Below the pieces are notes generated by a model. The model saw nothing but the letters and a program-made list of their open reading frames with translations, ran no database searches and was not told the origin of the DNA. From the NCBI GenBank assembly GCA_963826715.1, contig CAWGYA010000008.1, positions 800,001 through 864,000 on the forward strand: a stretch of DNA of 64,000 bases. The letters are read 5' to 3'. The number at the start of each line of letters is the position of its first letter. The stretch's first letter is position 1. Positions 1 through 64,000 of the stretch are shown here, one piece after another. The stretch comes from Candidatus Bathyarchaeota archaeon (GTDB lineage: Archaea; Thermoproteota; Bathyarchaeia; Bathyarchaeales; Bathycorpusculaceae). The position numbers were made by a program, and so were the translations under genes.

Positions 1-2
1 TT

Positions 3-266
3 CTTGTTCCTGATAAAGTTGAACAAGATTTCTTTGGTTCGAGAAATTTCTTCTTATGGTTCAAAAAAATTAATATTGATACCGTTCGAAAGAAGCGAGA
101 TGTCTATTGGATTGTCTATAATTCGCTTCCTTTTCCCTTAGCTTTATTATATGATGGTTTGTTTTATTCTGTAAGGAAACGTTTTTCGATTAAAATTAAC
201 CGCACAGTAGATCCATTTTCGTCTTTTATTTCATTGATTCGTTCCTCTCCTGATAAAGTAAATTAA
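3..266 (+). CDS. 3' end of a gene truncated by the window edge (unknown product)
   Basis: Open frame from base 3 (LVPDKVEQDFFGSR...SSPDKVN) to TAA at 264-266; same strand as the downstream cluster. Confidence 0.55.
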   Translation, partial: LVPDKVEQDFFGSRNFFLWFKKINIDTVRKKRDVYWIVYNSLPFPLALLYDGLFYSVRKRFSIKINRTVDPFSSFISLIRSSPDKVN

Positions 267-333
267 TTGTTATCTGCTGTTTGTAATCGATTAATAAAAT
301 ATATCTGATTAAAACAAGGTCGGCTGGACTGAT

Positions 334-2022
334 ATGTTCTTAGTTGCGGTAACGAATTCTGATATATCGGCTAATTTTTCATCTGAAAAATGTGAAACAT
401 TTGTTTTTCAGAAAAAAAATTTAACGATTGTCTACGATAATTTTCTATCAACAATTGTTTCTAAAAATGGATTATCAGTTATCGAGTCACCGCTTATCTC
501 TAATAGTGGTGCAAGTGAAATAATTCTCTCTCAAGCACAAATTGATAGGGAAAGGGGAATCATAGAATTCTCCAGACCCTTCGTATCTGGTCGACCAATA
601 TATTATCATGTGGATGCAGAAGGTAACTTTTATTGTTCTACTCATATTTCAATGATTAGACAAGCTGGGATAGTCATTCAGGAAAACAAGAAAGTTTTAC
701 CTGAATTTTTTGTTTTTCGGTTTGTATTGCCTCCTCAAACGCTATACAAAAATATTTACCAACTTGGCGAATGTTATCGTTTACATGTGAAATTTCTTGA
801 TGGAAAATGTAAATTAGAAACCATAAATGTTCTTAATCCGTATAGTTGTAAAGATAAAAGTAAATTCAAAGATTTCCGTGAAAGAATTTACGATTTAGCT
901 TCAAAATCTATTGCGCCTTTAGGAGTCAACAAGGATCGTATTGCTCTTTTATTGAGCGGTGGATTAGACTCATCTCTGTTGCTTAAGATTTGTGAAGATC
1001 AAGACTTTAAAATTAATGAGACCTATTCGACTGGTTATCCTTTTGAAGCTTTCGAAAAAGATTACGCAACGTCGAGTGCAAAATATTTTGGAAAAGCACA
1101 TAAGTACTATGAAATTACCCTCGAACAATATCTTCCAGGCTTAGTTGAGGCAATTTCTGCAGCTGAGCAACCGCTTCCACATATGCAATCAGTTCTTATG
1201 CATTTGCTGTTTAAAAATGGGCTTCCGAAAAACAAAGATATTGTATTAAATGGTCAAGGAACGGAGTTAAGTTGCAATAGTACAAATATTATAATTTATG
1301 AGTTTAAGCGAAAATCGTTGAAAACTGAACTTCTTAAGTTCATGGGGAAATTGCCCGTTTTTTCCGCTTGGCGGGGACCGCGGTGGGCTGTTGATTATCA
1401 ATCAAGGATTGATTGTGGAATTGAAGATCCTCACAGTATTATATGGACCCAAGATCCTATTGGGAGTTTAAGTTGGACTGCTAATCATTTTAATGTGAAA
1501 CAATCGGATATAATTAAGAAACCGCTTGAGGAACTTAAGCAGTTTGGCGAACATTCCTTGTATGAAGTTGTGGCGATATACGATTTTATAGGTGCTAATC
1601 ATGCTACAGAATCTACTTGGTCCATGTTGGGTGAGAAGCAAAAGAAAATTGTGTATTATCCTTTTAATTCTCTTAGTCTATTGAACTATATTTTTTCGAT
1701 ACCTGATGCTATCGATTATAAAAAGTATAAATATGTTTTCAAGGAGGTTGCTACTCGTTATGGGGTCCCAGATTTCATTGTCAACCGGCGAAAACTGGGT
1801 TTCAATCCCTTGACAAATCTTAAGTTGTTGAAAGAAAAAGTCTTTGAGCCATTGATTCCTGTTGCTTTAAAGGTATTTGATATAAATCAGATTCGCGAAG
1901 TGAGGCCTGTCGATTGGGGGTATGATTTTTGGACTCTTTGGAATATTTTGAATTATTCAATTTGGAAACGCTTGTGGATAAATAATGAACCTATAGATGT
2001 TTTACTTCAAGAATTGACTTAG
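334..2022 (+). CDS. Asparagine synthase-related amidotransferase (probably glycan amidation)
   Basis: PP-loop LLLSGGLDSS, RPIYY segment, VLNGQG and C-terminal RRKLGF motif; lies among glycosyltransferases. Confidence 0.8.
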   Translation: MFLVAVTNSDISANFSSEKCETFVFQKKNLTIVYDNFLSTIVSKNGLSVIESPLISNSGASEIILSQAQIDRERGIIEFSRPFVSGRPIYYHVDAEGNFYCSTHISMIRQAGIVIQENKKVLPEFFVFRFVLPPQTLYKNIYQLGECYRLHVKFLDGKCKLETINVLNPYSCKDKSKFKDFRERIYDLASKSIAPLGVNKDRIALLLSGGLDSSLLLKICEDQDFKINETYSTGYPFEAFEKDYATSSAKYFGKAHKYYEITLEQYLPGLVEAISAAEQPLPHMQSVLMHLLFKNGLPKNKDIVLNGQGTELSCNSTNIIIYEFKRKSLKTELLKFMGKLPVFSAWRGPRWAVDYQSRIDCGIEDPHSIIWTQDPIGSLSWTANHFNVKQSDIIKKPLEELKQFGEHSLYEVVAIYDFIGANHATESTWSMLGEKQKKIVYYPFNSLSLLNYIFSIPDAIDYKKYKYVFKEVATRYGVPDFIVNRRKLGFNPLTNLKLLKEKVFEPLIPVALKVFDINQIREVRPVDWGYDFWTLWNILNYSIWKRLWINNEPIDVLLQELT

Positions 2023-2100
2023 GCTTATTTTAGATTAATTTAAGTTTGTTTGGTAACGTAATATTTGATTGAAATAAAATAATTAAAGAGGGACATATTT

Positions 2101-2991
2101 CTGACAAAAATTGCTTATTTTATAACTGCCTATAAAGAGCCTGACAGTATAATTAGGTTAGTTAATATTTTGAGCCGTGGCTCAGATTATTTTTACGTTC
2201 ATTTTGATAAAGCTAAATCTCAATACTTTGAATCATGGAAACGGCGCATAGAAGAAGGATGCAAAACTAAGAATGTTACGATTGTTTCAGAATTTAATTG
2301 TAAATGGTCTTCTTTTGGGATAGTTGATGCAACTTTAAGCGCTATGAACTTTTTTAGTAATCTAAATTATGATTACTTGATAAATCTCACTGGTGAGGAT
2401 TATCCTATAAAATCTACAAGGCAAATTGATTGTTTTTTCGAAAAGAAAGATTTAGGGTTCTTAACATTCTGGATGCTGCCGTACGCTGGATGGTATAAAG
2501 GTGGGCTAAATCGAATCAACAATCGGTTCTTCTGCCTTCCAAAACGGGGATACCCTTACGTTAGATTATTACAGATTCCCCGTATTAAAAAGGGATTGCC
2601 TGGTAATTTTCAGGCTTACGGTGGATGGAGTTTGTTTTGCTTGCCTAAAGTCATGGTTGACTATATTGTTGATTTTACGAGAAATAATTCGAATTTCAAA
2701 TCGTTCTTTAAGCATGTGCACGCTCCAGGTGAAATGTATTTTCAAACAGTATTGCTGAATTCTTGTTTTGCGAACAGAATAATTAACGATAATAAGCGGT
2801 ATCTCGATTTTATTGATGCTCATCCGCGAGCTTTAACAATGAAAGATTTTATAACTCTAAAGGAAAGTGGCTGTCTATTTGCACGCAAGTTTAATGAAAA
2901 CGTCGATAAAGAACTATTGGATCGGATTGATAAGGAGATAATGAGTGAGAATGGCTTACCTGGTTTATCTGCCTCTCACGAACTGGTATAA
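2101..2991 (+). CDS. Core-2/I-branching beta-1,6-GlcNAc transferase family (GT14) protein
   Basis: YVHFDK, NLTGEDYPIKS, FARKF motifs; the frame extends upstream of 2170 to CTG at 2101 (KIAYFITAYKEP), matching the N-terminus of the paralogue at 9030-9899. Confidence 0.85.
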   Translation: MTKIAYFITAYKEPDSIIRLVNILSRGSDYFYVHFDKAKSQYFESWKRRIEEGCKTKNVTIVSEFNCKWSSFGIVDATLSAMNFFSNLNYDYLINLTGEDYPIKSTRQIDCFFEKKDLGFLTFWMLPYAGWYKGGLNRINNRFFCLPKRGYPYVRLLQIPRIKKGLPGNFQAYGGWSLFCLPKVMVDYIVDFTRNNSNFKSFFKHVHAPGEMYFQTVLLNSCFANRIINDNKRYLDFIDAHPRALTMKDFITLKESGCLFARKFNENVDKELLDRIDKEIMSENGLPGLSASHELV

Positions 2992-3011
2992 ATTTTGGTG
3001 ATTGTAGTTTA

Positions 3012-4217
3012 ATGGATAAAATAACTTTTTTTATGATTTCAAGTTTTTACCCTCCATATCATATTGGCGGGGACGCAACTCATGTTAAATATCTATCTGA
3101 AAAATTGGTGGATATGGGTCATGAAGTGCATGTTTTACATAGTTTTGATGCCTACAAGATTAAAAGAGGTAACCAATTACCTTTAATGAAGGCTGAAGAT
3201 AAAAAAAATCTTTTTATTCATACAATAAAATCACCTATTAGAAATTTTGATCCATTGATGGTTTATACTCTTGGTAATTCACCTTATGTTAGCAAAATTT
3301 TCTCTCAATTGATTGATGATATTAAACCCCAGGTTGTTCATCACCATAACATTTCACTACTTGGTTTCAATTTGCTTAAAGCGCGACGTGATTATACTTC
3401 AGTCTATACAGCGCACGACTACTGGTTAACATGTCAAACAAGCAACCTTTTCAAATATCAGAAGAAAATATGTGATGTTAAAAATTGTCATTATTGTTCA
3501 ATTCGATCAAAAAGATATCCCCAATTTTGGAGATTATTCCCTAACTTTAATACGGCTATACAGAATTTGGATTTAATAATTTCGCCAAGTGAGTATGTTA
3601 AATCTCAGCTACATGAAATACCTGTAAATAAAATCGTTATACCTAACTTTGTACCAGAACCGCCCAAAAATATCCCTAAATATCCGATTCAAAAATATTT
3701 CTTGTATTTGGGGATGTTAGAGAAACATAAAGGCATTCTTGAGTTGTTGGAGATATTTAAAAAGTCTAAAAACCAGTTGAAGAGTAAATTAGTTGTTGCT
3801 GGTGGTGGAAGCCTTAAACCCTTTATTCTAGATTATATTAATAGGAATTCATTAGCTGATTCTGTTTCTTTTTTGGGCTTTGTTGATTCTAAAACAAAAT
3901 ATGCCTTATACAAAAATGCAATCGCAGTAATTATTCCTTCAATTTGGCCAGAGAATGCTCCATTGGTTGCTTTGGAGGCTCTCTCTGTTGGGACTCCCGT
4001 TATAGGCTCAAATAAAGGTGGGTTACCCGAAATTTTGGCAAAGTTTGATAGGCAGTTAATTTTTAATAATTGGGCTGACCTTAAAAATATTTTATTGCTA
4101 TTGGACACTCAAAATGAATCTCGCAAGATTGACAAAAAAACTTTTGATACGTACTTCTCTCCTCAGGTCTACGTCGATAGTTATTTGAAAGCAATTAAAC
4201 GCAGTTCTTTTCGATGA
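3012..4217 (+). CDS. GT4 family glycosyltransferase
   Basis: YPPYHIGG, HDYW, PSIWPENAPLVALEALSVGTPVIGSNKGGLPE. Confidence 0.9.
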   Translation: MDKITFFMISSFYPPYHIGGDATHVKYLSEKLVDMGHEVHVLHSFDAYKIKRGNQLPLMKAEDKKNLFIHTIKSPIRNFDPLMVYTLGNSPYVSKIFSQLIDDIKPQVVHHHNISLLGFNLLKARRDYTSVYTAHDYWLTCQTSNLFKYQKKICDVKNCHYCSIRSKRYPQFWRLFPNFNTAIQNLDLIISPSEYVKSQLHEIPVNKIVIPNFVPEPPKNIPKYPIQKYFLYLGMLEKHKGILELLEIFKKSKNQLKSKLVVAGGGSLKPFILDYINRNSLADSVSFLGFVDSKTKYALYKNAIAVIIPSIWPENAPLVALEALSVGTPVIGSNKGGLPEILAKFDRQLIFNNWADLKNILLLLDTQNESRKIDKKTFDTYFSPQVYVDSYLKAIKRSSFR

Positions 4218-4277
4218 TTAAATGTAGGTGATTATATCTTAAAGACTCGTGTATCCAGAAGACTTTCGGTACTTTGG

Positions 4278-5426
4278 TTGAGCTTTACTATGCTAGATTC
4301 GGATCTTCATAAAACTGCTATGATAAACATTCTTGAACAGTTTGCCAAGTTGGGTCATCAAGTATCTCTTTTTGCTCTCCAGTCAAAAAAAGTATACCAA
4401 AACGATGATCGAAGAATTAAAATCATGGCTGTTCCCATTAGATATAAACCTTTTATTTCGACCTTTCTTTTTATGATATTACAAGTTTTATTTCTTCCAT
4501 TTTATCTTTTATACTCAAAAACATCTTTTGTAATATATGATCCTGATATTCATATTCTAAGTAGTTTTCCTGTCATATTGGTTGCAAAACTCACTAGAAA
4601 AAAGGTAATTTTAGATATTCGATCCGTTCCTGTTGAAACTGTTGGTCTTAGAGGCTATTTGAGGACTTTTTGGTTTTCATGTTCAATATTAATTGCCCGA
4701 AAATTTTTTGACGGAATTACGATAATAACGCCATCAATGAAAGAAAAGATATGTACTGACTATAATCTTAACTCTCGTGAAGTTGGTGTTTGGACCTCTG
4801 GTGTATCCCAGGATATTTTTGATCCTTCAAAATATGAAAATAGTTCTTTAAGAAAACAATTTAATCTTGAAGGTAAATTCGTTGTTTTTTATCATGGCGT
4901 TTTTACACCTACTCGTGCATTAAAAGAAACCCTTCAAGCTATAGAATTGTTAGTGCCTGAGTATCCTGATATAATGGTTTTTCTTTTAGGTTCAGGGCCA
5001 TCTTTAGATGATTTAAAGGCTTTTGTGCAGAAAGAAAATCTTTGGGCGCATGTTGTTTTTGCTGAACCGGTAGATCATTCAAAAGTTCCAGAGTATATTT
5101 GTAGTATATGTGATGTAGGAATTATTCCTTTGCCTGATCATCCATATTGGCGCTTTCAAAGTCCACTTAAACTTTTGGAATATTTGGCGATGGGAAAAAT
5201 TGTTGTTTTGACGGACATTCCTGCCCATAGGGCAGTAATGGGGGATTCAAGGTGCGGAGTTTATATACCTTCTGTGACACCAGATGACTTGGCAAAAGGC
5301 ATTAAGACGGCTTTTTTGATTAAAAATAATAGTGAAAATTGTGGGAAAATTAGTAGATCATTGATTCGAAATTATACTTGGGAAAAAGTTGCATCTGAAT
5401 TGGAAGATTATATGTATTCTATCTAG
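4278..5426 (+). CDS. GT4 family glycosyltransferase
   Basis: SPLKLLEYLAMGKIVVLTD and YTWEKVA; true start may be slightly upstream. Confidence 0.88.
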   Translation: MSFTMLDSDLHKTAMINILEQFAKLGHQVSLFALQSKKVYQNDDRRIKIMAVPIRYKPFISTFLFMILQVLFLPFYLLYSKTSFVIYDPDIHILSSFPVILVAKLTRKKVILDIRSVPVETVGLRGYLRTFWFSCSILIARKFFDGITIITPSMKEKICTDYNLNSREVGVWTSGVSQDIFDPSKYENSSLRKQFNLEGKFVVFYHGVFTPTRALKETLQAIELLVPEYPDIMVFLLGSGPSLDDLKAFVQKENLWAHVVFAEPVDHSKVPEYICSICDVGIIPLPDHPYWRFQSPLKLLEYLAMGKIVVLTDIPAHRAVMGDSRCGVYIPSVTPDDLAKGIKTAFLIKNNSENCGKISRSLIRNYTWEKVASELEDYMYSI

Positions 5427-5506
5427 TTTTTGTATTTGAATTATGTATCTGCAATTTTTAAAGTTTATATTTAAGGTAGAATTACTTTCTGTATGGTATA
5501 TTAAGC

Positions 5507-6265
5507 TTGAAGATGTTTAAGGGTTTTACAAAAAGGTATGCTATTCATCTAATGGTTGTATTATTGGTTTATACGCTTGTTTTATTGCCTGTATATGGGC
5601 AGGTTGCTCAGCAAGTTGTAGTATTATCTGGTGGAGCTATTTTATACCCCAATGTTAGCCCTACTCAAATACCGACTCCTGTGTTGCATAATTTGGCTTC
5701 GATTCCAAGTCATTGGTACTTAACTTATAGTACTGGGCCTCAGATAATCCATTTGGATTCTTCAGTTACGTACAACGGTGAAGCAAGTGTTCGTCTTGAT
5801 AAGCATACAAGTGCTGATGTCAATACTGCTAGAGAATGTAACACTGGTGCATACTCCATTAAACCGGGGGATCATATCGTTTTTAGTTGTTGGATGAAGA
5901 CGACTGAAAGCGGCTATGGTGACACTAACCCGTTCTCTGGAGCAAGAATAGGTATAGATTTTTGGAATTCTGGTGGTAGGATTAATGGTTTAGCAAGTGA
6001 TGGCCAACATGGACTATACCCTAATGAACAATCATCTGCTGTTCAAAAGTTTTATGTACCGTGGGGTAGTGATTGGACACTTAAAATAATTGATTTTATT
6101 GTACCTCAAAAAATGACTGCTGATGGGTTTTTTGGATATCCTGCTGGGACAAGTCAAACACCCAGCGCTATGATTCTTTGGATGCAGGTTTGGAGCAGCA
6201 CTTATGGCTCAACTGATCCAGGGCACGCATGGTTCGCCAACGCACAACTATACATAAACCCATAG
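5507..6265 (+). CDS. Secreted protein with CBM-like (jelly-roll) C-terminal domain, paralogue A
   Basis: N-terminal hydrophobic signal; domain ending AWFANAQLYINP shared with 12829-14199 and 15781-16542. Confidence 0.7.
   Translation: MKMFKGFTKRYAIHLMVVLLVYTLVLLPVYGQVAQQVVVLSGGAILYPNVSPTQIPTPVLHNLASIPSHWYLTYSTGPQIIHLDSSVTYNGEASVRLDKHTSADVNTARECNTGAYSIKPGDHIVFSCWMKTTESGYGDTNPFSGARIGIDFWNSGGRINGLASDGQHGLYPNEQSSAVQKFYVPWGSDWTLKIIDFIVPQKMTADGFFGYPAGTSQTPSAMILWMQVWSSTYGSTDPGHAWFANAQLYINP
5888..5952 (+). repeat. 65-bp patch, inverted copy at 16049-16113 (1 mismatch)
   Basis: Direct comparison of tgttggatgaagacgactgaaagcggctatggtgacactaacccgt(t/a)ctctggagcaagaatagg. Confidence 0.95.
6155..6264 (+). 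repeat. 110-bp patch, inverted copy at 15782-15891 (1 mismatch)
   Basis: Direct comparison; 6169-6264 is identical to the reverse complement of 15782-15877. Confidence 0.95.
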
Positions 6266-6508
6266 TTTCACTAACATGATTGCTCAAGAATAAATAGAAA
6301 ACTACTAAAAATTAGTACGTTGATGCTGAGAGAGGAAAATTGTTGAAAATCGAGTATCTTGACCTTGTGTGCGGAAGATTTTAATAATTTTCAAAATAAT
6401 AAACTATCGTGCTAACCAGTCGATATTCCAACAAATCCATACTTTTAGGCTTACTGACCTTATGGGTCAGCTTGCTTTTAGCTTAACTGAAAAAGTGAGG
6501 TCACTATT

Positions 6509-8068
6509 TTGCGGAAAAATGCTTTATTATTAATTCCTTTCTTTACCGGCATAATACTTCTTCTTTATTCTTGGTTTATTAGCTATCCTTTATTCATCGA
6601 CTCTGGAAGTGACTACACATTTTATCACATTTCACCTTTGTATTGGGTCAGCGTACCCTTGTTAATGGGTTCTATGTTCTTATTGGGATTAACTGTAAAA
6701 AACAAAATTATTAGATGGCTTTTAGCAATAGGCATTGTTCTAACAATTTACTCTATCTACTTTTTTTATCAGAGTATGCCAACGTCTGATTCTCAGTACT
6801 TTAGAGGCTTGAATGAATATCTGTTTGAAACAGGAAGCTTGGCTCCTTCGCAACTAGACCATCTATATTATGAGTGGCCTTCTTTTTTCATTTTATCGTA
6901 TATTGGAACACATTTACCTGGAATCTCTCTTAACTTCTTTGAATACTTACTTTTTACTATAATAGCTGTATTTTTATGTGGAGGCTTATATGTTTATTTT
7001 TCAAAACGTTATGAGCAAGGAACCCTTTTGGGGATCATCGCCTTTTTTATTACCCTATTTTATTTTCTGAATTTTCAAGCCGTCCCTTTTTCTCTAGCTT
7101 TTGGTCTTTTCTTCCTCATATTAATGCTGGAGACTTCTCCTAAAACAAACTCCATTCTCGCAATAATTCTTTTTCTATACATTAGTCTCATAATTACGCA
7201 CTCATTTGTTCCCTTGTTTTTTATTATCTATCTATTTACTCGAACTTTTCTGGATAAGAGTCGGTTGTATGCTTATCTATCCATTTTTTCTGTGGCGAGT
7301 TACTTCATAGTACAATTAACCCTAGCACGTTTTTCGTTTGAACAAGCTCTCCACAAAATCCTAAATCCTCCAACAGAATATGTCTCGATCGCCGCTAATA
7401 CATTAGCTCCAGTTACGAACCCAATTGATTTGCTCGCTCAATTTTTTTCTAGAACTATAGTCATATCATTTGCTATAATATGCCTATTTGGTTTTCTTTA
7501 CTTATTTAGAAAGAAAAAAATTACAAATTTTGACAAAGCTGTACTATTTACCGGTCTCGGTTATACTATTTTGGGAATTGGTTTAAATCTTCTAGGATGG
7601 CGTGCATTAGCCGTGGTTCTGATTCCTATTTCTTTAGGGGTTGCTTACTTATTTGAAAACAAAAGATTCAAAAAATATTTAAAGATAATATCACTGTTTC
7701 TAATTTTACTTTTCTTCTTCATTCCTCTCCATCAACAAACATTTGCTAGTGAGGTTCATTACCAAACGGCGTCTGCGAAAACTGCTGAAGAATTTTTCAT
7801 TAATCATCATAACTGGACTGAACAAAGTCATATAATTGCTGGTTTTAGAGTTTCCACTTATGTCACACCAAAATTAGATTCATATATATATATTTATACA
7901 GATTTAGAAACAGTTGCTCACGCTGACTCGATAATTTTCACGGAAGAATTATCAAGGGATTTTGTTGCAAGGAACATGACATTAAATTCTTTAATTATAG
8001 ATCAAAATTTTGACTCACTTTATAATGATGGGCTGTCTTCATTATTAGTGAAACCTTATGAAAAATAG
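6509..8068 (+). CDS. Multi-pass membrane protein (GT-C/polymerase-like)
   Basis: Many hydrophobic segments, loop with SDSQY and YYEWP; glycan-cluster context. Confidence 0.55.
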   Translation: MRKNALLLIPFFTGIILLLYSWFISYPLFIDSGSDYTFYHISPLYWVSVPLLMGSMFLLGLTVKNKIIRWLLAIGIVLTIYSIYFFYQSMPTSDSQYFRGLNEYLFETGSLAPSQLDHLYYEWPSFFILSYIGTHLPGISLNFFEYLLFTIIAVFLCGGLYVYFSKRYEQGTLLGIIAFFITLFYFLNFQAVPFSLAFGLFFLILMLETSPKTNSILAIILFLYISLIITHSFVPLFFIIYLFTRTFLDKSRLYAYLSIFSVASYFIVQLTLARFSFEQALHKILNPPTEYVSIAANTLAPVTNPIDLLAQFFSRTIVISFAIICLFGFLYLFRKKKITNFDKAVLFTGLGYTILGIGLNLLGWRALAVVLIPISLGVAYLFENKRFKKYLKIISLFLILLFFFIPLHQQTFASEVHYQTASAKTAEEFFINHHNWTEQSHIIAGFRVSTYVTPKLDSYIYIYTDLETVAHADSIIFTEELSRDFVARNMTLNSLIIDQNFDSLYNDGLSSLLVKPYEK

Positions 8069-8160
8069 GTTTAAGACACCTCTTATGTTAAAATGAGTAT
8101 TCATTCGAGAAATTTTTAAGAAAGGAGAGATTCAAGTTAACACCTAACGATGAAACATCT

Positions 8161-8814
8161 ATGAGTCGAGTAGTTGCGAAGTTCTTCAGGGCACGACAAC
8201 TCTTGACTGATATTTCACTATTATTATTTAGGCGACATCAATTAAAGAACAAGAATTTTTCGGTAATCTGCAACAACTGCTTAGCTGGTGTGGGCATATA
8301 CAAAAAATTGAGAATGAAATATAGTACACCAACCATTGGTTTATGGTTTTATGCAGATGACTATATTCGCTTCTTAGAAAATATAGAATGGTACATTAAT
8401 CAGCCATTAACCTTTACTAAAACCTCTAAATACCCAGAGGTAAACGAGGCTCAGAAGTTACAAAAATACCCGATCGGAGTTTTAGGGTGGGATGTAGAGA
8501 TACAGTTTAATCACTATAGGACTGAAGATGAAGCGAAAAAAAAGTGGGAAAGACGATCCAAGAGAATAAACAAAAAAAATCTTTTCTTAATCTTTTCTGA
8601 TAGATATGCGTTCAAAGAGGAATATTTGGCAAGATATGAGCGGTTGCCTTATCCTAAGCTCTTTTTTTCAGCTAAACCCAGAAAATCTGAGGTTGTAATT
8701 TTTGTTAGAGAATATAAAAATGAAACCGAAGTAGGTAATTCAAAAATCAACAGGTACTACGAAAAATATGTTGATCTAATTAAATGGCTAAATGGAGAAC
8801 CTTATAAAAAATAA
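8161..8814 (+). CDS. DUF1919 exopolysaccharide biosynthesis protein
   Basis: FSVICNNCLAG, TPTIGLW, YPIGVLG-DVEIQFNHY, KWERRSKRIN. Confidence 0.85.
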   Translation: MSRVVAKFFRARQLLTDISLLLFRRHQLKNKNFSVICNNCLAGVGIYKKLRMKYSTPTIGLWFYADDYIRFLENIEWYINQPLTFTKTSKYPEVNEAQKLQKYPIGVLGWDVEIQFNHYRTEDEAKKKWERRSKRINKKNLFLIFSDRYAFKEEYLARYERLPYPKLFFSAKPRKSEVVIFVREYKNETEVGNSKINRYYEKYVDLIKWLNGEPYKK

Positions 8815-9029
8815 TATATTCTAAAACTTTAACATGGCAAAAATGTAAAATATTTACAGAAATGAACGGTTAACTGTATCCAAATGGTTTCTTGTATTTC
8901 TTTTGAATCAAAAAATCCTCAAAGATATTTTATTCTTATTGAGTTATGCTTAAATTTTTCAGCTAACTAATCTGTGTGTGTATTCTATTCAATTAACACA
9001 TAAATAAATGACTTATTTTGGTAATTGCT

Positions 9030-9899
9030 TTACAATAACTTATCTATCATATCTAAAATTTTATAATCTATTTTTGAATCAAACTTTCTTGCGAAAAGTT
9101 TTTCACTTTTTAGTAATATATCATAATGCTTAGAGGTAAATACGCCGACATTTCCAATACTGTTTCCATCAGTCCAGTTGATTATTCTTTTGTCATCATT
9201 AATTATACGTTTTGAATATGGTGAATTTAACATTATAGTTGTAAAAAACATTTCAGCAGGTGCAAAAGTGGTTTTAAAAAATTTTGCAATCGCTGGATTT
9301 TGGCTTTCAAACTGAATTAAATACTCAACTAATTCTTTGGGGAGGCAAAACCAATTCGTACCTCCATAGGGCTCAAGTCCACAAGGCAATTTTCTTCTTA
9401 AGCGCGGAAACCTCAAAATCTTCACATAAGGATATTTCGAATGATGAATAAAAATGAAATTATTATTAATCCTATTCATCCCCCCTTTATACCAGTGTTG
9501 ATATGGCATTTTCCAATGACTCATGTATCCAAAGTACTCATTTTTTAACTCAGATTTAATGAATTGTTTGGATTTTAAGGGATAACAATCTCCGCTTAAA
9601 TTCACAAAAAAACTATATTTGTAGGCGCTAAAATACTGCATTGCTTCCAAAGTAGATTCAGTAAGACCAAATGAGCCCCAATTAACTGCTGTTTTGGAAA
9701 CAACTTCAATCCTTAAATTGTCGCATTCTTTCTCAATGTATTTTTTCCAAAGCATAAATTTGGCAGAGCCTATCTTCTTATCAAAGTGAACGTAAAAAAG
9801 ATCCTCTGGTGAGGCAAGTCGTTTCACCAAACGAACAACTCTTTCAGGTTCTTTGAAAGTAGAAATGAGGTAAGCTATTCCCGGCATGTTTTTAATCAA
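9030..9899 (-). CDS. Core-2/I-branching (GT14) glycosyltransferase, second paralogue
   Basis: IAYLIS, YVHFDKK, NLSGDCYPLKS, GGTNW, LFARKFD. Confidence 0.87.
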   Translation of the reverse strand: MIKNMPGIAYLISTFKEPERVVRLVKRLASPEDLFYVHFDKKIGSAKFMLWKKYIEKECDNLRIEVVSKTAVNWGSFGLTESTLEAMQYFSAYKYSFFVNLSGDCYPLKSKQFIKSELKNEYFGYMSHWKMPYQHWYKGGMNRINNNFIFIHHSKYPYVKILRFPRLRRKLPCGLEPYGGTNWFCLPKELVEYLIQFESQNPAIAKFFKTTFAPAEMFFTTIMLNSPYSKRIINDDKRIINWTDGNSIGNVGVFTSKHYDILLKSEKLFARKFDSKIDYKILDMIDKLL

Positions 9900-9929
9900 G
9901 ACTTTTTTGCTTTAGAAGCTTTAAGATAA

Positions 9930-10898
9930 CTAATATCCATCTTTCTTATTAACTATGTTTAACATTGGTTTTTTTTGTATAAACAAAAGCAAGTTTTCGC
10001 AAAATAGATTAGTGATTCTTTCATTAAATAGTTTAGAAACTCCTGCCATATGTGGGGTAATTATCACGTTTTCTAATTCCCAAAATTTTGAATTTATTGG
10101 CAGTGGTTCCTCATTGAAAGTGTCTATGGCCGCTCCTGCGATCTTACCTTGCTCTAATGCGCTTAGTAGTTTATCCTCATCAATTATTTTGCCTCTGCTG
10201 ACATTTATCAAGTAAGCGGTTTTTTTCATTGAGAGTAATTGATGTTCACCGATTAGTCCTTTAGTTTCTTCAGTTAATGGAAGTGTCAAAACTATGAAAT
10301 CGGACTTTGTCAGAAACTGATCTAAATCTTGCAATAAAAATAACTCGTCCAGATAAGACGGTTTTGTGATTAAATTCTTCTTTACACCAAGTACGTTCAT
10401 TCCAAGGCATTTGGCTTTTTTTGCCAGCTCTTTTCCGGTATTACCGATACCTATTATCCCAAGAGTTTTTCCAGCCAATTCCTCGAGTAGTTCTGATGAA
10501 TACCCACCATATCGATTCCATTTTTTCTTAGATTTATTTTCAATGAATAAATCCATTCTTCTTGTTAAAAAAAGCATGAACATAATTATATGCTCTGAAA
10601 TTGCTGTCGAAAATATTCCTCCCGCATTTGTTATTATAACTTCACTTGTGAGAAGTTCATGATAATAGAATCGGTCGATTCCAACACCTGTACACTGAAT
10701 CCATTTGAGTTTCTTAGCTTTTAAGAGCATTTCTCTTGAAAATTTTCCCGCAAATAACACGTCAGCTTCTTCTATTAACATTAATAACTCTGATTCATCG
10801 CTACATTTCTTTAACTTTATATCTTTTGAAATATCTTGAATTTTTTCCATATACTTGTCTGGTATGTCAAAAGAAATGAGAATGTTCAGTTTTTTCAT
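9930..10898 (-). CDS. D-2-hydroxyacid dehydrogenase (NAD-dependent)
   Basis: GIIGIGNTG, INVSRG, EEPLP, TPHMAG; likely start is ATG at 10898 behind a GGAGA SD rather than 11066. Confidence 0.9.
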   Translation of the reverse strand: MKKLNILISFDIPDKYMEKIQDISKDIKLKKCSDESELLMLIEEADVLFAGKFSREMLLKAKKLKWIQCTGVGIDRFYYHELLTSEVIITNAGGIFSTAISEHIIMFMLFLTRRMDLFIENKSKKKWNRYGGYSSELLEELAGKTLGIIGIGNTGKELAKKAKCLGMNVLGVKKNLITKPSYLDELFLLQDLDQFLTKSDFIVLTLPLTEETKGLIGEHQLLSMKKTAYLINVSRGKIIDEDKLLSALEQGKIAGAAIDTFNEEPLPINSKFWELENVIITPHMAGVSKLFNERITNLFCENLLLFIQKKPMLNIVNKKDGY

Positions 10899-10962
10899 CG
10901 CTATATCTCCATGGGACAAACACTTATTAGTAGATATATTAAGAACAAATTTAAACAAGTGA

Positions 10963-11742
10963 TTGACTTTGGAGTTTTTCCTATTCACTAAAGATTTAGA
11001 TTTAGCGTTAAGAGCAGAAAGCGCAGGTATAGATAATATAGTTGTTGATTGGGAATCAAGAGGCAAGAGCCAAAGGCAACATGGTCACAATTTAGAAATA
11101 AACGCGGACACTACTGAAAATCTATGTAGTCTGGCAAAAGTTCTTAGAATACCAATTACAACCAGGTTAAACTCATTATCTAATAATACGCCTCGCGAAG
11201 TCGATTTAGCTCTTGAAAATGGTTCAAAAATCTTAATGTTACCGATGGCAAAGACTTCAAAGGATGCTGAAACGTTTTTAGATATCGTTGATGGGCGGGC
11301 AAAAACAATTATCCAGATTGAAACACCGAGTCTTGTTAACGAAATTTCTACTTTCAACTCTTTGGATTGGGATTATGCCTATATTGGTTTAAATGATTTG
11401 ATGGTTGCAAGTGGAAGACATAGTATATGGGAAGCGATTGCGGATGGAACAGCTGAGAGAATCTGCAAAAATTTGAAAGGTAGACTTTTTGGGTTTGGCG
11501 GATCAACTATCCTTGGTGGAGGTGAGCCAATTCTGAATGTTTTGATAATTCATGAGTTAGTACGTCTTGGAGGAAAAATGACGATTTTGAGACGTACTTT
11601 TAAGAATGAGTTATTGGACCGTGATTTGAAGTTGGAAATCGATTCATTAAGAAAATTCATAGAGTGCAGTGAACGAAGAGGGCAAAGAGCTATAGCTTTT
11701 GATCATGAGCACTTGATGAGGATAATTAATTTATCGGTTTAA
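10963..11742 (+). CDS. HpcH/HpaI aldolase/citrate lyase family protein
   Basis: VVDWESRGK, LMLPM, IQIET, YIGLNDL, FGFGG motifs. Confidence 0.75.
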   Translation: MTLEFFLFTKDLDLALRAESAGIDNIVVDWESRGKSQRQHGHNLEINADTTENLCSLAKVLRIPITTRLNSLSNNTPREVDLALENGSKILMLPMAKTSKDAETFLDIVDGRAKTIIQIETPSLVNEISTFNSLDWDYAYIGLNDLMVASGRHSIWEAIADGTAERICKNLKGRLFGFGGSTILGGGEPILNVLIIHELVRLGGKMTILRRTFKNELLDRDLKLEIDSLRKFIECSERRGQRAIAFDHEHLMRIINLSV

Positions 11743-11843
11743 AATTAACTCGCTTTGCTTCAATTTTTGTTCAATACTTAATAATTATAGTACAATAAAT
11801 TTAACAACTTCTACTTTGCCATAAATATAATCAATAAGGTCGC

Positions 11844-12719
11844 TTGTATTTGCCAGAAAACGATCCGAAAAAAGAAATAATAAAAAAAATAATAGCTGAA
11901 AAGAAACCTGAATCTATAAAGCAAGCTATTTTTCTAGTTCATGAAGAATTTGGCATACCTGAAAAAGAGATTTTTTTTGCAATCCAAGAATTGAATGAAA
12001 GTAAAGAACTTTTTTTGGATGAACTAAAATTTCCAGAGTCAGTTACTGACTACCTGTTTTCTCTAAGAGGTGCATGGTATTGGTTAATCATGTTTCTATC
12101 TTTTTTTACTGTAATATTGATTTTTTTAGTTCCCGAGAATTCATTTCCACAAATTTACGCACGCAATTTTCTAGGGCTTCTTTTTGTTGCATATTTGCCT
12201 GGCTATTCAGTAATCAAAACTCTATATCCTATTAGTCTCCCTGTAAAAACTCGGTATCTGACGCTAGACACAGTTGAACGCATCGTTTTAAGTCTAGGTC
12301 TTAGCTTATCGATCACCCCCCTTGTCGGTTTGATTCTTTATAATACGCCGTTTGGTCTGAATTTAGAGCCTGTCACGATAAGTCTTTTTGCTTTAACGAC
12401 TTTTTTTGCGACATTGGGGCTATTTCGGGAATATCAGGCTAGAAAAGCTATGTTTTTGCGAAGAGTGATTTTAGTAAGTGACTATGAGTTTGTTGATGAT
12501 ACAATTAGATTTTTTTCTATTCAGGGATTGATAAATAAACGCAGAATTATTGTCAAGGAAATTCCTGTTGGCGAAATATCTAGTATAGATAGTTATGGGA
12601 ATGAATTGAGTGTTACGTCTACTAATGGTATTGCTCATATATTTTATCTTAATCGAAATCAATCGTTTGTCGAATTGAAAACTAGAATTCGGGATATTAT
12701 TAACAAAAGAGCCCAGTAA
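11844..12719 (+). CDS. DUF1616-like membrane protein with C-terminal PH-like domain
   Basis: LGLLFVAYLPGY and ERIVLSLGLSLSITPLVGLILYNTPFGL; tail homologous to the N-terminus of 14658-15566. Confidence 0.75.
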   Translation: MYLPENDPKKEIIKKIIAEKKPESIKQAIFLVHEEFGIPEKEIFFAIQELNESKELFLDELKFPESVTDYLFSLRGAWYWLIMFLSFFTVILIFLVPENSFPQIYARNFLGLLFVAYLPGYSVIKTLYPISLPVKTRYLTLDTVERIVLSLGLSLSITPLVGLILYNTPFGLNLEPVTISLFALTTFFATLGLFREYQARKAMFLRRVILVSDYEFVDDTIRFFSIQGLINKRRIIVKEIPVGEISSIDSYGNELSVTSTNGIAHIFYLNRNQSFVELKTRIRDIINKRAQ

Positions 12720-12828
12720 ATCTAATTTTTGTTTTTTTGTTTCAAAATTTAGATTTTTGATGCCGTTTTGTTTTTTCAACAATACTGAAAGATGTCTTGA
12801 AAATGAAAAAGATTTTTAATCTTTTGAT

Positions 12829-14199
12829 TTATGGATTTATATATAGTTCAGCGTTAGCGAACCATGCTATGCCTTGGAAAGTCACGGGGATTGCTTGTAA
12901 CCACATAATCATGCCTGTTATTTTTGTAGATTCCGCTAGAGGTGTACCATCCATCGCTTTCGTGTAGATTGTGGACGGTACAATTATGTCCCATGTTATA
13001 TGTGTCCATGTTGTCGTTCCCCAGCTAACACTGCTGCTTGCAACCTCGGCACCGGCATGCGGATAGCCGTCCACAATAACGCTTGCTCCGTTTCCGTTCG
13101 GGGCATAGAAGTCTAAGCCGAGCCTGGAACCCTTAAAATCTACATCTTCACCTACATATTTTATTGAATCCGTTTTTGCCCAGACTTTTGCTATAATGTG
13201 GTCTCCTGGTTTTACAGAGTACCCTTTACAATTAACCTCGCGGTTGACATTTATGTCAGCCGTAGTGTGTTTTTGAAGTCTTATGCTTGGATTTCCATTG
13301 TAGGTTATGCTTTGATCAAGAAAAGCAATTTGTGTTCCTGTTCCAAAAATGATGTTTCCTTGATAGTCTGGCCAACTCCATGGAATTGTGGCCAAGTTTG
13401 TCAGTGGTCTTGGTGTGGACGTTGGAGTTGGTGTGGGGGTTATGGTTGGTTTGGGGGTGGGTGTTGGAGTAGGTGTTTGTGTGGGGGTTGGGTTCGGAGT
13501 TGGTTTGGGTGTTGATGTTGGAGTAGGTGTTGGTGTGGGGGTTGTGGTTGGTTTGGGGGTGGGTGTTGGAGTGGGGGTTGGGTTCGGAGTTGGTATAGGC
13601 GTGGATGTTGGAGTAGGTGTTGGTGTGGGGGTTGGGTTCGGAGTTGGAGTAGCTGTTGGAGGAGTCAAGGTTGGTAAGGGTGTTGGTGTGTTAATAATCA
13701 TGGGTAGAGGTTGTTGGATTGGTATAGCTGTGGGTGTTGGTTCCGGTGATGCAGATGGTGTTGGTGGAGTTGTGGGGTTAACATTTTCTTGTGGTGATAC
13801 TGTTGTTGGGTAATTAAAGGGGTTAAGTTTTTTATTCTGGCTATTATTTTCCTGCGCAATATTTGGTATAGGCTTAGGTGTTTCTGATGGTGATGTTTGA
13901 AGGATAGTTAGGGCTGGGATTTGATTTGCCATCGTTTGGTTTTTGTTCACCGTTAAAAAATCTATGTTCTCTCCGCCAACAAAATTTATTGCTGACGCAA
14001 AGGAAAACATCACTAGTAGGCATAATAGCAATGTTTCTCCAATTTTTGCGTTGTTTGACAGTGGGCGGATGGCGTTCCGAGAGGCAGTTGGAAGTATATG
14101 TAGTGTCGTTAACAATATTTGTTGTAAGTGGCGTTTTTCTACGTGCTCTTTTATTGAGTGGAATTTCTTTTGTGTATATTTTAAGTTCAGCCTTCTCAC
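12829..14199 (-). CDS. Membrane-anchored/secreted protein with Pro/Thr linker and CBM-like C-terminal domain, paralogue C
   Basis: Hydrophobic segment, long (PT)n linker, domain ending [12 protein letters not shown]. Confidence 0.75.
13405..13700 (-). repeat. Coding low-complexity (Pro-Thr)n tandem repeats
   Basis: Repeated ggtgttggtgtgggggttgg-type units encoding [14 protein letters not shown]. Confidence 0.9.
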
Positions 14200-14657
14200 T
14201 ATTTCCCTCTCTCCGACTTACCGATTGCTTGAAATTAGTTTCCTGTACCTTTTTGTAGCTTTTCTATAAAAAGAACCTTGTGGTATCGTTTAGTTTGCGT
14301 TTGCTTCTCGGGAAGTCAAATTAGCTGAAAGTTGGTTTGTTTTTTGAAATTTTTAAACAATACGAGAAATAGTTACTAGATGATTTTTAAGAATGTCTTT
14401 TAAGGATCTTTTTCAAAATTTAAATTGCCTACCGGTCTTACCATATTTTCAATTTATACTATTTTAAAAACTGCAATTTTTAAAGTAGGAATTCTGGACT
14501 TAATTGAGTAAACTTGAAAATATTGCGCTTTAAGGGAGGCTTTTAGAAGTTTTAAATTCAGTTAGAGCAATAAATGATCGTTGCCAAATGTTTTTTTATA
14601 CAAGGAACTTTATTAAATCATTTTTAGTTAATTACATGATAAGTTTGAGGTATTTAC

Positions 14658-15566
14658 GTGGCAAGCTCCAATAAAGACTCTTCACCAGATTCCCTTTTCC
14701 CTAGGCGAGTCTTTACAGTATCTGACTATGAGGTTTCCAACGATGTCTTGAAGTTTTTTATTCTAAAAGGTTTATTCTGGAAGAAGCAGGTTTTGGTGAA
14801 GGAGATACCCGTTCATGAGATAGATAGCGTGGAGAGTTATTGGAATGAGCTAAGTGTGACTTGGAACGGAGTTACAAACATATTTTTTAAAAAAAATAGT
14901 TTTGAATCTTTCAGTGATCTTCGGGATAAACTCCGTGGGATGCTTAAAGAGTACCAAGAAACTTTGGAATCCAATGAGAGAGCAAGTCTGATAAAGAAGG
15001 ATTTGATCGGGATAATTCCTATTGTTGATGGTTGTTTTGATATACTGATGAGTTTACGTGAAAAAGGAGTTAGTTGGTTATCAGTTAAAAAATACTATTA
15101 TAATAATTTAAGTCGAAACTGCAATTTAAAAAATGAAATCTTGCCTTCAATAGTCTTGGATTTTTCCGAGTTATCTGAAGCTATAGACAAAGAATTGCCT
15201 AGAAAAGTCGCAAAAGAGATTCACAGTATTCTTGAAATAATCCATGATTATTTTTATGGTTTTAGTTCGCAGATCGTTGAGTTTCCTGAAGGGCATCCGA
15301 ACTTTCAGGATATGATCTCTTTTGTTGATTCTTATTACACTCTTAACGATATCCTGTTTGGAAAAGTGTTGGGTGAAGTTGAAAATCCTCGAGAGAATGA
15401 ATATCTTGAAGGTTTGTTGAAAAAGTTATTTGATGAAACCAACTTTAAAGTTAATTTTGACGAGCTTAAGACTTGTTTTAGTGCACTAAGCAGTGAGGAT
15501 GATTCTGAAGGTATAATAGCTGATGCCAGGGGCATTTTCAGAGAAAAACTATCCGAATTAAAGTAA
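14658..15566 (+). CDS. Hypothetical soluble protein with N-terminal PH-like domain
   Basis: 302-aa ORF with GAGGT SD; N-terminus matches the tail of 11844-12719. Confidence 0.7.
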   Translation: MASSNKDSSPDSLFPRRVFTVSDYEVSNDVLKFFILKGLFWKKQVLVKEIPVHEIDSVESYWNELSVTWNGVTNIFFKKNSFESFSDLRDKLRGMLKEYQETLESNERASLIKKDLIGIIPIVDGCFDILMSLREKGVSWLSVKKYYYNNLSRNCNLKNEILPSIVLDFSELSEAIDKELPRKVAKEIHSILEIIHDYFYGFSSQIVEFPEGHPNFQDMISFVDSYYTLNDILFGKVLGEVENPRENEYLEGLLKKLFDETNFKVNFDELKTCFSALSSEDDSEGIIADARGIFREKLSELK

Positions 15567-15780
15567 TTAAGCATCTTATCGTTTATTTTCTAAAATCTAT
15601 TTTCTTTTTTATATTTTTGATTGGTATGTATGTTTATTGATAGTGAGTTATTTTATTGCTTTATTATTTTGAGGGTGATTTACTTTTTGATAGTAATATT
15701 TATCAATTATTGTCCCTCGAATGCTTAGCTAAAAAAAGCACAATTGGTAGCTAAAAAAAAGAAAAGTTGAAAGTTGCTGT

Positions 15781-16542
15781 TTATGGGTTTATGTATAGTT
15801 GTGCGTTGGCGAACCATGCGTGCCCTGGATCAGTTGAGCCATAAGTGCTGCTCCAAACCTGCATCCAAAGAATCATACCGCTGGGTGTTTGGCCACTGAT
15901 TGTTTGTGGTACTGTAAAATCTATGGTTCTTTGTGTCCACTGTGATGTTCCCCAGTTAACATAGTTTATTCTTACTCCTTGGTCAGTGTCAGGGTATGTC
16001 GGTGATTGTACGGAGCCAATTCTTTGGCCATTTCTATAGAAGTCTATGCCTATTCTTGCTCCAGAGTACGGGTTAGTGTCACCATAGCCGCTTTCAGTCG
16101 TCTTCATCCAACAGGTGAAAACGATGTGCTGACCTGGTTTAACAGAGATCCCGTCGCTGTTGATTTCTCTTGCTGAATTGATATCTGTGATAGTGTGGCG
16201 ATCTATGCGAATGCTTGCTTGATTGTTGTATGTCACTGTAGAGTCCAAATGGATGATTTGTGGACCTGTACCGTAGGTTAACTCCCATTTAATTGGTTGT
16301 TGTAGGTTATTTATTGGTACAACATTGGTCGTCGCTGGTGCAGTAGTAACTGGCGTAGTTGTTATTTGTACAGATGTTGATGTAGCTGTCGAACTGGATT
16401 GCTGATTCGAGTAGTGCCAATAATGGTGCCGGTAGGTATGTGCCTCTGCAGTTCCAATTTGAACTGGCAGAGCTACTGAGCTACAGGACAATAGTGCAAC
16501 TGAGACCACAAGAGCTGCAAAAATTATGATTTTTCTGTTCAT
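15781..16542 (-). CDS. Secreted protein with CBM-like C-terminal domain, paralogue B
   Basis: Signal peptide, His-rich patch, Ser/Thr linker; last 31 aa identical to paralogue A. Confidence 0.75.
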   Translation of the reverse strand: MNRKIIIFAALVVSVALLSCSSVALPVQIGTAEAHTYRHHYWHYSNQQSSSTATSTSVQITTTPVTTAPATTNVVPINNLQQPIKWELTYGTGPQIIHLDSTVTYNNQASIRIDRHTITDINSAREINSDGISVKPGQHIVFTCWMKTTESGYGDTNPYSGARIGIDFYRNGQRIGSVQSPTYPDTDQGVRINYVNWGTSQWTQRTIDFTVPQTISGQTPSGMILWMQVWSSTYGSTDPGHAWFANAQLYINP

Positions 16543-17121
16543 TGAATGTCCCTCGCTTTAATCAATCTTAAAAAGCTTGGAGCTTTTTTTACGATTTTTT
16601 GTATTTCGAATCCTCTCTCTTTCAAAGCAAATTCTTCCTTAATTTCTGCAACTTATCAATTGCGTCAATTTTATAGATTGTTGCGAATTTGTATTGTGAA
16701 TCTTGTCAAGTTGTATTTATTTTTTTGTTAAGTCTGGTTTGCAAATTTTATTAAATGAAGATCTTGTTTTAAGCTGAAGATAATTGATGCTTTGTGGTTA
16801 GTTAAACAATGAAATAATTTTTCCTGGTTTACATTGATCTTTTTCGAGATCTTTTTTAGATTTAATTCTACTCGAATTCCATTTGGATAATTTGTGAGAT
16901 GGGTCATGCTGCATCTAAGGACTTTGGAAAAAATGGAGGTAGAATCAAAGTTGATGAAGATGTCGGATATTTCAATGCCGATTGTGCCCGATAAAAACTA
17001 TAATTATTCAGCCATGGGCTAGTTAGTTGTCTACTATTGCTTTCCCATTGACTAGTAAGTTTATCGTTTTAAAATAGGGCGGGTAACGTTAAATGAGGTT
17101 TTTGGGGATGAATCCTTATTC

Positions 17122-17784
17122 TTATGTTATTCGGGTGGCTGTTTCTATTATGAATCCTTTTCTGCCTAAATTATATGTTAATCTTCTTGTTGGAATAATT
17201 GTTCCAGCCATTTTTCTAATGATTAGGTGTCGCATTGTTGAGTCTGCTGCCCAATTTAATGCAAAGTTTACTGAACCTTCCGCGTAATGATTCATTGTGG
17301 TTTCGGCTTGTGGGTCTTGCATCCCTTCGGTGAGCAGGAGCAGATGGAAGTTTTGGCTGTTTCGGTTTTGATCGGTCATGTTGGTTATTAGACTAACTAT
17401 TTCTTTGATCTTGTGTCCAAGGAGCAATTCCGAGGTTGAATCTATAGCAACGATTCTTGATTGTTTCATTTCATCTAAAATTGTGTTAGAAAGTGAAGTC
17501 GCTGTGATGTTTTTGAGACTTTTGAATGCCCATGTTCCTGTTTCTTCAAAGGGTGTTGTGTCCCATCCGTAGGCAGACATGTCTTCTCTTATGCTTTCAG
17601 CTGTGGCGTTTACAGTGAAGTAAGTTACTGGGCAAGATTTTACTCTATTGAATAGGACTTGTCTGGCAAAGATTTCGTTTCCTGATCCTGGGGAACCTGT
17701 GAGCAGTATGACCTTTGGGGGTAGTCCTCCCATAAGAAATTCATCAAGCCCCGCAATTCCGGTCTTCACAGGTTTCATGATCAA
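17122..17784 (-). CDS. KaiC/RAD55-like RecA-superfamily ATPase with degenerate Walker A
   Basis: TGIAGLDEFLMGGLP, GSPGSGNE, IAIDS-type Walker B, RHLIIRKMAG. Confidence 0.85.
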   Translation of the reverse strand: MIMKPVKTGIAGLDEFLMGGLPPKVILLTGSPGSGNEIFARQVLFNRVKSCPVTYFTVNATAESIREDMSAYGWDTTPFEETGTWAFKSLKNITATSLSNTILDEMKQSRIVAIDSTSELLLGHKIKEIVSLITNMTDQNRNSQNFHLLLLTEGMQDPQAETTMNHYAEGSVNFALNWAADSTMRHLIIRKMAGTIIPTRRLTYNLGRKGFIIETATRIT

Positions 17785-17990
17785 TCAAGTCTTTTTTACC
17801 AACGAATAGGTTGTGCTTGATTATAACTTTTCTATTTTCAAATATTAATTAACTATCCAGATTGAACACTATAGGGAAAACTCGTTATTTTTTTAAATTC
17901 TTAGCGTCCTGTCAAAGGTGACTTTATGATTCAGTTTATTTCGTGTTTAAGTGAAATAAAGTAAATGCTTGCTTTTGAAATTTGTTAAGT

Positions 17991-18380
17991 TTAGGTTTTT
18001 GTTTTTTTCTGCTTTTTTTCTAGCGCATCTAGTCTTTTGGAGACTGTTTCAAAGTTATTTTGAATTATGCTCTCTAATTTGTCGAATCGGCTATTTAGAT
18101 CCTCTTGGTTGAGCTGTGTATTAGCGGCTTTTTTGTTTCTTCCAAAAAATAAACCGATGCCGCCCACAATAAACAAAACAACTGAGAGTATTATCCATGG
18201 TGTCATTGCAGAAAAGAATGATGCAAGAAAATCATCGGCTGATCCTGATGATCCAATAAGCATTGCAGTTGAAGGATTAATCATGTCAGTTAAACCATTG
18301 ACGAAGACAACAAATATGACAAGCGTTGCTAAACAACAAAAAAAGTATCCTGCGATCGTCAAAACTTTCATAAAATGCAT
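17991..18380 (-). CDS. Small two-TM membrane protein with coiled-coil tail
   Basis: Two hydrophobic helices and a heptad-like C-terminus. Confidence 0.6.
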   Translation of the reverse strand: MHFMKVLTIAGYFFCCLATLVIFVVFVNGLTDMINPSTAMLIGSSGSADDFLASFFSAMTPWIILSVVLFIVGGIGLFFGRNKKAANTQLNQEDLNSRFDKLESIIQNNFETVSKRLDALEKKQKKTKT

Positions 18381-18488
18381 TATATATTCAATTTCTTTTA
18401 AGACTTCCCTAATAAATCTTCAAACAACAATTAGCTGTTTTTAGTCAAAAATTACTGGAAATTGAAAAAAAGAATTTTGTATAGAAAA

Positions 18489-20648
18489 TTAGTATTTGTT
18501 ATTTAGTTGTTGTTTTAGTTCTTGTAGCTTTCTAGTTTTCGCCAAGTTACTTCGTCTAACTAAGAACAATATGATGCCCAAAACAATTACAATGGCTACT
18601 GCAAGTGAAACTGCAACAATTAATATCATGCCTGTGTTTGTTTGTGTCTCGGCTGATAGTAGAGTTATTGATAGTGATAGTGGCTGTCCAGTATAGTCTA
18701 TTGTTGCGTTCATTGATGGATAACCCACTTTGTTGACATTAAAGGTGTACGATCCTAATGTGGCGTTTTCAAAGGTTACATATCCTGTTGCATTCGTAAT
18801 TTCCACCAAAGTGCCCACTCCATCTGGTTGGCTTATTGATGAGACTACTGTATCGTTTAATGGGATTTCATTGATGTCTTTGATGCAAAATTGTATTCTT
18901 CCTGTAGTATTGCTTGTTTGATTACTATTTGTGGTTTGAGTTGGTGTAGTGGTGGGGCTTGGAGTCGGTGTCGCTGTTGGACTAATGGTTGGTGATACCG
19001 TTATTTGTAATGTATCTTGGTAGCTTAGGTATCCTATTTTTGAGACATATACCGTAATTGTACAAGTTGTTGTTTGAGCGAAGTTTGGAGCTGTGAAGGT
19101 TGTATTGTAGTGACCGTTTGCTTGATCAACTTTTGAGCTAAATGAACCTCCGTTATTTGATGAGAATGTGACTGTTGCATCAGGGGCTGCTGATCCCGCG
19201 GCACTTACGTAGGCTGTTAATGCTACATCTTTGCCGCTATCTACCGTTTGGGGGGTCCCTGTTAGTGCTACTTGTAAGGATAAATAATCGATTAGATAGG
19301 TTGTAATTTTTGTTTGTCCAGTGGAGTAATCTGATGCTTGGGCTGTGATGTATGTTTCACCTGGGTTGTTTGTAACGGCAAAGTTTCCGGTTGCTTGTGT
19401 TTTGCCAAATGGAATTGTTAAAGTTGAGCTAATGGTTCCAACTGTTGGTTGTGACGAGAATAAATTAACATTAACCGCTGCCTGCGGATCTTTTGCAGGG
19501 CGTCCTTGCGCATCTTGTAGTTGTACATGGATTGCTTGATATTCTACGTTATCTGCTGGCAACTTTGCAGGAACACAGTAGACAGCTAGTTTTGAGGGTA
19601 CAAAACCTGTTGTTGTTATAGTTTGTTGGTCCGCTATAAGGTCAGTTCCAACTGCTGTAATTGTTGTGCTTCCTGCCTTGAATGTTGTATTGAATGTCGC
19701 TATCCCAAAAGATTGTGCTTGAGGTATTGTTATTGAGGCTATTTTGCCTATGCTTTGATCATTTGTCGCTACCGTTATACTGGTGGGTACCTGGGCTAAT
19801 GCGCAGTAACCCGAAGCGTTTTGTAATTCGACTGCTATTTGTCGATAAGATTTTTGATCAGCGAGAACTTGGGGAGAGCCAACGAATATTTTGAGGTGAT
19901 TTGGATTTGTTGCCACCGGTGTTGTGGTTATTGTAACTTGTTTAGATGAATATCCTTGGGAAACCGCTGTAATAACTGCTGATTTAGTCGTACCTGCTGT
20001 TTCAGCAAAAGTGGTTGTGGTAAAATTTGCCAAAGCAAAAGTTTCCCCTTCAAGGATTAATACTGTTTGGCTGACTGTTCCCACACTTGTGTCTGAGCAG
20101 GATAGAGATACTTCTACTCCATCTTGAGGAGCTCGGGCAGGTGAACCAGATGAATCTTGAAGTTGGACCAAAATAGCTTCGTGTAAGTTTCCATCAGCTG
20201 GGAGAGTGGATGGAAAACCATATACTGCGATTGATACTGGAATAGGGCCAATTGTAGTGATGGATGTTTGAACAGTTGCGTATCCAGTCGCGGATGCGGA
20301 TATCGTGGTGGTTCCTGGGCTGAAGGTGGAGTTGAAGTTCGCTGATGCAAATGTTTCTTCTTTGGGAATAACGACTGATGAATCAACTGTACCAATATTT
20401 GTTAATGAAGATGACAGGCTTATCGTTGTTTCCTGTAGGGCTCGGGCAGGGTTACCGTTTGAATCCTGTAGTTGTACAAAAATGCAGTTGTAGGTGTTGT
20501 TATCTGCAAGAACACTAAGTGGACCGGTTGAAATGCTGAGTTTAGAAGCAGTTCCGGTTGTGGCGGAAGTTGAATTTTGATTTAAAGCTGAAAAAGCTCC
20601 TGCCAAAATAAGTGTGACTAAAATGGTTACTAATAATTTCTTAGACAT
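18489..20648 (-). CDS. Surface adhesin-like protein with tandem Ig-like (invasin/Big_1-type) repeats and C-terminal TM anchor
   Basis: Signal peptide; four ~105-aa repeats with core ADxxxYxxIxVQLQDxxGxPA; Thr/Pro linker; C-terminal TM plus basic tail. Confidence 0.8.
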   Translation of the reverse strand: MSKKLLVTILVTLILAGAFSALNQNSTSATTGTASKLSISTGPLSVLADNNTYNCIFVQLQDSNGNPARALQETTISLSSSLTNIGTVDSSVVIPKEETFASANFNSTFSPGTTTISASATGYATVQTSITTIGPIPVSIAVYGFPSTLPADGNLHEAILVQLQDSSGSPARAPQDGVEVSLSCSDTSVGTVSQTVLILEGETFALANFTTTTFAETAGTTKSAVITAVSQGYSSKQVTITTTPVATNPNHLKIFVGSPQVLADQKSYRQIAVELQNASGYCALAQVPTSITVATNDQSIGKIASITIPQAQSFGIATFNTTFKAGSTTITAVGTDLIADQQTITTTGFVPSKLAVYCVPAKLPADNVEYQAIHVQLQDAQGRPAKDPQAAVNVNLFSSQPTVGTISSTLTIPFGKTQATGNFAVTNNPGETYITAQASDYSTGQTKITTYLIDYLSLQVALTGTPQTVDSGKDVALTAYVSAAGSAAPDATVTFSSNNGGSFSSKVDQANGHYNTTFTAPNFAQTTTCTITVYVSKIGYLSYQDTLQITVSPTISPTATPTPSPTTTPTQTTNSNQTSNTTGRIQFCIKDINEIPLNDTVVSSISQPDGVGTLVEITNATGYVTFENATLGSYTFNVNKVGYPSMNATIDYTGQPLSLSITLLSAETQTNTGMILIVAVSLAVAIVIVLGIILFLVRRSNLAKTRKLQELKQQLNNKY

Positions 20649-20649
20649 T

Positions 20650-21006
20650 TTATTGCCTCATTTTCAATTCTTGTTTTTCTATTTCAGAAATTGCTGAATG
20701 ATGGTTATTTTGACATAACGCACAAGTTATGTTAGATACTTCGAGATGATAGTGCTGCTTGGATTGGTTACATCCCTCAACTCGGCATTCGCTTATTAGT
20801 GGGAGTCTATTTTTTTCTCGTTTTCTTAGCGAAAAGTAGGAGCATTGACCATTTTTGGAAAATTCGCAATTTTCCCTCTTCATTTCGCCAAAGAATGTTA
20901 CGTTTGAGAGGATCTCGATAAGAGTAAGTATTTCTTGTTTTCTTTGTTCTTCAATTTTGTCAAATCTTTCGTTTAGCTCATCTATCTGCCTATCCATACG
21001 TAACAT
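20650..21006 (-). CDS. Hypothetical protein with N-terminal coiled coil and Cys/His-rich C-terminus
   Basis: Six Cys including CALC; abuts the adhesin gene. Confidence 0.6.
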   Translation of the reverse strand: MLRMDRQIDELNERFDKIEEQRKQEILTLIEILSNVTFFGEMKRENCEFSKNGQCSYFSLRKREKNRLPLISECRVEGCNQSKQHYHLEVSNITCALCQNNHHSAISEIEKQELKMRQ

Positions 21007-21055
21007 CCAAGGGTTAATTATGGAAGTTTGCTTATATAGTAAGAAAAAAGAAGAG

Positions 21056-21856
21056 TTAACAAATAGCGCAGTTGAGTGCAGTGGCGGCTTTTTGATATTT
21101 TAGAGTCGGCGGTACTATAACGGCTACCAATCTTCTAACCCTAACTTCATTTGTATAAACTGTTCTTGGGGAAATATGAAATGCATCGCCAATTTTTTCT
21201 TTGGTGATTTTGCTTTTTCTTTTTTTGCACGCATTATAGAAGACTCCAGCAGCAAGCCCGATAGGGTTTCCTCCCGCTCTTCTTACCTGAATAAGTGTGC
21301 TCTCTGCCTGTAAAATCAAGTCTTTGTCTTCAGTTATTTTGCCTGCATATTCATGCAAGTAGTCAATGGTTGTTTTACGTGGAATTTTGATAGGAGCTTT
21401 TCTGGAGTTTAGTGCTTTGCTTAATAGCCAAGTTTGTTTCATTACTGATTTGTTGTCTAGGCTGAGTTCTCTGCTAATGTCTTTAATGGGTCTCATTTTA
21501 TCGTATTCTTTTAGCACTAAATGCATCAGGGCTGCGACGGTTGCTCTTTTATTTTTTGAAAGTTTTTGAGAACTTGATAATAGCTGATTTTGTTTTCTTA
21601 TTGTCCGAGCTGCTTCTTCTCGGTATGGAAAATTTGGAATGTTTAATTGGCAAGAAACGGACCTTAGTGTAGTTAGCCATTCCTTCATAGTTTCAGAATC
21701 TTGTTGGCTATAATTCGAATACCACTCAGGGGTCCATTGACTGAAACTTTTGACGATGGGAGTGTGATCTATGACTAATCCACATTGACTGCATATTTTT
21801 TCTCCCTCTAAACCTTCGGGATAAACAACTGCACTGCCGCATTTCTTGCAATCCAT
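21056..21856 (-). CDS. tfb: Divergent transcription factor B (TFIIB) paralogue
   Basis: Zn ribbon CKKC...CSQCG; two cyclin-like repeats (VAALMHL; GGNPIGLAAGVFYNAC...ISPRTV). Confidence 0.8.
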   Translation of the reverse strand: MDCKKCGSAVVYPEGLEGEKICSQCGLVIDHTPIVKSFSQWTPEWYSNYSQQDSETMKEWLTTLRSVSCQLNIPNFPYREEAARTIRKQNQLLSSSQKLSKNKRATVAALMHLVLKEYDKMRPIKDISRELSLDNKSVMKQTWLLSKALNSRKAPIKIPRKTTIDYLHEYAGKITEDKDLILQAESTLIQVRRAGGNPIGLAAGVFYNACKKRKSKITKEKIGDAFHISPRTVYTNEVRVRRLVAVIVPPTLKYQKAATALNCAIC

Positions 21857-22113
21857 ACTTTATGATCTCCAGATACGATAGTAGCGATTACTTAGCTGGA
21901 GTCGAGTATAGACTTATAAGAATTGAGTACTGAGAATTCATAAATTCGCTTAAATTTGCTGATAATTTATTGCTAATTGATACTTTTTATATGTTATTTA
22001 TTTCATAATTTTAAATTTTGCCGCATCTAAAACTTATCGATTTGAGGCTTTTTCAATTTTGCTCCATTAATTTTTGCCAGAGAATTTTGAATATTGAACA
22101 CTACTTTACACCC

Positions 22114-22166
22114 TTTATAAGGGAGCCACTAAAAGAAATATCAAACCAAAGTTTCACGCGGAGGTG
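22114..22166 (+). promoter_or_regulatory. Putative TATA box and SD of the major pilin gene
   Basis: TTTATAA at ~22114-22120 and GGAGGTG at 22160-22166 ahead of ATG 22178. Confidence 0.5.
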
Positions 22167-22177
22167 TAAAACAAAAA

Positions 22178-22639
22178 ATGATGAACAAAAAAATATTCAA
22201 TAACAAAAAAGCAATTTCACCAATTTTCGCAACCCTAATACTCATCGCTATTGCAGTAATTGCAGGTGTAGTAGTTTATACATTTACTTCTGGAACGCTT
22301 TCAACTATGACCGGAGGCGGAACTGCTGGACAAGAGAAAATTTCAGTACAAAGTGCATCCGTTGATAGTGATACTGGAAAGGTTCTTAGTGTGATTCTTC
22401 AGCAAACTGGCGGTCCAAATGCAACTATTAACGGTATGATAGTTAAAGACGGTTCTGGAAACACAGTTGCTTCTGACACAGCACTTAACGTACCTCTGGA
22501 TGTCGGTACTTTGACAACTATTGAGGGTACAAGCTCTGTTGCACTAACCGCAGGGAAAACCTATACAGTTACAGTGACTACAGCAGCTGGCGGCACTTTC
22601 CTATCACCATCCTTCAATAGCGCATATACCCCAACTTAA
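22178..22639 (+). CDS. Archaeal type IV pilin (probable major pilin)
   Basis: Class III signal peptide KKA/ISPIFATLILIAIAVIAG; small beta-rich domain. Confidence 0.9.
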   Translation: MMNKKIFNNKKAISPIFATLILIAIAVIAGVVVYTFTSGTLSTMTGGGTAGQEKISVQSASVDSDTGKVLSVILQQTGGPNATINGMIVKDGSGNTVASDTALNVPLDVGTLTTIEGTSSVALTAGKTYTVTVTTAAGGTFLSPSFNSAYTPT

Positions 22640-22899
22640 TGGAGCTAAAAATCTCCATAATTATTTTTTTCCTATTTTCTGTAAGTAGTCAAATTTTTAG
22701 AATAATCATCTACTTAAAATATTAATTATTCAATGTTTTCTGTTCACCGATCTTCGTCATTTTTATCGCTCTCCAAAAATTTCGGTTTTGCTAAAATACA
22801 TAGTTTATTAATTAACTCCTGAAATGAATAGCTGGAAAGCTAAAAGTGAATGGTACATAGATTGCAGATGGCCAAGAAACTGCTTAGCTAAAATGTTAG

Positions 22900-23406
22900 G
22901 TGCACCAAATGAGAAAAATTAGTAGCTGGTCGCATGATAAATGTGCGCTTAGTCCAATATTTGCAACTGTTTTGCTAGCTGTGATCATTATTAGCCTTGG
23001 TTCTGTGACTTTTTATTTTTCTAATAATTTGACTACGACTGCTACAAATGAATTTGTTGACATTACATCTAATAGTAAGCAATCTGTCTCGGAGCGAATT
23101 GCTTTTGAAAATGTTGTGTACACAACTGCCAATTCAACTTTGAATGTTTACATTCTTAATTGTGGAAGTGCAAGCAATCTGCGGTTAAATACGCTTTTTG
23201 TTTATGATGCAAATCGTCAACTTGTGGATTATGGTATTATCTCAAATTTCTATGACATGAATAATCAGGAAGTTCCAAAAACTCTCAATATTGGGCAAGA
23301 GGGATATTTTAGCTTCCCGTTAACGTCGGGTTTGCCCTTTGGCTCATATACAATTCATCTAATAACCGAAAGTGGAAGTACATTTGATTATGATTTCACC
23401 CCATAA
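22900..23406 (+). CDS. Archaeal type IV pilin (minor)
   Basis: Class III signal peptide DKCA/LSPIFATVLLAVII; ERIAFENV. Confidence 0.85.
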   Translation: MHQMRKISSWSHDKCALSPIFATVLLAVIIISLGSVTFYFSNNLTTTATNEFVDITSNSKQSVSERIAFENVVYTTANSTLNVYILNCGSASNLRLNTLFVYDANRQLVDYGIISNFYDMNNQEVPKTLNIGQEGYFSFPLTSGLPFGSYTIHLITESGSTFDYDFTP

Positions 23407-25778
23407 TTTCAGACGAAATAGAAAAGGCGTTGGCACAATATTTGCCATGGTGTTTTTCCTAATAATAGTCATGATTGTTTTCGGCAGCTTTGTGGTTATT
23501 CTTAACCAAAATACCGGTCTGCAACAAACAATAACGCAGGCAAACCAAATGGATAGTGACAAAGCAAAGGAAGAACTAACTATAACTGGTCAAGCAACTT
23601 ATGTGAGTGAAAATACAGTTGATGTTACATGTAACCTTGATAATACTGGTAGACTCCCAGTGCAAGTTGTGCGTTTATGGGTTAAAGATCTTGCAAATGG
23701 TAACACTGGTACTTTGTCGTTTTCAAATCCTAACTCCGAAATCATAATACCGCAAGGTGAAAATCATGCCGGGAGCTTTTCCGTTACAGTCTCAGAGGCT
23801 ACATCGGATGATACATTCATATTTTGGTTTATTACAGCACGAGGTAACCAGTTTACTCTTCAAGATTACGGAGACGCATTTGACATAACAAATCAAGTCA
23901 CAGAAATAACTGCAAGTATAATGGGTGATTTTCTTCCTGATTACCATTCGGTTCAATGGGGCGAATGCCTGCAAGTAGGTAGCAATTATGAAGTGAGTCA
24001 CTGGACTTCAGGATGGACAATTCCTCAAGATGAAGACTTCAATATGGTTTGGAGAGTAAATTGTTCATACAAAGGAAGTACTCCTCTTACATTAGATCAG
24101 AATTCAATGTTGTTTTTTATACCTTCAATGGCTAGAAATCCAGGTGAACATGCTCTAAATCCGTTTATGTGCTACATAGTTGAAAGTACGACTGTAGGCG
24201 GGGTTTCTCAAATTGCTCCCTATCCTGGACATGAATTAACCATTCTGCCAAAAACGAATGTAACCCTTTATTTTGGAACTCAAGTTGCAGGCTATGGGTC
24301 TGACGATGATTATGGATTCAGTAATCTTATTTTTGGAGATATGGACGCTTCGATGATGAGTTTAACTATATACGGAAAATCACCTAGTGCCTATGCTCAA
24401 TCATTTCCATTATTTGCGGTAATACCTCGTTTATTGAGGATAACATTAGATTCATATGATGATACTATTGGATCGACTGTATCTGTCACAGGAGTTGGCT
24501 TTGCAAGGAACTCAATAATTACTCTAAAATATGATTCAAATACCTTATCAACTTCGCCCTCGTCGATAACTTCTGAGTAATCAAGGAGATTTCTCAGCAT
24601 CTTTCATAGTTCCCCCATCAACTGCAGGTGCCCATATAGTGAGTGCAATCGATTCGACATCTGAAACGGCCCAAGCCTCATTCACTGTTGTACCAGCAAT
24701 ATCTGCAAATCCCCAAAGTGGACCAAAATATACACTAATAGCCTTATCTGGAACAGGATTTGCAGCTTCATCGCAAATAACTATCACTTTCGGTGGTTAC
24801 TCTATTTCAAACCAACCGATTACAGATTCAACTGGTTCATTCTCTGGGACATTCAATGTTCCAAGCTCGACACTTGTAGGTAACAATAGCATTATAGCAA
24901 CCGATTCAATTGGAAATTCAGATTCAACCTTTTTTGTAGTTGTACTTCCAACTATCAGCCTTACTCCTGGTGGTGGACCAGCCGGAACATCTGTTACTAT
25001 CTCAGGATCTAACTTTGTACCAAACTCGGTAACAACAATACGGTTCAATGGAGCCACAGTAGCAACACTTACCTCTACTAACACAGGTGCAATTCCATTT
25101 GGGACAACTTTCACAATACCGTCTTTGCCGACAGGTAGCTACATTGTAACTGGCACAGATTCATTTGGCAACATTGGGACAACTTATTTCAACATAAATA
25201 TAATTCAAAATCTAATCCTAAATTCAGGGTTTGAAAATAGTGGAACATGGACAGCAACTGTAGCCGAAGGCGCTATAGCTATAATTAATGACAATTCCTG
25301 GATGAACAGCGGAATTTATTCAGCAAATACCAACACGGTAGGCGTTATAAAGAATGAAAATGCATTCGCAACAATATCTCAATCTCTTTCATTAACAGAA
25401 GTCTCAAAAATAACCAATTCAGCTAACTCACTATCAGGATACTTGCATAATGCTGCCTCTGCTACAAGCGGTACTGATACAGTCGAACTAAGATTAGTGG
25501 CCAGCAACGGAAATGTCCTTTCATACTATTGGGGTATTAACGGCGCCTTTTCAGATTCGCCATCTAATAAGTACTACTATATGGGCACAGTAAGCAACAT
25601 AGGCGCATCAACATACTTTAGCGCAAACTTATACCAAGACTGGCTAGCAAAATGGTCAACAGGCGGAACAATGCAGATAAACCAAATACAACTGGTTTCA
25701 GCGGGACACAGCAATGGAAATAACGATTACGGCCAATCAATCAACTGGGACGACTTGCAACTTCTGTTTAGCCCTTGA
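23390..25778 (+). CDS. Large minor pilin/adhesin with IPT/TIG-like repeats and CBM-like tip (one apparent +1 frameshift at ~24577)
   Basis: RKG/VGTIFAMVFF signal; removing one G in tctgagtaat gives ITSDNQGDFSASFIVP, matching repeat ITDSTGSFSGTFNVP and joining ORFs 23372-24580 and 24639-25778 (~795 aa). Confidence 0.75.
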
Positions 25779-25977
25779 TCGATGCTTATTCGCTTATATT
25801 TCTTATTTTTAATTGTTAGAAATAATTAATTATGGGGAGAAAATCTCTATCATTTAATACAGAATTATGTCGATCAATGAAAAATAATAAAATTGACGTA
25901 GACTTAGCTCTAATACGAATTAAGGATTTACACACTTTATATGTTCTTTGGGATAATGCAATCTTGGAGACACTTAC

Positions 25978-27591
25978 TTGAAGCTCTGGAAACTTAGAGG
26001 ACGAGCAGATCAAATACTTGAAAAAAAAGTGAAAATAGCATTTGACACTACACCTGCTCTGGGGACTAAGGCTTCTCTTCAGGCTCCAACCGAAACTGAA
26101 ATTTCAGAAACTTTCAAGGAACATTATCCCTTATTAGCTCCTTTCTCGCATGCGGCAATTGTGGAAGATGAAAAAAATGAAGTCAAATATTCCCTTTTGG
26201 AACCCACATTAACCGATTATGATAAGGAATGTTTAGAGGAAATTAAGACAATTCTATGGGACGAACTTTCTGTAAATACAAAAAGCATGAAGAAACCAAA
26301 CGAATCCCATGAATTTTTACGAGACCGAATCTTAGAAACTGCAGTAAAATACAAAATTACTGTCGATGGAAATACCCTTGGCAAATATCAATATTTTATT
26401 GCACGAGATTTTTTGGGTTTTGGAAAGATTGACGGCATCATGAGAGATGAGAATATTGAAGACGTTTCTTGTGATGGTGTTAACTCACCTGTATTTGTTT
26501 GGCATCGAAAATATGAATCCATTCCATCAAACGTGGTTTTTTCAACTCCTCAAGAGCTTGAAAACTTTGTCTTCAAACTTGCATACCTTTGTGGACGACA
26601 TATTTCCATTGCTCAGCCAATCCTAGATGGAACATTAACTGACGGTAGTAGGGCTCAAGTAACATATGGAACAGAGGTTACACCCAAAGGAAGTACCTTT
26701 ACAATCAGGAAGTTTAAGAAAAGTCCTCTTACAATTACTGACTTGATAATTTATAAGGCTCTTTCGGCAGAAATTGCGGCTTACTATTGGTTTATTATCG
26801 AAAATAGGCACTCAGTTTTGATCGGTGGAGACATTGGTGGCGGAAAAACCTCTATGCTAAACGCTGTCAGTTTATTCATCCGACCCACTCTAAAAATTGT
26901 CAGCATAGAAGACACACAAGAAATACGCTTACCACACCAAAACTGGGAAATGATGGTTACGAGACAGGGTTTAGGAACTGGAGCAGGTGCAGTGGGTGAA
27001 GCCGGCATTGGTAGTATTAGTATGTTCGACTTACTTCGTGCTGCCTTAAGACAGAGACCAGATTTTATAATTGTGGGTGAAATCAGAGGTGAGGAAGCTT
27101 ATGCTTTATTCCAAGCTATGGCTACAGGACACTTAGGATTAACAACTGTCCACGCAGAACATGTCCAAGGTGTCTTGCATAGACTTACAACTAAACCAAT
27201 GAACATCCCAAAAACCCAAGTAGAAAACTTGAATGCAATCTCAATTGTAAGGCGCCTAGTGGTAAACAACATCTCCTTGAGACGAACTATAAGTGTCTCG
27301 GAAATGCTCGGCTGGGATAAACAAAAAGATGACTTCAAAACTCAGGACATTTTCCTGTGGAATGCTGAAAAAGACATTTACGTGAAACAAAGTAGGAGTC
27401 CATTACTAGATCGAATTGCGGCACAATGGGGGTATGCTCCTGAAGAAATAGATCAAGAGCTAAAAATGAGGCAAACAATACTGGAATTCATGGTTAGAAA
27501 ACATATTCGTTCATATGAGGATGTATCTAAATTAATATTGGACTACTTCTCGAATCCTGAACTTGTCTATCGAAAAGCAAAAGTGAGCTAA
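25978..27591 (+). CDS. Type IV pilus assembly ATPase (PilB/ArlI/VirB11 family)
   Basis: IEDVSCDG, FTIRKF, Walker A GDIGGGKTS, SIEDTQE, RQRPDFIIVGEIRGEEA, TGH. Confidence 0.95.
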   Translation: MKLWKLRGRADQILEKKVKIAFDTTPALGTKASLQAPTETEISETFKEHYPLLAPFSHAAIVEDEKNEVKYSLLEPTLTDYDKECLEEIKTILWDELSVNTKSMKKPNESHEFLRDRILETAVKYKITVDGNTLGKYQYFIARDFLGFGKIDGIMRDENIEDVSCDGVNSPVFVWHRKYESIPSNVVFSTPQELENFVFKLAYLCGRHISIAQPILDGTLTDGSRAQVTYGTEVTPKGSTFTIRKFKKSPLTITDLIIYKALSAEIAAYYWFIIENRHSVLIGGDIGGGKTSMLNAVSLFIRPTLKIVSIEDTQEIRLPHQNWEMMVTRQGLGTGAGAVGEAGIGSISMFDLLRAALRQRPDFIIVGEIRGEEAYALFQAMATGHLGLTTVHAEHVQGVLHRLTTKPMNIPKTQVENLNAISIVRRLVVNNISLRRTISVSEMLGWDKQKDDFKTQDIFLWNAEKDIYVKQSRSPLLDRIAAQWGYAPEEIDQELKMRQTILEFMVRKHIRSYEDVSKLILDYFSNPELVYRKAKVS

Positions 27592-27592
27592 C

Positions 27593-28474
27593 ATGAAATT
27601 TGAACCATGGACAATAGCTTACGATTTATTCAATAAAAAACTTCAGAAGGTATATCCTAAATTTCAGGAGTTACACATTCAACTAAAACAAGGCGGGGTA
27701 TTAATTGCATTTAAGGCATATATTGCTTTTATGGTTTTTTCTTCAATCATTGCCTTTGCAGTAGCTCTAACTTTATCGATTTTGTTCTTGCCACTTTTAA
27801 TGGGGATTTCTTATTTATCTGCAACTAACTTTGTTTTTAGTCTGACGATAGCAGCATCAACAGCCTTATTAACGCTAATTATAATGTATATTTATCCTAG
27901 TATAAAATCTAACAATAGAAAAGGTCCAATTGACAGAAATTTACCTTACACAGCTAACTTTTTAACTCTTCTTTCAAGTTCAAATGTTCCTCCGAGCGTT
28001 ATTTTTGAGTCAGTAGCAAAGATCAATACCCTCAAAGAAACACACTTAGAATTTGGCAACATAATAAGAGACATAGAAGTTTTTGGCAAGGACCTTATGA
28101 CCTCAATATTAGATAACGCCCGATTAACGCCTCATGATCAACTCAGAGAAATATTGTTGGGGTATGTAGCGACAGTAAGAACTGGCGGAAATCCTACAGA
28201 GTATCTTAAAATAACAACTGAACAAATTACCAAAGAAAGAATGTCTAAATTGGATATGATGCTTGAATCCCTATCTGCCATGGCAGAAATATATATTATG
28301 GTATTAGTTGCTGCTCCCCTGCTGTTCGCCGTGCTCTTTGTAACCCTTGGCATGATAGGCAGCGGTGACATTGCTGGCATGAACATGGGAACGCTCCTTT
28401 ATCTATTAACTTACATAGGCATTCCAATTATGGGCGCTGTAATGATGGTAATTATGTCATCATTCGAGAAGTGA
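27593..28474 (+). CDS. T2SSF/TadC-like membrane platform protein
   Basis: IDRNLPY, IIRDIEVFGKD, TGG and TM helices; follows the ATPase. Confidence 0.9.
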   Translation: MKFEPWTIAYDLFNKKLQKVYPKFQELHIQLKQGGVLIAFKAYIAFMVFSSIIAFAVALTLSILFLPLLMGISYLSATNFVFSLTIAASTALLTLIIMYIYPSIKSNNRKGPIDRNLPYTANFLTLLSSSNVPPSVIFESVAKINTLKETHLEFGNIIRDIEVFGKDLMTSILDNARLTPHDQLREILLGYVATVRTGGNPTEYLKITTEQITKERMSKLDMMLESLSAMAEIYIMVLVAAPLLFAVLFVTLGMIGSGDIAGMNMGTLLYLLTYIGIPIMGAVMMVIMSSFEK

Positions 28475-28480
28475 TTAACG

Positions 28481-29305
28481 ATGAGAATGATCAAGAAAAC
28501 TATAAGAAAAATCGAGATAGCTTCAATCATAGCAGCGGTGATCTTTCTCGTTGTTTCAATGGTATTCTATCTTACATCTCCAACTTTAGATTACATGTTG
28601 GTTATAGCCCTCACAATAGCTGTTGCGCCTTCAAGTTTTGCCCAAATAATCCACAATCGTTGGAGACACAAAATTGAAAAAGCAACCCCTGAATTTCTCA
28701 GGGATTTAGCAACAGCCTCAAGAACCGGAATCCCTCTTCAAACAGCATTAGAACACGCATCTAACCGAATGTATGGTCCACTAACAGCTGAACTGAAAAT
28801 ATTAGTTGCGCATATGAGTTGGGGTATGAATTTTAATGAAGCCCTAACCAAGTTCAGTGACAGAGTAGACTTACCTCTTATCAATAAAGCAACTATCTTG
28901 ATAAATGAAGCAGGAACTCATGGAGGGGACTTGTCTGACATTTTTGATTCAACTGCAAAATACCTGGAAAACATTAACTCTTGGGCAGCTAAAAGGCAAA
29001 TGCAGACTTTCCCATATATTGCCATATTTTATTTCTCAGTTTTCATGTTCTTATTCATAATAATTGTTATATCTAACATGATGTTTGCCCCACTAGCCCA
29101 AACTACAGGTGACACATCATTCATCAAGCCGATTCTTACACAAGCGGAATCTAGGCGAGTGTTTCTGCATGCATCACTGTTGGAATGCTTATTTGGAGGA
29201 TTAATTGCTGGAAAAATAAATGAAGATTCCTTTGTTGATGGTTTGAAACACGTAATGGTGTTATCGATCGCATCAGGAGTGGCATTCTATCTGTTTCTTC
29301 GATGA
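28481..29305 (+). CDS. T2SSF/TadB-like membrane platform protein
   Basis: PEFLRDLA, YGPLTAEL, SWGMNFNEAL, GGDLSDIF, GLKH. Confidence 0.9.
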   Translation: MRMIKKTIRKIEIASIIAAVIFLVVSMVFYLTSPTLDYMLVIALTIAVAPSSFAQIIHNRWRHKIEKATPEFLRDLATASRTGIPLQTALEHASNRMYGPLTAELKILVAHMSWGMNFNEALTKFSDRVDLPLINKATILINEAGTHGGDLSDIFDSTAKYLENINSWAAKRQMQTFPYIAIFYFSVFMFLFIIIVISNMMFAPLAQTTGDTSFIKPILTQAESRRVFLHASLLECLFGGLIAGKINEDSFVDGLKHVMVLSIASGVAFYLFLR

Positions 29306-29349
29306 TAAAATAATACAATAACGAACAAAACAAAACTCTCGTAGCGACG

Positions 29350-30552
29350 ATGTTGAAAATGAAAAAAGCACAAGTCGAAGGTCAAACTAAAGAAGAAGAT
29401 TTCCAAAAAAACAGTGAAAACTCTGCCTTAAGTGGCAAAGATGCTGCACAAGAGCTAAATATTGAGGATAAAATCGAGCTCCAGAGACGAGAGGCATATA
29501 TTGAACACAAAACTCGTGACTTCTTGAGAGAACTGTTACAAGATCCTGAAAAAAGAGAGTTAATTCCACTTTACACACCTGGAATCGGGTATGTATACCA
29601 GTTAACTGAAAAAGGGGTTGCCCAAAAAGCACCAATTGAACTTTCAAAAGTTTTACTTGAAAATCTGGCTATATTAGATATTTTGCAAAAAAATTTCTTT
29701 GATTCAGTTTCCTCTTGTCCACATTGCGATTCCATAATTGTTACAATGCATCACAAATGCCCAAAATGTAAGAGTCATAATGTAGAAAAAACCAATCTGA
29801 CAGAACACATTCGATGTGGCCATATCGATCAAAGAAGCATGTACATTAACGATCACTGTCCAAAATGTGGTGAACTTCTCATTGAAGGCCAATACCGAAA
29901 CATGGGCAGATGGTATGTCTGCAAACAATGCAACGAACGATTTGAAAATCCCGAGTTTGACATGATCTGCCGAACCTGTAAGAAAACCTTTTCTATCAAA
30001 GAAGCAAATGTTCAAGAGATTTCAAAATTCACTCTAAACTTGAAACGAGTGAAAGAAATTAGGCAAAACGTCGCAAGTCTAGAAAACATACGCAAAGTAT
30101 TAACTGACTTAGGTTTCCAAGTCCAAATTCCAGGATTAGCAATCGGTGAAAAAAGTGAAATGCAACATCACTTCAGTCTCATAGCTAAGAAAATAGTTAA
30201 TGGCAAAGACGTAATCATAGCTCTTGATCATGCAGTAAGTGAATCAGAAGTCACGACCTCACCAATAATACTATACATCTATAAAACATCAGAAATCAAG
30301 GTTGACATTCCAATTTTTGTCGCAATGCCCCAGTTAAATGAGAGCGCAAAGAAAGTAGCACTTGGTCACAATATTATGGTCATTGATAGTTCAACCGAAG
30401 AAAAAGAAATCATGGAAAAAATAGAGCTTGCAGTTAATAAAAGAGGCAACCAAACAACTGAAATCAATGAATCAAAAGTTACCCAACCGCAACCTAAAGC
30501 CGATTCAATATCTATTTTCAGTAGATTACTTGGAAAAAAGGTGGTAATTTAA
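29350..30552 (+). CDS. TackOD1 (thaumarchaeal output domain)-like multi-Zn-finger protein
   Basis: CPHC..CPKCKS..EHIRCG..CPKCG..YVCKQC..CRTC array, followed by a restriction-endonuclease-like fold segment. Confidence 0.7.
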   Translation: MLKMKKAQVEGQTKEEDFQKNSENSALSGKDAAQELNIEDKIELQRREAYIEHKTRDFLRELLQDPEKRELIPLYTPGIGYVYQLTEKGVAQKAPIELSKVLLENLAILDILQKNFFDSVSSCPHCDSIIVTMHHKCPKCKSHNVEKTNLTEHIRCGHIDQRSMYINDHCPKCGELLIEGQYRNMGRWYVCKQCNERFENPEFDMICRTCKKTFSIKEANVQEISKFTLNLKRVKEIRQNVASLENIRKVLTDLGFQVQIPGLAIGEKSEMQHHFSLIAKKIVNGKDVIIALDHAVSESEVTTSPIILYIYKTSEIKVDIPIFVAMPQLNESAKKVALGHNIMVIDSSTEEKEIMEKIELAVNKRGNQTTEINESKVTQPQPKADSISIFSRLLGKKVVI

Positions 30553-30701
30553 ACAAGAGGTTATAGACTGATGGGGTTTTAATCCTCTGATTAACCCCTT
30601 AACTTAATTTTTTTTTGAGTATTCATTTTTTTTGCAAAATCTTAGATACGGATTCGCTCTAAAAAATAGTGGAGAAGGCGAATCTGCGCGAACCAATTAA
30701 A

Positions 30702-30841
30702 TCAGTCAAAAATTTTGTCAAGCGACCCCGAAAATTTTGACAAATTGAATGATTCCTATAAAGTTGATAGCGCGAAATTTTTTGGAATTGTAGCGAAATT
30801 GAATGCTCAAGAAAACGAAGAAGATTCAGTCAAAAATTTTG
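30702..30841. repeat. 16-bp direct repeat TCAGTCAAAAATTTTG plus related AAAATTTTG motifs
   Basis: Identical copies at 30702-30717 and 30826-30841. Confidence 0.7.
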
Positions 30842-31192
30842 AAACCTTATCTAAAAGGATAAAAATTTTGGAAAGCAAAGAACAAATTTTTGCGGATCTG
30901 AAAACGAATAATTGTTTTTTATAAAATGGTTGCTATGTGGCAAAAAACAAAATGGGTTCTTGTCCATGCGAACTCTATAAAACATAAGATAATTTTGTCA
31001 AACCCAACTTTATTATTTGAATGGATATTTCACAACTTCGCTTTTATTATTTCAAAAGGAGAACGTGATAGCAAAAAGTGGCTTTACGCGGATTGGTTAT
31101 CAGATTAAGTGTGAACGCTAAATTTTGGTTGATGCCTTAATGAGTACAATAAACTGTCTTAGTGTGGAATCAAAAGATTAGACAGGTTTTGT

Positions 31193-31663
31193 CTATTCTT
31201 TAGTGTTTAGGTTCAGGCTTTTTCTTATTTCGTTGAGACAAGCTTTGAAAGACATTTCATTTGCGATCCAATTCGGAAGTGTCAAATCTGCCTCAGTATA
31301 TTTAGTGTTGACTTTTACTTTTGACTGAAGATTCTTTGCAAATTTTAGTTCCAGTCGACTGCCGCCTAACCCAAAAATTTTGTGGATTATGCCTAAGAAA
31401 TCTTCCATCTTGTCTGGGATGTCTTTTTTCTGGATATTAAAAGCTGCTAATTGCTGATATAAGGTGTTTTTAACTGGTTCACCCAGTGATGTTAACGTTT
31501 CATCTATGGCTAAAATTAATTGTTGTTCTAGCTTTTTTTCTGTTATACTTTTTGTGGATGTATCTATGGTGACGGCGAAAGCGGAATCAGGGTTAGAGCT
31601 AACGTTAGCTAAATTAAGCTCTTCAGTAGTTACTCCTGGTAATGACATTTTTGGTTTATTCAC
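31193..31663 (-). CDS. DUF3227/NitrOD5-like output-domain protein
   Basis: AIDETLTSLGEPVKNTLY...IPDKMEDFLGIIHKIFGLGGSRLE pattern. Confidence 0.65.
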   Translation of the reverse strand: MNKPKMSLPGVTTEELNLANVSSNPDSAFAVTIDTSTKSITEKKLEQQLILAIDETLTSLGEPVKNTLYQQLAAFNIQKKDIPDKMEDFLGIIHKIFGLGGSRLELKFAKNLQSKVKVNTKYTEADLTLPNWIANEMSFKACLNEIRKSLNLNTKE

Positions 31664-31905
31664 CTAAACCCCTTTTTCCATCATAATTTTGGTTGTTTAA
31701 GTTACTTAGGGTGATGTCGGATATATAAATATTTAACAGTCAATCAATATTGAAAATATTGATTCTAAATAAAAAATCTCCGTGACCTCCAATTTTTTGT
31801 TGGCGGCTGATGCTTGATTTTAATTTTTAGATCTTCTAAGATATGAATTCTGTGTTCACAACGTTTATTTGAGTTATTTATTAAGCGTCTTATCTAAGAA
31901 CGTGT

Positions 31906-33864
31906 ATGACCGTACTTGATACTGTTAGTGCTGTAGGAATATTGGAAGATTCATCTACTGGAAAAAATGATGCTGAGAGCTTTTATTCAATTGCTGATAG
32001 CCTAAAGGACTCAATAATTATAGTTGATGACGCAGCTAAAATTATTTATTGGAACAAATCAGCTGAGAAAACTTTCGGTTTTACAAGTGCAGAGACAATT
32101 GGAAAAGATATACACAAATTGGTGCTTCCCGCGTCTATGGGTCCTGAGGAGAAAGAGCAAATTAAAATTGGCGTTCAAATATTCTCCGAAACTGGTATGG
32201 GTTATTTCACAATTGGAAACGTCAAGTTGGTGGGTTGCCGTAAGGATAGGTCTGTGTTTCCAATTGAGCTTTCTCTTTCACCGATTAAAATTTCGGAAAA
32301 ATGGCGCGCCGTAGGTGTTGTAAAAGATATAACACAAAGAACACTTGACGAGACAAACCTTAGAGTGGCTGAACAACGCTATCATGCGTTATTTAATCAA
32401 GCACCTGTTGGTGTCCTAATTGTTGATCCTAAAAACAATTGTTTTGTCGAATTTAATGACGTTGCCCATAGTCAGTTAGGGTATAGCAGGGAAGAATTTG
32501 AAAAATTGTCTCTGGCTGAAATTGTATCTGGAAAATCAAAAAATGAAATTAAAAAAGAACTTTTTGAATTGATGAACGCCAGAGTTGGCTCGTTTGAAGC
32601 AGAGCATCAAGCAAAGTCTGGCGAAATACGGAATGTCCTTGTGAATGCCCGCGCGGTAAAATTGAAGGGTAACGAATACTTGCATTGTATTTTTCACGAT
32701 ATAACCGAAATGAGGCTCATTCAAAAACGATTACGAGAAAGCGAAAGTCAGTATCGACAATTAGTTGAGTTGGCTCAAGAAGGTGTTTGGGTTTTAACTC
32801 GAGATTATATTACTGTTTTTGTTAATCCCAAAATGTCCGAAATGTTGGAGTATGCTCCAAGTGAAATGATTGGGCAGTCTCTTTTTGATTTTTTGGAGGC
32901 TTCGACAATTCCCTTGGCGAAGGATTTCTTGGGTAAGTTCACTTATGGTGCTAGTGGTCATTTTGAATATGAATTTATTAAGAAAAATGGGTCACATGTT
33001 TATGCAAGCATTGCTGCTTCTCAAATGACCGATGATAATGGTGATTACTTAGGGACTCTTGCTCTTGTCTCTGATATTACTCTAAGAAAAGAAATGGAAA
33101 TTAAGCTGGAAAAATACTCTAAGAGTCTTGAAGAAGTCATTTCTCTTAAAAAACAAGAACTTGAAAAAGCTCATGCACAACTCATAAAGTCGGAGCGGTT
33201 GGCTGCGATTGGTGAATTGTCAGGTATGATTGGTCATGATTTGCGTAATCCTTTGGCGGGGATTAAAAATGCGGCCTATTATTTGAAGCGTAAAAGTGAC
33301 AGTTTATCTCCTCAACAGAAAGAAATGCTCGGTATTATTGATAGATGTGTAGAGTCCTCCAATAAAATAATCAATGATTTGCTTGATTATTCGCGAGAGC
33401 TTAGTTTGGACCTGAAAAATACTTCGATGGAAAAACTTATGCTTGAAATTCTAACGATGGTAAATATTCCTAAAAATGTAACACTTGTCCGAGATTTCGC
33501 TACGGATGTACCGTTTCAGGTTGATGCAAACAAAATTTCTCGGGTTTTTGCTAATCTGATGAAAAACGCTGTTGAAGCTATGCCTGCTGGCGGATTACTG
33601 TCGTTACGTAGTAAATTGGAGAATGGTGGGTTAGTAATTAGTTTTACAGATACCGGTCCAGGAATTCCCGAGGATATATTGCCAAAGTTATTCTTGCCCT
33701 TGTTTACAACAAAGGCACAAGGCATGGGTTTTGGCTTGGCAATTTGTAAGCGTATAATTGAAGCGCATGGAGGAAAAATAACGGTTATGACGGCGATAGG
33801 AAAAGGCACAATTTTTGTGATAACCTTACCTCTCGAGTCAAACAAAAAAAGTGGAAGTGCATAA
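31906..33864 (+). CDS. Cytoplasmic sensor histidine kinase with three PAS domains
   Basis: H-box GHDLRNPL, N-box NLMKNAVEAM, DTGPGI, FTTK, GMGFGL; three PAS repeats; no TM. Confidence 0.95.
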   Translation: MTVLDTVSAVGILEDSSTGKNDAESFYSIADSLKDSIIIVDDAAKIIYWNKSAEKTFGFTSAETIGKDIHKLVLPASMGPEEKEQIKIGVQIFSETGMGYFTIGNVKLVGCRKDRSVFPIELSLSPIKISEKWRAVGVVKDITQRTLDETNLRVAEQRYHALFNQAPVGVLIVDPKNNCFVEFNDVAHSQLGYSREEFEKLSLAEIVSGKSKNEIKKELFELMNARVGSFEAEHQAKSGEIRNVLVNARAVKLKGNEYLHCIFHDITEMRLIQKRLRESESQYRQLVELAQEGVWVLTRDYITVFVNPKMSEMLEYAPSEMIGQSLFDFLEASTIPLAKDFLGKFTYGASGHFEYEFIKKNGSHVYASIAASQMTDDNGDYLGTLALVSDITLRKEMEIKLEKYSKSLEEVISLKKQELEKAHAQLIKSERLAAIGELSGMIGHDLRNPLAGIKNAAYYLKRKSDSLSPQQKEMLGIIDRCVESSNKIINDLLDYSRELSLDLKNTSMEKLMLEILTMVNIPKNVTLVRDFATDVPFQVDANKISRVFANLMKNAVEAMPAGGLLSLRSKLENGGLVISFTDTGPGIPEDILPKLFLPLFTTKAQGMGFGLAICKRIIEAHGGKITVMTAIGKGTIFVITLPLESNKKSGSA

Positions 33865-33866
33865 AT

Positions 33867-34304
33867 TTGAGTAAAAAAAATAGTGTGTTAGTTGTCGATG
33901 ATGAAGATAGTATTCGAACTACAATTAAGGCGATTCTCGAAGATGAAGGCTACAAGGTGGATTTAGCTGCCACTGGCAAAGAAGCCATAGAGAAATCAAC
34001 TGCACAATTCTATAATGTGATGTTGCTTGACATACGACTGCCTGATATGGAGGGAATAGAGTTGCTAAAGAAATTAAGAACCGATATTCCTAGAACACGG
34101 AAGATAATGGTGACTGGTTTTCCTTCCTTGCAAAATACAATTGAAGCGTTAAACAAGGGTGCAGATGCTTATTTGGTGAAGCCTGTTGATGTTGAAGAAC
34201 TGCTGAAAGTGGTTAGGGAACAAATTGAAAAGCAAGTGGAAGAGCAAGAATTTAGTGAATTAAAGGTGTCTGAATTCATAGAGAGTAGAATCAAAGACAT
34301 CTAA
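33867..34304 (+). CDS. Stand-alone response regulator receiver protein
   Basis: VVDDE, LLDIRLPD, VTG, KP. Confidence 0.95.
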   Translation: MSKKNSVLVVDDEDSIRTTIKAILEDEGYKVDLAATGKEAIEKSTAQFYNVMLLDIRLPDMEGIELLKKLRTDIPRTRKIMVTGFPSLQNTIEALNKGADAYLVKPVDVEELLKVVREQIEKQVEEQEFSELKVSEFIESRIKDI

Positions 34305-34516
34305 CTGCCTGAATCAATTTTAGATACTTATTTTTTTGTTTTTATCTTTGTTAAACTGTATTTTTTTATTTTTTGGTTCCTTGTTAATCAGAATTTTTGG
34401 TTGCGTGTTGGTTTCTTTTTGGATTTTGGAACATATAAGAAATCGTAATATTGTGAACTTGAGCCTAAGGCAGTTATATTGCGCTGTGAAAGTGGAGGTA
34501 TCGAAAGGATTGAGTA

Positions 34517-35128
34517 TTGATGAACCATACTGAAACAGTGCTCTTAAAAAAATTAACAGAATCAGAACCAACACTTGACCTCTTGGGTGCTGACCGAAAA
34601 GTCTTCCAGGTTGCGTTCCAAGACTTAACCTATTATCTTAACTTTATCGAAAACATGGCTTATAAGCAACAAAATGAAAAAAGCCAAGCTAAATCAGGCA
34701 AAGAAGATGCGTCAGAATTTGAATCGTTCTTAGTAGTATGGACAGGGCTTTGGCTAAGGAAATGGAAGGAACGATTCAATCTGTTAATTGGAAAAAATAG
34801 CCAAAACCAAAATAAATCAAATGGTTTAGGTGAAGCAACGGCGAAGGGAGAATCATTGTGGACAGAGCTTGATTGCAAAGAAGAGTTGATTGGACTGGTT
34901 ATTTCGACTCTGATTAAAAACTCTGAAATATGCGGAGTAAAAATCATAGCAGAACACATATTGAAGACTGAACTGGGCAAAAAAATTGATCAAGACATCA
35001 ACAGCAAAGAGCAGACTCTGGAGATCTTTAGTAATACGTTACGGCGAACTCGTGAGATTGCCCAAAAAAACGGTCCACTAATCTCAATAAAAGTTGAAAA
35101 AAACTATTATTTGCACGCCAAAATGTAA
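34517..35128 (+). CDS. Hypothetical protein
   Basis: 203-aa ORF with upstream GGAGGT; no recognised motif. Confidence 0.6.
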   Translation: MMNHTETVLLKKLTESEPTLDLLGADRKVFQVAFQDLTYYLNFIENMAYKQQNEKSQAKSGKEDASEFESFLVVWTGLWLRKWKERFNLLIGKNSQNQNKSNGLGEATAKGESLWTELDCKEELIGLVISTLIKNSEICGVKIIAEHILKTELGKKIDQDINSKEQTLEIFSNTLRRTREIAQKNGPLISIKVEKNYYLHAKM

Positions 35129-35225
35129 CTGTGCCAGAGGGCAAAATTTTATTTTTTATCCTTTTTACTTTGTTAGGTGCGAAGGAGTTGGCCTATTTTC
35201 AGTGGGATAACGCTTTCATATTCTT

Positions 35226-35870
35226 TTAAAATAATTCTACTTCAGCAGTTGTTATCCTGCGATATCCCAGCAAAGTTTGTCCTCCGTAATTACCACAAGT
35301 TGGATCGTAGACTGTTTGGTCTTGTCTTTTGGCTTTGTTTATTCCTATTACTTTTGATATTATTCTTGAGACTTCCGCGGGGGTGTAGAATTGCCCTTTG
35401 CTTTTTCCTGATTCTGTTGCAAAGTGTCGCATCAGATATTCATATGCGTCGCCTAATAGGTCGTCTCCGTCTGCTCTATTTTGGCTAAAGTCAAGTTCAG
35501 GTTTCTGAAAAATGGCAATGAGGTTTGAGAGGCGATCTTGCATTTCTTTGCCTTGTCCGAGTTTGTCTTTTGCATCAAAATCTGCAACTGTGATAATTCC
35601 GCTTAACTCGTTTGCCTCTGCGAGTTTTGCAATGATTTTGTTTATGCCTTCTCCGATTCCCGGTTTGCCTTTGAGGGCGATCATATCGTTGAAGCTTGCG
35701 CCTTGGGGGACTATGATTACGTCGTTTTTTCCAGCATAGCGGTCAGAGACATACTTTATGAAGAGAAGGACTAAGACGTAGTCTTTGTATTGGGAGGCGT
35801 CCATGCCACCGCGTAGTTCGTCGCATGATTCCCAGATTGAGCTGTATAGTTCACTTTTCTTAACTGGCAA
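35226..35870 (-). pseudogene. hsdM: Type I R-M methyltransferase (HsdM) N-terminal fragment
   Basis: CDELRGGMDASQYKDY, LGDAYEYLM, GQFYTP, VYDPTCG; homology stops at motif I (~35292). Confidence 0.85.
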
Positions 35871-36066
35871 AGTCTACACCCAAGCGTATGTTAATTTGAT
35901 TGTCATATGATGGACAAGCGCGTGCTATTAGAATCTTATTTTTATTTTTATTTCATGCGCTTCTTTTAGACATCCGTGAAGGTTGACGATTTTTCCCAAT
36001 TTACTATTCTCAGGTCTTCTTTCATTCGTCAAGGCGCGCGACGAAGCTACCGGCAATTATTAATCT

Positions 36067-37102
36067 TTAATCTGTTCGATATTTCTGAAATAGCTCATCG
36101 GTTATAAAATACAATTTACCTCTCGTTCTTGAACAAGCAACGTAAAATTTGTTTTTCGTTTGGGGATTCAATTTGTGCAGTTGATTTCTATCGAATAACC
36201 TTTTCGTTGTTTTATTAAACACAACGCATACATCGTTGAAATGATCAATTCCTTTTGAGCTTCCCCAATTTAGACTTAAACATCCGTACTTTGAGTGTTC
36301 CCTGTAAAACAATTTAATAATTGAGTTGTCTTCGATTATAAAATCAGCATCTGCTTGCTTTGTTATGCTTATGATATCCGTTTCCTTATTAGCAACTGAA
36401 CATATGTCTATCCCTACATTGTTTTTAATAAAATCACATACTGATTTGCTACAGCGGTAACTATTATTTAGAGATGTTATATCAACTGTTAGACCCATTG
36501 ATTTGAATTCTTTCTTGTATGAATCATAGTCGGAGAAGAGGTTACAGTTCACATTTCCATCAACGCTTGTGTCAAAAGTGTGTTGATAAAAATCCCCTAC
36601 CAACAGTATATCACAATTAACTTTAGCAAGACTTTTTAATAAATTGAAATCGTGTCCAGCAAAATCTTGTATTTCATCTATAAAGATAGAATCAAAATAT
36701 TTCTCTATGCTGAGCATTTATTTCTCGCAATATATTAAATGTTTCACAAAGCTTTGCAATTCGATTATGGTACAGTCGTCTATTACAATCCAAATAAAAC
36801 TTAAGATCAGTCCTTTTACAATACATTGTATCAGGGTGTGGTTGTTTCCATCTTATTCCATTAGATTTTACTTTATATGACAATAATGGTTTAAAACAAA
36901 AAGAATGTAGAAATGTAAAGTACGATAGTAGTTTAATATTTTTAGGAAAATAACCAAATCTTTCGATTATTCTACTTCTTAAAGTAAATACATTATTCTC
37001 GGTATATGTGATAAGTAGGAAGCGGTTTTCAAGGTTTAGCTTATTTATGATATGTGTTGTTTTTCCTGAACCTGCAACAGCGAAAATCACTCGTTTATCC
37101 AT
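36067..37102 (-). CDS. gajB: Gabija GajB-like UvrD-family helicase (apparent +1 frameshift at ~36711)
   Basis: AVAGSGKTT, LITYT, FIDEIQD, VGDFYQ, SYRC, SKG, YVACSR; removing one base restores INARIEKYFD (~344 aa). Confidence 0.75.
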
Positions 37103-38647
37103 TGAATGGCTTCCTGAATGTATTGAGGAACGGTTATTGCACAAGCTTTCTTTTCTAAAAGTTCAAACGCACTATCGGCTTTGTTTTTAAGCATATACTC
37201 TTGAGCAGGTAATTTTTTTGTTGTAAATACTTCATCACATATTGCCTTATTATCGGCATAAACGCAAATTTCAAATGTTCTTTTTGTTTTATCAAGGTCA
37301 TAACAAATTTTTATAGTCTTAATTGCTGCATAGTCGGCATATTTTTGAGTTAAATCTTCGATAGCGCCATCATTATCAGTAATAACAACTGTTTTGATTG
37401 CTAAGGTTTTAGCAAGATCTAGATATCGTTTAAAGCTTGTTCCACCTACCGCAATAACATGAACACCTGAGTCGTTCAGTTCTTTCTTTGCAAAATTGCG
37501 ATACATAGCTTCCATTAAAATATACTCAGCATCACCTTCGACTAAAATTACCTTCTTTGAAAGGACAAATCGTAGAATGTTATTATTCGGAGATTTCATG
37601 AAGAATTTTGCTGTGTCTTCTGACAAACAATTAAGCGTAACTAAAGAGGTATTCTTGTTATTTAGTAAAATTGTGTTTCGCAAGTCAAGTCGTGCGCTTA
37701 TCAAATCACTATGGGTTGCTATGAATATCTGTTTTTTTTCTGTTCCCTGTATTTTTCGGATAAGCTGTTGCATGTTTGAATGGCTCAAATGATTTTCTGG
37801 CTCTTCAATTAGAACGATATTTAATTCCTTTTGCGACTGCAAGGCTAACTCTGTTTTAATAAAACATTGTTTACCTTTTCCTTTGTTGTCTATACTAATG
37901 TTATTCTCTAAAATGGCTAAATCGTTTTCCAAACTGGCTCTTAAGTTATATTTTAATTGCAAAGCTATAATTTGGAATCCTACCATCTAAAGCTGATAAA
38001 ACTTCTTTTTTGAATTTCTCTTTGTGATCTCTATATTTGTGCTGATTAGTTAGTTTTTCAACGCCTTGTACGCTCGCATTATAGATTTCCTGCACATATT
38101 CCTTTATTGCATATTCACTACTTGTTTGAGAATTATCAACTAATATATGTCTGACAAATTTTCGATAACTATTATAAGACTTATTTGCAAAAGTGGTAAA
38201 TTCAATAGAATAATATTCAAATGGAAAATTTGATTCTTGTTTTAATAAAATTTCTTTTATCTGCTGGCTATAATTATCATTTGGTTTGCATACTAACCTT
38301 AATCCATCGCAGTTAAACTGTTTATTATTAAATTTACCACAGAGCTCATCATTATCTTGTTCATTCAAATACAATTCAACAATTAACTCGGGTAATTCAT
38401 TGTATTTTCGCTCAGATTTCATAAATTTTTCGATTGGCTCAGAATCAAAAAGATTATCTAAACCTATACTTTCAATCTTATTTCTGCTTCCACTTAAGAC
38501 AATATCAATTGCTTGTAAAATTGAACTTTTACCTGCCTCGTTATCTCCAATCAATATATTTAACTGACTGTTAAAGTCAACTTCTAAGCAAGCAAATCGT
38601 TTGAAGTTCTGCAATAGAATTTTTGTAATTACTGGATCATTAGGCAT
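37087..38647 (-). CDS. gajA: Gabija GajA-like OLD-family ABC-ATPase/TOPRIM nuclease (apparent +1 frameshift at ~37952)
   Basis: LQNFKRF, GDNEAGKS, IEEPENHL, ATHS, TOPRIM LVEGDAE and TDND; overlaps the helicase start (~519 aa when joined). Confidence 0.78.
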
Positions 38648-39011
38648 GCGTTACGTTGGTATATAATTTATTTATATATTCTTCGTAATTCCACTTTTGA
38701 AGATTGAAAGCATAATTGAGATAATTATCAACCGTATACTTCTCAGAACACTATAGCTACACACGAGGGGTAAGTTTTCATGTGTTTTTTACCCCTCACT
38801 ACTATTACTATATCCAACCTACCTTAACCATAGGTAACTATCTGTTTTTTCTGGTTACCTTCAATAAACGTCAAGGTTGGTTGGTTGGATAGATTTTCTA
38901 TGCCGAATTTCATATTACTCGATTGAGATACTGCCTAACTTGATCAATACTGACCGATTGTTTTTTTTTGAACCTAACATAAAAAGGCATTCTGCTTCAA
39001 AGCTTGTTTTT

Positions 39012-39050
39012 AGATAATGTACGTCTAAGAGTTTTAGACATACATTATCT
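39012..39050. repeat. Palindromic site, copy 1
   Basis: AGATAATGTACGTCTAA-gagtt-TTAGACATACATTATCT (17-bp arms, 1 mismatch). Confidence 0.85.
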
Positions 39051-39457
39051 TAGTAACCTAATTAACAACTACCTTGAACCACACCAAACTACCGCAAAAG
39101 ACACAAACCGATTGTAACCGTTAGTTTTGTGTGTGTGGGATTAAAAATTAATCCAGCCAACCAACTCCACGCTTAGTAGACTAAGGCACATTGGCAGTAG
39201 ACACGGTTCAAGAAATACTTAGAAGAATAACCATATAGGTATAATCGGAATCGAGTATACGGTTAAAAAACAACAATCTTTTTAGTGATTCAGACCAAAA
39301 TAGACTTTAAGATTATTGAACTTAAAAATCCAGAATACCAAAGCATTCCGCTTTTTCAAACAAAGCAGGAGATAATTATACTCTTGAATGAATGTGTTCA
39401 TTAGGCTTAAACAAACATTATAAGGCAACATATTGATGGCTTAAAACAGGTAATCAA

Positions 39458-39958
39458 ATGCAAAATCAGGCACAGAAAAATATTGTAGACTATATATCAC
39501 GTAGACTTTCAGAGTTTTTCGTAGTAACAAATGACCCATATGATGGAGCTACGAATTACTACAAGGCGCATGAGATGCTTAAACCATTTTCTAAAAACTC
39601 CATAAAAATGACCATTGAAATTCATAGAATTATTACCGCTGAAGCTGCAAAAAAGTATAGTATTTTTCCTAAACGAATCGGGGACTCAAAAATGGAGATT
39701 GACCTTTGGAGGGAGGTTGACAAAACTGCTTATGAGATAATCTTAGGTGATGGGGCAGAGATTTGGAAAGATATTTTGAAGGCAATTCTTGTTGGTGCTT
39801 CAACGCTCATTGTTTTTTGTAGACACTACCCCGACACCGCAATGAAGGGAAATAAAGAAATAGCAAATAATGTTAGGAATTTAGAAAAGTATCTTCAGGG
39901 TAAGCTAGATGTTCAAGTGGTGCTAATTCCAGGGTATACGCCGACATCATTGAGATAG
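39458..39958 (+). CDS. Hypothetical protein, possible PD-(D/E)XK nuclease fold
   Basis: EIDLW...TAYEI...KDILKA pattern resembles a nuclease catalytic core. Confidence 0.5.
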   Translation: MQNQAQKNIVDYISRRLSEFFVVTNDPYDGATNYYKAHEMLKPFSKNSIKMTIEIHRIITAEAAKKYSIFPKRIGDSKMEIDLWREVDKTAYEIILGDGAEIWKDILKAILVGASTLIVFCRHYPDTAMKGNKEIANNVRNLEKYLQGKLDVQVVLIPGYTPTSLR

Positions 39959-40306
39959 AATTTTTCGAAAAATAACTAAAGGTATTTTTTCGAAGTATTT
40001 GAAATCCCTCTCAACCCGTATTCTAAGTTCCTGATTCTGTAAACACGTAAGACGTTTCATAAGCTGTAAAACGTAAGGAATTTGACTTTGGTCTGTAATT
40101 TTAAAGCCCCTTTCTTGATTTTGTTTAAAGAACCAACCAGAGTATATCTTGGATCGGGTTGGTGCCTTCATTGCAGGTATTATAGCAGGCATAGTAAATT
40201 ATGCAACCGACGCTATGATTGCCGCTATTTTTCAGCCTTCACAGCATTTGATCCAGCAATAGCTGTACCGAGCTTTATTTTTGCGGGCTTTTTATTTTTA
40301 ATATGG

Positions 40307-40342
40307 ATAATGTATGTCTAAAGAAGTTAAGACATACATTAT
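40307..40342. repeat. Palindromic site, copy 2
   Basis: ATAATGTATGTCT-aaagaagtta-AGACATACATTAT (perfect 13-bp arms). Confidence 0.85.
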
Positions 40343-40598
40343 TAAAAATTATTATTTACTCCTGTAGCCAATATTTTCCAAAAGCTAACAATAGTTTATC
40401 TTGCCAAACTTGACAAACCATCCACAAACAACTGCAACCTTCAATTTGTGTGTGGGGGGACTAAATTTTAGTTTAGGTAATTGTAACCGATTTTCTTTGA
40501 AGTTTGCATTAAACGAGCTCAATTATGTGTGGGGCAAATATTAGAAAACAATGTTTTTTCAGAAAAAGTTTTCCGTGTACACATACACATAGATGATT

Positions 40599-40870
40599 AT
40601 GGCAACAAAAACAATATCAATCACAGAAGAAGCGTAAAAAGCCTTAAAAGATAATGAAGCTTCACTCAAGTAATTCTTAGAATAACCAAAACAATAGGTA
40701 AACTCACTGGGTCCTTCGGTAAATGGATAATGACAGATCAAGAAGAACAAACCATGCTGAGTGAACTATCTGAAGGCTGGCACACGACTCAGGAGAGACT
40801 CTCCAGTGAATACCTTGACGCTGACCTTTTCATTGCACTTCTTAGAGGAAGAAAGACGCAAACAAAACAG
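40599..40870 (+). pseudogene. Decayed vapB-type antitoxin plus vapC (PIN) 5' remnant
   Basis: MATKTISITEEA*KALK..SFTQVILRITK..GKW (in-frame stop); followed by YLDADL..IALLRG, resembling a PIN N-terminus. Confidence 0.65.
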
Positions 40871-40889
40871 AAGAAATAGAGGACGAATT

Positions 40890-41862
40890 CTAAACTCCAT
40901 GAGCAAGGAAGTCCGCTGTTTGCTGTACAGCCTTTTGGCTGTTTAGTGTTGGGTTCCATCCCGTTGCCATAATTTTTTGGCTATCCAGGAGCATGATTTT
41001 TACATCGCCAACCCAGCCTCTGCCACCATCTACTCCGCCTGTTAATACAAGATCTACATGCTCTATTCCCATAGCTGAAATAACAGATTCAGCAATATTC
41101 CTCACGTTAATTTTATCTTCTGAACCAACATTAAAGATTTCAACTTGCTCACTTGAAACTGTACTGCCATGTATCAACGCAGATATACAATCTTTGACAT
41201 GAAGGTAGGATTTTGTTTGTGTGCCATCTCCCAGAATTTCAAGCCTGCGCGGGGTTGCTCGGAGTTTTTGGACAAAATCATAGATTACTCCATGACTGCT
41301 TCTTGGTCCTATGATATTGGCTAAGCGGTAGAGTGTTGCCTTAAACCCATAATTATATGCGTACGCTGAAATTAGACGCTTCGCAGGCAAGCTTTGTAGC
41401 AGCATAAATCGATATTGGTTTGAGTGGTGCATAATTTTCAGGGGTCGGAATCACTGTGGGTTCCCCATAGACTGCGGAGGTGGAGGTAAAGATCAACTGG
41501 GGGGTGGTGTGGCTTTTTCGTATGTATTCAAGTAAGTTGTAGGTTGCTACTACGTTTTGGTTGTAGTGGGTCTCTGGGTTTGTTGAGCTAACTCTAACCT
41601 CAGGGTTAGCTGCTAAATGATAAATAAAATCAAACTCTCTACCATCCAGCGGCAACAACGGATTGGTTAAATCAAAGTTTAGAAAACAAAAATTAGGATT
41701 ATTTTCCCACTGTTTTAGATTAGAAAGTCTACCAGCACTCAAATTATCCAAAACACAAACTTCAAAACCTAAGACCATCAACACATCAACTAAATGACTG
41801 CCGATGAAACCAGCACCACCAGTTACGAGCACTTTGCTTTTTGCCAAGTAATAATCCACCAC
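40890..41862 (-). CDS. NAD-dependent epimerase/dehydratase (apparent +1 frameshift at ~41376)
   Basis: VTGGAGFIGSH, HLAANP, YAATK, RLANIIG, GDGTQTKSY; removing one base restores CEALISAY. Confidence 0.88.
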
Positions 41863-42374
41863 AATTAAACTAAATGGTCGGCTGAACTTATTTTAGCATT
41901 ACGAATTTAAAATTACCAACCAGTCGGTTTCATGCCTGCAAGAATTTGGGCTTTAAAGGCATAGTCACCATCTTGATTGCTCAAAATTTCATAAAAAATT
42001 TCCTCATCCATACTTCTCCCTCATATTCTCCTAATTTGATTGTTTGAAGCCTCTCCTTTCTCCTCAATTAAGAAAATGCATTTTTCTCCATATATAGGAT
42101 ATTTCGAAAATCGGAATATGTCAATATTGAACGAATAAAACCAAAATCATAAAGATCCAGAAAATACAAACTTTGTGAACAAAGTTAGTCTCGGATCCCC
42201 TTCTTTAATCGTTACCGATTCCACTTGAAGTTGCGCCAAACTCACTGAGGTTTACATACAACAGTCTTTTCAAACTTCGCAGGCTATGAGATTTTTAAAA
42301 GTTATGGATCGTAAACTCGATTTGCTGAAAGAACCATGCATGTTCTCAAAAATTAAGACCGCTAAGTCCATAGC

Positions 42375-42778
42375 TTAACAGATGGTGCAAGCAATGTTTT
42401 CTTTATGAATTTTCGATTTAGTCTCTATTGCCATGTTTGATTGTAGATGGTTTTTGTCAATAGTCACCATATTTCTGCAGATTAGGCTGAGTGATTCTGA
42501 GGTATAGCTTAAGGCGTTTTTTCCATCTTCAGTTAATTCATAAATTTTTTTGGGCCTTTCTGAGTTCATGTGCCATGTGCTTTTTAGTAACCCTTTTTTC
42601 TCCAAATTTGCAAGGAGAGGATAAACTGTGCTTGGACCAAAATAGATTCCATAATCTTTTCGAATTTTGGTGATGAGTTGGTATCCATGCATTGATTCTT
42701 GGTCAAGATATTGAAAATTATGATGTCTAGGACGCCTTTGGTGAGTTTTGTTTGAATTATTTTTTGATTATTGTTCAT
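42375..42778 (-). CDS. PadR-family transcriptional regulator (apparent -1 frameshift at ~42713)
   Basis: KLTKGVLDII + QYLDQESMHGYQLI..GPSTVYPLL..LEKKG..RPKKIYELTEDG. Confidence 0.85.
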
Positions 42779-42807
42779 TTTTTTTTCTCCCTTCATTTAT
42801 CATAAAC

Positions 42808-42838
42808 CAGAAACATATCGTAAGACGAAATATTTCTG
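42808..42838. promoter_or_regulatory. Imperfect palindrome upstream of padR, putative operator
   Basis: CAGAAACATATCG-taaga-CGAAATATTTCTG (11 of 13 positions paired). Confidence 0.5.
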
Positions 42839-43188
42839 ATATCTTACTTGGGTTAAGCACCAAATAAACTCTCGTACATAACTCAGGCATATCAACCCAC
42901 ACCTGAAAACTCACTAGCTGAACATAACGACACATCACTCCATGAAAGCTAACCTAAAAATTACTTTTTCAAACCTCCAGAACTCAAATTAGCAACTGTA
43001 AAACACATCTACAAAAAACTGGCAAAAACCCATCTTGAATTTGGTGATGGGCTGGGTGATTTTTTCAGCTCCCCTCATTTACATAAAAATATTGTCTCTA
43101 CTTTGATTAAGTGTGGGTGAAAATCAAACAGTCTATAGTTTACATTGGTAGAATTTTTATTTGATGTTTACGCAAGCACAACAAGAAG

Positions 43189-43368
43189 TTATGCTTTAGC
43201 TTTGCATCCTTTGCTGAGATAGCATGATATGCAGTTTTTTTCTTCGCCGGTATTCCAGCAAATTCTAATTGGCGTTCTATTTGAAGTTTCAGAGTCAGCA
43301 GTTGACGGAATAACTATCATTTCTTGTAGCTGTTGTGTCCCTTTTGTTTGACTCTTATAGTTTGACAT
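43189..43368 (-). CDS. Small Cys-rich protein (59 aa), absent from the ORF track
   Basis: MSNYKSQTKG...RICWNTGEEKNCISCYLSKGCKAKA; AT-rich TATA-like sequence just upstream. Confidence 0.5.
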   Translation of the reverse strand: MSNYKSQTKGTQQLQEMIVIPSTADSETSNRTPIRICWNTGEEKNCISCYLSKGCKAKA

Positions 43369-43497
43369 ACAAATTATAGGTTTATATATTCAGATATAAG
43401 TCTTTGCTATTAAGAAACCATACTTAAAATCCGTTTTCCAAAATAACTCCTACCAAAAAATGAACCCCCAATCCACATCTACCAAAACCATTTGAAC

Positions 43498-43830
43498 TTA
43501 TTCTGGCTTTTTACGATAAATATCAACTTTTAGCCCCTTATTTAACTCGTGAGGTAACGAATACTGGCGCCATTCGTGAACTTCATCATTTGCAGGCGAA
43601 TACTCTGTCCCCGAAGCTGTAACTCTAATGCTCCCCGAATTACGCAAAGCTTCCAGGGCAGTATAAACATCTTGATGGCTAAATCCTTCATTACTGAGTT
43701 GTTGATCAAAACTAATTGAGCCTGACCCATAAGTTAAGGTGCTTAGAATAATTGCCCTTAAATCCTCTAAACGACTTTCCTCTTTGCTTTCATTTCCTGC
43801 CGAGGGTACAACCATTTTGTTATCCAGCAA
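43498..43830 (-). CDS. Hypothetical protein, possible winged helix
   Basis: ILSTL...DVYTALEALRNSGSIRV pattern. Confidence 0.45.
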   Translation of the reverse strand: MLDNKMVVPSAGNESKEESRLEDLRAIILSTLTYGSGSISFDQQLSNEGFSHQDVYTALEALRNSGSIRVTASGTEYSPANDEVHEWRQYSLPHELNKGLKVDIYRKKPE

Positions 43831-44141
43831 TAAACTAGAAACTGTCTGCTAGAGTACTAATCCCTTTCTCCCTTCTATGCAAGATTCCAACAACTGAGAT
43901 TTCATCTCCTGAATAAAACACTTAATGAGGCTGATCCAGCCCTTCTTTGGCCGGCAAAAACTTTTCTCTTATCTATTTTTCCATTTAATTATTTCTATCC
44001 TGCTTAGATTTCACAAAACAAAGCCGTTGAACGAATAACAACAACACAATATGTGCTGATGGTAATTGCCCGATCACTCATTCACAAGATAGCGAATATT
44101 GCCACATTCAAACATCAGTAGCGCACAGGGCACTTGTTTAC

Positions 44142-44474
44142 TTAACGCCAATTACATTTCAATTTGGAAATAGCAACACTTCTACAATATTTTTCGTTAA
44201 ACATATCTATAATCTGTTTTTGCCTTTCCATAAAATCTAAACCCCTTTCTGTAGATTTATAAACTGTTTTTCCAGTATCCTCAACTTTTGAAAGGAGATT
44301 GTAATTTAGTAGAAATCCAATATACTCATTTAATTGGCTGAAACTAAGGTTAGCTTTAAACATAATATGTGTCTTGGACGAACCTTTATTGGCTATCTCA
44401 ATAATTTCTGTCATGATAACAAGTTTATCGCGTCTTTTCGACTTGATACCCATTAATTCTAAAGTCATAGTCAT
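44142..44474 (-). CDS. Archaeal winged-helix (HTH_45-like) transcription regulator
   Basis: RRDKLVIMTEII, KTHIMFKANLSF, YKSTERG. Confidence 0.85.
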   Translation of the reverse strand: MTMTLELMGIKSKRRDKLVIMTEIIEIANKGSSKTHIMFKANLSFSQLNEYIGFLLNYNLLSKVEDTGKTVYKSTERGLDFMERQKQIIDMFNEKYCRSVAISKLKCNWR

Positions 44475-44589
44475 ACTCTTCTAGATGTTTTATCCATACG
44501 TAAAACAAAGATTTCTTGTTATAAGTCATGTTTCAACCGTCTTATTGTATCAGATTCAGTAATATCAAAAAGTTAAAAAAAAATAGACC

Positions 44590-45408
44590 CTAACAGGTTC
44601 CTGCCAGTTTATCTACTATACTCTGGAAGATGAGTTTCCCGTCCCCATACTTCAATAGCTGGCTTTCTCGAGTCCAATCTGGTTGCTGCCACCAATACAT
44701 CGCCCTTTCAGGATGAGGCATCAAGCCAAAAATGTTACCCTCAGGGTTGCAGATACCTGCAATGTCATAGAAGCTGCCGTTAGGATTAGCGGGGTATTTG
44801 CCGTCAGCGATTTCACCGTCTTTACTGCAGTAACGCAAAACCAGCATATCCTCGTCAATTAGTTTTTTAAGCAAAGCCTCTTCTTGCTCTTTGGGAAACA
44901 GCAACCGCCCCTCACCGTGAGCTATGGGCAAGCGGATGGTTTTGCCCAAAGGAATCTTGCTTGTGAAGGCACATCTGCCACGGTTCTCTTGCTTCAAGTA
45001 AACCCATTTACACTTGAAACCTGCCGGTTCATTGGTGGTCAAGGTGGCTTCAGGGTAGGCGCTGATTCCGCTGAAACCAGGTAGCAATCCATACTCAACT
45101 AATATTTGAAAGCCGTTGCATATGCCCAAAACTGGTCTACCCTCGTCCACGAACATCTCGATTTCCTTGCCTATGTTCGCGGCGAGGTGCCGAGCAAAGA
45201 TAACACCCGAGCGGACATAGTCACCATAAGAGAAGCCTCCGGGGAGCACGAGCACGTTATAGTCCAGCAGGTTGTGGCGTTTGATGAGTTCACTGACTTG
45301 CAGAGTTTCCGCTTGTACACCCATTTTGGTAAAGGCGCGTTTGGTTTCAGCATCGCAATTGGTTCCACCGACACGGAGCACACAAACTTTAATGTCTTCA
45401 ATTTTCAT
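44590..45408 (-). CDS. purQ: FGAM synthase glutaminase subunit PurQ
   Basis: GTNCD, PGGFSYGDY, LGICNGFQ, AHGEG, NPNGS, MPHPER. Confidence 0.97.
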   Translation of the reverse strand: MKIEDIKVCVLRVGGTNCDAETKRAFTKMGVQAETLQVSELIKRHNLLDYNVLVLPGGFSYGDYVRSGVIFARHLAANIGKEIEMFVDEGRPVLGICNGFQILVEYGLLPGFSGISAYPEATLTTNEPAGFKCKWVYLKQENRGRCAFTSKIPLGKTIRLPIAHGEGRLLFPKEQEEALLKKLIDEDMLVLRYCSKDGEIADGKYPANPNGSFYDIAGICNPEGNIFGLMPHPERAMYWWQQPDWTRESQLLKYGDGKLIFQSIVDKLAGTC

Positions 45409-47792
45409 TGAGTAGTCTCCTCAGCGTTAAGGGTTTTCTTCCAGCTGTGTCGCAGCTTATTCAGCTCAGCGTCAACAACAACTTTACCCTTTAATCCTTT
45501 GATTTTGAGTCTCTCTTCTTTCACAACTTTGCCGATTAAGACACAGCTTTTGCCATGCATAAACTCCTCAAAATCAGGTCTATTCGATTCTGCCACCTCT
45601 ATTAGAAATCGACTGTTTGACTCTGAAAAAAGCACAAAATCATCCCTCTCCACATCCCTTCGTGGCACCTGCGCAAGATCAAGTTCTAAACCTAAACCAC
45701 CTGCAAACGCCATCTCTGCTGCCGCCACAGCCAACCCGCCCTCCGATATGTCATGACACGATTTCACAAAACCCAAGTCGATGGCTTTAGTCACTGCTTT
45801 AAACGTACGCTTGGCTTTGCCACCCCGAACTTTAGGAACAGATGCACCAAGATAACCCTGAAGTTTGTAATACTCTGAGCCACCCAATTCAGGGTGGGTT
45901 TCCCCGATGATGTAGAGCAAATTACCTGCTGCTTTGAGATCCATTGAAGTGGTGACTTCAACATTTGGCAAAACACCAACTGCAGTAACAAGCAATGTTG
46001 GCGTGACAGATCCAAGTGGCGATTCATTGTAGAGGCTATCTTTGCCAGAAATAAACGGCGCCTTAAACAAAACTGAGAAATCATAACATGCTTCGCAAGC
46101 GCGTACAAGCGAACCCAATCGCTCTGGCTTCTCCGGATTGCCCCATGTGAAATTATCAAGTAGCGCGACTCTACGTCCGCCAACAGCAACATTGTTGCGT
46201 ATGGCTTCATCTATTGCTGAAGCCGCCATCCAGTAAGCATCAATTTTACCATAGTTGGGGTTCATACCACAACTAATCGCCAAACCTTTAACAGAATCAT
46301 CGACGGGTTTGAGCACTGCAGCATCGTTGGGACCTGCATAGTCACCTTGTAGCGGTTTGAGGGTTGTGTTGCCTTTAACTTCATGGTCATAGGTGCGAAT
46401 AACGCTTTCTTTACTTGCAATGTTTGGCGCCGCAAGAAGTTTAAGCAAGGTGTCTGTGAGGTTTTCAGGCTCTGCGATTTCTGGTTCAGTAAGTTTAGGG
46501 TTTTCGATAACTGCGACTTTGCTGCTTTCACAGGGGTTAAACATGAATTCCATATCGATGTCCGCAACAACTTCCTCGTTATAGGTTAGCTGTAAACGTC
46601 TCTCCAAGATTAGCTTGCCAATTGCAGTGGCTGTCACGTCTTCTTTTTCGAAAATCGCCATAACTTGCTCCAAATTTTCAGGCGGGACCGCCATGAGCAT
46701 GCGTTCTTGCGATTCGGAGAGGTAAATTTCCCATGGGGAGAGCCCTTTATACTTCAACGGCACTTTAGCTAAATCCACCCTGATGCCGCAATTAAAGCGC
46801 TCGCCCGTTTCACCGACTGCTGAGGATAACCCTCCGCCACCGATATCAGTTATGGCAGAGCCCAACTGCAGGTCTCGAATTTCTACGACAGTGCGCTTGA
46901 CTTTTTCTTCCTCGATTGGATCTGCGATTTGAACAGCGGGTCTTGAGATTTCTTCGGATTTCTCGGTGAGTTCAGCTGAGGCGAAAGTTACGCCGTGGAT
47001 GCCGTCTCTACCTGTTTTGCCGCCTGAGAGCACAATGATATCTCCGACTTTGGCGTTTTTCTTGTACTTGCTGAGCGGCAGAAGCCCAATGCACCCGCAG
47101 TAAACGATAACGTTGCCTGTGTAGCTGTCATCAAAGTATATGGCGCCGTTAACAGTGGGGATGCCCATGTTGTTGCCATAAGCGCTAATGCCCGCGGTAA
47201 CGCCCATGTACACATACTTGGGATGTTTAATTCCTACAGGAAGTTTGTTGTAATCATAATCGAGTGGGCCAAAACCCAAAACATCAGTGCATGCAATAGG
47301 ATCCGCCCATACACCCAAGATATCTCGGATAACTCCACCTACGCCTGTTGCTGCACCACCAAAAGGCTCAACAGCAGATGGATGATTATGAGTTTCCACT
47401 TTAGCTGCAATCCCATAGCCCCTGTCGAATTTGACTATTCCAGCGTTGTCTTCAAAGACGCTCACGCACCATGGTGCCTTGATTTGCTTGGTGGCTTTGG
47501 CTATGTATGTTTTAAAAAGGCTCTGGATTGTTTTGTCGCCGATCTGGATTTTGCCTTTGAAGGTTTTGTGACAACAATGTTCACTCCAACTCTGGCTGAT
47601 AGTCTGCAACTCCACATCGGTGGGGCTGCGGTTTTCACTTCGAAAATAAGCTTGAATTTCTTTCAGTTCTTCTGGACTGAAGCCTAAAGCGAGTTCATTG
47701 TTGATTTCGCTGAGTTGCTCTTGGGTGGCGTTTGCCGTAGCAATCTCCATTACTTTGCTGGGTTTGCGTTGGGTGATGAGGTCCGCGATCAT
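45405..47792 (-). CDS. purL: FGAM synthase subunit PurL
   Basis: WSEHCCHK, ETHNHPSAVEPFGGAATGVGG, SESQERM, GKDSLYN. Confidence 0.97.
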   Translation of the reverse strand: MIADLITQRKPSKVMEIATANATQEQLSEINNELALGFSPEELKEIQAYFRSENRSPTDVELQTISQSWSEHCCHKTFKGKIQIGDKTIQSLFKTYIAKATKQIKAPWCVSVFEDNAGIVKFDRGYGIAAKVETHNHPSAVEPFGGAATGVGGVIRDILGVWADPIACTDVLGFGPLDYDYNKLPVGIKHPKYVYMGVTAGISAYGNNMGIPTVNGAIYFDDSYTGNVIVYCGCIGLLPLSKYKKNAKVGDIIVLSGGKTGRDGIHGVTFASAELTEKSEEISRPAVQIADPIEEEKVKRTVVEIRDLQLGSAITDIGGGGLSSAVGETGERFNCGIRVDLAKVPLKYKGLSPWEIYLSESQERMLMAVPPENLEQVMAIFEKEDVTATAIGKLILERRLQLTYNEEVVADIDMEFMFNPCESSKVAVIENPKLTEPEIAEPENLTDTLLKLLAAPNIASKESVIRTYDHEVKGNTTLKPLQGDYAGPNDAAVLKPVDDSVKGLAISCGMNPNYGKIDAYWMAASAIDEAIRNNVAVGGRRVALLDNFTWGNPEKPERLGSLVRACEACYDFSVLFKAPFISGKDSLYNESPLGSVTPTLLVTAVGVLPNVEVTTSMDLKAAGNLLYIIGETHPELGGSEYYKLQGYLGASVPKVRGGKAKRTFKAVTKAIDLGFVKSCHDISEGGLAVAAAEMAFAGGLGLELDLAQVPRRDVERDDFVLFSESNSRFLIEVAESNRPDFEEFMHGKSCVLIGKVVKEERLKIKGLKGKVVVDAELNKLRHSWKKTLNAEETTQ

Positions 47793-48040
47793 TGTTGTTC
47801 AGCGACGCTTATGCTGTAGTTGTCTTTTGTTGGGTTTGCAAGGAGCCTTTTACTCATTTCCTCAGCCTTTGTTTCCGCTTCAGAAATTGAGTTGGCTTCC
47901 AAAAATACGGTGTAAACTTTGCTAACGTCTACGGCTTCTACTTTGTAGCCGAGTTCTACGAGGAGTCGCTGGGTGGTTTCGCCTTCCGGATTGCTATGTC
48001 CGGGTTTGAGGCTGACTTCGATTTTGGCAGCGAATTTCAT
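47789..48040 (-). CDS. purS: FGAM synthase subunit PurS
   Basis: LKPG..NPEG, LLANP; directly upstream of purL. Confidence 0.95.
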   Translation of the reverse strand: MKFAAKIEVSLKPGHSNPEGETTQRLLVELGYKVEAVDVSKVYTVFLEANSISEAETKAEEMSKRLLANPTKDNYSISVAEQQ

Positions 48041-48098
48041 AAGCTTTTAAATTAAGCTATTGAGATTTAAACGCTTTCGTTACAAACAATGCAAAACT

Positions 48099-49186
48099 CT
48101 ACGACAGAATCATCCGTTTCTCTGCGTATTTAATTTCGACAACGCGTTCTTTGTCTGTAACTTTGCCGATCCGCTCTGGCTCCATACCCGCTTGACTTAG
48201 AATATCTAATCGCCTTATCAACGTCGAGTTTCGTCAACAATAATACCAAAACCCCAGCCCATGTTAAAGGTCTTGAACATTTCCTCATCAGTAATTGTGT
48301 ATCCGAGCTCTGATGCAGTTCGTTGGATCACACTAAAGATGGGTTGTGGCTTGAAATTCGTCAAACAAAAAGCCAATGCCCGGCGAATATGCTAGCCAAC
48401 ATTGTTGAATTTCATATAAGAGTCGCCTGTTATATGCACAGCTGCTTTCACTTTAATTTCACGAGCCAGTTTTAGAAATGGCTTTACGTAGATTTTGGTT
48501 GGTTCAAGTGCTTCAAGCACAACTTCTCTCTCCAAACCTTCTGGAATATCATTAGGCTCATATTTACCTCCCCACTTCTTGAAGAGGATTTTTCTAGCCA
48601 TGGTAATGCCGTTACTGTGCAACCCGCTACTAGCTAACCCGATGATTTGGTCACCCGGTTTGACGCCCTTGCCCGTTATGATGTTTTGGCGCTCAACTTT
48701 GCCCACGCATGAGGCAACCATGTCAAAACCCGAGTAGGGTGTAATGCCCTTGATGATTTCTGCAACGTCTCCTGTTTCACCGTTCACAATTGGACACTCG
48801 GATTCCTCTGCGCCCGAGATTAAGCCATTTAGCCACGCTTTGACAAGGTTGGGTTCACTGGCTACTGCGTGAATGTTATCTGCAAGGGCAAGCGGTTTAG
48901 CGCCGGAGCGAATAACATCATTTACAACCATAGCTATCGCGTCTATACCGATTGTGTCGTGTTTTTTTGCAAGTTCCGCGATTAAGACTTTGGTGCCGAC
49001 ACCTTCGATTTGAAGGTCCAAAAACGTGTCTTCGTCAACTGGGAAAATGTTGCCAAAGGGCAAGTGCATGATGCCACCAAAACCAATATGCTTGTATGTT
49101 TCTTTGAGGGTTGAGAGCGCTTTTTTGGATTCATGGCGTTGTGATCGGTTGACGCCAGCATCAGTGTAAGTATAGTTTTTAGGCAT
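48099..49186 (-). CDS. purM: AIR synthase PurM (about five apparent single-base insertions in the 3' part)
   Basis: YTDAGV, EGVGTK, GETG, SSGLHSNG, HITG; downstream frames give EEMFKTFNMGWGF and a TAG at 48099 (~360 aa). Confidence 0.9.
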
Positions 49187-49334
49187 CGCTATTTCTCCTT
49201 GCACTCTAAAAGTGTAGAATGCTCTCTGATAATTATTTTGTTTTTATACTCAAATGTTTGATGATTAGATGAGTTCGCCATAATCATAATCCAATAGGGC
49301 AATGTTTTAGTGTATAAAACCCGCACAGTAGGCT

Positions 49335-50190
49335 TTGATTAACTTGCCTAATCCCAAGTACCACATCTACATTGAATATAGTGAGCCTGACAAGTCTGGC
49401 ATTCGATTCAACGTTCCCCATTCAGAACTAATTGGGGCATTCTCAGAATCTTTTGTCAACGGCGAACCCTTCTGGTTTATGGGACGCCTCCTAAACCCAA
49501 TCAAAGTCACCAAAGTCATTATCTTTTGGTCATACGAAACAGCCGACCAACTGCGTTTACCAAACCATGAAAATCTAATATCAGCTAAAGACAAAAAATA
49601 CGTCATCGACAACGTCCTAAAAGGTAGAGTTAAAGGCGTTTACCTCTGCACCGAAGAATTTGTCGATGTGGCCCAAAAAAACTCCGTGTCAACTCCACAA
49701 CACTCAGAGCGCAGCTTTAACTCCAAAAGGCACTCCACGACGAATAATCGTAGTTTCCGGAACAGATGAAACAATGAAACCCACCATTACTGCAGCTTTG
49801 AAAAAACTCGGTCTCGCTTCGATAGTAATGAGCGAAGAACCTAGCCAAGGTAAAAAAATTGTCGACCGCTTCGCAGAATATAATGATGTAGGATTTGCTG
49901 TGGTCTTGCTTTCACCTGATGTTTACGTCTACCCAAAGGGTGAAGAAGCTACAAAACGCAAACGCATCCCAAAACAAGACGTGACATTAATGTTTGGATT
50001 CCTATTAGGTAAACTTGGGAAAAATAATGTGCTTGCTTTCTATAAGGAAACCCCAAACTTCGTATTTCCAATAGAGTTTGAAGGTGTAAAATTTACGGCT
50101 TTAGATGACCGCGACAGCTGGAAGCTTACTCTCATTCGTGAACTCACCAGTTGCGGCTATATCGTTGATGCTGAGCGACTTCTAAGATAA
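49335..50190 (+). CDS. Nucleotide-binding TIR-like domain protein (CAP12/Pycsar-type TIR; apparent +1 frameshift at ~49700)
   Basis: LKKLGL..EEPSQGKKIVDRF..DVGFAVVLLSPD..GFLLGKLGK matches this TIR-like family; two ORFs overlap in a linker. Confidence 0.75.
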
Positions 50191-50473
50191 GATCTAAAAA
50201 CTTACAACAGTCAATCCATCACGATTTTTTCTTTAGATAATGTCTCCTGTTATCAGGAAGCCGTTTTTACTGAGGATACTTTCGGAGTCAAGATTTGTTT
50301 TCGGTTGTTGACCTGTTTTTAATGTTAAATGCAAATAGCTTACCAAAAGGGACTCTTAGGGCAGCCAAATGAGCTGGTAATTGGACAGGCTACGTAAACT
50401 ATCAGGCATCGCCTACCTGGTTGAGGGTGACATAATCCTAAAATAACTCCCTGAAGGTTTCTGATAGGAGTGC

Positions 50474-50546
50474 GCGGTTGTAGTCTAGCTCGGTAGGACT
50501 CCAGCTTCCCAAGCTGGCTACCCGGGTTCAAATCCCGGCAACCGCA
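50474..50546 (+). tRNA. tRNA-Gly (CCC)
   Basis: Acceptor stem GCGGTTG/CAACCGC, anticodon arm CCAGC-TTCCCAA-GCTGG, T arm CCGGG-TTCAAAT-CCCGG; no intron; CCA not encoded. Confidence 0.95.
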
Positions 50547-50851
50547 TTTTAACCTCACCATAATTCAGGTTTGAATCCCAGCGGGTTTACCATAATTTCC
50601 CGTGCTAATGTATACTTGCTCGAGTATCCCTTATTAGAGGGAAAAATAATTGCCGACAACCCTTTTTCAATGCTTTATTATGAGAGACAAGTTTGAATGC
50701 TTCTTCCAAAGTTAAATTGTTACGTTGTAAATGTCTATACTATACGGAATTTTCCTTCTGGTGCTCGTGGGAAGTGTTGGTCTTTTGCACTATTTATTGT
50801 TTAGCAATTCTTATATCTGCGTAAACCTATAATTTTTTAGGAGATTTTTTA

Positions 50852-51268
50852 ATGGTTGAAAAGCCTAAAGAAATTCTTTTAAAGCCAACTCTGAAAAAAT
50901 ACCTCATAACATGGAGTCTCGATCTTGATCGAACAGAACTCGACAAGATCTCGCAGCATCCAGATGTTCTGAACAAAGGCTTAAAGTACATAAGAAGCAC
51001 CACAAGAAGAAACCCAATTAGCATCTACCGAATAGGCTCACTGGAGGAAATTTCTCATTTTGTTCATACTAACCGCTTAAGCTCAGCTAAGTCAGCTCAT
51101 CCTCACGGCATCGCAATTGCTGAAGCAACATCTATCGAAGAAGCAAAAAAAATGGTTGATCTGCTAGTTGAAGGTCTAGGATTTGGTTTCGGCTCATTTC
51201 CAGTGAAAAACTATCTTGAATATGATATAAACCCATTAATCGAAGTCTCAGCAGAAGGGAGGCAATAA
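50852..51268 (+). CDS. Hypothetical protein, first gene of the Gly-rich operon
   Basis: 138-aa ORF, AGGAGA SD, ends 1 nt before the next gene. Confidence 0.65.
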   Translation: MVEKPKEILLKPTLKKYLITWSLDLDRTELDKISQHPDVLNKGLKYIRSTTRRNPISIYRIGSLEEISHFVHTNRLSSAKSAHPHGIAIAEATSIEEAKKMVDLLVEGLGFGFGSFPVKNYLEYDINPLIEVSAEGRQ

Positions 51269-51269
51269 T

Positions 51270-52202
51270 ATGTCCGTTTTTGACATTGTCGGAGTTGTCA
51301 AATATGGCAACATGGTGCTTCAAGCATCAACAGTGAAATTTGAAAAAAACAGTAAATTGGTATTGGCTCCTTCGGAGAAGAACATGTATCCTCCGAAGTC
51401 ATTGACGATAATTGCAGATAGAATCGAAGTCGTTGACCACGCAGAAATAACCTATGATTTCGATGGGCTTCCGGGTTTTGACCCTGACACACCTGCCCTG
51501 CCGCAGATGGGGACCGTGCCAAACGCTGCTAACGGCTCATCAATCCCAGGCGAAGGTAGTTACCCACAAGCCATAGACGGCGGACCTGGACATCCCGGAT
51601 CAACAGGACTCAAAGGCATAAATGGACAAGATGCCCCAGAGCTGCAAATATTTGTCGGCGAAATAATTCAAACATTTTCAGATGCAATCAAAGTAAACTT
51701 CAAGGGCCAAGATGGAGGTAAAGGTGGAAAAGGCGGCAATGGAGGCAAAGGAGGAGATGGCCAACAAGGAGCAGCCTCACAAGCAAGCGATTCATGGTAT
51801 GACGGCGATCAATGCGATCGAGAACCAGGAAAAGGTGGAAATGGTGGACGAGGCGGCGACGCAGGATTTCCAGGAAGAGGCGGCTCTGGAGGAACAGGAG
51901 GCGTAATCAAAGTTTTTGCAAAAGCAGCATCTTTACCTGCAGCTCAAGGCTGGACTTATATTGTTAAAGGCGGACGAGGCGGCGACGCAGGTGACCCCGG
52001 GAATAAAGGTGCAGGCGGAAAAGGTGGACCGCAAGGAACTAAGAATGACCCATGTCCCGAACGACCAGAGTATCACGGATCAGATGGCCCCAATGGGCAA
52101 TCTATGGATGATGTTGATACCAATTGGCAACTAACTTACAAAGGCAAAGACGGCGCAGAAGGAGAATCCAATACCTATGAACTCACAGGAGTACCTAACT
52201 AG
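51270..52202 (+). CDS. Glycine-rich (GGx)n collagen-like/polyglycine-II protein 1
   Basis: GGKGGKGGNGGKGGDG and GKGGNGGRGGDAG blocks; no signal peptide. Confidence 0.8.
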   Translation: MSVFDIVGVVKYGNMVLQASTVKFEKNSKLVLAPSEKNMYPPKSLTIIADRIEVVDHAEITYDFDGLPGFDPDTPALPQMGTVPNAANGSSIPGEGSYPQAIDGGPGHPGSTGLKGINGQDAPELQIFVGEIIQTFSDAIKVNFKGQDGGKGGKGGNGGKGGDGQQGAASQASDSWYDGDQCDREPGKGGNGGRGGDAGFPGRGGSGGTGGVIKVFAKAASLPAAQGWTYIVKGGRGGDAGDPGNKGAGGKGGPQGTKNDPCPERPEYHGSDGPNGQSMDDVDTNWQLTYKGKDGAEGESNTYELTGVPN

Positions 52203-52217
52203 GAGGATGATGGTTAA

Positions 52218-53264
52218 ATGATAATAACTCAAATATTCACAGTAACAGGAAACACCGATGTTGACGACGACATTATCTTCTGTCGCAGACTCGAATTCAT
52301 AGGTCCATCAGCACAGCTCGTAATTAAGCCCAAGAAAAACGCTCCTCCAGGAGCACCACGCATTCTAAAGATTGTAGCAAACGTAATCGACTCAACACTA
52401 GCAGGCGGTTCTGGTGAAATAACCTACAACCTTGATGGCGACTACTTCCCTGCAATTGAATTACCGATTGGAGACAGTGGAATAGACCCAGAGACACAAG
52501 CCAAAACAGGAGACGACGGAAAACCCAGCTTCAACCAAGGACCAATCCCTCTACCGGATATTGCATCGCCCAACTTTGACCCCATTTTGGATGCACTAAA
52601 TCTCGGAAATTACCCGAAAGCAACCAACGGCGGAGACGGTGCTACAGGCGGACGAGGCAACAAAGGCGTTAACGGAGTCAATGCCCCCATAGTCGAAATT
52701 TGGACTACAGAAATCGACGGTAAGCTTGTTCTTGACCTCAGAGGACAAAAGGGCGGTATAGGCGGGAAAGGTGGAAATGGAGAATTTGGTGGAAACGGCC
52801 AAAATGGCTCCACTGCTGTTGAAGGCACAGACACCACATGGATAGGCGTTCCAAATCCTGTCTGTAAACAAGGACCGGGACTGGCAGGTGACGGTGGAAG
52901 AGGAGGCAATGCAGGCTGTGGCGGTGACGGCGGTGACGGCGGAAACGGAGGGACTGCAAAGCTTTTCTATACAAACGGAGTAAACTTAGCAAACGTAATT
53001 ACAAACTTGCAAAAAGGCAAGGCCGGTCAGCCTGGTAGCTCAGGAAATCCGGGAAATGGTGGCAAAGCGGGAAAACCCGGCTCCAATCTTCTAACAACCT
53101 GTAACCCAGCACTAAATTCTCTAGACGGTGCCAATGGTGCCTCCTGTGTTCGAGAAGGAGATAAAGGAGGCGGAATTGCACAACTGGGAGCAGACGGATT
53201 AGACGGTCAGTATTTCAAGTATGCGATTAAAGCAATACCTCAAATGCCAGGACTTTGGCCATAG
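52218..53264 (+). CDS. Glycine-rich (GGx)n collagen-like/polyglycine-II protein 2 (paralogue)
   Basis: Same architecture (EITY.LDG, NAP.VEI, RGQKGG, GGRGGNAG); AGGAGG SD. Confidence 0.8.
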   Translation: MIITQIFTVTGNTDVDDDIIFCRRLEFIGPSAQLVIKPKKNAPPGAPRILKIVANVIDSTLAGGSGEITYNLDGDYFPAIELPIGDSGIDPETQAKTGDDGKPSFNQGPIPLPDIASPNFDPILDALNLGNYPKATNGGDGATGGRGNKGVNGVNAPIVEIWTTEIDGKLVLDLRGQKGGIGGKGGNGEFGGNGQNGSTAVEGTDTTWIGVPNPVCKQGPGLAGDGGRGGNAGCGGDGGDGGNGGTAKLFYTNGVNLANVITNLQKGKAGQPGSSGNPGNGGKAGKPGSNLLTTCNPALNSLDGANGASCVREGDKGGGIAQLGADGLDGQYFKYAIKAIPQMPGLWP

Positions 53265-53309
53265 AAACATAACATCAGAAAAAATGGTCGCTTTTGAGAC
53301 CAATTTTTT

Positions 53310-54440
53310 TTATATTATCTTGATACCCTTGTCTCGAATTAGTTTCTTTACGATATTTCCATAAGCAATCGTGCCGCTTATTGCATCTTCAGCCTCTGGA
53401 GTGGTTATATCTCCGCCTAGGATTGATTTTAAGTCTTCAAGTATTTCTGGACATGTTGCATTGACTGATTCTTTGAACGGTTCGAATGGCACGTAGAATG
53501 ATGGTTTTCTCCCTTGGCGTGCTTCTTCGAGCACAACTGGACAGCGTGAAAGTGAGTATGCCCAGAATCTGATGTAGAAATTCGCGTTAGCGAAATCTCC
53601 ATGTTGGATTAACGCTCTTGCAACGAGCTCTCTGAATTCTAATTCCAAAGACGAAAGTGAATATTCAAAGTGCCCCCGAGTCCTGAAATATGTGCCTCGA
53701 AGTTGGCGATCTGCGCATCTTGCAAAAACTTTGTTATATACTCTATGTAGAGCGATTAATGAGTTCGTCGGATCACCATCAATATGCAAATTTGTTCTTA
53801 TCAATCGGTCAAGGTCTGTGTTCGTTTCATCCGTCAAATGTTTAATTTTTGTCATAGGTCTTGATAGTAGGCTCATGGTACTACTTTTTAGGCTATCCGC
53901 AAGAGCCATAGTGAAGTAAGAATGCGAGGTCTGCAGGAAAAAAAGAGCCGCTGGAGGAAAAGCCAAGTTTTTATTCGCTTCTTCAAGAGCTGCATCTCCA
54001 AAGTTGAGTTGATGATGAATTCTTGCAGCCCACGCTTCAATATCGTAAGTATGCTGCTTGACATTTTCAACTACATCCCTTACAGTATCTGATCGCATCC
54101 AAAGATTTTCATATTCTAACAGAAGATGGGGCAAGATTTTGTATCTAACCGCTTCTTCAGAATCAAATACTTTTTCAGCAGGTATCCAAAGTATATCAAT
54201 AAATTTTCGCCCCAGTTTAGTTTGTACGACAATTCGCTCAGGCATCTCTTCCGGTTTTTCCCAGATTGAAATCAGGTCTACATCTGACACTTCAGGGCAA
54301 TCTTCGTCAACAAGTGGTTTTCTCACGAGGATTCCAATAGCGCGGGGTATTAGCAACTCGCATGCTTTTTCTGCTGCTTCGTACAGGGATTCTTCGAGGA
54401 GTTCCCGTTTACTTTGTGAAAGATTACCCTTGATCATCAA
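53310..54440 (-). CDS. Pol-beta-superfamily nucleotidyltransferase-like protein with helical C-terminal region
   Basis: SDVDL and FIDILW acidic motifs; overlaps the upstream gene by 4 nt. Confidence 0.5.
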   Translation of the reverse strand: MMIKGNLSQSKRELLEESLYEAAEKACELLIPRAIGILVRKPLVDEDCPEVSDVDLISIWEKPEEMPERIVVQTKLGRKFIDILWIPAEKVFDSEEAVRYKILPHLLLEYENLWMRSDTVRDVVENVKQHTYDIEAWAARIHHQLNFGDAALEEANKNLAFPPAALFFLQTSHSYFTMALADSLKSSTMSLLSRPMTKIKHLTDETNTDLDRLIRTNLHIDGDPTNSLIALHRVYNKVFARCADRQLRGTYFRTRGHFEYSLSSLELEFRELVARALIQHGDFANANFYIRFWAYSLSRCPVVLEEARQGRKPSFYVPFEPFKESVNATCPEILEDLKSILGGDITTPEAEDAISGTIAYGNIVKKLIRDKGIKII

Positions 54441-55516
54441 TGTGATTTCTCCAAAATTCTTTTCTTATATTGGTTCAAGGCCATAAAAACCGTGGCTGTC
54501 GTGAACAAACGACGGTGGTCTTTGATGACTGCGTTTATTGCCCTTCCGTCGGCATTCCATGATTGTTGATTCCATGGCTCCTTTATCCAAGGGGCGGGAA
54601 TTCTCAAAATGTGATTTGTAGCCCAGCTGCCGTCAGGGAGTTGATTTGCAACGAGCCATTTTATTCCGTTTTTTATCTGGGCGTCGAAAATCATTTTGGG
54701 ATCTGCCAACAACCCGCTTAATGCAAGAGCCGTCGAAAAGGCCCAGCCTGATTCTTGAACTTTTGAATCAGCCCAGCTTCCATCTGACAATTGTGTTTTA
54801 GCAATCCATTTTTGCCCTTTATATATTAGGTTGATATCATCTTTGTTTCCCCTTTTGTTAAGCGCTTCAATGCAGTGGGTGGTTGCATAGAGTTTTCCAA
54901 TCCACCAGTAAGAATTCCAGCAACCTTCAGAAATTTGTCCATTTCTGATATAGCTTAACACTTCGTCGACACCTTTAGATGAACAATTTTCCATTAACGC
55001 TTGAGCTGCAACAGCACTAACACACATTTGAGACGACGCCCAACCCTCAAATGAAACATTGTCATCAATCCTCATGTAACGTCCAACGGCCCTTGGAGCT
55101 GCATACGTTCTGAAACCACCATCAAAAGGACTCTGATGTTTCAATAAGAAATCTAATGCACTCGAGAGCTTTTGTCTGTTCAGACCCTCAAAGTTGGAAA
55201 GGAACAGAAGACACCACGAAGTTGAATCTGCATCCGACGGAACACCATAACCATAACTCCAACCACCATCCAAATTTTGGCATGTAAGAATGTTTACCGC
55301 TGCTTTCTCAAGAAACTTTTTTTCTTCTGATTCTTTTTCAAACACAATTAGAGAATATCCGACATACCCCGAAACCCAAAACACACTTTCCCCAGCTAAA
55401 GTGAGAAAATCGGACCAGAAACCGTCTGCATTGAGGCTTTCACGAAGGAATTTTCGAGCACCCTCAATCGACTTCAGTAAATCTTCTGAGGTGTCAAAAT
55501 TCTCTTTCAGAACCAT
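54437..55516 (-). CDS. Prenyltransferase/squalene-cyclase QW-repeat protein, single alpha/alpha barrel
   Basis: QNLDGGW, QSPFDGGF, QISEGCW, QLSDGSW, QLPDGSW repeats; PSDADST at the DxDD position. Confidence 0.8.
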   Translation of the reverse strand: MVLKENFDTSEDLLKSIEGARKFLRESLNADGFWSDFLTLAGESVFWVSGYVGYSLIVFEKESEEKKFLEKAAVNILTCQNLDGGWSYGYGVPSDADSTSWCLLFLSNFEGLNRQKLSSALDFLLKHQSPFDGGFRTYAAPRAVGRYMRIDDNVSFEGWASSQMCVSAVAAQALMENCSSKGVDEVLSYIRNGQISEGCWNSYWWIGKLYATTHCIEALNKRGNKDDINLIYKGQKWIAKTQLSDGSWADSKVQESGWAFSTALALSGLLADPKMIFDAQIKNGIKWLVANQLPDGSWATNHILRIPAPWIKEPWNQQSWNADGRAINAVIKDHRRLFTTATVFMALNQYKKRILEKSH

Positions 55517-56061
55517 ACTTACCTTGTATTATATAGCGATACTACATATTTATGCAATATGGCGCCCATAAATACTTTTTTGTTAAGGCTGCAACTTTCT
55601 GTTTGATTGCATTGAATTCGCTTAAATAATTAATTGCATCTCATCGAACCCGTCCTAAAAGATTCGTTTATTCCATAAATAGACTCGTGTAAAAGCACTG
55701 GACTTGACCCCGTTCAAGGCTGCACCCCGGCAACCGTGCCAATCTTCCAGTTTAATTCCTTCGTTTTATGTTATTGCGAAACATAGTCTCGCCTTTGCTA
55801 GGTGAAAAGTAATTTCTATAGTTTAGGCGATGGCAAAAGTACATTGCGAAACGGTTATTTCGTTATTTTCTAAACACTGCAAATATTAGGAAATAGAGGT
55901 CTTTTCTTGTTGTCTTGTTAATAAGAAACCATTTCCACTACTAAAACCACAATTCGCTATTGCAGAATTCTCAACAAACCTTTTAGCCGAGCAAGAGAAA
56001 CAAAATAGAAAAGGTTTGCCATTATGAAAGGTACCAAAAGAACAAAGATACTGTTTCCGTA

Positions 56062-56358
56062 ATGGTTTCGATTGCACTTCTAGTTACAGTTTACAGTGTT
56101 TCTGCTTACTCTGTAGCTTCTCTTGTCCATGAATATGACGGCCACTTGGGTTGGGCAAATGCAGGTTCCACATTCCTACCTTGGCCGACAACGCCAACAG
56201 GACCAAATATTTCCGTAATAGAGTTTTTAAACCAAACAGATACCCAATATTATCAATACATAATCCAATCTGGAGTGTTGATTGTCTTAACGATTATCTC
56301 ATGGTTTGCTGTTTTTTGGATAGCCCTTAAATTCAGAAAAACTTCCAAAAGCTTGTAA
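56062..56358 (+). CDS. Small membrane protein
   Basis: Hydrophobic N- and C-terminal segments; start uncertain. Confidence 0.45.
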   Translation: MVSIALLVTVYSVSAYSVASLVHEYDGHLGWANAGSTFLPWPTTPTGPNISVIEFLNQTDTQYYQYIIQSGVLIVLTIISWFAVFWIALKFRKTSKSL

Positions 56359-56661
56359 CTTTTGATAACTCAAGCGAAAAGATGAGGACTTGAAAGCATA
56401 TTCTGGTCGCGGTGAACTCCACTTGTTCATTACTAATGCAAAAGTTTATTCTTTGATAATGCACTCTAACCATTTTGGCTTAATATTAGTGAAATCTAAT
56501 AAACAAATGTTACTTTACTTATTAATCACATACCCAAATTGCTTATCAACTATCACCAATCTGATGATAGCCCAACACTGCTTGTTTCAAGCCTCGATTC
56601 ATACAAGTGTATATACAAAGGATGTAGTAAACAGAGTTGACATATGCAGGATGAATAAGCC

Positions 56662-57438
56662 CTACTGGGTTGTGGTTTGCAGCAGTATCCTTTTTAAAAT
56701 AGTGATTCCGTGAGTTACTTTCAGCTTCTTTTCGCCTAAACGTGCTCTGTAGCAAATAGGTATTTCCTTAATCCTGTACCCCCTTCGTTCCACAAGGTTG
56801 TTTAGTTCGACTTCAATGTCAAAGCTTTCTGATTGTACTAACCATCCCTTCAAAGCTGAAGTGCGTATTACACGTAATCCAGTTAGTGGATCTTTTAGAG
56901 GAACACCGTTAAGCATCTTGTGAAGAAAAGCTAACAACTTATTGCCCGCATGGAAAATGGTGAATAGAGCTTCCTTTTTAACATCTTCAGTGAGTCTGTT
57001 GCCACAAACCATTCCCACAAGAGGATTCTCTTCCATTATTTTTATCATGGCAGGAACATACTGAGCTGGATAAGTATAGTCTGCATCAGTGAGAATAATA
57101 TAATCTATGTTAGGCTCAATGTGCCTAAGACCCTTCGCCAAAGCGTCGCCTTTGCCGATTCCGTCTTGAAAAACAACTTTTGCCCCCATGTTCTTCGCAA
57201 TTTCTACTGTGCGGTCACGACTTCGGCCATCAATTACAAGAACTGGAATTTCTCCTAAAGTGTCTTTCATTTCAGCTATTGTAAGTCCTATTCCTGGTGC
57301 TTCATTTAAAGCAGCAATTACTACCTCAGAAGAGAATCTACTTTGAGGATGCTGAACAAGAATCGTCAATTTCTTCACCAACACATAAGAGTTGCTATAC
57401 AATATATAACACAAATTCTTACTTGCACAATATGTCAA
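56662..57438 (-). CDS. GT2 (DPM1-like) glycosyltransferase
   Basis: IAALNEA, IDGRSRDRT, GKGDA, DADYTYP, FDIEVE, EIPICYRARLG; true start probably later than 57438. Confidence 0.9.
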   Translation of the reverse strand: MTYCASKNLCYILYSNSYVLVKKLTILVQHPQSRFSSEVVIAALNEAPGIGLTIAEMKDTLGEIPVLVIDGRSRDRTVEIAKNMGAKVVFQDGIGKGDALAKGLRHIEPNIDYIILTDADYTYPAQYVPAMIKIMEENPLVGMVCGNRLTEDVKKEALFTIFHAGNKLLAFLHKMLNGVPLKDPLTGLRVIRTSALKGWLVQSESFDIEVELNNLVERRGYRIKEIPICYRARLGEKKLKVTHGITILKRILLQTTTQ

Positions 57439-57539
57439 AAATCAGAATACGTCTCAAAATGCATTGAATAAGGCTGTATTTAGCGAGAAAAAGGTTATTG
57501 AAATTCAAAAACTTCATCTCTTAGTATACCCAAAGATAA

Positions 57540-58265
57540 TTGAGGGTTAATATGAGTGAAATTCTAAAAATTATCCAGCAACGCCAATCAGACCGTATAC
57601 CCTTCGACAAAAATCAATCCCTCCCCAAAGAGCATCTACAAATGATCCTTGAAGCCGCAAGATGGGCACCAACCGCGCATAACATGCAAAACTATGAAAT
57701 AATTGCCATTGACGACCCTACGATGCTAACCAAAATAGGAAACATCAAAGGCTGCATCTCAGAGGAGTTTCTTCTAGAAAACTATTCACAACTCTCCTTC
57801 TCAAAAGAAGAACTTGAAAAGAAAAAAACCGGAATTTTAGCATCAGGATTCCCCCCTGCGTGGGTTGACCCAGCCAAAATGGCTCAGGTCGCAAAAGAAC
57901 CCATATCCATGCCGCTTACCCAATCAATCCAAGGTAGCCCCACATTACTTATCGTGCTTTATGACCCCTCTAAACGTGCACCAGCTTCTGAAGGCGATGT
58001 CTTTGGCTTCATGAGTCTTGGTTGCCTCATGGAAAACATTTGGATCATGGCCACCGCTTTAGGCGTCAAACTACATATCCTAAGTTCCTTTGCAAATCAA
58101 CCCGCCGAGAAAGAACTAAAACAACTCCTCAGCGTGCCCACGCATCTGAAAATCGCTTACGCAATCCGCCTAGGTTACACCAAAACCTCGCAAAATTACT
58201 TGCGAGTGAGACGAACTATAAGGGATTTTGTGCATCACAACCAATTCGGCAAAAAGAGCACCTAG
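57540..58265 (+). CDS. Nitroreductase family protein
   Basis: ILEAARWAPTAHNMQNY, ENIWIMATALG, RLGY. Confidence 0.9.
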   Translation: MRVNMSEILKIIQQRQSDRIPFDKNQSLPKEHLQMILEAARWAPTAHNMQNYEIIAIDDPTMLTKIGNIKGCISEEFLLENYSQLSFSKEELEKKKTGILASGFPPAWVDPAKMAQVAKEPISMPLTQSIQGSPTLLIVLYDPSKRAPASEGDVFGFMSLGCLMENIWIMATALGVKLHILSSFANQPAEKELKQLLSVPTHLKIAYAIRLGYTKTSQNYLRVRRTIRDFVHHNQFGKKST

Positions 58266-60058
58266 CCAATATGTGTGCCCTCTTCCTCTTCAAGCCTCGA
58301 GTTGATTTCTATTCGATACACACGCCAGACATCTTGGCGCGTAACAATACCGATAAGATGCTTTTTATCAGTGACTGAAACAACTGGCAATCTCCCAATT
58401 TGGTTACCTGAGAGTTTTCCTAGAACTGATGAGAGATTCTCGTTAGCATATGTAACCGCAGGATCTTTGGTCATGACATCACCAACTATCTTTTTCGTTC
58501 TCTGGTCTGGATGCATTTGCAGTATGTCCATAGCGGCTATGATTCCGACCAATTCTTCTTTGTTATTAACAACTGGTAAACCTCGAATACCATTTTTCTT
58601 CAAAATCTCCGCAGCTTCAGAGACCAGCATATCTGGTTTCGCAGTTATAACATAGTTACTCATAGCGTCTTTAACCAACAATCTATCAAGGAGAGGAATC
58701 GAATACTCCCCTCTATGTGCTGGAGATTGGGCTCTTGAGGGCAACTGGCTCTTGTAGAGAGTGTGTCGACCAGTAATTACATACGCTATAGCTGTGGCAA
58801 TCATGGAGGGCACCAGCAGTGTATATGACCCTGTCATTTCACTTGCCATTAAAATCACCGCAACAGGCACTTTTCCCACACCGCCAAAAAAGGCCATCAT
58901 ACCAACTATCACAAACACAGCAGAACTAGGCTGAAAATTCGGTATCAAATAATTTAAGGTAGCCCAAACTACAGCGCCAAGCATGCCGCCTATAACCAAC
59001 GCAGGCCCAAAAACACCCCCACTCCCCCCAGAACCGATGGTCAAGGAAGTGGAAATAATTTTTAGCACTATAATGACAGGTAAAATCAGCAACGGTATCG
59101 CGGTAAAGTTACCATCTATTAAAAGTTGAAGCCAACCATACCCCACACCCAATATTTGAGGAAAAAACACCCCGATAAGCCCAATCGCAAGTCCACCAAT
59201 AGCCGGCTTAACAAAATTTGGAACCTTCAACCGTTTAAAAGCATCTTTTATACCATAGAAACTCAAAACATAACCTATACCCAATAAACCACAAGCTAAA
59301 CCCAACAGAGCATAAAACGGCAAGTTAATTGGATCTTGAAAAGAACCCAAATTAACCGTGCCAAAAACAGGAGTCCAACCCTTAACAAACCCTAAAACGC
59401 TATAACCCACCGTGGAAGCTATAAACCCCGGCAAAAGCGCATCTACCTCAAAGTCACTAAAATAAAGAATTTCCGCAGCTAAAATGGCTCCTCCAAAAGG
59501 CGCCTTAAAAATCGCGCCAATTCCAGCACCAATACCCACCGCCAAAGCAATACGGCGATCATGCAAGCTCAAATGAAGCCTTTTACCAATAAATGAACCA
59601 AAACCCGCACCAATCTGTGCTGTAGGTCCCTCTCTGCCCGCACTCCCACCTGACCCAATTGTAATGGCAGACGCCAACAACTTGACAATTGGAGTTCGAG
59701 AGCGAATTTCACCTTTTTTATTATGAAAAGCATCAATGGCAGCATCAGTACCGTGACCTTCAGCTTCAGGTGCAAGCCCAAAAACTATGATTCCACTAAT
59801 CAACCCACCCAACGTAGTAACCATCGGAAGCAAAAACGGATTAAAAGTAAACGTCGGAGCAATTCCCCCCTCTCCCAGCGGCGTAGGTGGAACAAACCCA
59901 ACGATGTTACCTAAAAATAAGTTACTAAAGAAGCTGATAGCGTAATCAAAAACTAATGCACCTACACCGCTGACTATTCCTATTAAAATCGCAATCGGCA
60001 GCCATTTTCTTAAATACTGGATTTCTCCTGAAAAATGAATAGATTTACCTATGCCCAC
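58262..60058 (-). CDS. ClC chloride channel/transporter with tandem CBS domains
   Basis: GHGTD, GSAGREGP, FKAPFGG, GGVFGP, EMTG; C-terminal CBS pair. Confidence 0.93.
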   Translation of the reverse strand: MGIGKSIHFSGEIQYLRKWLPIAILIGIVSGVGALVFDYAISFFSNLFLGNIVGFVPPTPLGEGGIAPTFTFNPFLLPMVTTLGGLISGIIVFGLAPEAEGHGTDAAIDAFHNKKGEIRSRTPIVKLLASAITIGSGGSAGREGPTAQIGAGFGSFIGKRLHLSLHDRRIALAVGIGAGIGAIFKAPFGGAILAAEILYFSDFEVDALLPGFIASTVGYSVLGFVKGWTPVFGTVNLGSFQDPINLPFYALLGLACGLLGIGYVLSFYGIKDAFKRLKVPNFVKPAIGGLAIGLIGVFFPQILGVGYGWLQLLIDGNFTAIPLLILPVIIVLKIISTSLTIGSGGSGGVFGPALVIGGMLGAVVWATLNYLIPNFQPSSAVFVIVGMMAFFGGVGKVPVAVILMASEMTGSYTLLVPSMIATAIAYVITGRHTLYKSQLPSRAQSPAHRGEYSIPLLDRLLVKDAMSNYVITAKPDMLVSEAAEILKKNGIRGLPVVNNKEELVGIIAAMDILQMHPDQRTKKIVGDVMTKDPAVTYANENLSSVLGKLSGNQIGRLPVVSVTDKKHLIGIVTRQDVWRVYRIEINSRLEEEEGTHIG

Positions 60059-60338
60059 TTCATCGTCAGGGTCCTAAGGTATAGTTGAGATAAGCTGCAG
60101 ATTTGCATCCGTTTACCCCATCGGGCTTTTGGCAAGTATGGCAATAAAATTAAGTGTTTCGCATTCTTAAGCAACATTTTAACTTATCACCAATATCCTT
60201 AGCTTCACTTGAACAAAAAACGAAGCCTAAAAACGCTAAAGAAAATAGTGTTTGCTGTTTTTCCGAGCTATTACTAAAATCAAAAAAGAAGGGAACCGAT
60301 TTTAACTCCAATAATCTTCAATTATACTCGAAAAGCAA

Positions 60339-60704
60339 ATGACCATTTTTATCGTAAGAACATATGTTGTCAAACCAGACAAATTCAACGAGCATTTAGC
60401 TTGGGGCAAAAAACTGGTAGAACTAATCAAAAAACAACCAAAAATGTTTAGGGGTGTAACTTCTATGCGTGTTCTAAGCCATAAATATGGGGGAAATGTC
60501 GGCGGTTTCACCGCTATGTGGAAATTTAACTCTTTAGCGGACGCCGAAAAATGGGAACAAGGCTTTATTGAAAATCAAGTAGAAGCAAATTTGCGCTCAG
60601 AATTTTTATCTCTAATTGTGCCCGGCTCCTACTCCGAATGTATTTGGGAACCAGTTCGAACAATTAACCGCAAACAAAAACCTCACCGTAAACCCCACAA
60701 ATAA
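60339..60704 (+). CDS. NIPSNAP/dimeric alpha-beta barrel-like protein
   Basis: RTYVVKPDK..MWKFNSLADAEKW pattern. Confidence 0.6.
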   Translation: MTIFIVRTYVVKPDKFNEHLAWGKKLVELIKKQPKMFRGVTSMRVLSHKYGGNVGGFTAMWKFNSLADAEKWEQGFIENQVEANLRSEFLSLIVPGSYSECIWEPVRTINRKQKPHRKPHK

Positions 60705-60933
60705 ACATCCTCATTTCGTCTGCAATTCATCTGCCGCGGCAAAAATACATGGACCTTCAGAATCTCTGATTAAAGGTAAATGGGTAGAAGAAGAAGAAGC
60801 AACCCCCCACCAGGTCATTTCTTCTATTGAAGAAAAAGAATAGCTTGCGGACTACCCACACAAGGGAATCGCACTAAAAAGCTGGCAGACCCTTCAAACA
60901 CGGAAACTGGAAAGAAATGGAAAAACTCGCAAA

Positions 60934-63243
60934 TCAATGCACAATTTTGAAAATCACATATCTATCATTTGAGAAAATCAGCTGAAGAAGTTTGCTATGA
61001 ATAAGAGTTGTATCAAGCTGATTACGATCATAAACAATGAAGCGAATATTGTTTTCCAAAATATAATCCATGTAGTCTCTGGCTGTAACCGTGAATCCAG
61101 CAGGTTTTAAATCAAACAATCCTTCCACACCATCCATTGTCAAAGAAGGATAGGTGCTCTTAGAAAGAGATACAACCTGATACGAACAAGCAACAGTTTG
61201 GTTAGCCTCTACATCACCAAAACCAAACTGAAACCGAACGGCATCAATCATTCGAGTCCCCAAAGCCCCAACGTTACCCCAATCAGGCAAGTCATTAAAA
61301 TGGAACGCAACTGCAACATCATCAACTTCATCATAGAGCCCCAAGTAATTGTCAACTAAATGCACTCCTGCAAAGGAAGCAGCAGCCCATTCATTTCCAC
61401 TGGATGTTTTTAGCTGATCTGGCGCATCCCAAGGGTTAATCCAATCATAAATTCCCGGAATCTGAATGCGGTCAAATTTGAACCCTAAATCCATAAAAGT
61501 GCTCAAATAAAGCGAAGCATTAGTGAGACCGTTTTGTAGCGGCTTTAGAGTCCACGAGACATCAAAAGGATATTTGTCGTCTGCGACAACCACAGTTTTT
61601 GTGACCTCCAAATTATCATTTTTGAAGATGAACGATATTGTTTTGGGCGTATCTTGGGCATTGAAAACTGTTTCCCGCCTCATACTAGCTAATTTAACAT
61701 TATACTCTTGGTCGTTGAGGCTAAACAACACAGAATCCCCCGCCCCCGAAGTAAAAGTAACTCTATTCCAAACCTGATCAAAAGAAACATAAGTTTCATC
61801 AAAAATATCCCCTTTCGCTTCATAAGCCTTCAGCAATGTCTGCGGCTGCTCAAGCTCATAAGATAAACTAAGAACCGACTCAGCCAACTCATTACGATGA
61901 ACAGCCTGATCGGTTTGAGCCGTCACGTTTTTGCCAGAAAACTCTTGAAACCAAAACCCAGGAATTCGAGTAACAATAACGTTAGCTGGATCTGGGTAAT
62001 TTTCTTTAAGCCATATACCTGCATCATAAGCCTTCACATCAGTAGTTGAGTAAAACACGCTTGACTCCAAAATTTTACCATAAACAACATCACCACGGTA
62101 AACCAACATCACCGCCAACAAAACCACAACCAAAATCACAACTACCCGAACCCATTTTTTCCTGAACGCCAAACGGTGATTAACAAAGTAAAGTTGGATT
62201 TTTTCACCCAGAAACACAATCGCTACCGCAGCTAAAACCGCTATAGGCGGAGTGATATAATACATGAACCATTGAAAAGGCAAAAACAAGCCGAAAAGAA
62301 ATGATTCAGCAAAGAAAAGCGGAACCGCAAAACTCAAAATCAAAATCAGAAAATACAAAGGTTTTCTGCGAATCCTAAGCAAATAATAGGAAATACCGAT
62401 GCCTGCTAAGGCAAAGAAAAAGATAAACCCATAATCAATCAAAAAAGCCCCAAAACTAGTATAGGGAATCTGATAAGCATAAGCCGTTATCGCAAAAAAC
62501 ACATATTCTATAACCAAATCCAAGTAACCAATCATAGCTTGAAAATAATACAGAAAAAACGCTATGCCCCCACCTAACGCAATAGCTAACACAACCTTGA
62601 GATTTTTACCCCTTGACTTAACAAGCATAAACAACAAAACAGGCGGCATTATGAACACCGCAAGAAACGCAGCCAACTGATGAGAAAGCACCAACCCAAA
62701 CGCAGCAAAAAACGCCACCACCAAATACCCCAGCTTATCCACAGCCAACGGCATATACAACAAAACCAAAAACAGAAACGCCAACGCCAAAACAGTCGTA
62801 TAACCCCCAAAAGCATTCATCTCAAACGTCGGAAACGACATCAACAACAACATCGCCGCAACCGCACCAACTTTTTTACTAAAAAACTTACTCGCCAACA
62901 AATAAACAGCCATAAAAAACAGCCAATCCACAAGCACCGCTAAAACTTTAACCAAAACAATATACTGCCCAATATCAACTGCACCACTCAACGAAATCAG
63001 CATAGCCAACAATATCTGATAAAGAGGCGGCGTCCAACCGATGTTCGCCAACGAGATTTGACCAGTATTAAGAAAAATCTGCGCTTTCTCCAAATGCACC
63101 GCAGGGTCATTGCCTAAAACCACTCCATTCATGGAGATAAGCACATAGAAAATGGCAAAAATAAGCACTGAGAAAACTGCTATGAACGCAACTTCAAATT
63201 GTTTTTTGTTTTGAAATGCATCAAACAAAGCGATTGTGCTCAC
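60934..63243 (-). CDS. Large GT-C-like membrane protein with extracellular domain
   Basis: GNDPAVH, PPLY, LSHQL; many TM helices then a soluble domain (AGIWLKEN...FKI). Confidence 0.65.
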   Translation of the reverse strand: MSTIALFDAFQNKKQFEVAFIAVFSVLIFAIFYVLISMNGVVLGNDPAVHLEKAQIFLNTGQISLANIGWTPPLYQILLAMLISLSGAVDIGQYIVLVKVLAVLVDWLFFMAVYLLASKFFSKKVGAVAAMLLLMSFPTFEMNAFGGYTTVLALAFLFLVLLYMPLAVDKLGYLVVAFFAAFGLVLSHQLAAFLAVFIMPPVLLFMLVKSRGKNLKVVLAIALGGGIAFFLYYFQAMIGYLDLVIEYVFFAITAYAYQIPYTSFGAFLIDYGFIFFFALAGIGISYYLLRIRRKPLYFLILILSFAVPLFFAESFLFGLFLPFQWFMYYITPPIAVLAAVAIVFLGEKIQLYFVNHRLAFRKKWVRVVVILVVVLLAVMLVYRGDVVYGKILESSVFYSTTDVKAYDAGIWLKENYPDPANVIVTRIPGFWFQEFSGKNVTAQTDQAVHRNELAESVLSLSYELEQPQTLLKAYEAKGDIFDETYVSFDQVWNRVTFTSGAGDSVLFSLNDQEYNVKLASMRRETVFNAQDTPKTISFIFKNDNLEVTKTVVVADDKYPFDVSWTLKPLQNGLTNASLYLSTFMDLGFKFDRIQIPGIYDWINPWDAPDQLKTSSGNEWAAASFAGVHLVDNYLGLYDEVDDVAVAFHFNDLPDWGNVGALGTRMIDAVRFQFGFGDVEANQTVACSYQVVSLSKSTYPSLTMDGVEGLFDLKPAGFTVTARDYMDYILENNIRFIVYDRNQLDTTLIHSKLLQLIFSNDRYVIFKIVH

Positions 63244-64000
63244 CCTGCCTGTTGAAAGTTCCCATTGATTTTAAAGATTGCAACTTCTTTGTTAATAAAT
63301 ACAAGGTTAAACAAAGGATCATAACTAAACTTAGCAGCAACATCTAACTCTGTCTTATCAGGGTTAGAATCTTGACTTATCGACAAAACCACAAATGAAA
63401 CATTTCGGCTCAAAAGTTCCGCACGGTAATCAAAATTCCTCCAACCATAATCAACCGGCATTTTATCCAAGGCAGAATCCACATTTGCAGATACTAATGG
63501 CACAAAAAAACTGTCAATCACCGCCTGATTAGAATAAATACTCTGCTCATTATCAGCACAATACGCACCCGCAAGCAAATGGAACCGCCCACTATCTTTA
63601 AACGCCATAGGATAACTCAACTGTATAGTTTTTACAACCGCATCATTTCTTGTAATGTAAACACTTCTAGGCGTCGTACTGAAGATCAATTGACCAAGCG
63701 ATTTAGTGCCAAGATCCACCAAACCAATCGAAACTAAATCATTATTATAGCCAACTTGTATCCCATTGGTCTCAACAACAACGTGCACATACTCAAAAGA
63801 TACACCTGTATGTAGACTACTAAGAGCCGCGGTTATGTTAACAAACCTCGTATTTCTATAAACAGTTGTGAAAACAGTATAATTCAAGTCATCATTACCT
63901 CTGGTAACAATTATTGTTGCCTGCTGAGAATCATTCTCCATCCGAATATCCTTCACAACAAGCATATTTACCCAAACTTGCGATTGCTCAACACCATCAA
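63240..64000 (-). CDS. C-terminal part of a related large membrane protein (truncated by the window edge)
   Basis: Frame open to the window end; C-terminus FNLVFINKEVAIFKI resembles LQLIFSNDRYVIFKI of the next gene. Confidence 0.6.
   Translation of the reverse strand, partial: DGVEQSQVWVNMLVVKDIRMENDSQQATIIVTRGNDDLNYTVFTTVYRNTRFVNITAALSSLHTGVSFEYVHVVVETNGIQVGYNNDLVSIGLVDLGTKSLGQLIFSTTPRSVYITRNDAVVKTIQLSYPMAFKDSGRFHLLAGAYCADNEQSIYSNQAVIDSFFVPLVSANVDSALDKMPVDYGWRNFDYRAELLSRNVSFVVLSISQDSNPDKTELDVAAKFSYDPLFNLVFINKEVAIFKINGNFQQAG

Follow-up and report, generated by a model that had tools for sequence, protein, structure and literature searches.

Organization of the locus

The stretch of DNA analysed here, referred to as the window, comprises 64,000 nucleotides of a Candidatus Bathyarchaeota genome and contains five intact ORFs that lie between two copies of an 11-mer and form two convergent operons within a cassette of 4.7 kb. 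The plus-strand operon consists of g1 (50852-51268; 138 aa), which encodes a small alpha+beta protein, g2 (51270-52202; 310 aa), which encodes a beta-helix combined with a glycine-rich polyproline-II (PPII) bundle, and g3 (52218-53264; 348 aa), a full-length paralogue of g2; the gaps are 1 nt between g1 and g2 and 15 nt between g2 and g3. On the minus strand are g5 (54437-55516; 359 aa), for a single-domain class II terpene cyclase of the MstE family, and g4 (53310-54440; 376 aa), for a protein with a nucleotidyltransferase (NTase) fold of the KNTase/ANT(4') type together with HEPN-like helical bundles. These two genes overlap by 4 nt, and g4 is coupled to g5. The operon ends are 45 nt apart and meet at a hairpin between the converging stop codons (53277-53311) that is terminator-like in both directions (z -3.8; 0 of 200 shuffles fold as well). 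Comparable hairpins with other stems, as judged by eye, occur in L001-L007, L015 and L019 of the related loci described below.

Upstream of the cassette is a plus-strand tRNA-Gly(CCC) gene (50474-50546; predicted by ARAGORN, and scoring 66.9 bits with Rfam). The left copy of the 11-mer (50534-50544, plus strand) corresponds to positions 61-71 of the 73-nt tRNA, i.e., its 3′ end, and the original prediction was correct that this sequence recurs exactly at 55726-55736 (plus strand), 210 nt before the start of g5.

Conservation of the cassette

A genome scan with g4 as query gathered 26 loci. All five genes are present in the identical convergent order in 23 of these; two of the remaining loci are cut by contig ends, and the third is a 30-residue fragment (L026). 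Apart from that fragment, no locus of sufficient length lacks either operon. The suggestion that the five genes constitute a system is thus borne out, and the contrary outcome, that the two operons never co-occur elsewhere, is not what is observed: computation shows the five genes to be inherited together as a real unit. The hosts are uncultured archaea of soil and sediment, mostly Bathyarchaeia and Nitrososphaeria. The flanks of the loci are unrelated to one another, and those of the window are shared by 0 of the 26. The tree of g5 conflicts with the trees of g1-g4, sharing 5-7 of 15 splits with them, versus 9-12 among g1-g4 themselves.

When flanking ORFs of at least 70 aa were compared, no sixth gene was shared by more than 9 of the 26 loci. 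The neighbors include a membrane protein of 136-157 aa (9/26 loci) and GMC oxidoreductases (4/26), and both of these accessory genes are absent from the window. No prenyltransferase profile was detected among the scanned flank ORFs (44, 18 and 14 ORFs, in hand-picked and partly overlapping sets). Literature searches found no published description of the five-gene set; the cyclase by itself adds one more member to an established family.

Relation to tRNA genes

The tRNA-Gly gene is probably the insertion site of the cassette, in the window's genome only. By analogy to the related locus L016, the right copy of the 11-mer is probably an att relic. Taken alone, the repeat is borderline with respect to chance. 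Nowhere in the window is a longer piece of the tRNA-Gly copied. When the 10 kb downstream was shuffled 2000 times, however, 110 of the shuffles contained a perfect match of 11 nt or more to the final 37 nt of the tRNA, and among 506 mismatched flank pairs 33 have at least 11 nt in common. A post-hoc test with a 12-mer (0/100 shuffles) overstates the significance of the repeat. A second, T-arm-like fragment of a tRNA 3′ end, identified by pattern match at 50568-50594 (plus strand), has no Rfam match and does not fold above the level of shuffles (z -0.98); it may be what is left of an att site derived from a different tRNA.

Two other loci show in kind that the cassette can be mobilized through tRNA ends. 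In L016, a tRNA 3′-end duplication brackets the cassette as perfect 30-bp repeats (30/30 bp), and in L021 there are three tandem copies, features reminiscent of integrase-less tRNA-linked islets; none of the five ORFs encodes an integrase. In contrast to such islets, the target tRNA varies from host to host, most loci lack a repeat (in 21 of 23 tested, the longest within 500-bp flanks is 8-10 nt), and the composition is that of the host, with cassette GC tracking flank GC (rho 0.96, n = 23). The last observation gives no support to the recent foreign origin that had been envisaged. A tRNA-Gly anchor as a general feature of the system is not supported either: neither this tRNA nor this repeat lies at the ends of any other locus, and DNA similarity to the closest relative extends over 50675-55562, short of both copies.

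The cyclase

The cyclase-like barrel of the original prediction can now be placed in the MstE family. Over its full length, g5 matches PDB 8pak (E 6e-46) and MstE itself, the merosterolic acid synthase (6sbb; E 1e-38), with residues 12-347 aligning to MstE 23-360; like MstE, 8PAK, 8PAJ and 6IJ1 (E 1e-38 to 6e-46), it is a single barrel of ~360 aa with a DxD acid. The MstE-type profile gives E 1.8e-57, compared with 2e-29 for squalene-hopene cyclase. The general acid is D95-x-D97 (DxD rather than DxDD), with both Asp residues present in 19 of 19 sequences, and the two positions altered in entries 6sbf and 6sbg are occupied by aromatic and basic residues. Judged from its sequence, g5 belongs to the MstE-type single-domain class II terpene cyclases and has kept its acid intact. 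One report describes the DxD motif for MstE-type cyclases and already mentions archaea among the members of the clade; the characterized domains that it treats act on a C20 chain carried on an aromatic head, dihydroxybenzoate (PMC12414744).

The glycine-rich proteins

The two proteins originally termed polyglycine proteins are indeed glycine-rich, each being 21% Gly with runs of Gly-X-X triplets, but they are not homopolymeric polyglycine. In the AF2 model of g2 (pLDDT 92), a beta-helix is interleaved with a PPII bundle and capped by a Cys-flanked Trp hairpin. The PPII bundle of Gly-X-X runs is shared with snow flea antifreeze protein, phage gp38 and PE_PGRS proteins; the interleaved beta-helix and the hairpin cap set g2 and g3 apart from these. 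The best beta-helix match has Z 7.3, whereas snow flea antifreeze protein (2pne) aligns with g2 over 81 of 81 residues (Z 10.4, rmsd 1.6). The hairpin residue W176 of g2, together with C182 and C262, is present in 32/32 sequences, and the g3 hairpin residue W208 in 21/21, along with four invariant Cys; hhalign relates the paralogues with probability 100 (E 5e-42) and aligns W176 to W208. Other Trp residues, namely W228, W286 and W162, are also invariant.

The two proteins are predicted to form a parallel rod-like pair. Their modelled complex scores 0.70, versus 0.02 for the best control. The mark for this score is attained for 116 of 157 complexes of solved structure and for 2 of 215 mismatched pairings. 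At least 70% of contacts are common to the runs, with partner pLDDT of at least 71. Neither W176 nor W208 is named in the modelled interface. The paired Cys residues suggest an oxidizing compartment, which contrasts with the missing signal-like N-termini (none in g2, and only 1 among 47 g2 hits family-wide).

No Pfam family lies above cut-off for g2 or g3, and a structural match to a DUF7932 protein (E 4e-8, TM 0.36, rmsd 16.7) is a weak lead. The wider family is nevertheless large, with 706 representatives found with the g3 profile at E ≤0.001 and 155 at ≤1e-10. Among 100 hits with a recognizable hairpin, a count that includes about a dozen close relatives, the tip is aromatic in 79 and Trp in 34. 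Because an aromatic tip is a trait of the wider family, the hairpin Trp may itself be a hydrophobic contact. In distant relatives, the part resembling g2 and g3 is often an N-terminal module attached to other domains: among 69 hits longer than 600 aa, a TIG domain is seen in 56 and an SGNH/GDSL hydrolase in 30.

Springtail antifreeze proteins rank first and second among the fold matches, and one host is labelled palsa, which raises the question of whether g2 and g3 are ice-binding proteins and the enzymes unrelated passengers. The glycine-rich PPII bundle is indeed common to both (from the model for g2, by homology for g3). Springtail antifreeze proteins, however, are Ala-rich, with an Ala-rich flat face, whereas the non-Gly triplet positions here are rich in Lys, Asn, Asp, Gln and Pro, with Ala at 5 of 62 and 6 of 61. 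Linkage to g4 and g5 in 23 of the 26 loci speaks against passengers as well, and we consider the antifreeze scenario very improbable.

The NTase-fold protein

As originally proposed, g4 is NTase-like: its AF2 model (pLDDT 93) has a Pol-beta NTase domain and a helical bundle. The closest whole-chain fold is ANT(4') (Foldseek E 1e-4; Z 12.3, rmsd 4.4, 225 residues aligned), followed by LinB (Z 11.5), Hailong HalB (Z ≤8.7) and Tam41 (Z ≤6.3), such that all of the best whole-chain matches are NMP transferases. With ANT(4'), LinB and HalB, g4 shares the helical bundle and a DxD plus a third Asp. These three aspartates correspond to the metal-binding catalytic carboxylates of the fold; in 119 homologues, D53 is found in 115, D55 in 117 and D82 in 117, the remainder being gaps or Glu. 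It differs from these enzymes in being ~120 residues longer, in having 9-13% identity and no sequence-level match, and in lacking the Gly-Ser motif. Where ANT(4') has Gly-Ser, g4 of the window has Val-Arg-Lys-Pro at positions 39-42, a register set by eye; hhalign gave no alignment of the two proteins. The G[GS] phosphate-binding motif before DxD is absent from the commonest states of the family at these positions, which are Cys/Val at 39, R40 (115 of 119, with 4 gaps), K/R41 (103) and P42 (115).

One scenario is that g4 is a true nucleotidyltransferase. Tam41 makes CDP-diacylglycerol, and g4 might likewise activate a cyclized prenyl-phosphate lipid, or else nucleotidylate g1, g2 or g3 as a switch. 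The fold matches and the three retained acidic residues are in keeping with this idea, as are the Atlas neighbors that have a Pfam family, which fall in NTP_transf_2/KNTase_C clusters (0.93-0.95); the absence of Gly-Ser at 39-42 argues against it, as does the Polbeta profile, which touches just 1 of 68 family members (E 0.19). On balance, nucleotidyl transfer seems rather unlikely.

A different proposal concerns purpose, and is compatible with the other readings: the cassette could be an anti-virus or inter-microbial conflict module that makes, for instance, a terpenoid able to modify membranes and uses the g2-g3 rod as a sensor or a decoy. It is patchily distributed, att-bounded, integrase-free cargo, the tRNA is immediately preceded by a split PDC-S35/TIR gene, and the HEPN-like bundles of g4 match with Z up to 14.6. 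The HEPN RNases of MNT-HEPN toxin-antitoxin pairs have the motif Rx4-6H, whereas R253 and H257 of g4, each present in 116/119, are spaced Rx3H. Neither PADLOC nor PHROG matches any of the five genes at an E-value below 0.0067, this value being an AbiEi match for g4, the sole one in PADLOC 2.0, which identified no described anti-phage core genes; moreover, the scanned flanks are mostly housekeeping or metabolic. A conflict role therefore appears improbable.

Possible functions of the cassette

The characterized MstE-type domains considered here work on C20 chains already joined to an aromatic head, so that a partner transferase would be expected, with g4, the gene coupled to g5, as the candidate. 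Our tentative and favored reading, which we hold at well below even confidence, is that the cassette is a self-contained, tRNA-att-mobilized module that equips the two structural proteins it encodes with a polycyclic isoprenoid anchor. The g4 protein would hold host geranylgeranyl diphosphate at its Asp/Mg site, with Arg40 and Lys/Arg41 gripping the leaving pyrophosphate, and would move the C20 chain onto Trp176 and/or Trp208. Asp97 of g5 would then protonate the terminal alkene and the chain would be cyclized, after which the lipidated g2-g3 pair would be inserted tip-first in the membrane; g1 would be a helper or chaperone. Points that weigh against this reading include the conflicting tree of g5, the existence of other invariant Trp residues, and the pairing of Cys in proteins that lack signal-like N-termini. 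Put in its full form, with an NTase fold turned tryptophan geranylgeranyltransferase, an MstE-type cyclase making a sterol-like polycycle on a beta-helix/PPII heterodimer, and mobility in Bathyarchaeia and Nitrososphaeria, the protein-lipidation reading is doubtful.

The nearest parallel is provided by NctPC and ChrPC, prenyltransferase-cyclase maturases of ribosomal peptides in which a cyclase domain cyclizes a prenyl chain on tryptophan; the domain of NctPC is MstE-type and acts on a C20 chain on a peptide tryptophan, while ChrPC pairs a different prenyltransferase fold with its cyclase domain, so that the transferase fold varies (PMC13290415). The cassette for its part has an invariant hairpin Trp in both paralogues, although aromatic tips are common in the wider family. 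Unlike NctPC and ChrPC, the five genes include no ABBA or trans-IDS transferase, although the genome may encode one elsewhere, and a weak search found no fusion. There is also no room within the cassette for a short leader-core precursor (gaps of 1, 15, 45 and -4 nt), and the proposed acceptor is instead a folded protein of 310-348 aa. Compared with MstE, the cassette is without a conserved prenyltransferase of known fold nearby, and has an NTase-fold gene and two PPII proteins coupled to the cyclase instead. A narrow literature search turned up no earlier example of an NTase fold acting as a prenyltransferase.

That the product is instead a small molecule or a lipid is nearly as probable as a lipid anchor on Trp, though as a reading of the whole cassette it too is doubtful. 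Here g5 would cyclize either a small acceptor bearing a geranylgeranyl group or an intermediate of archaeal lipids (GGPP, geranylgeranylglyceryl phosphate). The g4 protein would add a head group or move the cyclic prenyl, and the g2-g3 pair would bind, carry or display the product, or dock the cyclase, which has no membrane domain, on the membrane. Residue 325 of g5 is basic in 19/19 sequences, and HMMER aligns to it the MstE Arg mutated in 6sbg; such a residue would suit an anionic small-molecule head, which counts against a protein anchor. The occurrence of distant g2/g3 relatives as an N-terminal module next to TIG and SGNH/GDSL domains would suit a targeting role, and the membrane protein and GMC oxidoreductases of some flanks fit a pathway. 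These accessory genes are, however, missing from the window, no transporter or tailoring gene is constant, and among 149 g3 relatives there is no fusion to a g1, g4 or g5 domain. The strict retention of two paralogues would also need an extra assumption.

Whichever reading applies, an MstE-type cyclase is embedded here in a strict and compact gene context in archaea, whose ring-forming terpene chemistry has received little attention, and is paired with an NTase-fold enzyme of rebuilt phosphate site and two members of an unnamed beta-helix/PPII family of hundreds of clusters. If the favored lipid-anchor reading holds, prenyltransferases would gain a new fold and archaea a polycyclic lipid anchor carried by a folded protein, and a function would be found for the large PPII domain family. 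If the lipid pathway holds, Bathyarchaeia would contain cyclized geranylgeranyl lipids, which would be relevant to membrane biology and biomarkers.

With regard to g1, the modelled interface names none of its residues. Six of 22 family members match DUF3303 (best E 0.0087), a weak lead to a possible relationship, and the dN/dS of the gene is 0.12-0.19.

Conservation of the five-gene cassette

The original prediction was of a five-gene islet in two convergent, close-packed operons, and five intact ORFs are indeed found between the two copies of an 11-nt piece of the tRNA-Gly 3′ end. On the forward strand are g1, which encodes a small protein (50852-51268), and g2 and g3, which encode Gly-rich paralogues (51270-52202 and 52218-53264); on the reverse strand are g4, for an NTase-fold protein (53310-54440), and g5, for a cyclase of the merosterolic acid synthase (MstE) type (54437-55516). 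Where the operons meet lies a hairpin whose fold is better than that of any of 200 shuffles. Fusion of g2 to g3 by readthrough was considered and rejected: the genes are in frame, but two stop codons lie between them. A search that scored 7999 candidates 700-2000 aa long, of little weight as evidence, gave no longer, fused form of g4. By eye, no operator common to the g1 and g5 upstream regions was evident beyond TATA-like boxes, and no structured RNA was found besides the tRNA.

The two operons also co-occur elsewhere. With an alignment of 68 g4 sequences as query, drawn from 120 listed of 174 matches, we found 26 loci with g4 among 185,579 species genomes (L001-L026, each with its own numbering), and 23 of them have all five genes, with the convergent arrangement unchanged. 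Two others, L022 and L025, end at a contig edge, and their cassette order agrees as far as it is visible; in L026, what is present is a 30-residue piece of g4 at the end of a contig, preceded by neither the g4 N-terminus nor g5 nor anything else of the cassette. The test is one-way, in that it shows that g4 brings the other four genes along; the reverse linkage is weakly supported by five contigs, matched by identical length, that are apparently common to the g2 and g4 match lists. The nearest relatives of the cassette are in Bathyarchaeia genomes (g4 identity 77-80%), which makes a Bathyarchaeia archaeon the probable host. The flanks vary widely between loci; in the window they are the purM/TIR gene and a GT2 gene. 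A frameshift in one or more cassette genes is present in at least nine of the 26 loci and may reflect assembly indels or decay, the former being possible because several unrelated genes of the window are also split. Values of dN/dS are 0.07-0.19 in all 13 comparisons with unsaturated dS (18 comparisons made).

For the 18 loci in common, the trees of g1 to g4 have 9-12 of 15 splits in common, whereas the g5 tree has only 5-7 of 15 in common with the others. The g5 data also reject a single group of the window with L001, L002 and L003 (p-AU 9e-5; the group was chosen after viewing quick trees). This conflict, together with the rejected grouping, suggests that the cyclase has been swapped between cassette lineages yet always retained.

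We conclude that the five genes are a real, conserved and mobile archaeal system, apparently undescribed, whose parts can be placed by fold or family. Full-text literature searches, judged by title and the start of the abstract, brought up no description of the gene set; few subscription journals were covered, and a prior listing of the genes is possible.

The Gly-rich proteins g2 and g3

The proteins had been called polyglycine proteins, a term that is apt in that both are Gly-rich and too strong in that glycine makes up only 21%, in triplet runs. They are full-length paralogues (probability 100). The predicted model of g2 (pLDDT 92) is a beta-helix interleaved with a polyproline-II (PPII) bundle, and the bundle resembles the snow flea antifreeze protein (Z 10.4, rmsd 1.6, 81 of 81 residues aligned). 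An antifreeze role, to which this likeness would point, is in our judgement very improbable. Among the matches listed, no single solved chain covers the g2 beta-helix together with its PPII bundle, which does not imply novelty of the fold. Residues 171-184 of g2 form a lower-confidence hairpin bearing W176, which aligns with W208 of g3, and both tryptophans are invariant.

In a model of the g2-g3-g1 complex, g3 scores 0.70 against 0.02 for the best control, a mark attained by 116 of the 157 solved complexes and 2 of the 215 mismatched pairs used for calibration; the model differs from this calibration in having three chains and custom alignments, and true homodimer paralogues could also pass. 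At least 70% of contacts agree between runs, and partner pLDDT is at least 71. The modelled contacts set beta-helix on beta-helix and bring the Cys-flanked ends together (g2 188 with g3 299), and because these ends are joined, both Trp hairpins should face the same direction. No g1 residue is named in the interface of the three-chain model, in which g1 was not the scored partner.

A search with the g3 profile matches 706 representatives. The hairpin pattern occurs in 100 of the 150 g3 matches listed, with the second Cys in 99, an aromatic tip in 79 and Trp in 34; no g1, g4 or g5 domain was found in 149 g3 relatives. More distant matches (131, of which 3 are fragments) have a hydrophobic N-terminus, by a crude hydropathy rule, in 34 of 59 mid-sized proteins as against 7 of 69 long ones; a hand count over these 69 long proteins gave TIG domains in 56 and SGNH hydrolase domains in 30. 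These sequences, P0191-P0321, make up a large unnamed beta-helix/PPII/Cys-hairpin family, in which the module either stands alone with a hydrophobic N-terminus or precedes a TIG, SGNH hydrolase, glycosidase or peptidase domain. Among the cassette proteins, a hydrophobic N-terminus is seen in 0/21 for g3, 0/22 for g1, 0/19 for g5 and 1/47 matches for g2.

The enzymes and a possible mechanism

The cyclase g5 is like MstE in its full-length similarity and its DxD motif. It is far closer, by a wide gap, to single-domain cyclases (8pak, E 6e-46; MstE 6sbb, E 1e-38) than to squalene-hopene cyclases. In 19 of 19 sequences D95-x-D97 is invariant, residue 147 is a Tyr or Phe and residue 325 a Lys or Arg; residues 147 and 325 align with those altered in the MstE mutant entries 6sbf and 6sbg. 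MstE is reported to use a DxD acid and to cyclise a C20 chain borne by dihydroxybenzoate, and some archaeal sequences belong to its clade; the supplementary file of that study has two Thaumarchaeota entries and no Bathyarchaeia or Nitrososphaer- name (PMC12414744). Among prenyltransferase-cyclase maturases of ribosomal peptides, the MstE-like domain of NctPC cyclises geranylgeranyl-tryptophan, and in ChrPC the cyclase domain is coupled to a different transferase fold (PMC13290415).

Along its whole chain the predicted model of g4 (pLDDT 93) matches kanamycin nucleotidyltransferase, ANT(4′) (E 1e-4; Z 12.3, rmsd 4.4, 225 aligned), and over 116-132 residues it matches HEPN-like bundles (Z 14.6, rmsd 3.0-3.7). 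Profile comparison of g4 with ANT(4′) by hhalign gave no alignment, and g4 had no PDB sequence match as a single sequence or as a profile. Among 119 homologues, D53, D55 and D82 are retained, R40 and P42 are invariant save for four gaps, and 103 have a basic residue at position 41; ANT(4′) instead has Gly-Ser at the end of the strand where g4 has the R40/P42 region, with the register set by eye. Arg, Glu and aromatic residues are invariant at many places in g4, which speaks for an active enzyme whose phosphate site has changed. That it is a true nucleotidyltransferase, as the fold and retained aspartates would allow, we consider unlikely. Transfer of NMP and transfer of a prenyl group both release pyrophosphate at a metal site, and by this analogy a switch from the one to the other is plausible for g4. 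For g1 to g4 there was no family match above the cut-off in Pfam, NCBIfam, PHROGs or PADLOC, and a defence role seems to us improbable.

Since an MstE-type cyclase should require a head group that is prenylated, and since g4 is the sole coupled enzyme and the only constant companions are g2 and g3, each with a projecting Trp, we tentatively read g4 and g5 as lipidating tryptophan. In this scheme g4 would be a Trp geranylgeranyltransferase of new fold acting on the projecting Trp of g2 and g3, g5 would then cyclise the attached geranylgeranyl chain, and the product would be a membrane-anchored g2-g3 rod. Ranked next, and only slightly less likely, is that the product is a small molecule or a lipid, for which g2-g3 would serve as carrier or dock.

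Mobility and tRNA ends

In L016, the cassette is bracketed by an intron-containing tRNA (8034-8166; Gly by relaxed ARAGORN, Arg by the anticodon arm as read by eye) and a perfect 30-bp copy (30/30) of its 3′ end at 14171-14200. L016 and L021 have a 5.7-kb block in common at 98.3% identity and nothing in common outside it, and L021 (5036-14220) contains three tandem copies of the L016 att, an integrase-free array of att-bounded modules. Because these att repeats bracket the cassette, it is concluded that in at least one lineage it moves by tRNA-end recombination without an integrase of its own. In the first att interval of L021 lie a GT4 glycosyltransferase gene and a gene with weak likeness to QueC. 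L018 has an intron-containing tRNA that stops some 100 nt short of g5, and no second copy. Default ARAGORN reported a tRNA in one of the 26 loci, and a motif scan then revealed more.

In the window, the 11-mer at the end of tRNA-Gly(CCC) (50474-50546) lies at 50534-50544 and recurs exactly at 55726-55736. This repeat is borderline against chance (110 of 2000 shuffles; at least 11 nt in common in 33 of 506 mismatched flank pairs), and DNA similarity to L001 spans 50675-55562, stopping short of both copies. The 11-mer is probably a relic of tRNA-end recombination. A second tRNA-3′-end-like fragment, of different sequence, lies 21 nt past the tRNA (50568-50594).

Cassette GC follows flank GC (rho 0.96, n = 23), which counts against recent distant transfer. 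In the g4 tree, with unstarred support, Bathyarchaeia fall in three groups, one of them inside Nitrososphaeria. Bacterial host labels are doubtful: L026 is the fragment described above, and L014 ('Desulfaltia', a 7.5 kb contig) clusters with Bathyarchaeia and has a transposase 83% identical to one in L017. The L014 cassette lies between two pieces of one transposase family (667-744 and 5608-5685; 78 bp, 90% alike). Plasmid collections gave no g4 or g3 match and phage collections no g2 or g5 match. Plasmids gave ten weak g5 matches, of which the sole full-length one (Deinococcus, 25%) lies in an unrelated annotated neighbourhood.

Accessory genes and other features of the window

For g1 there was a weak DUF3303 lead and no significant PDB match. 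A membrane protein of 136-157 aa, with no Pfam or NCBIfam match, adjoins the cassette in nine of the 26 loci, in three arrangements and 73-413 bp away on either side and strand (for example L005 8441-8851, L025 8024-8497 and L020 13647-14066, with six other loci). A 340-aa Lsa23-like protein (below cut-off, E 5e-17) adjoins it on either side in four (L001 14052-15074, L002, L003 and L008 1598-2626). One or two GMC oxidoreductase genes are near the cassette in L011, L012, L013 and L020 (4/26), and in three of these they seem to be collinear with g1 and the membrane protein. None of the three is encoded within the window.

Indels are common in the window. A PDC-S35/TIR-like gene (49335-50190, E 4e-37), just upstream of the tRNA, is apparently split in two frames; an NAD-dependent epimerase gene (40890-41862) falls into two ORFs, and the C-terminal domain of a PurM-like ORF (48392-49204) is cut short. 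At 35226-38647, OLD-family ATPase/TOPRIM and UvrD genes, which we take to be Gabija-like, are each split and are followed by a short HsdM fragment. Finally, a type II/IV secretion ATPase gene, two T2SSF membrane genes and ORFs that look pilin-like by eye lie at 22178-29305.
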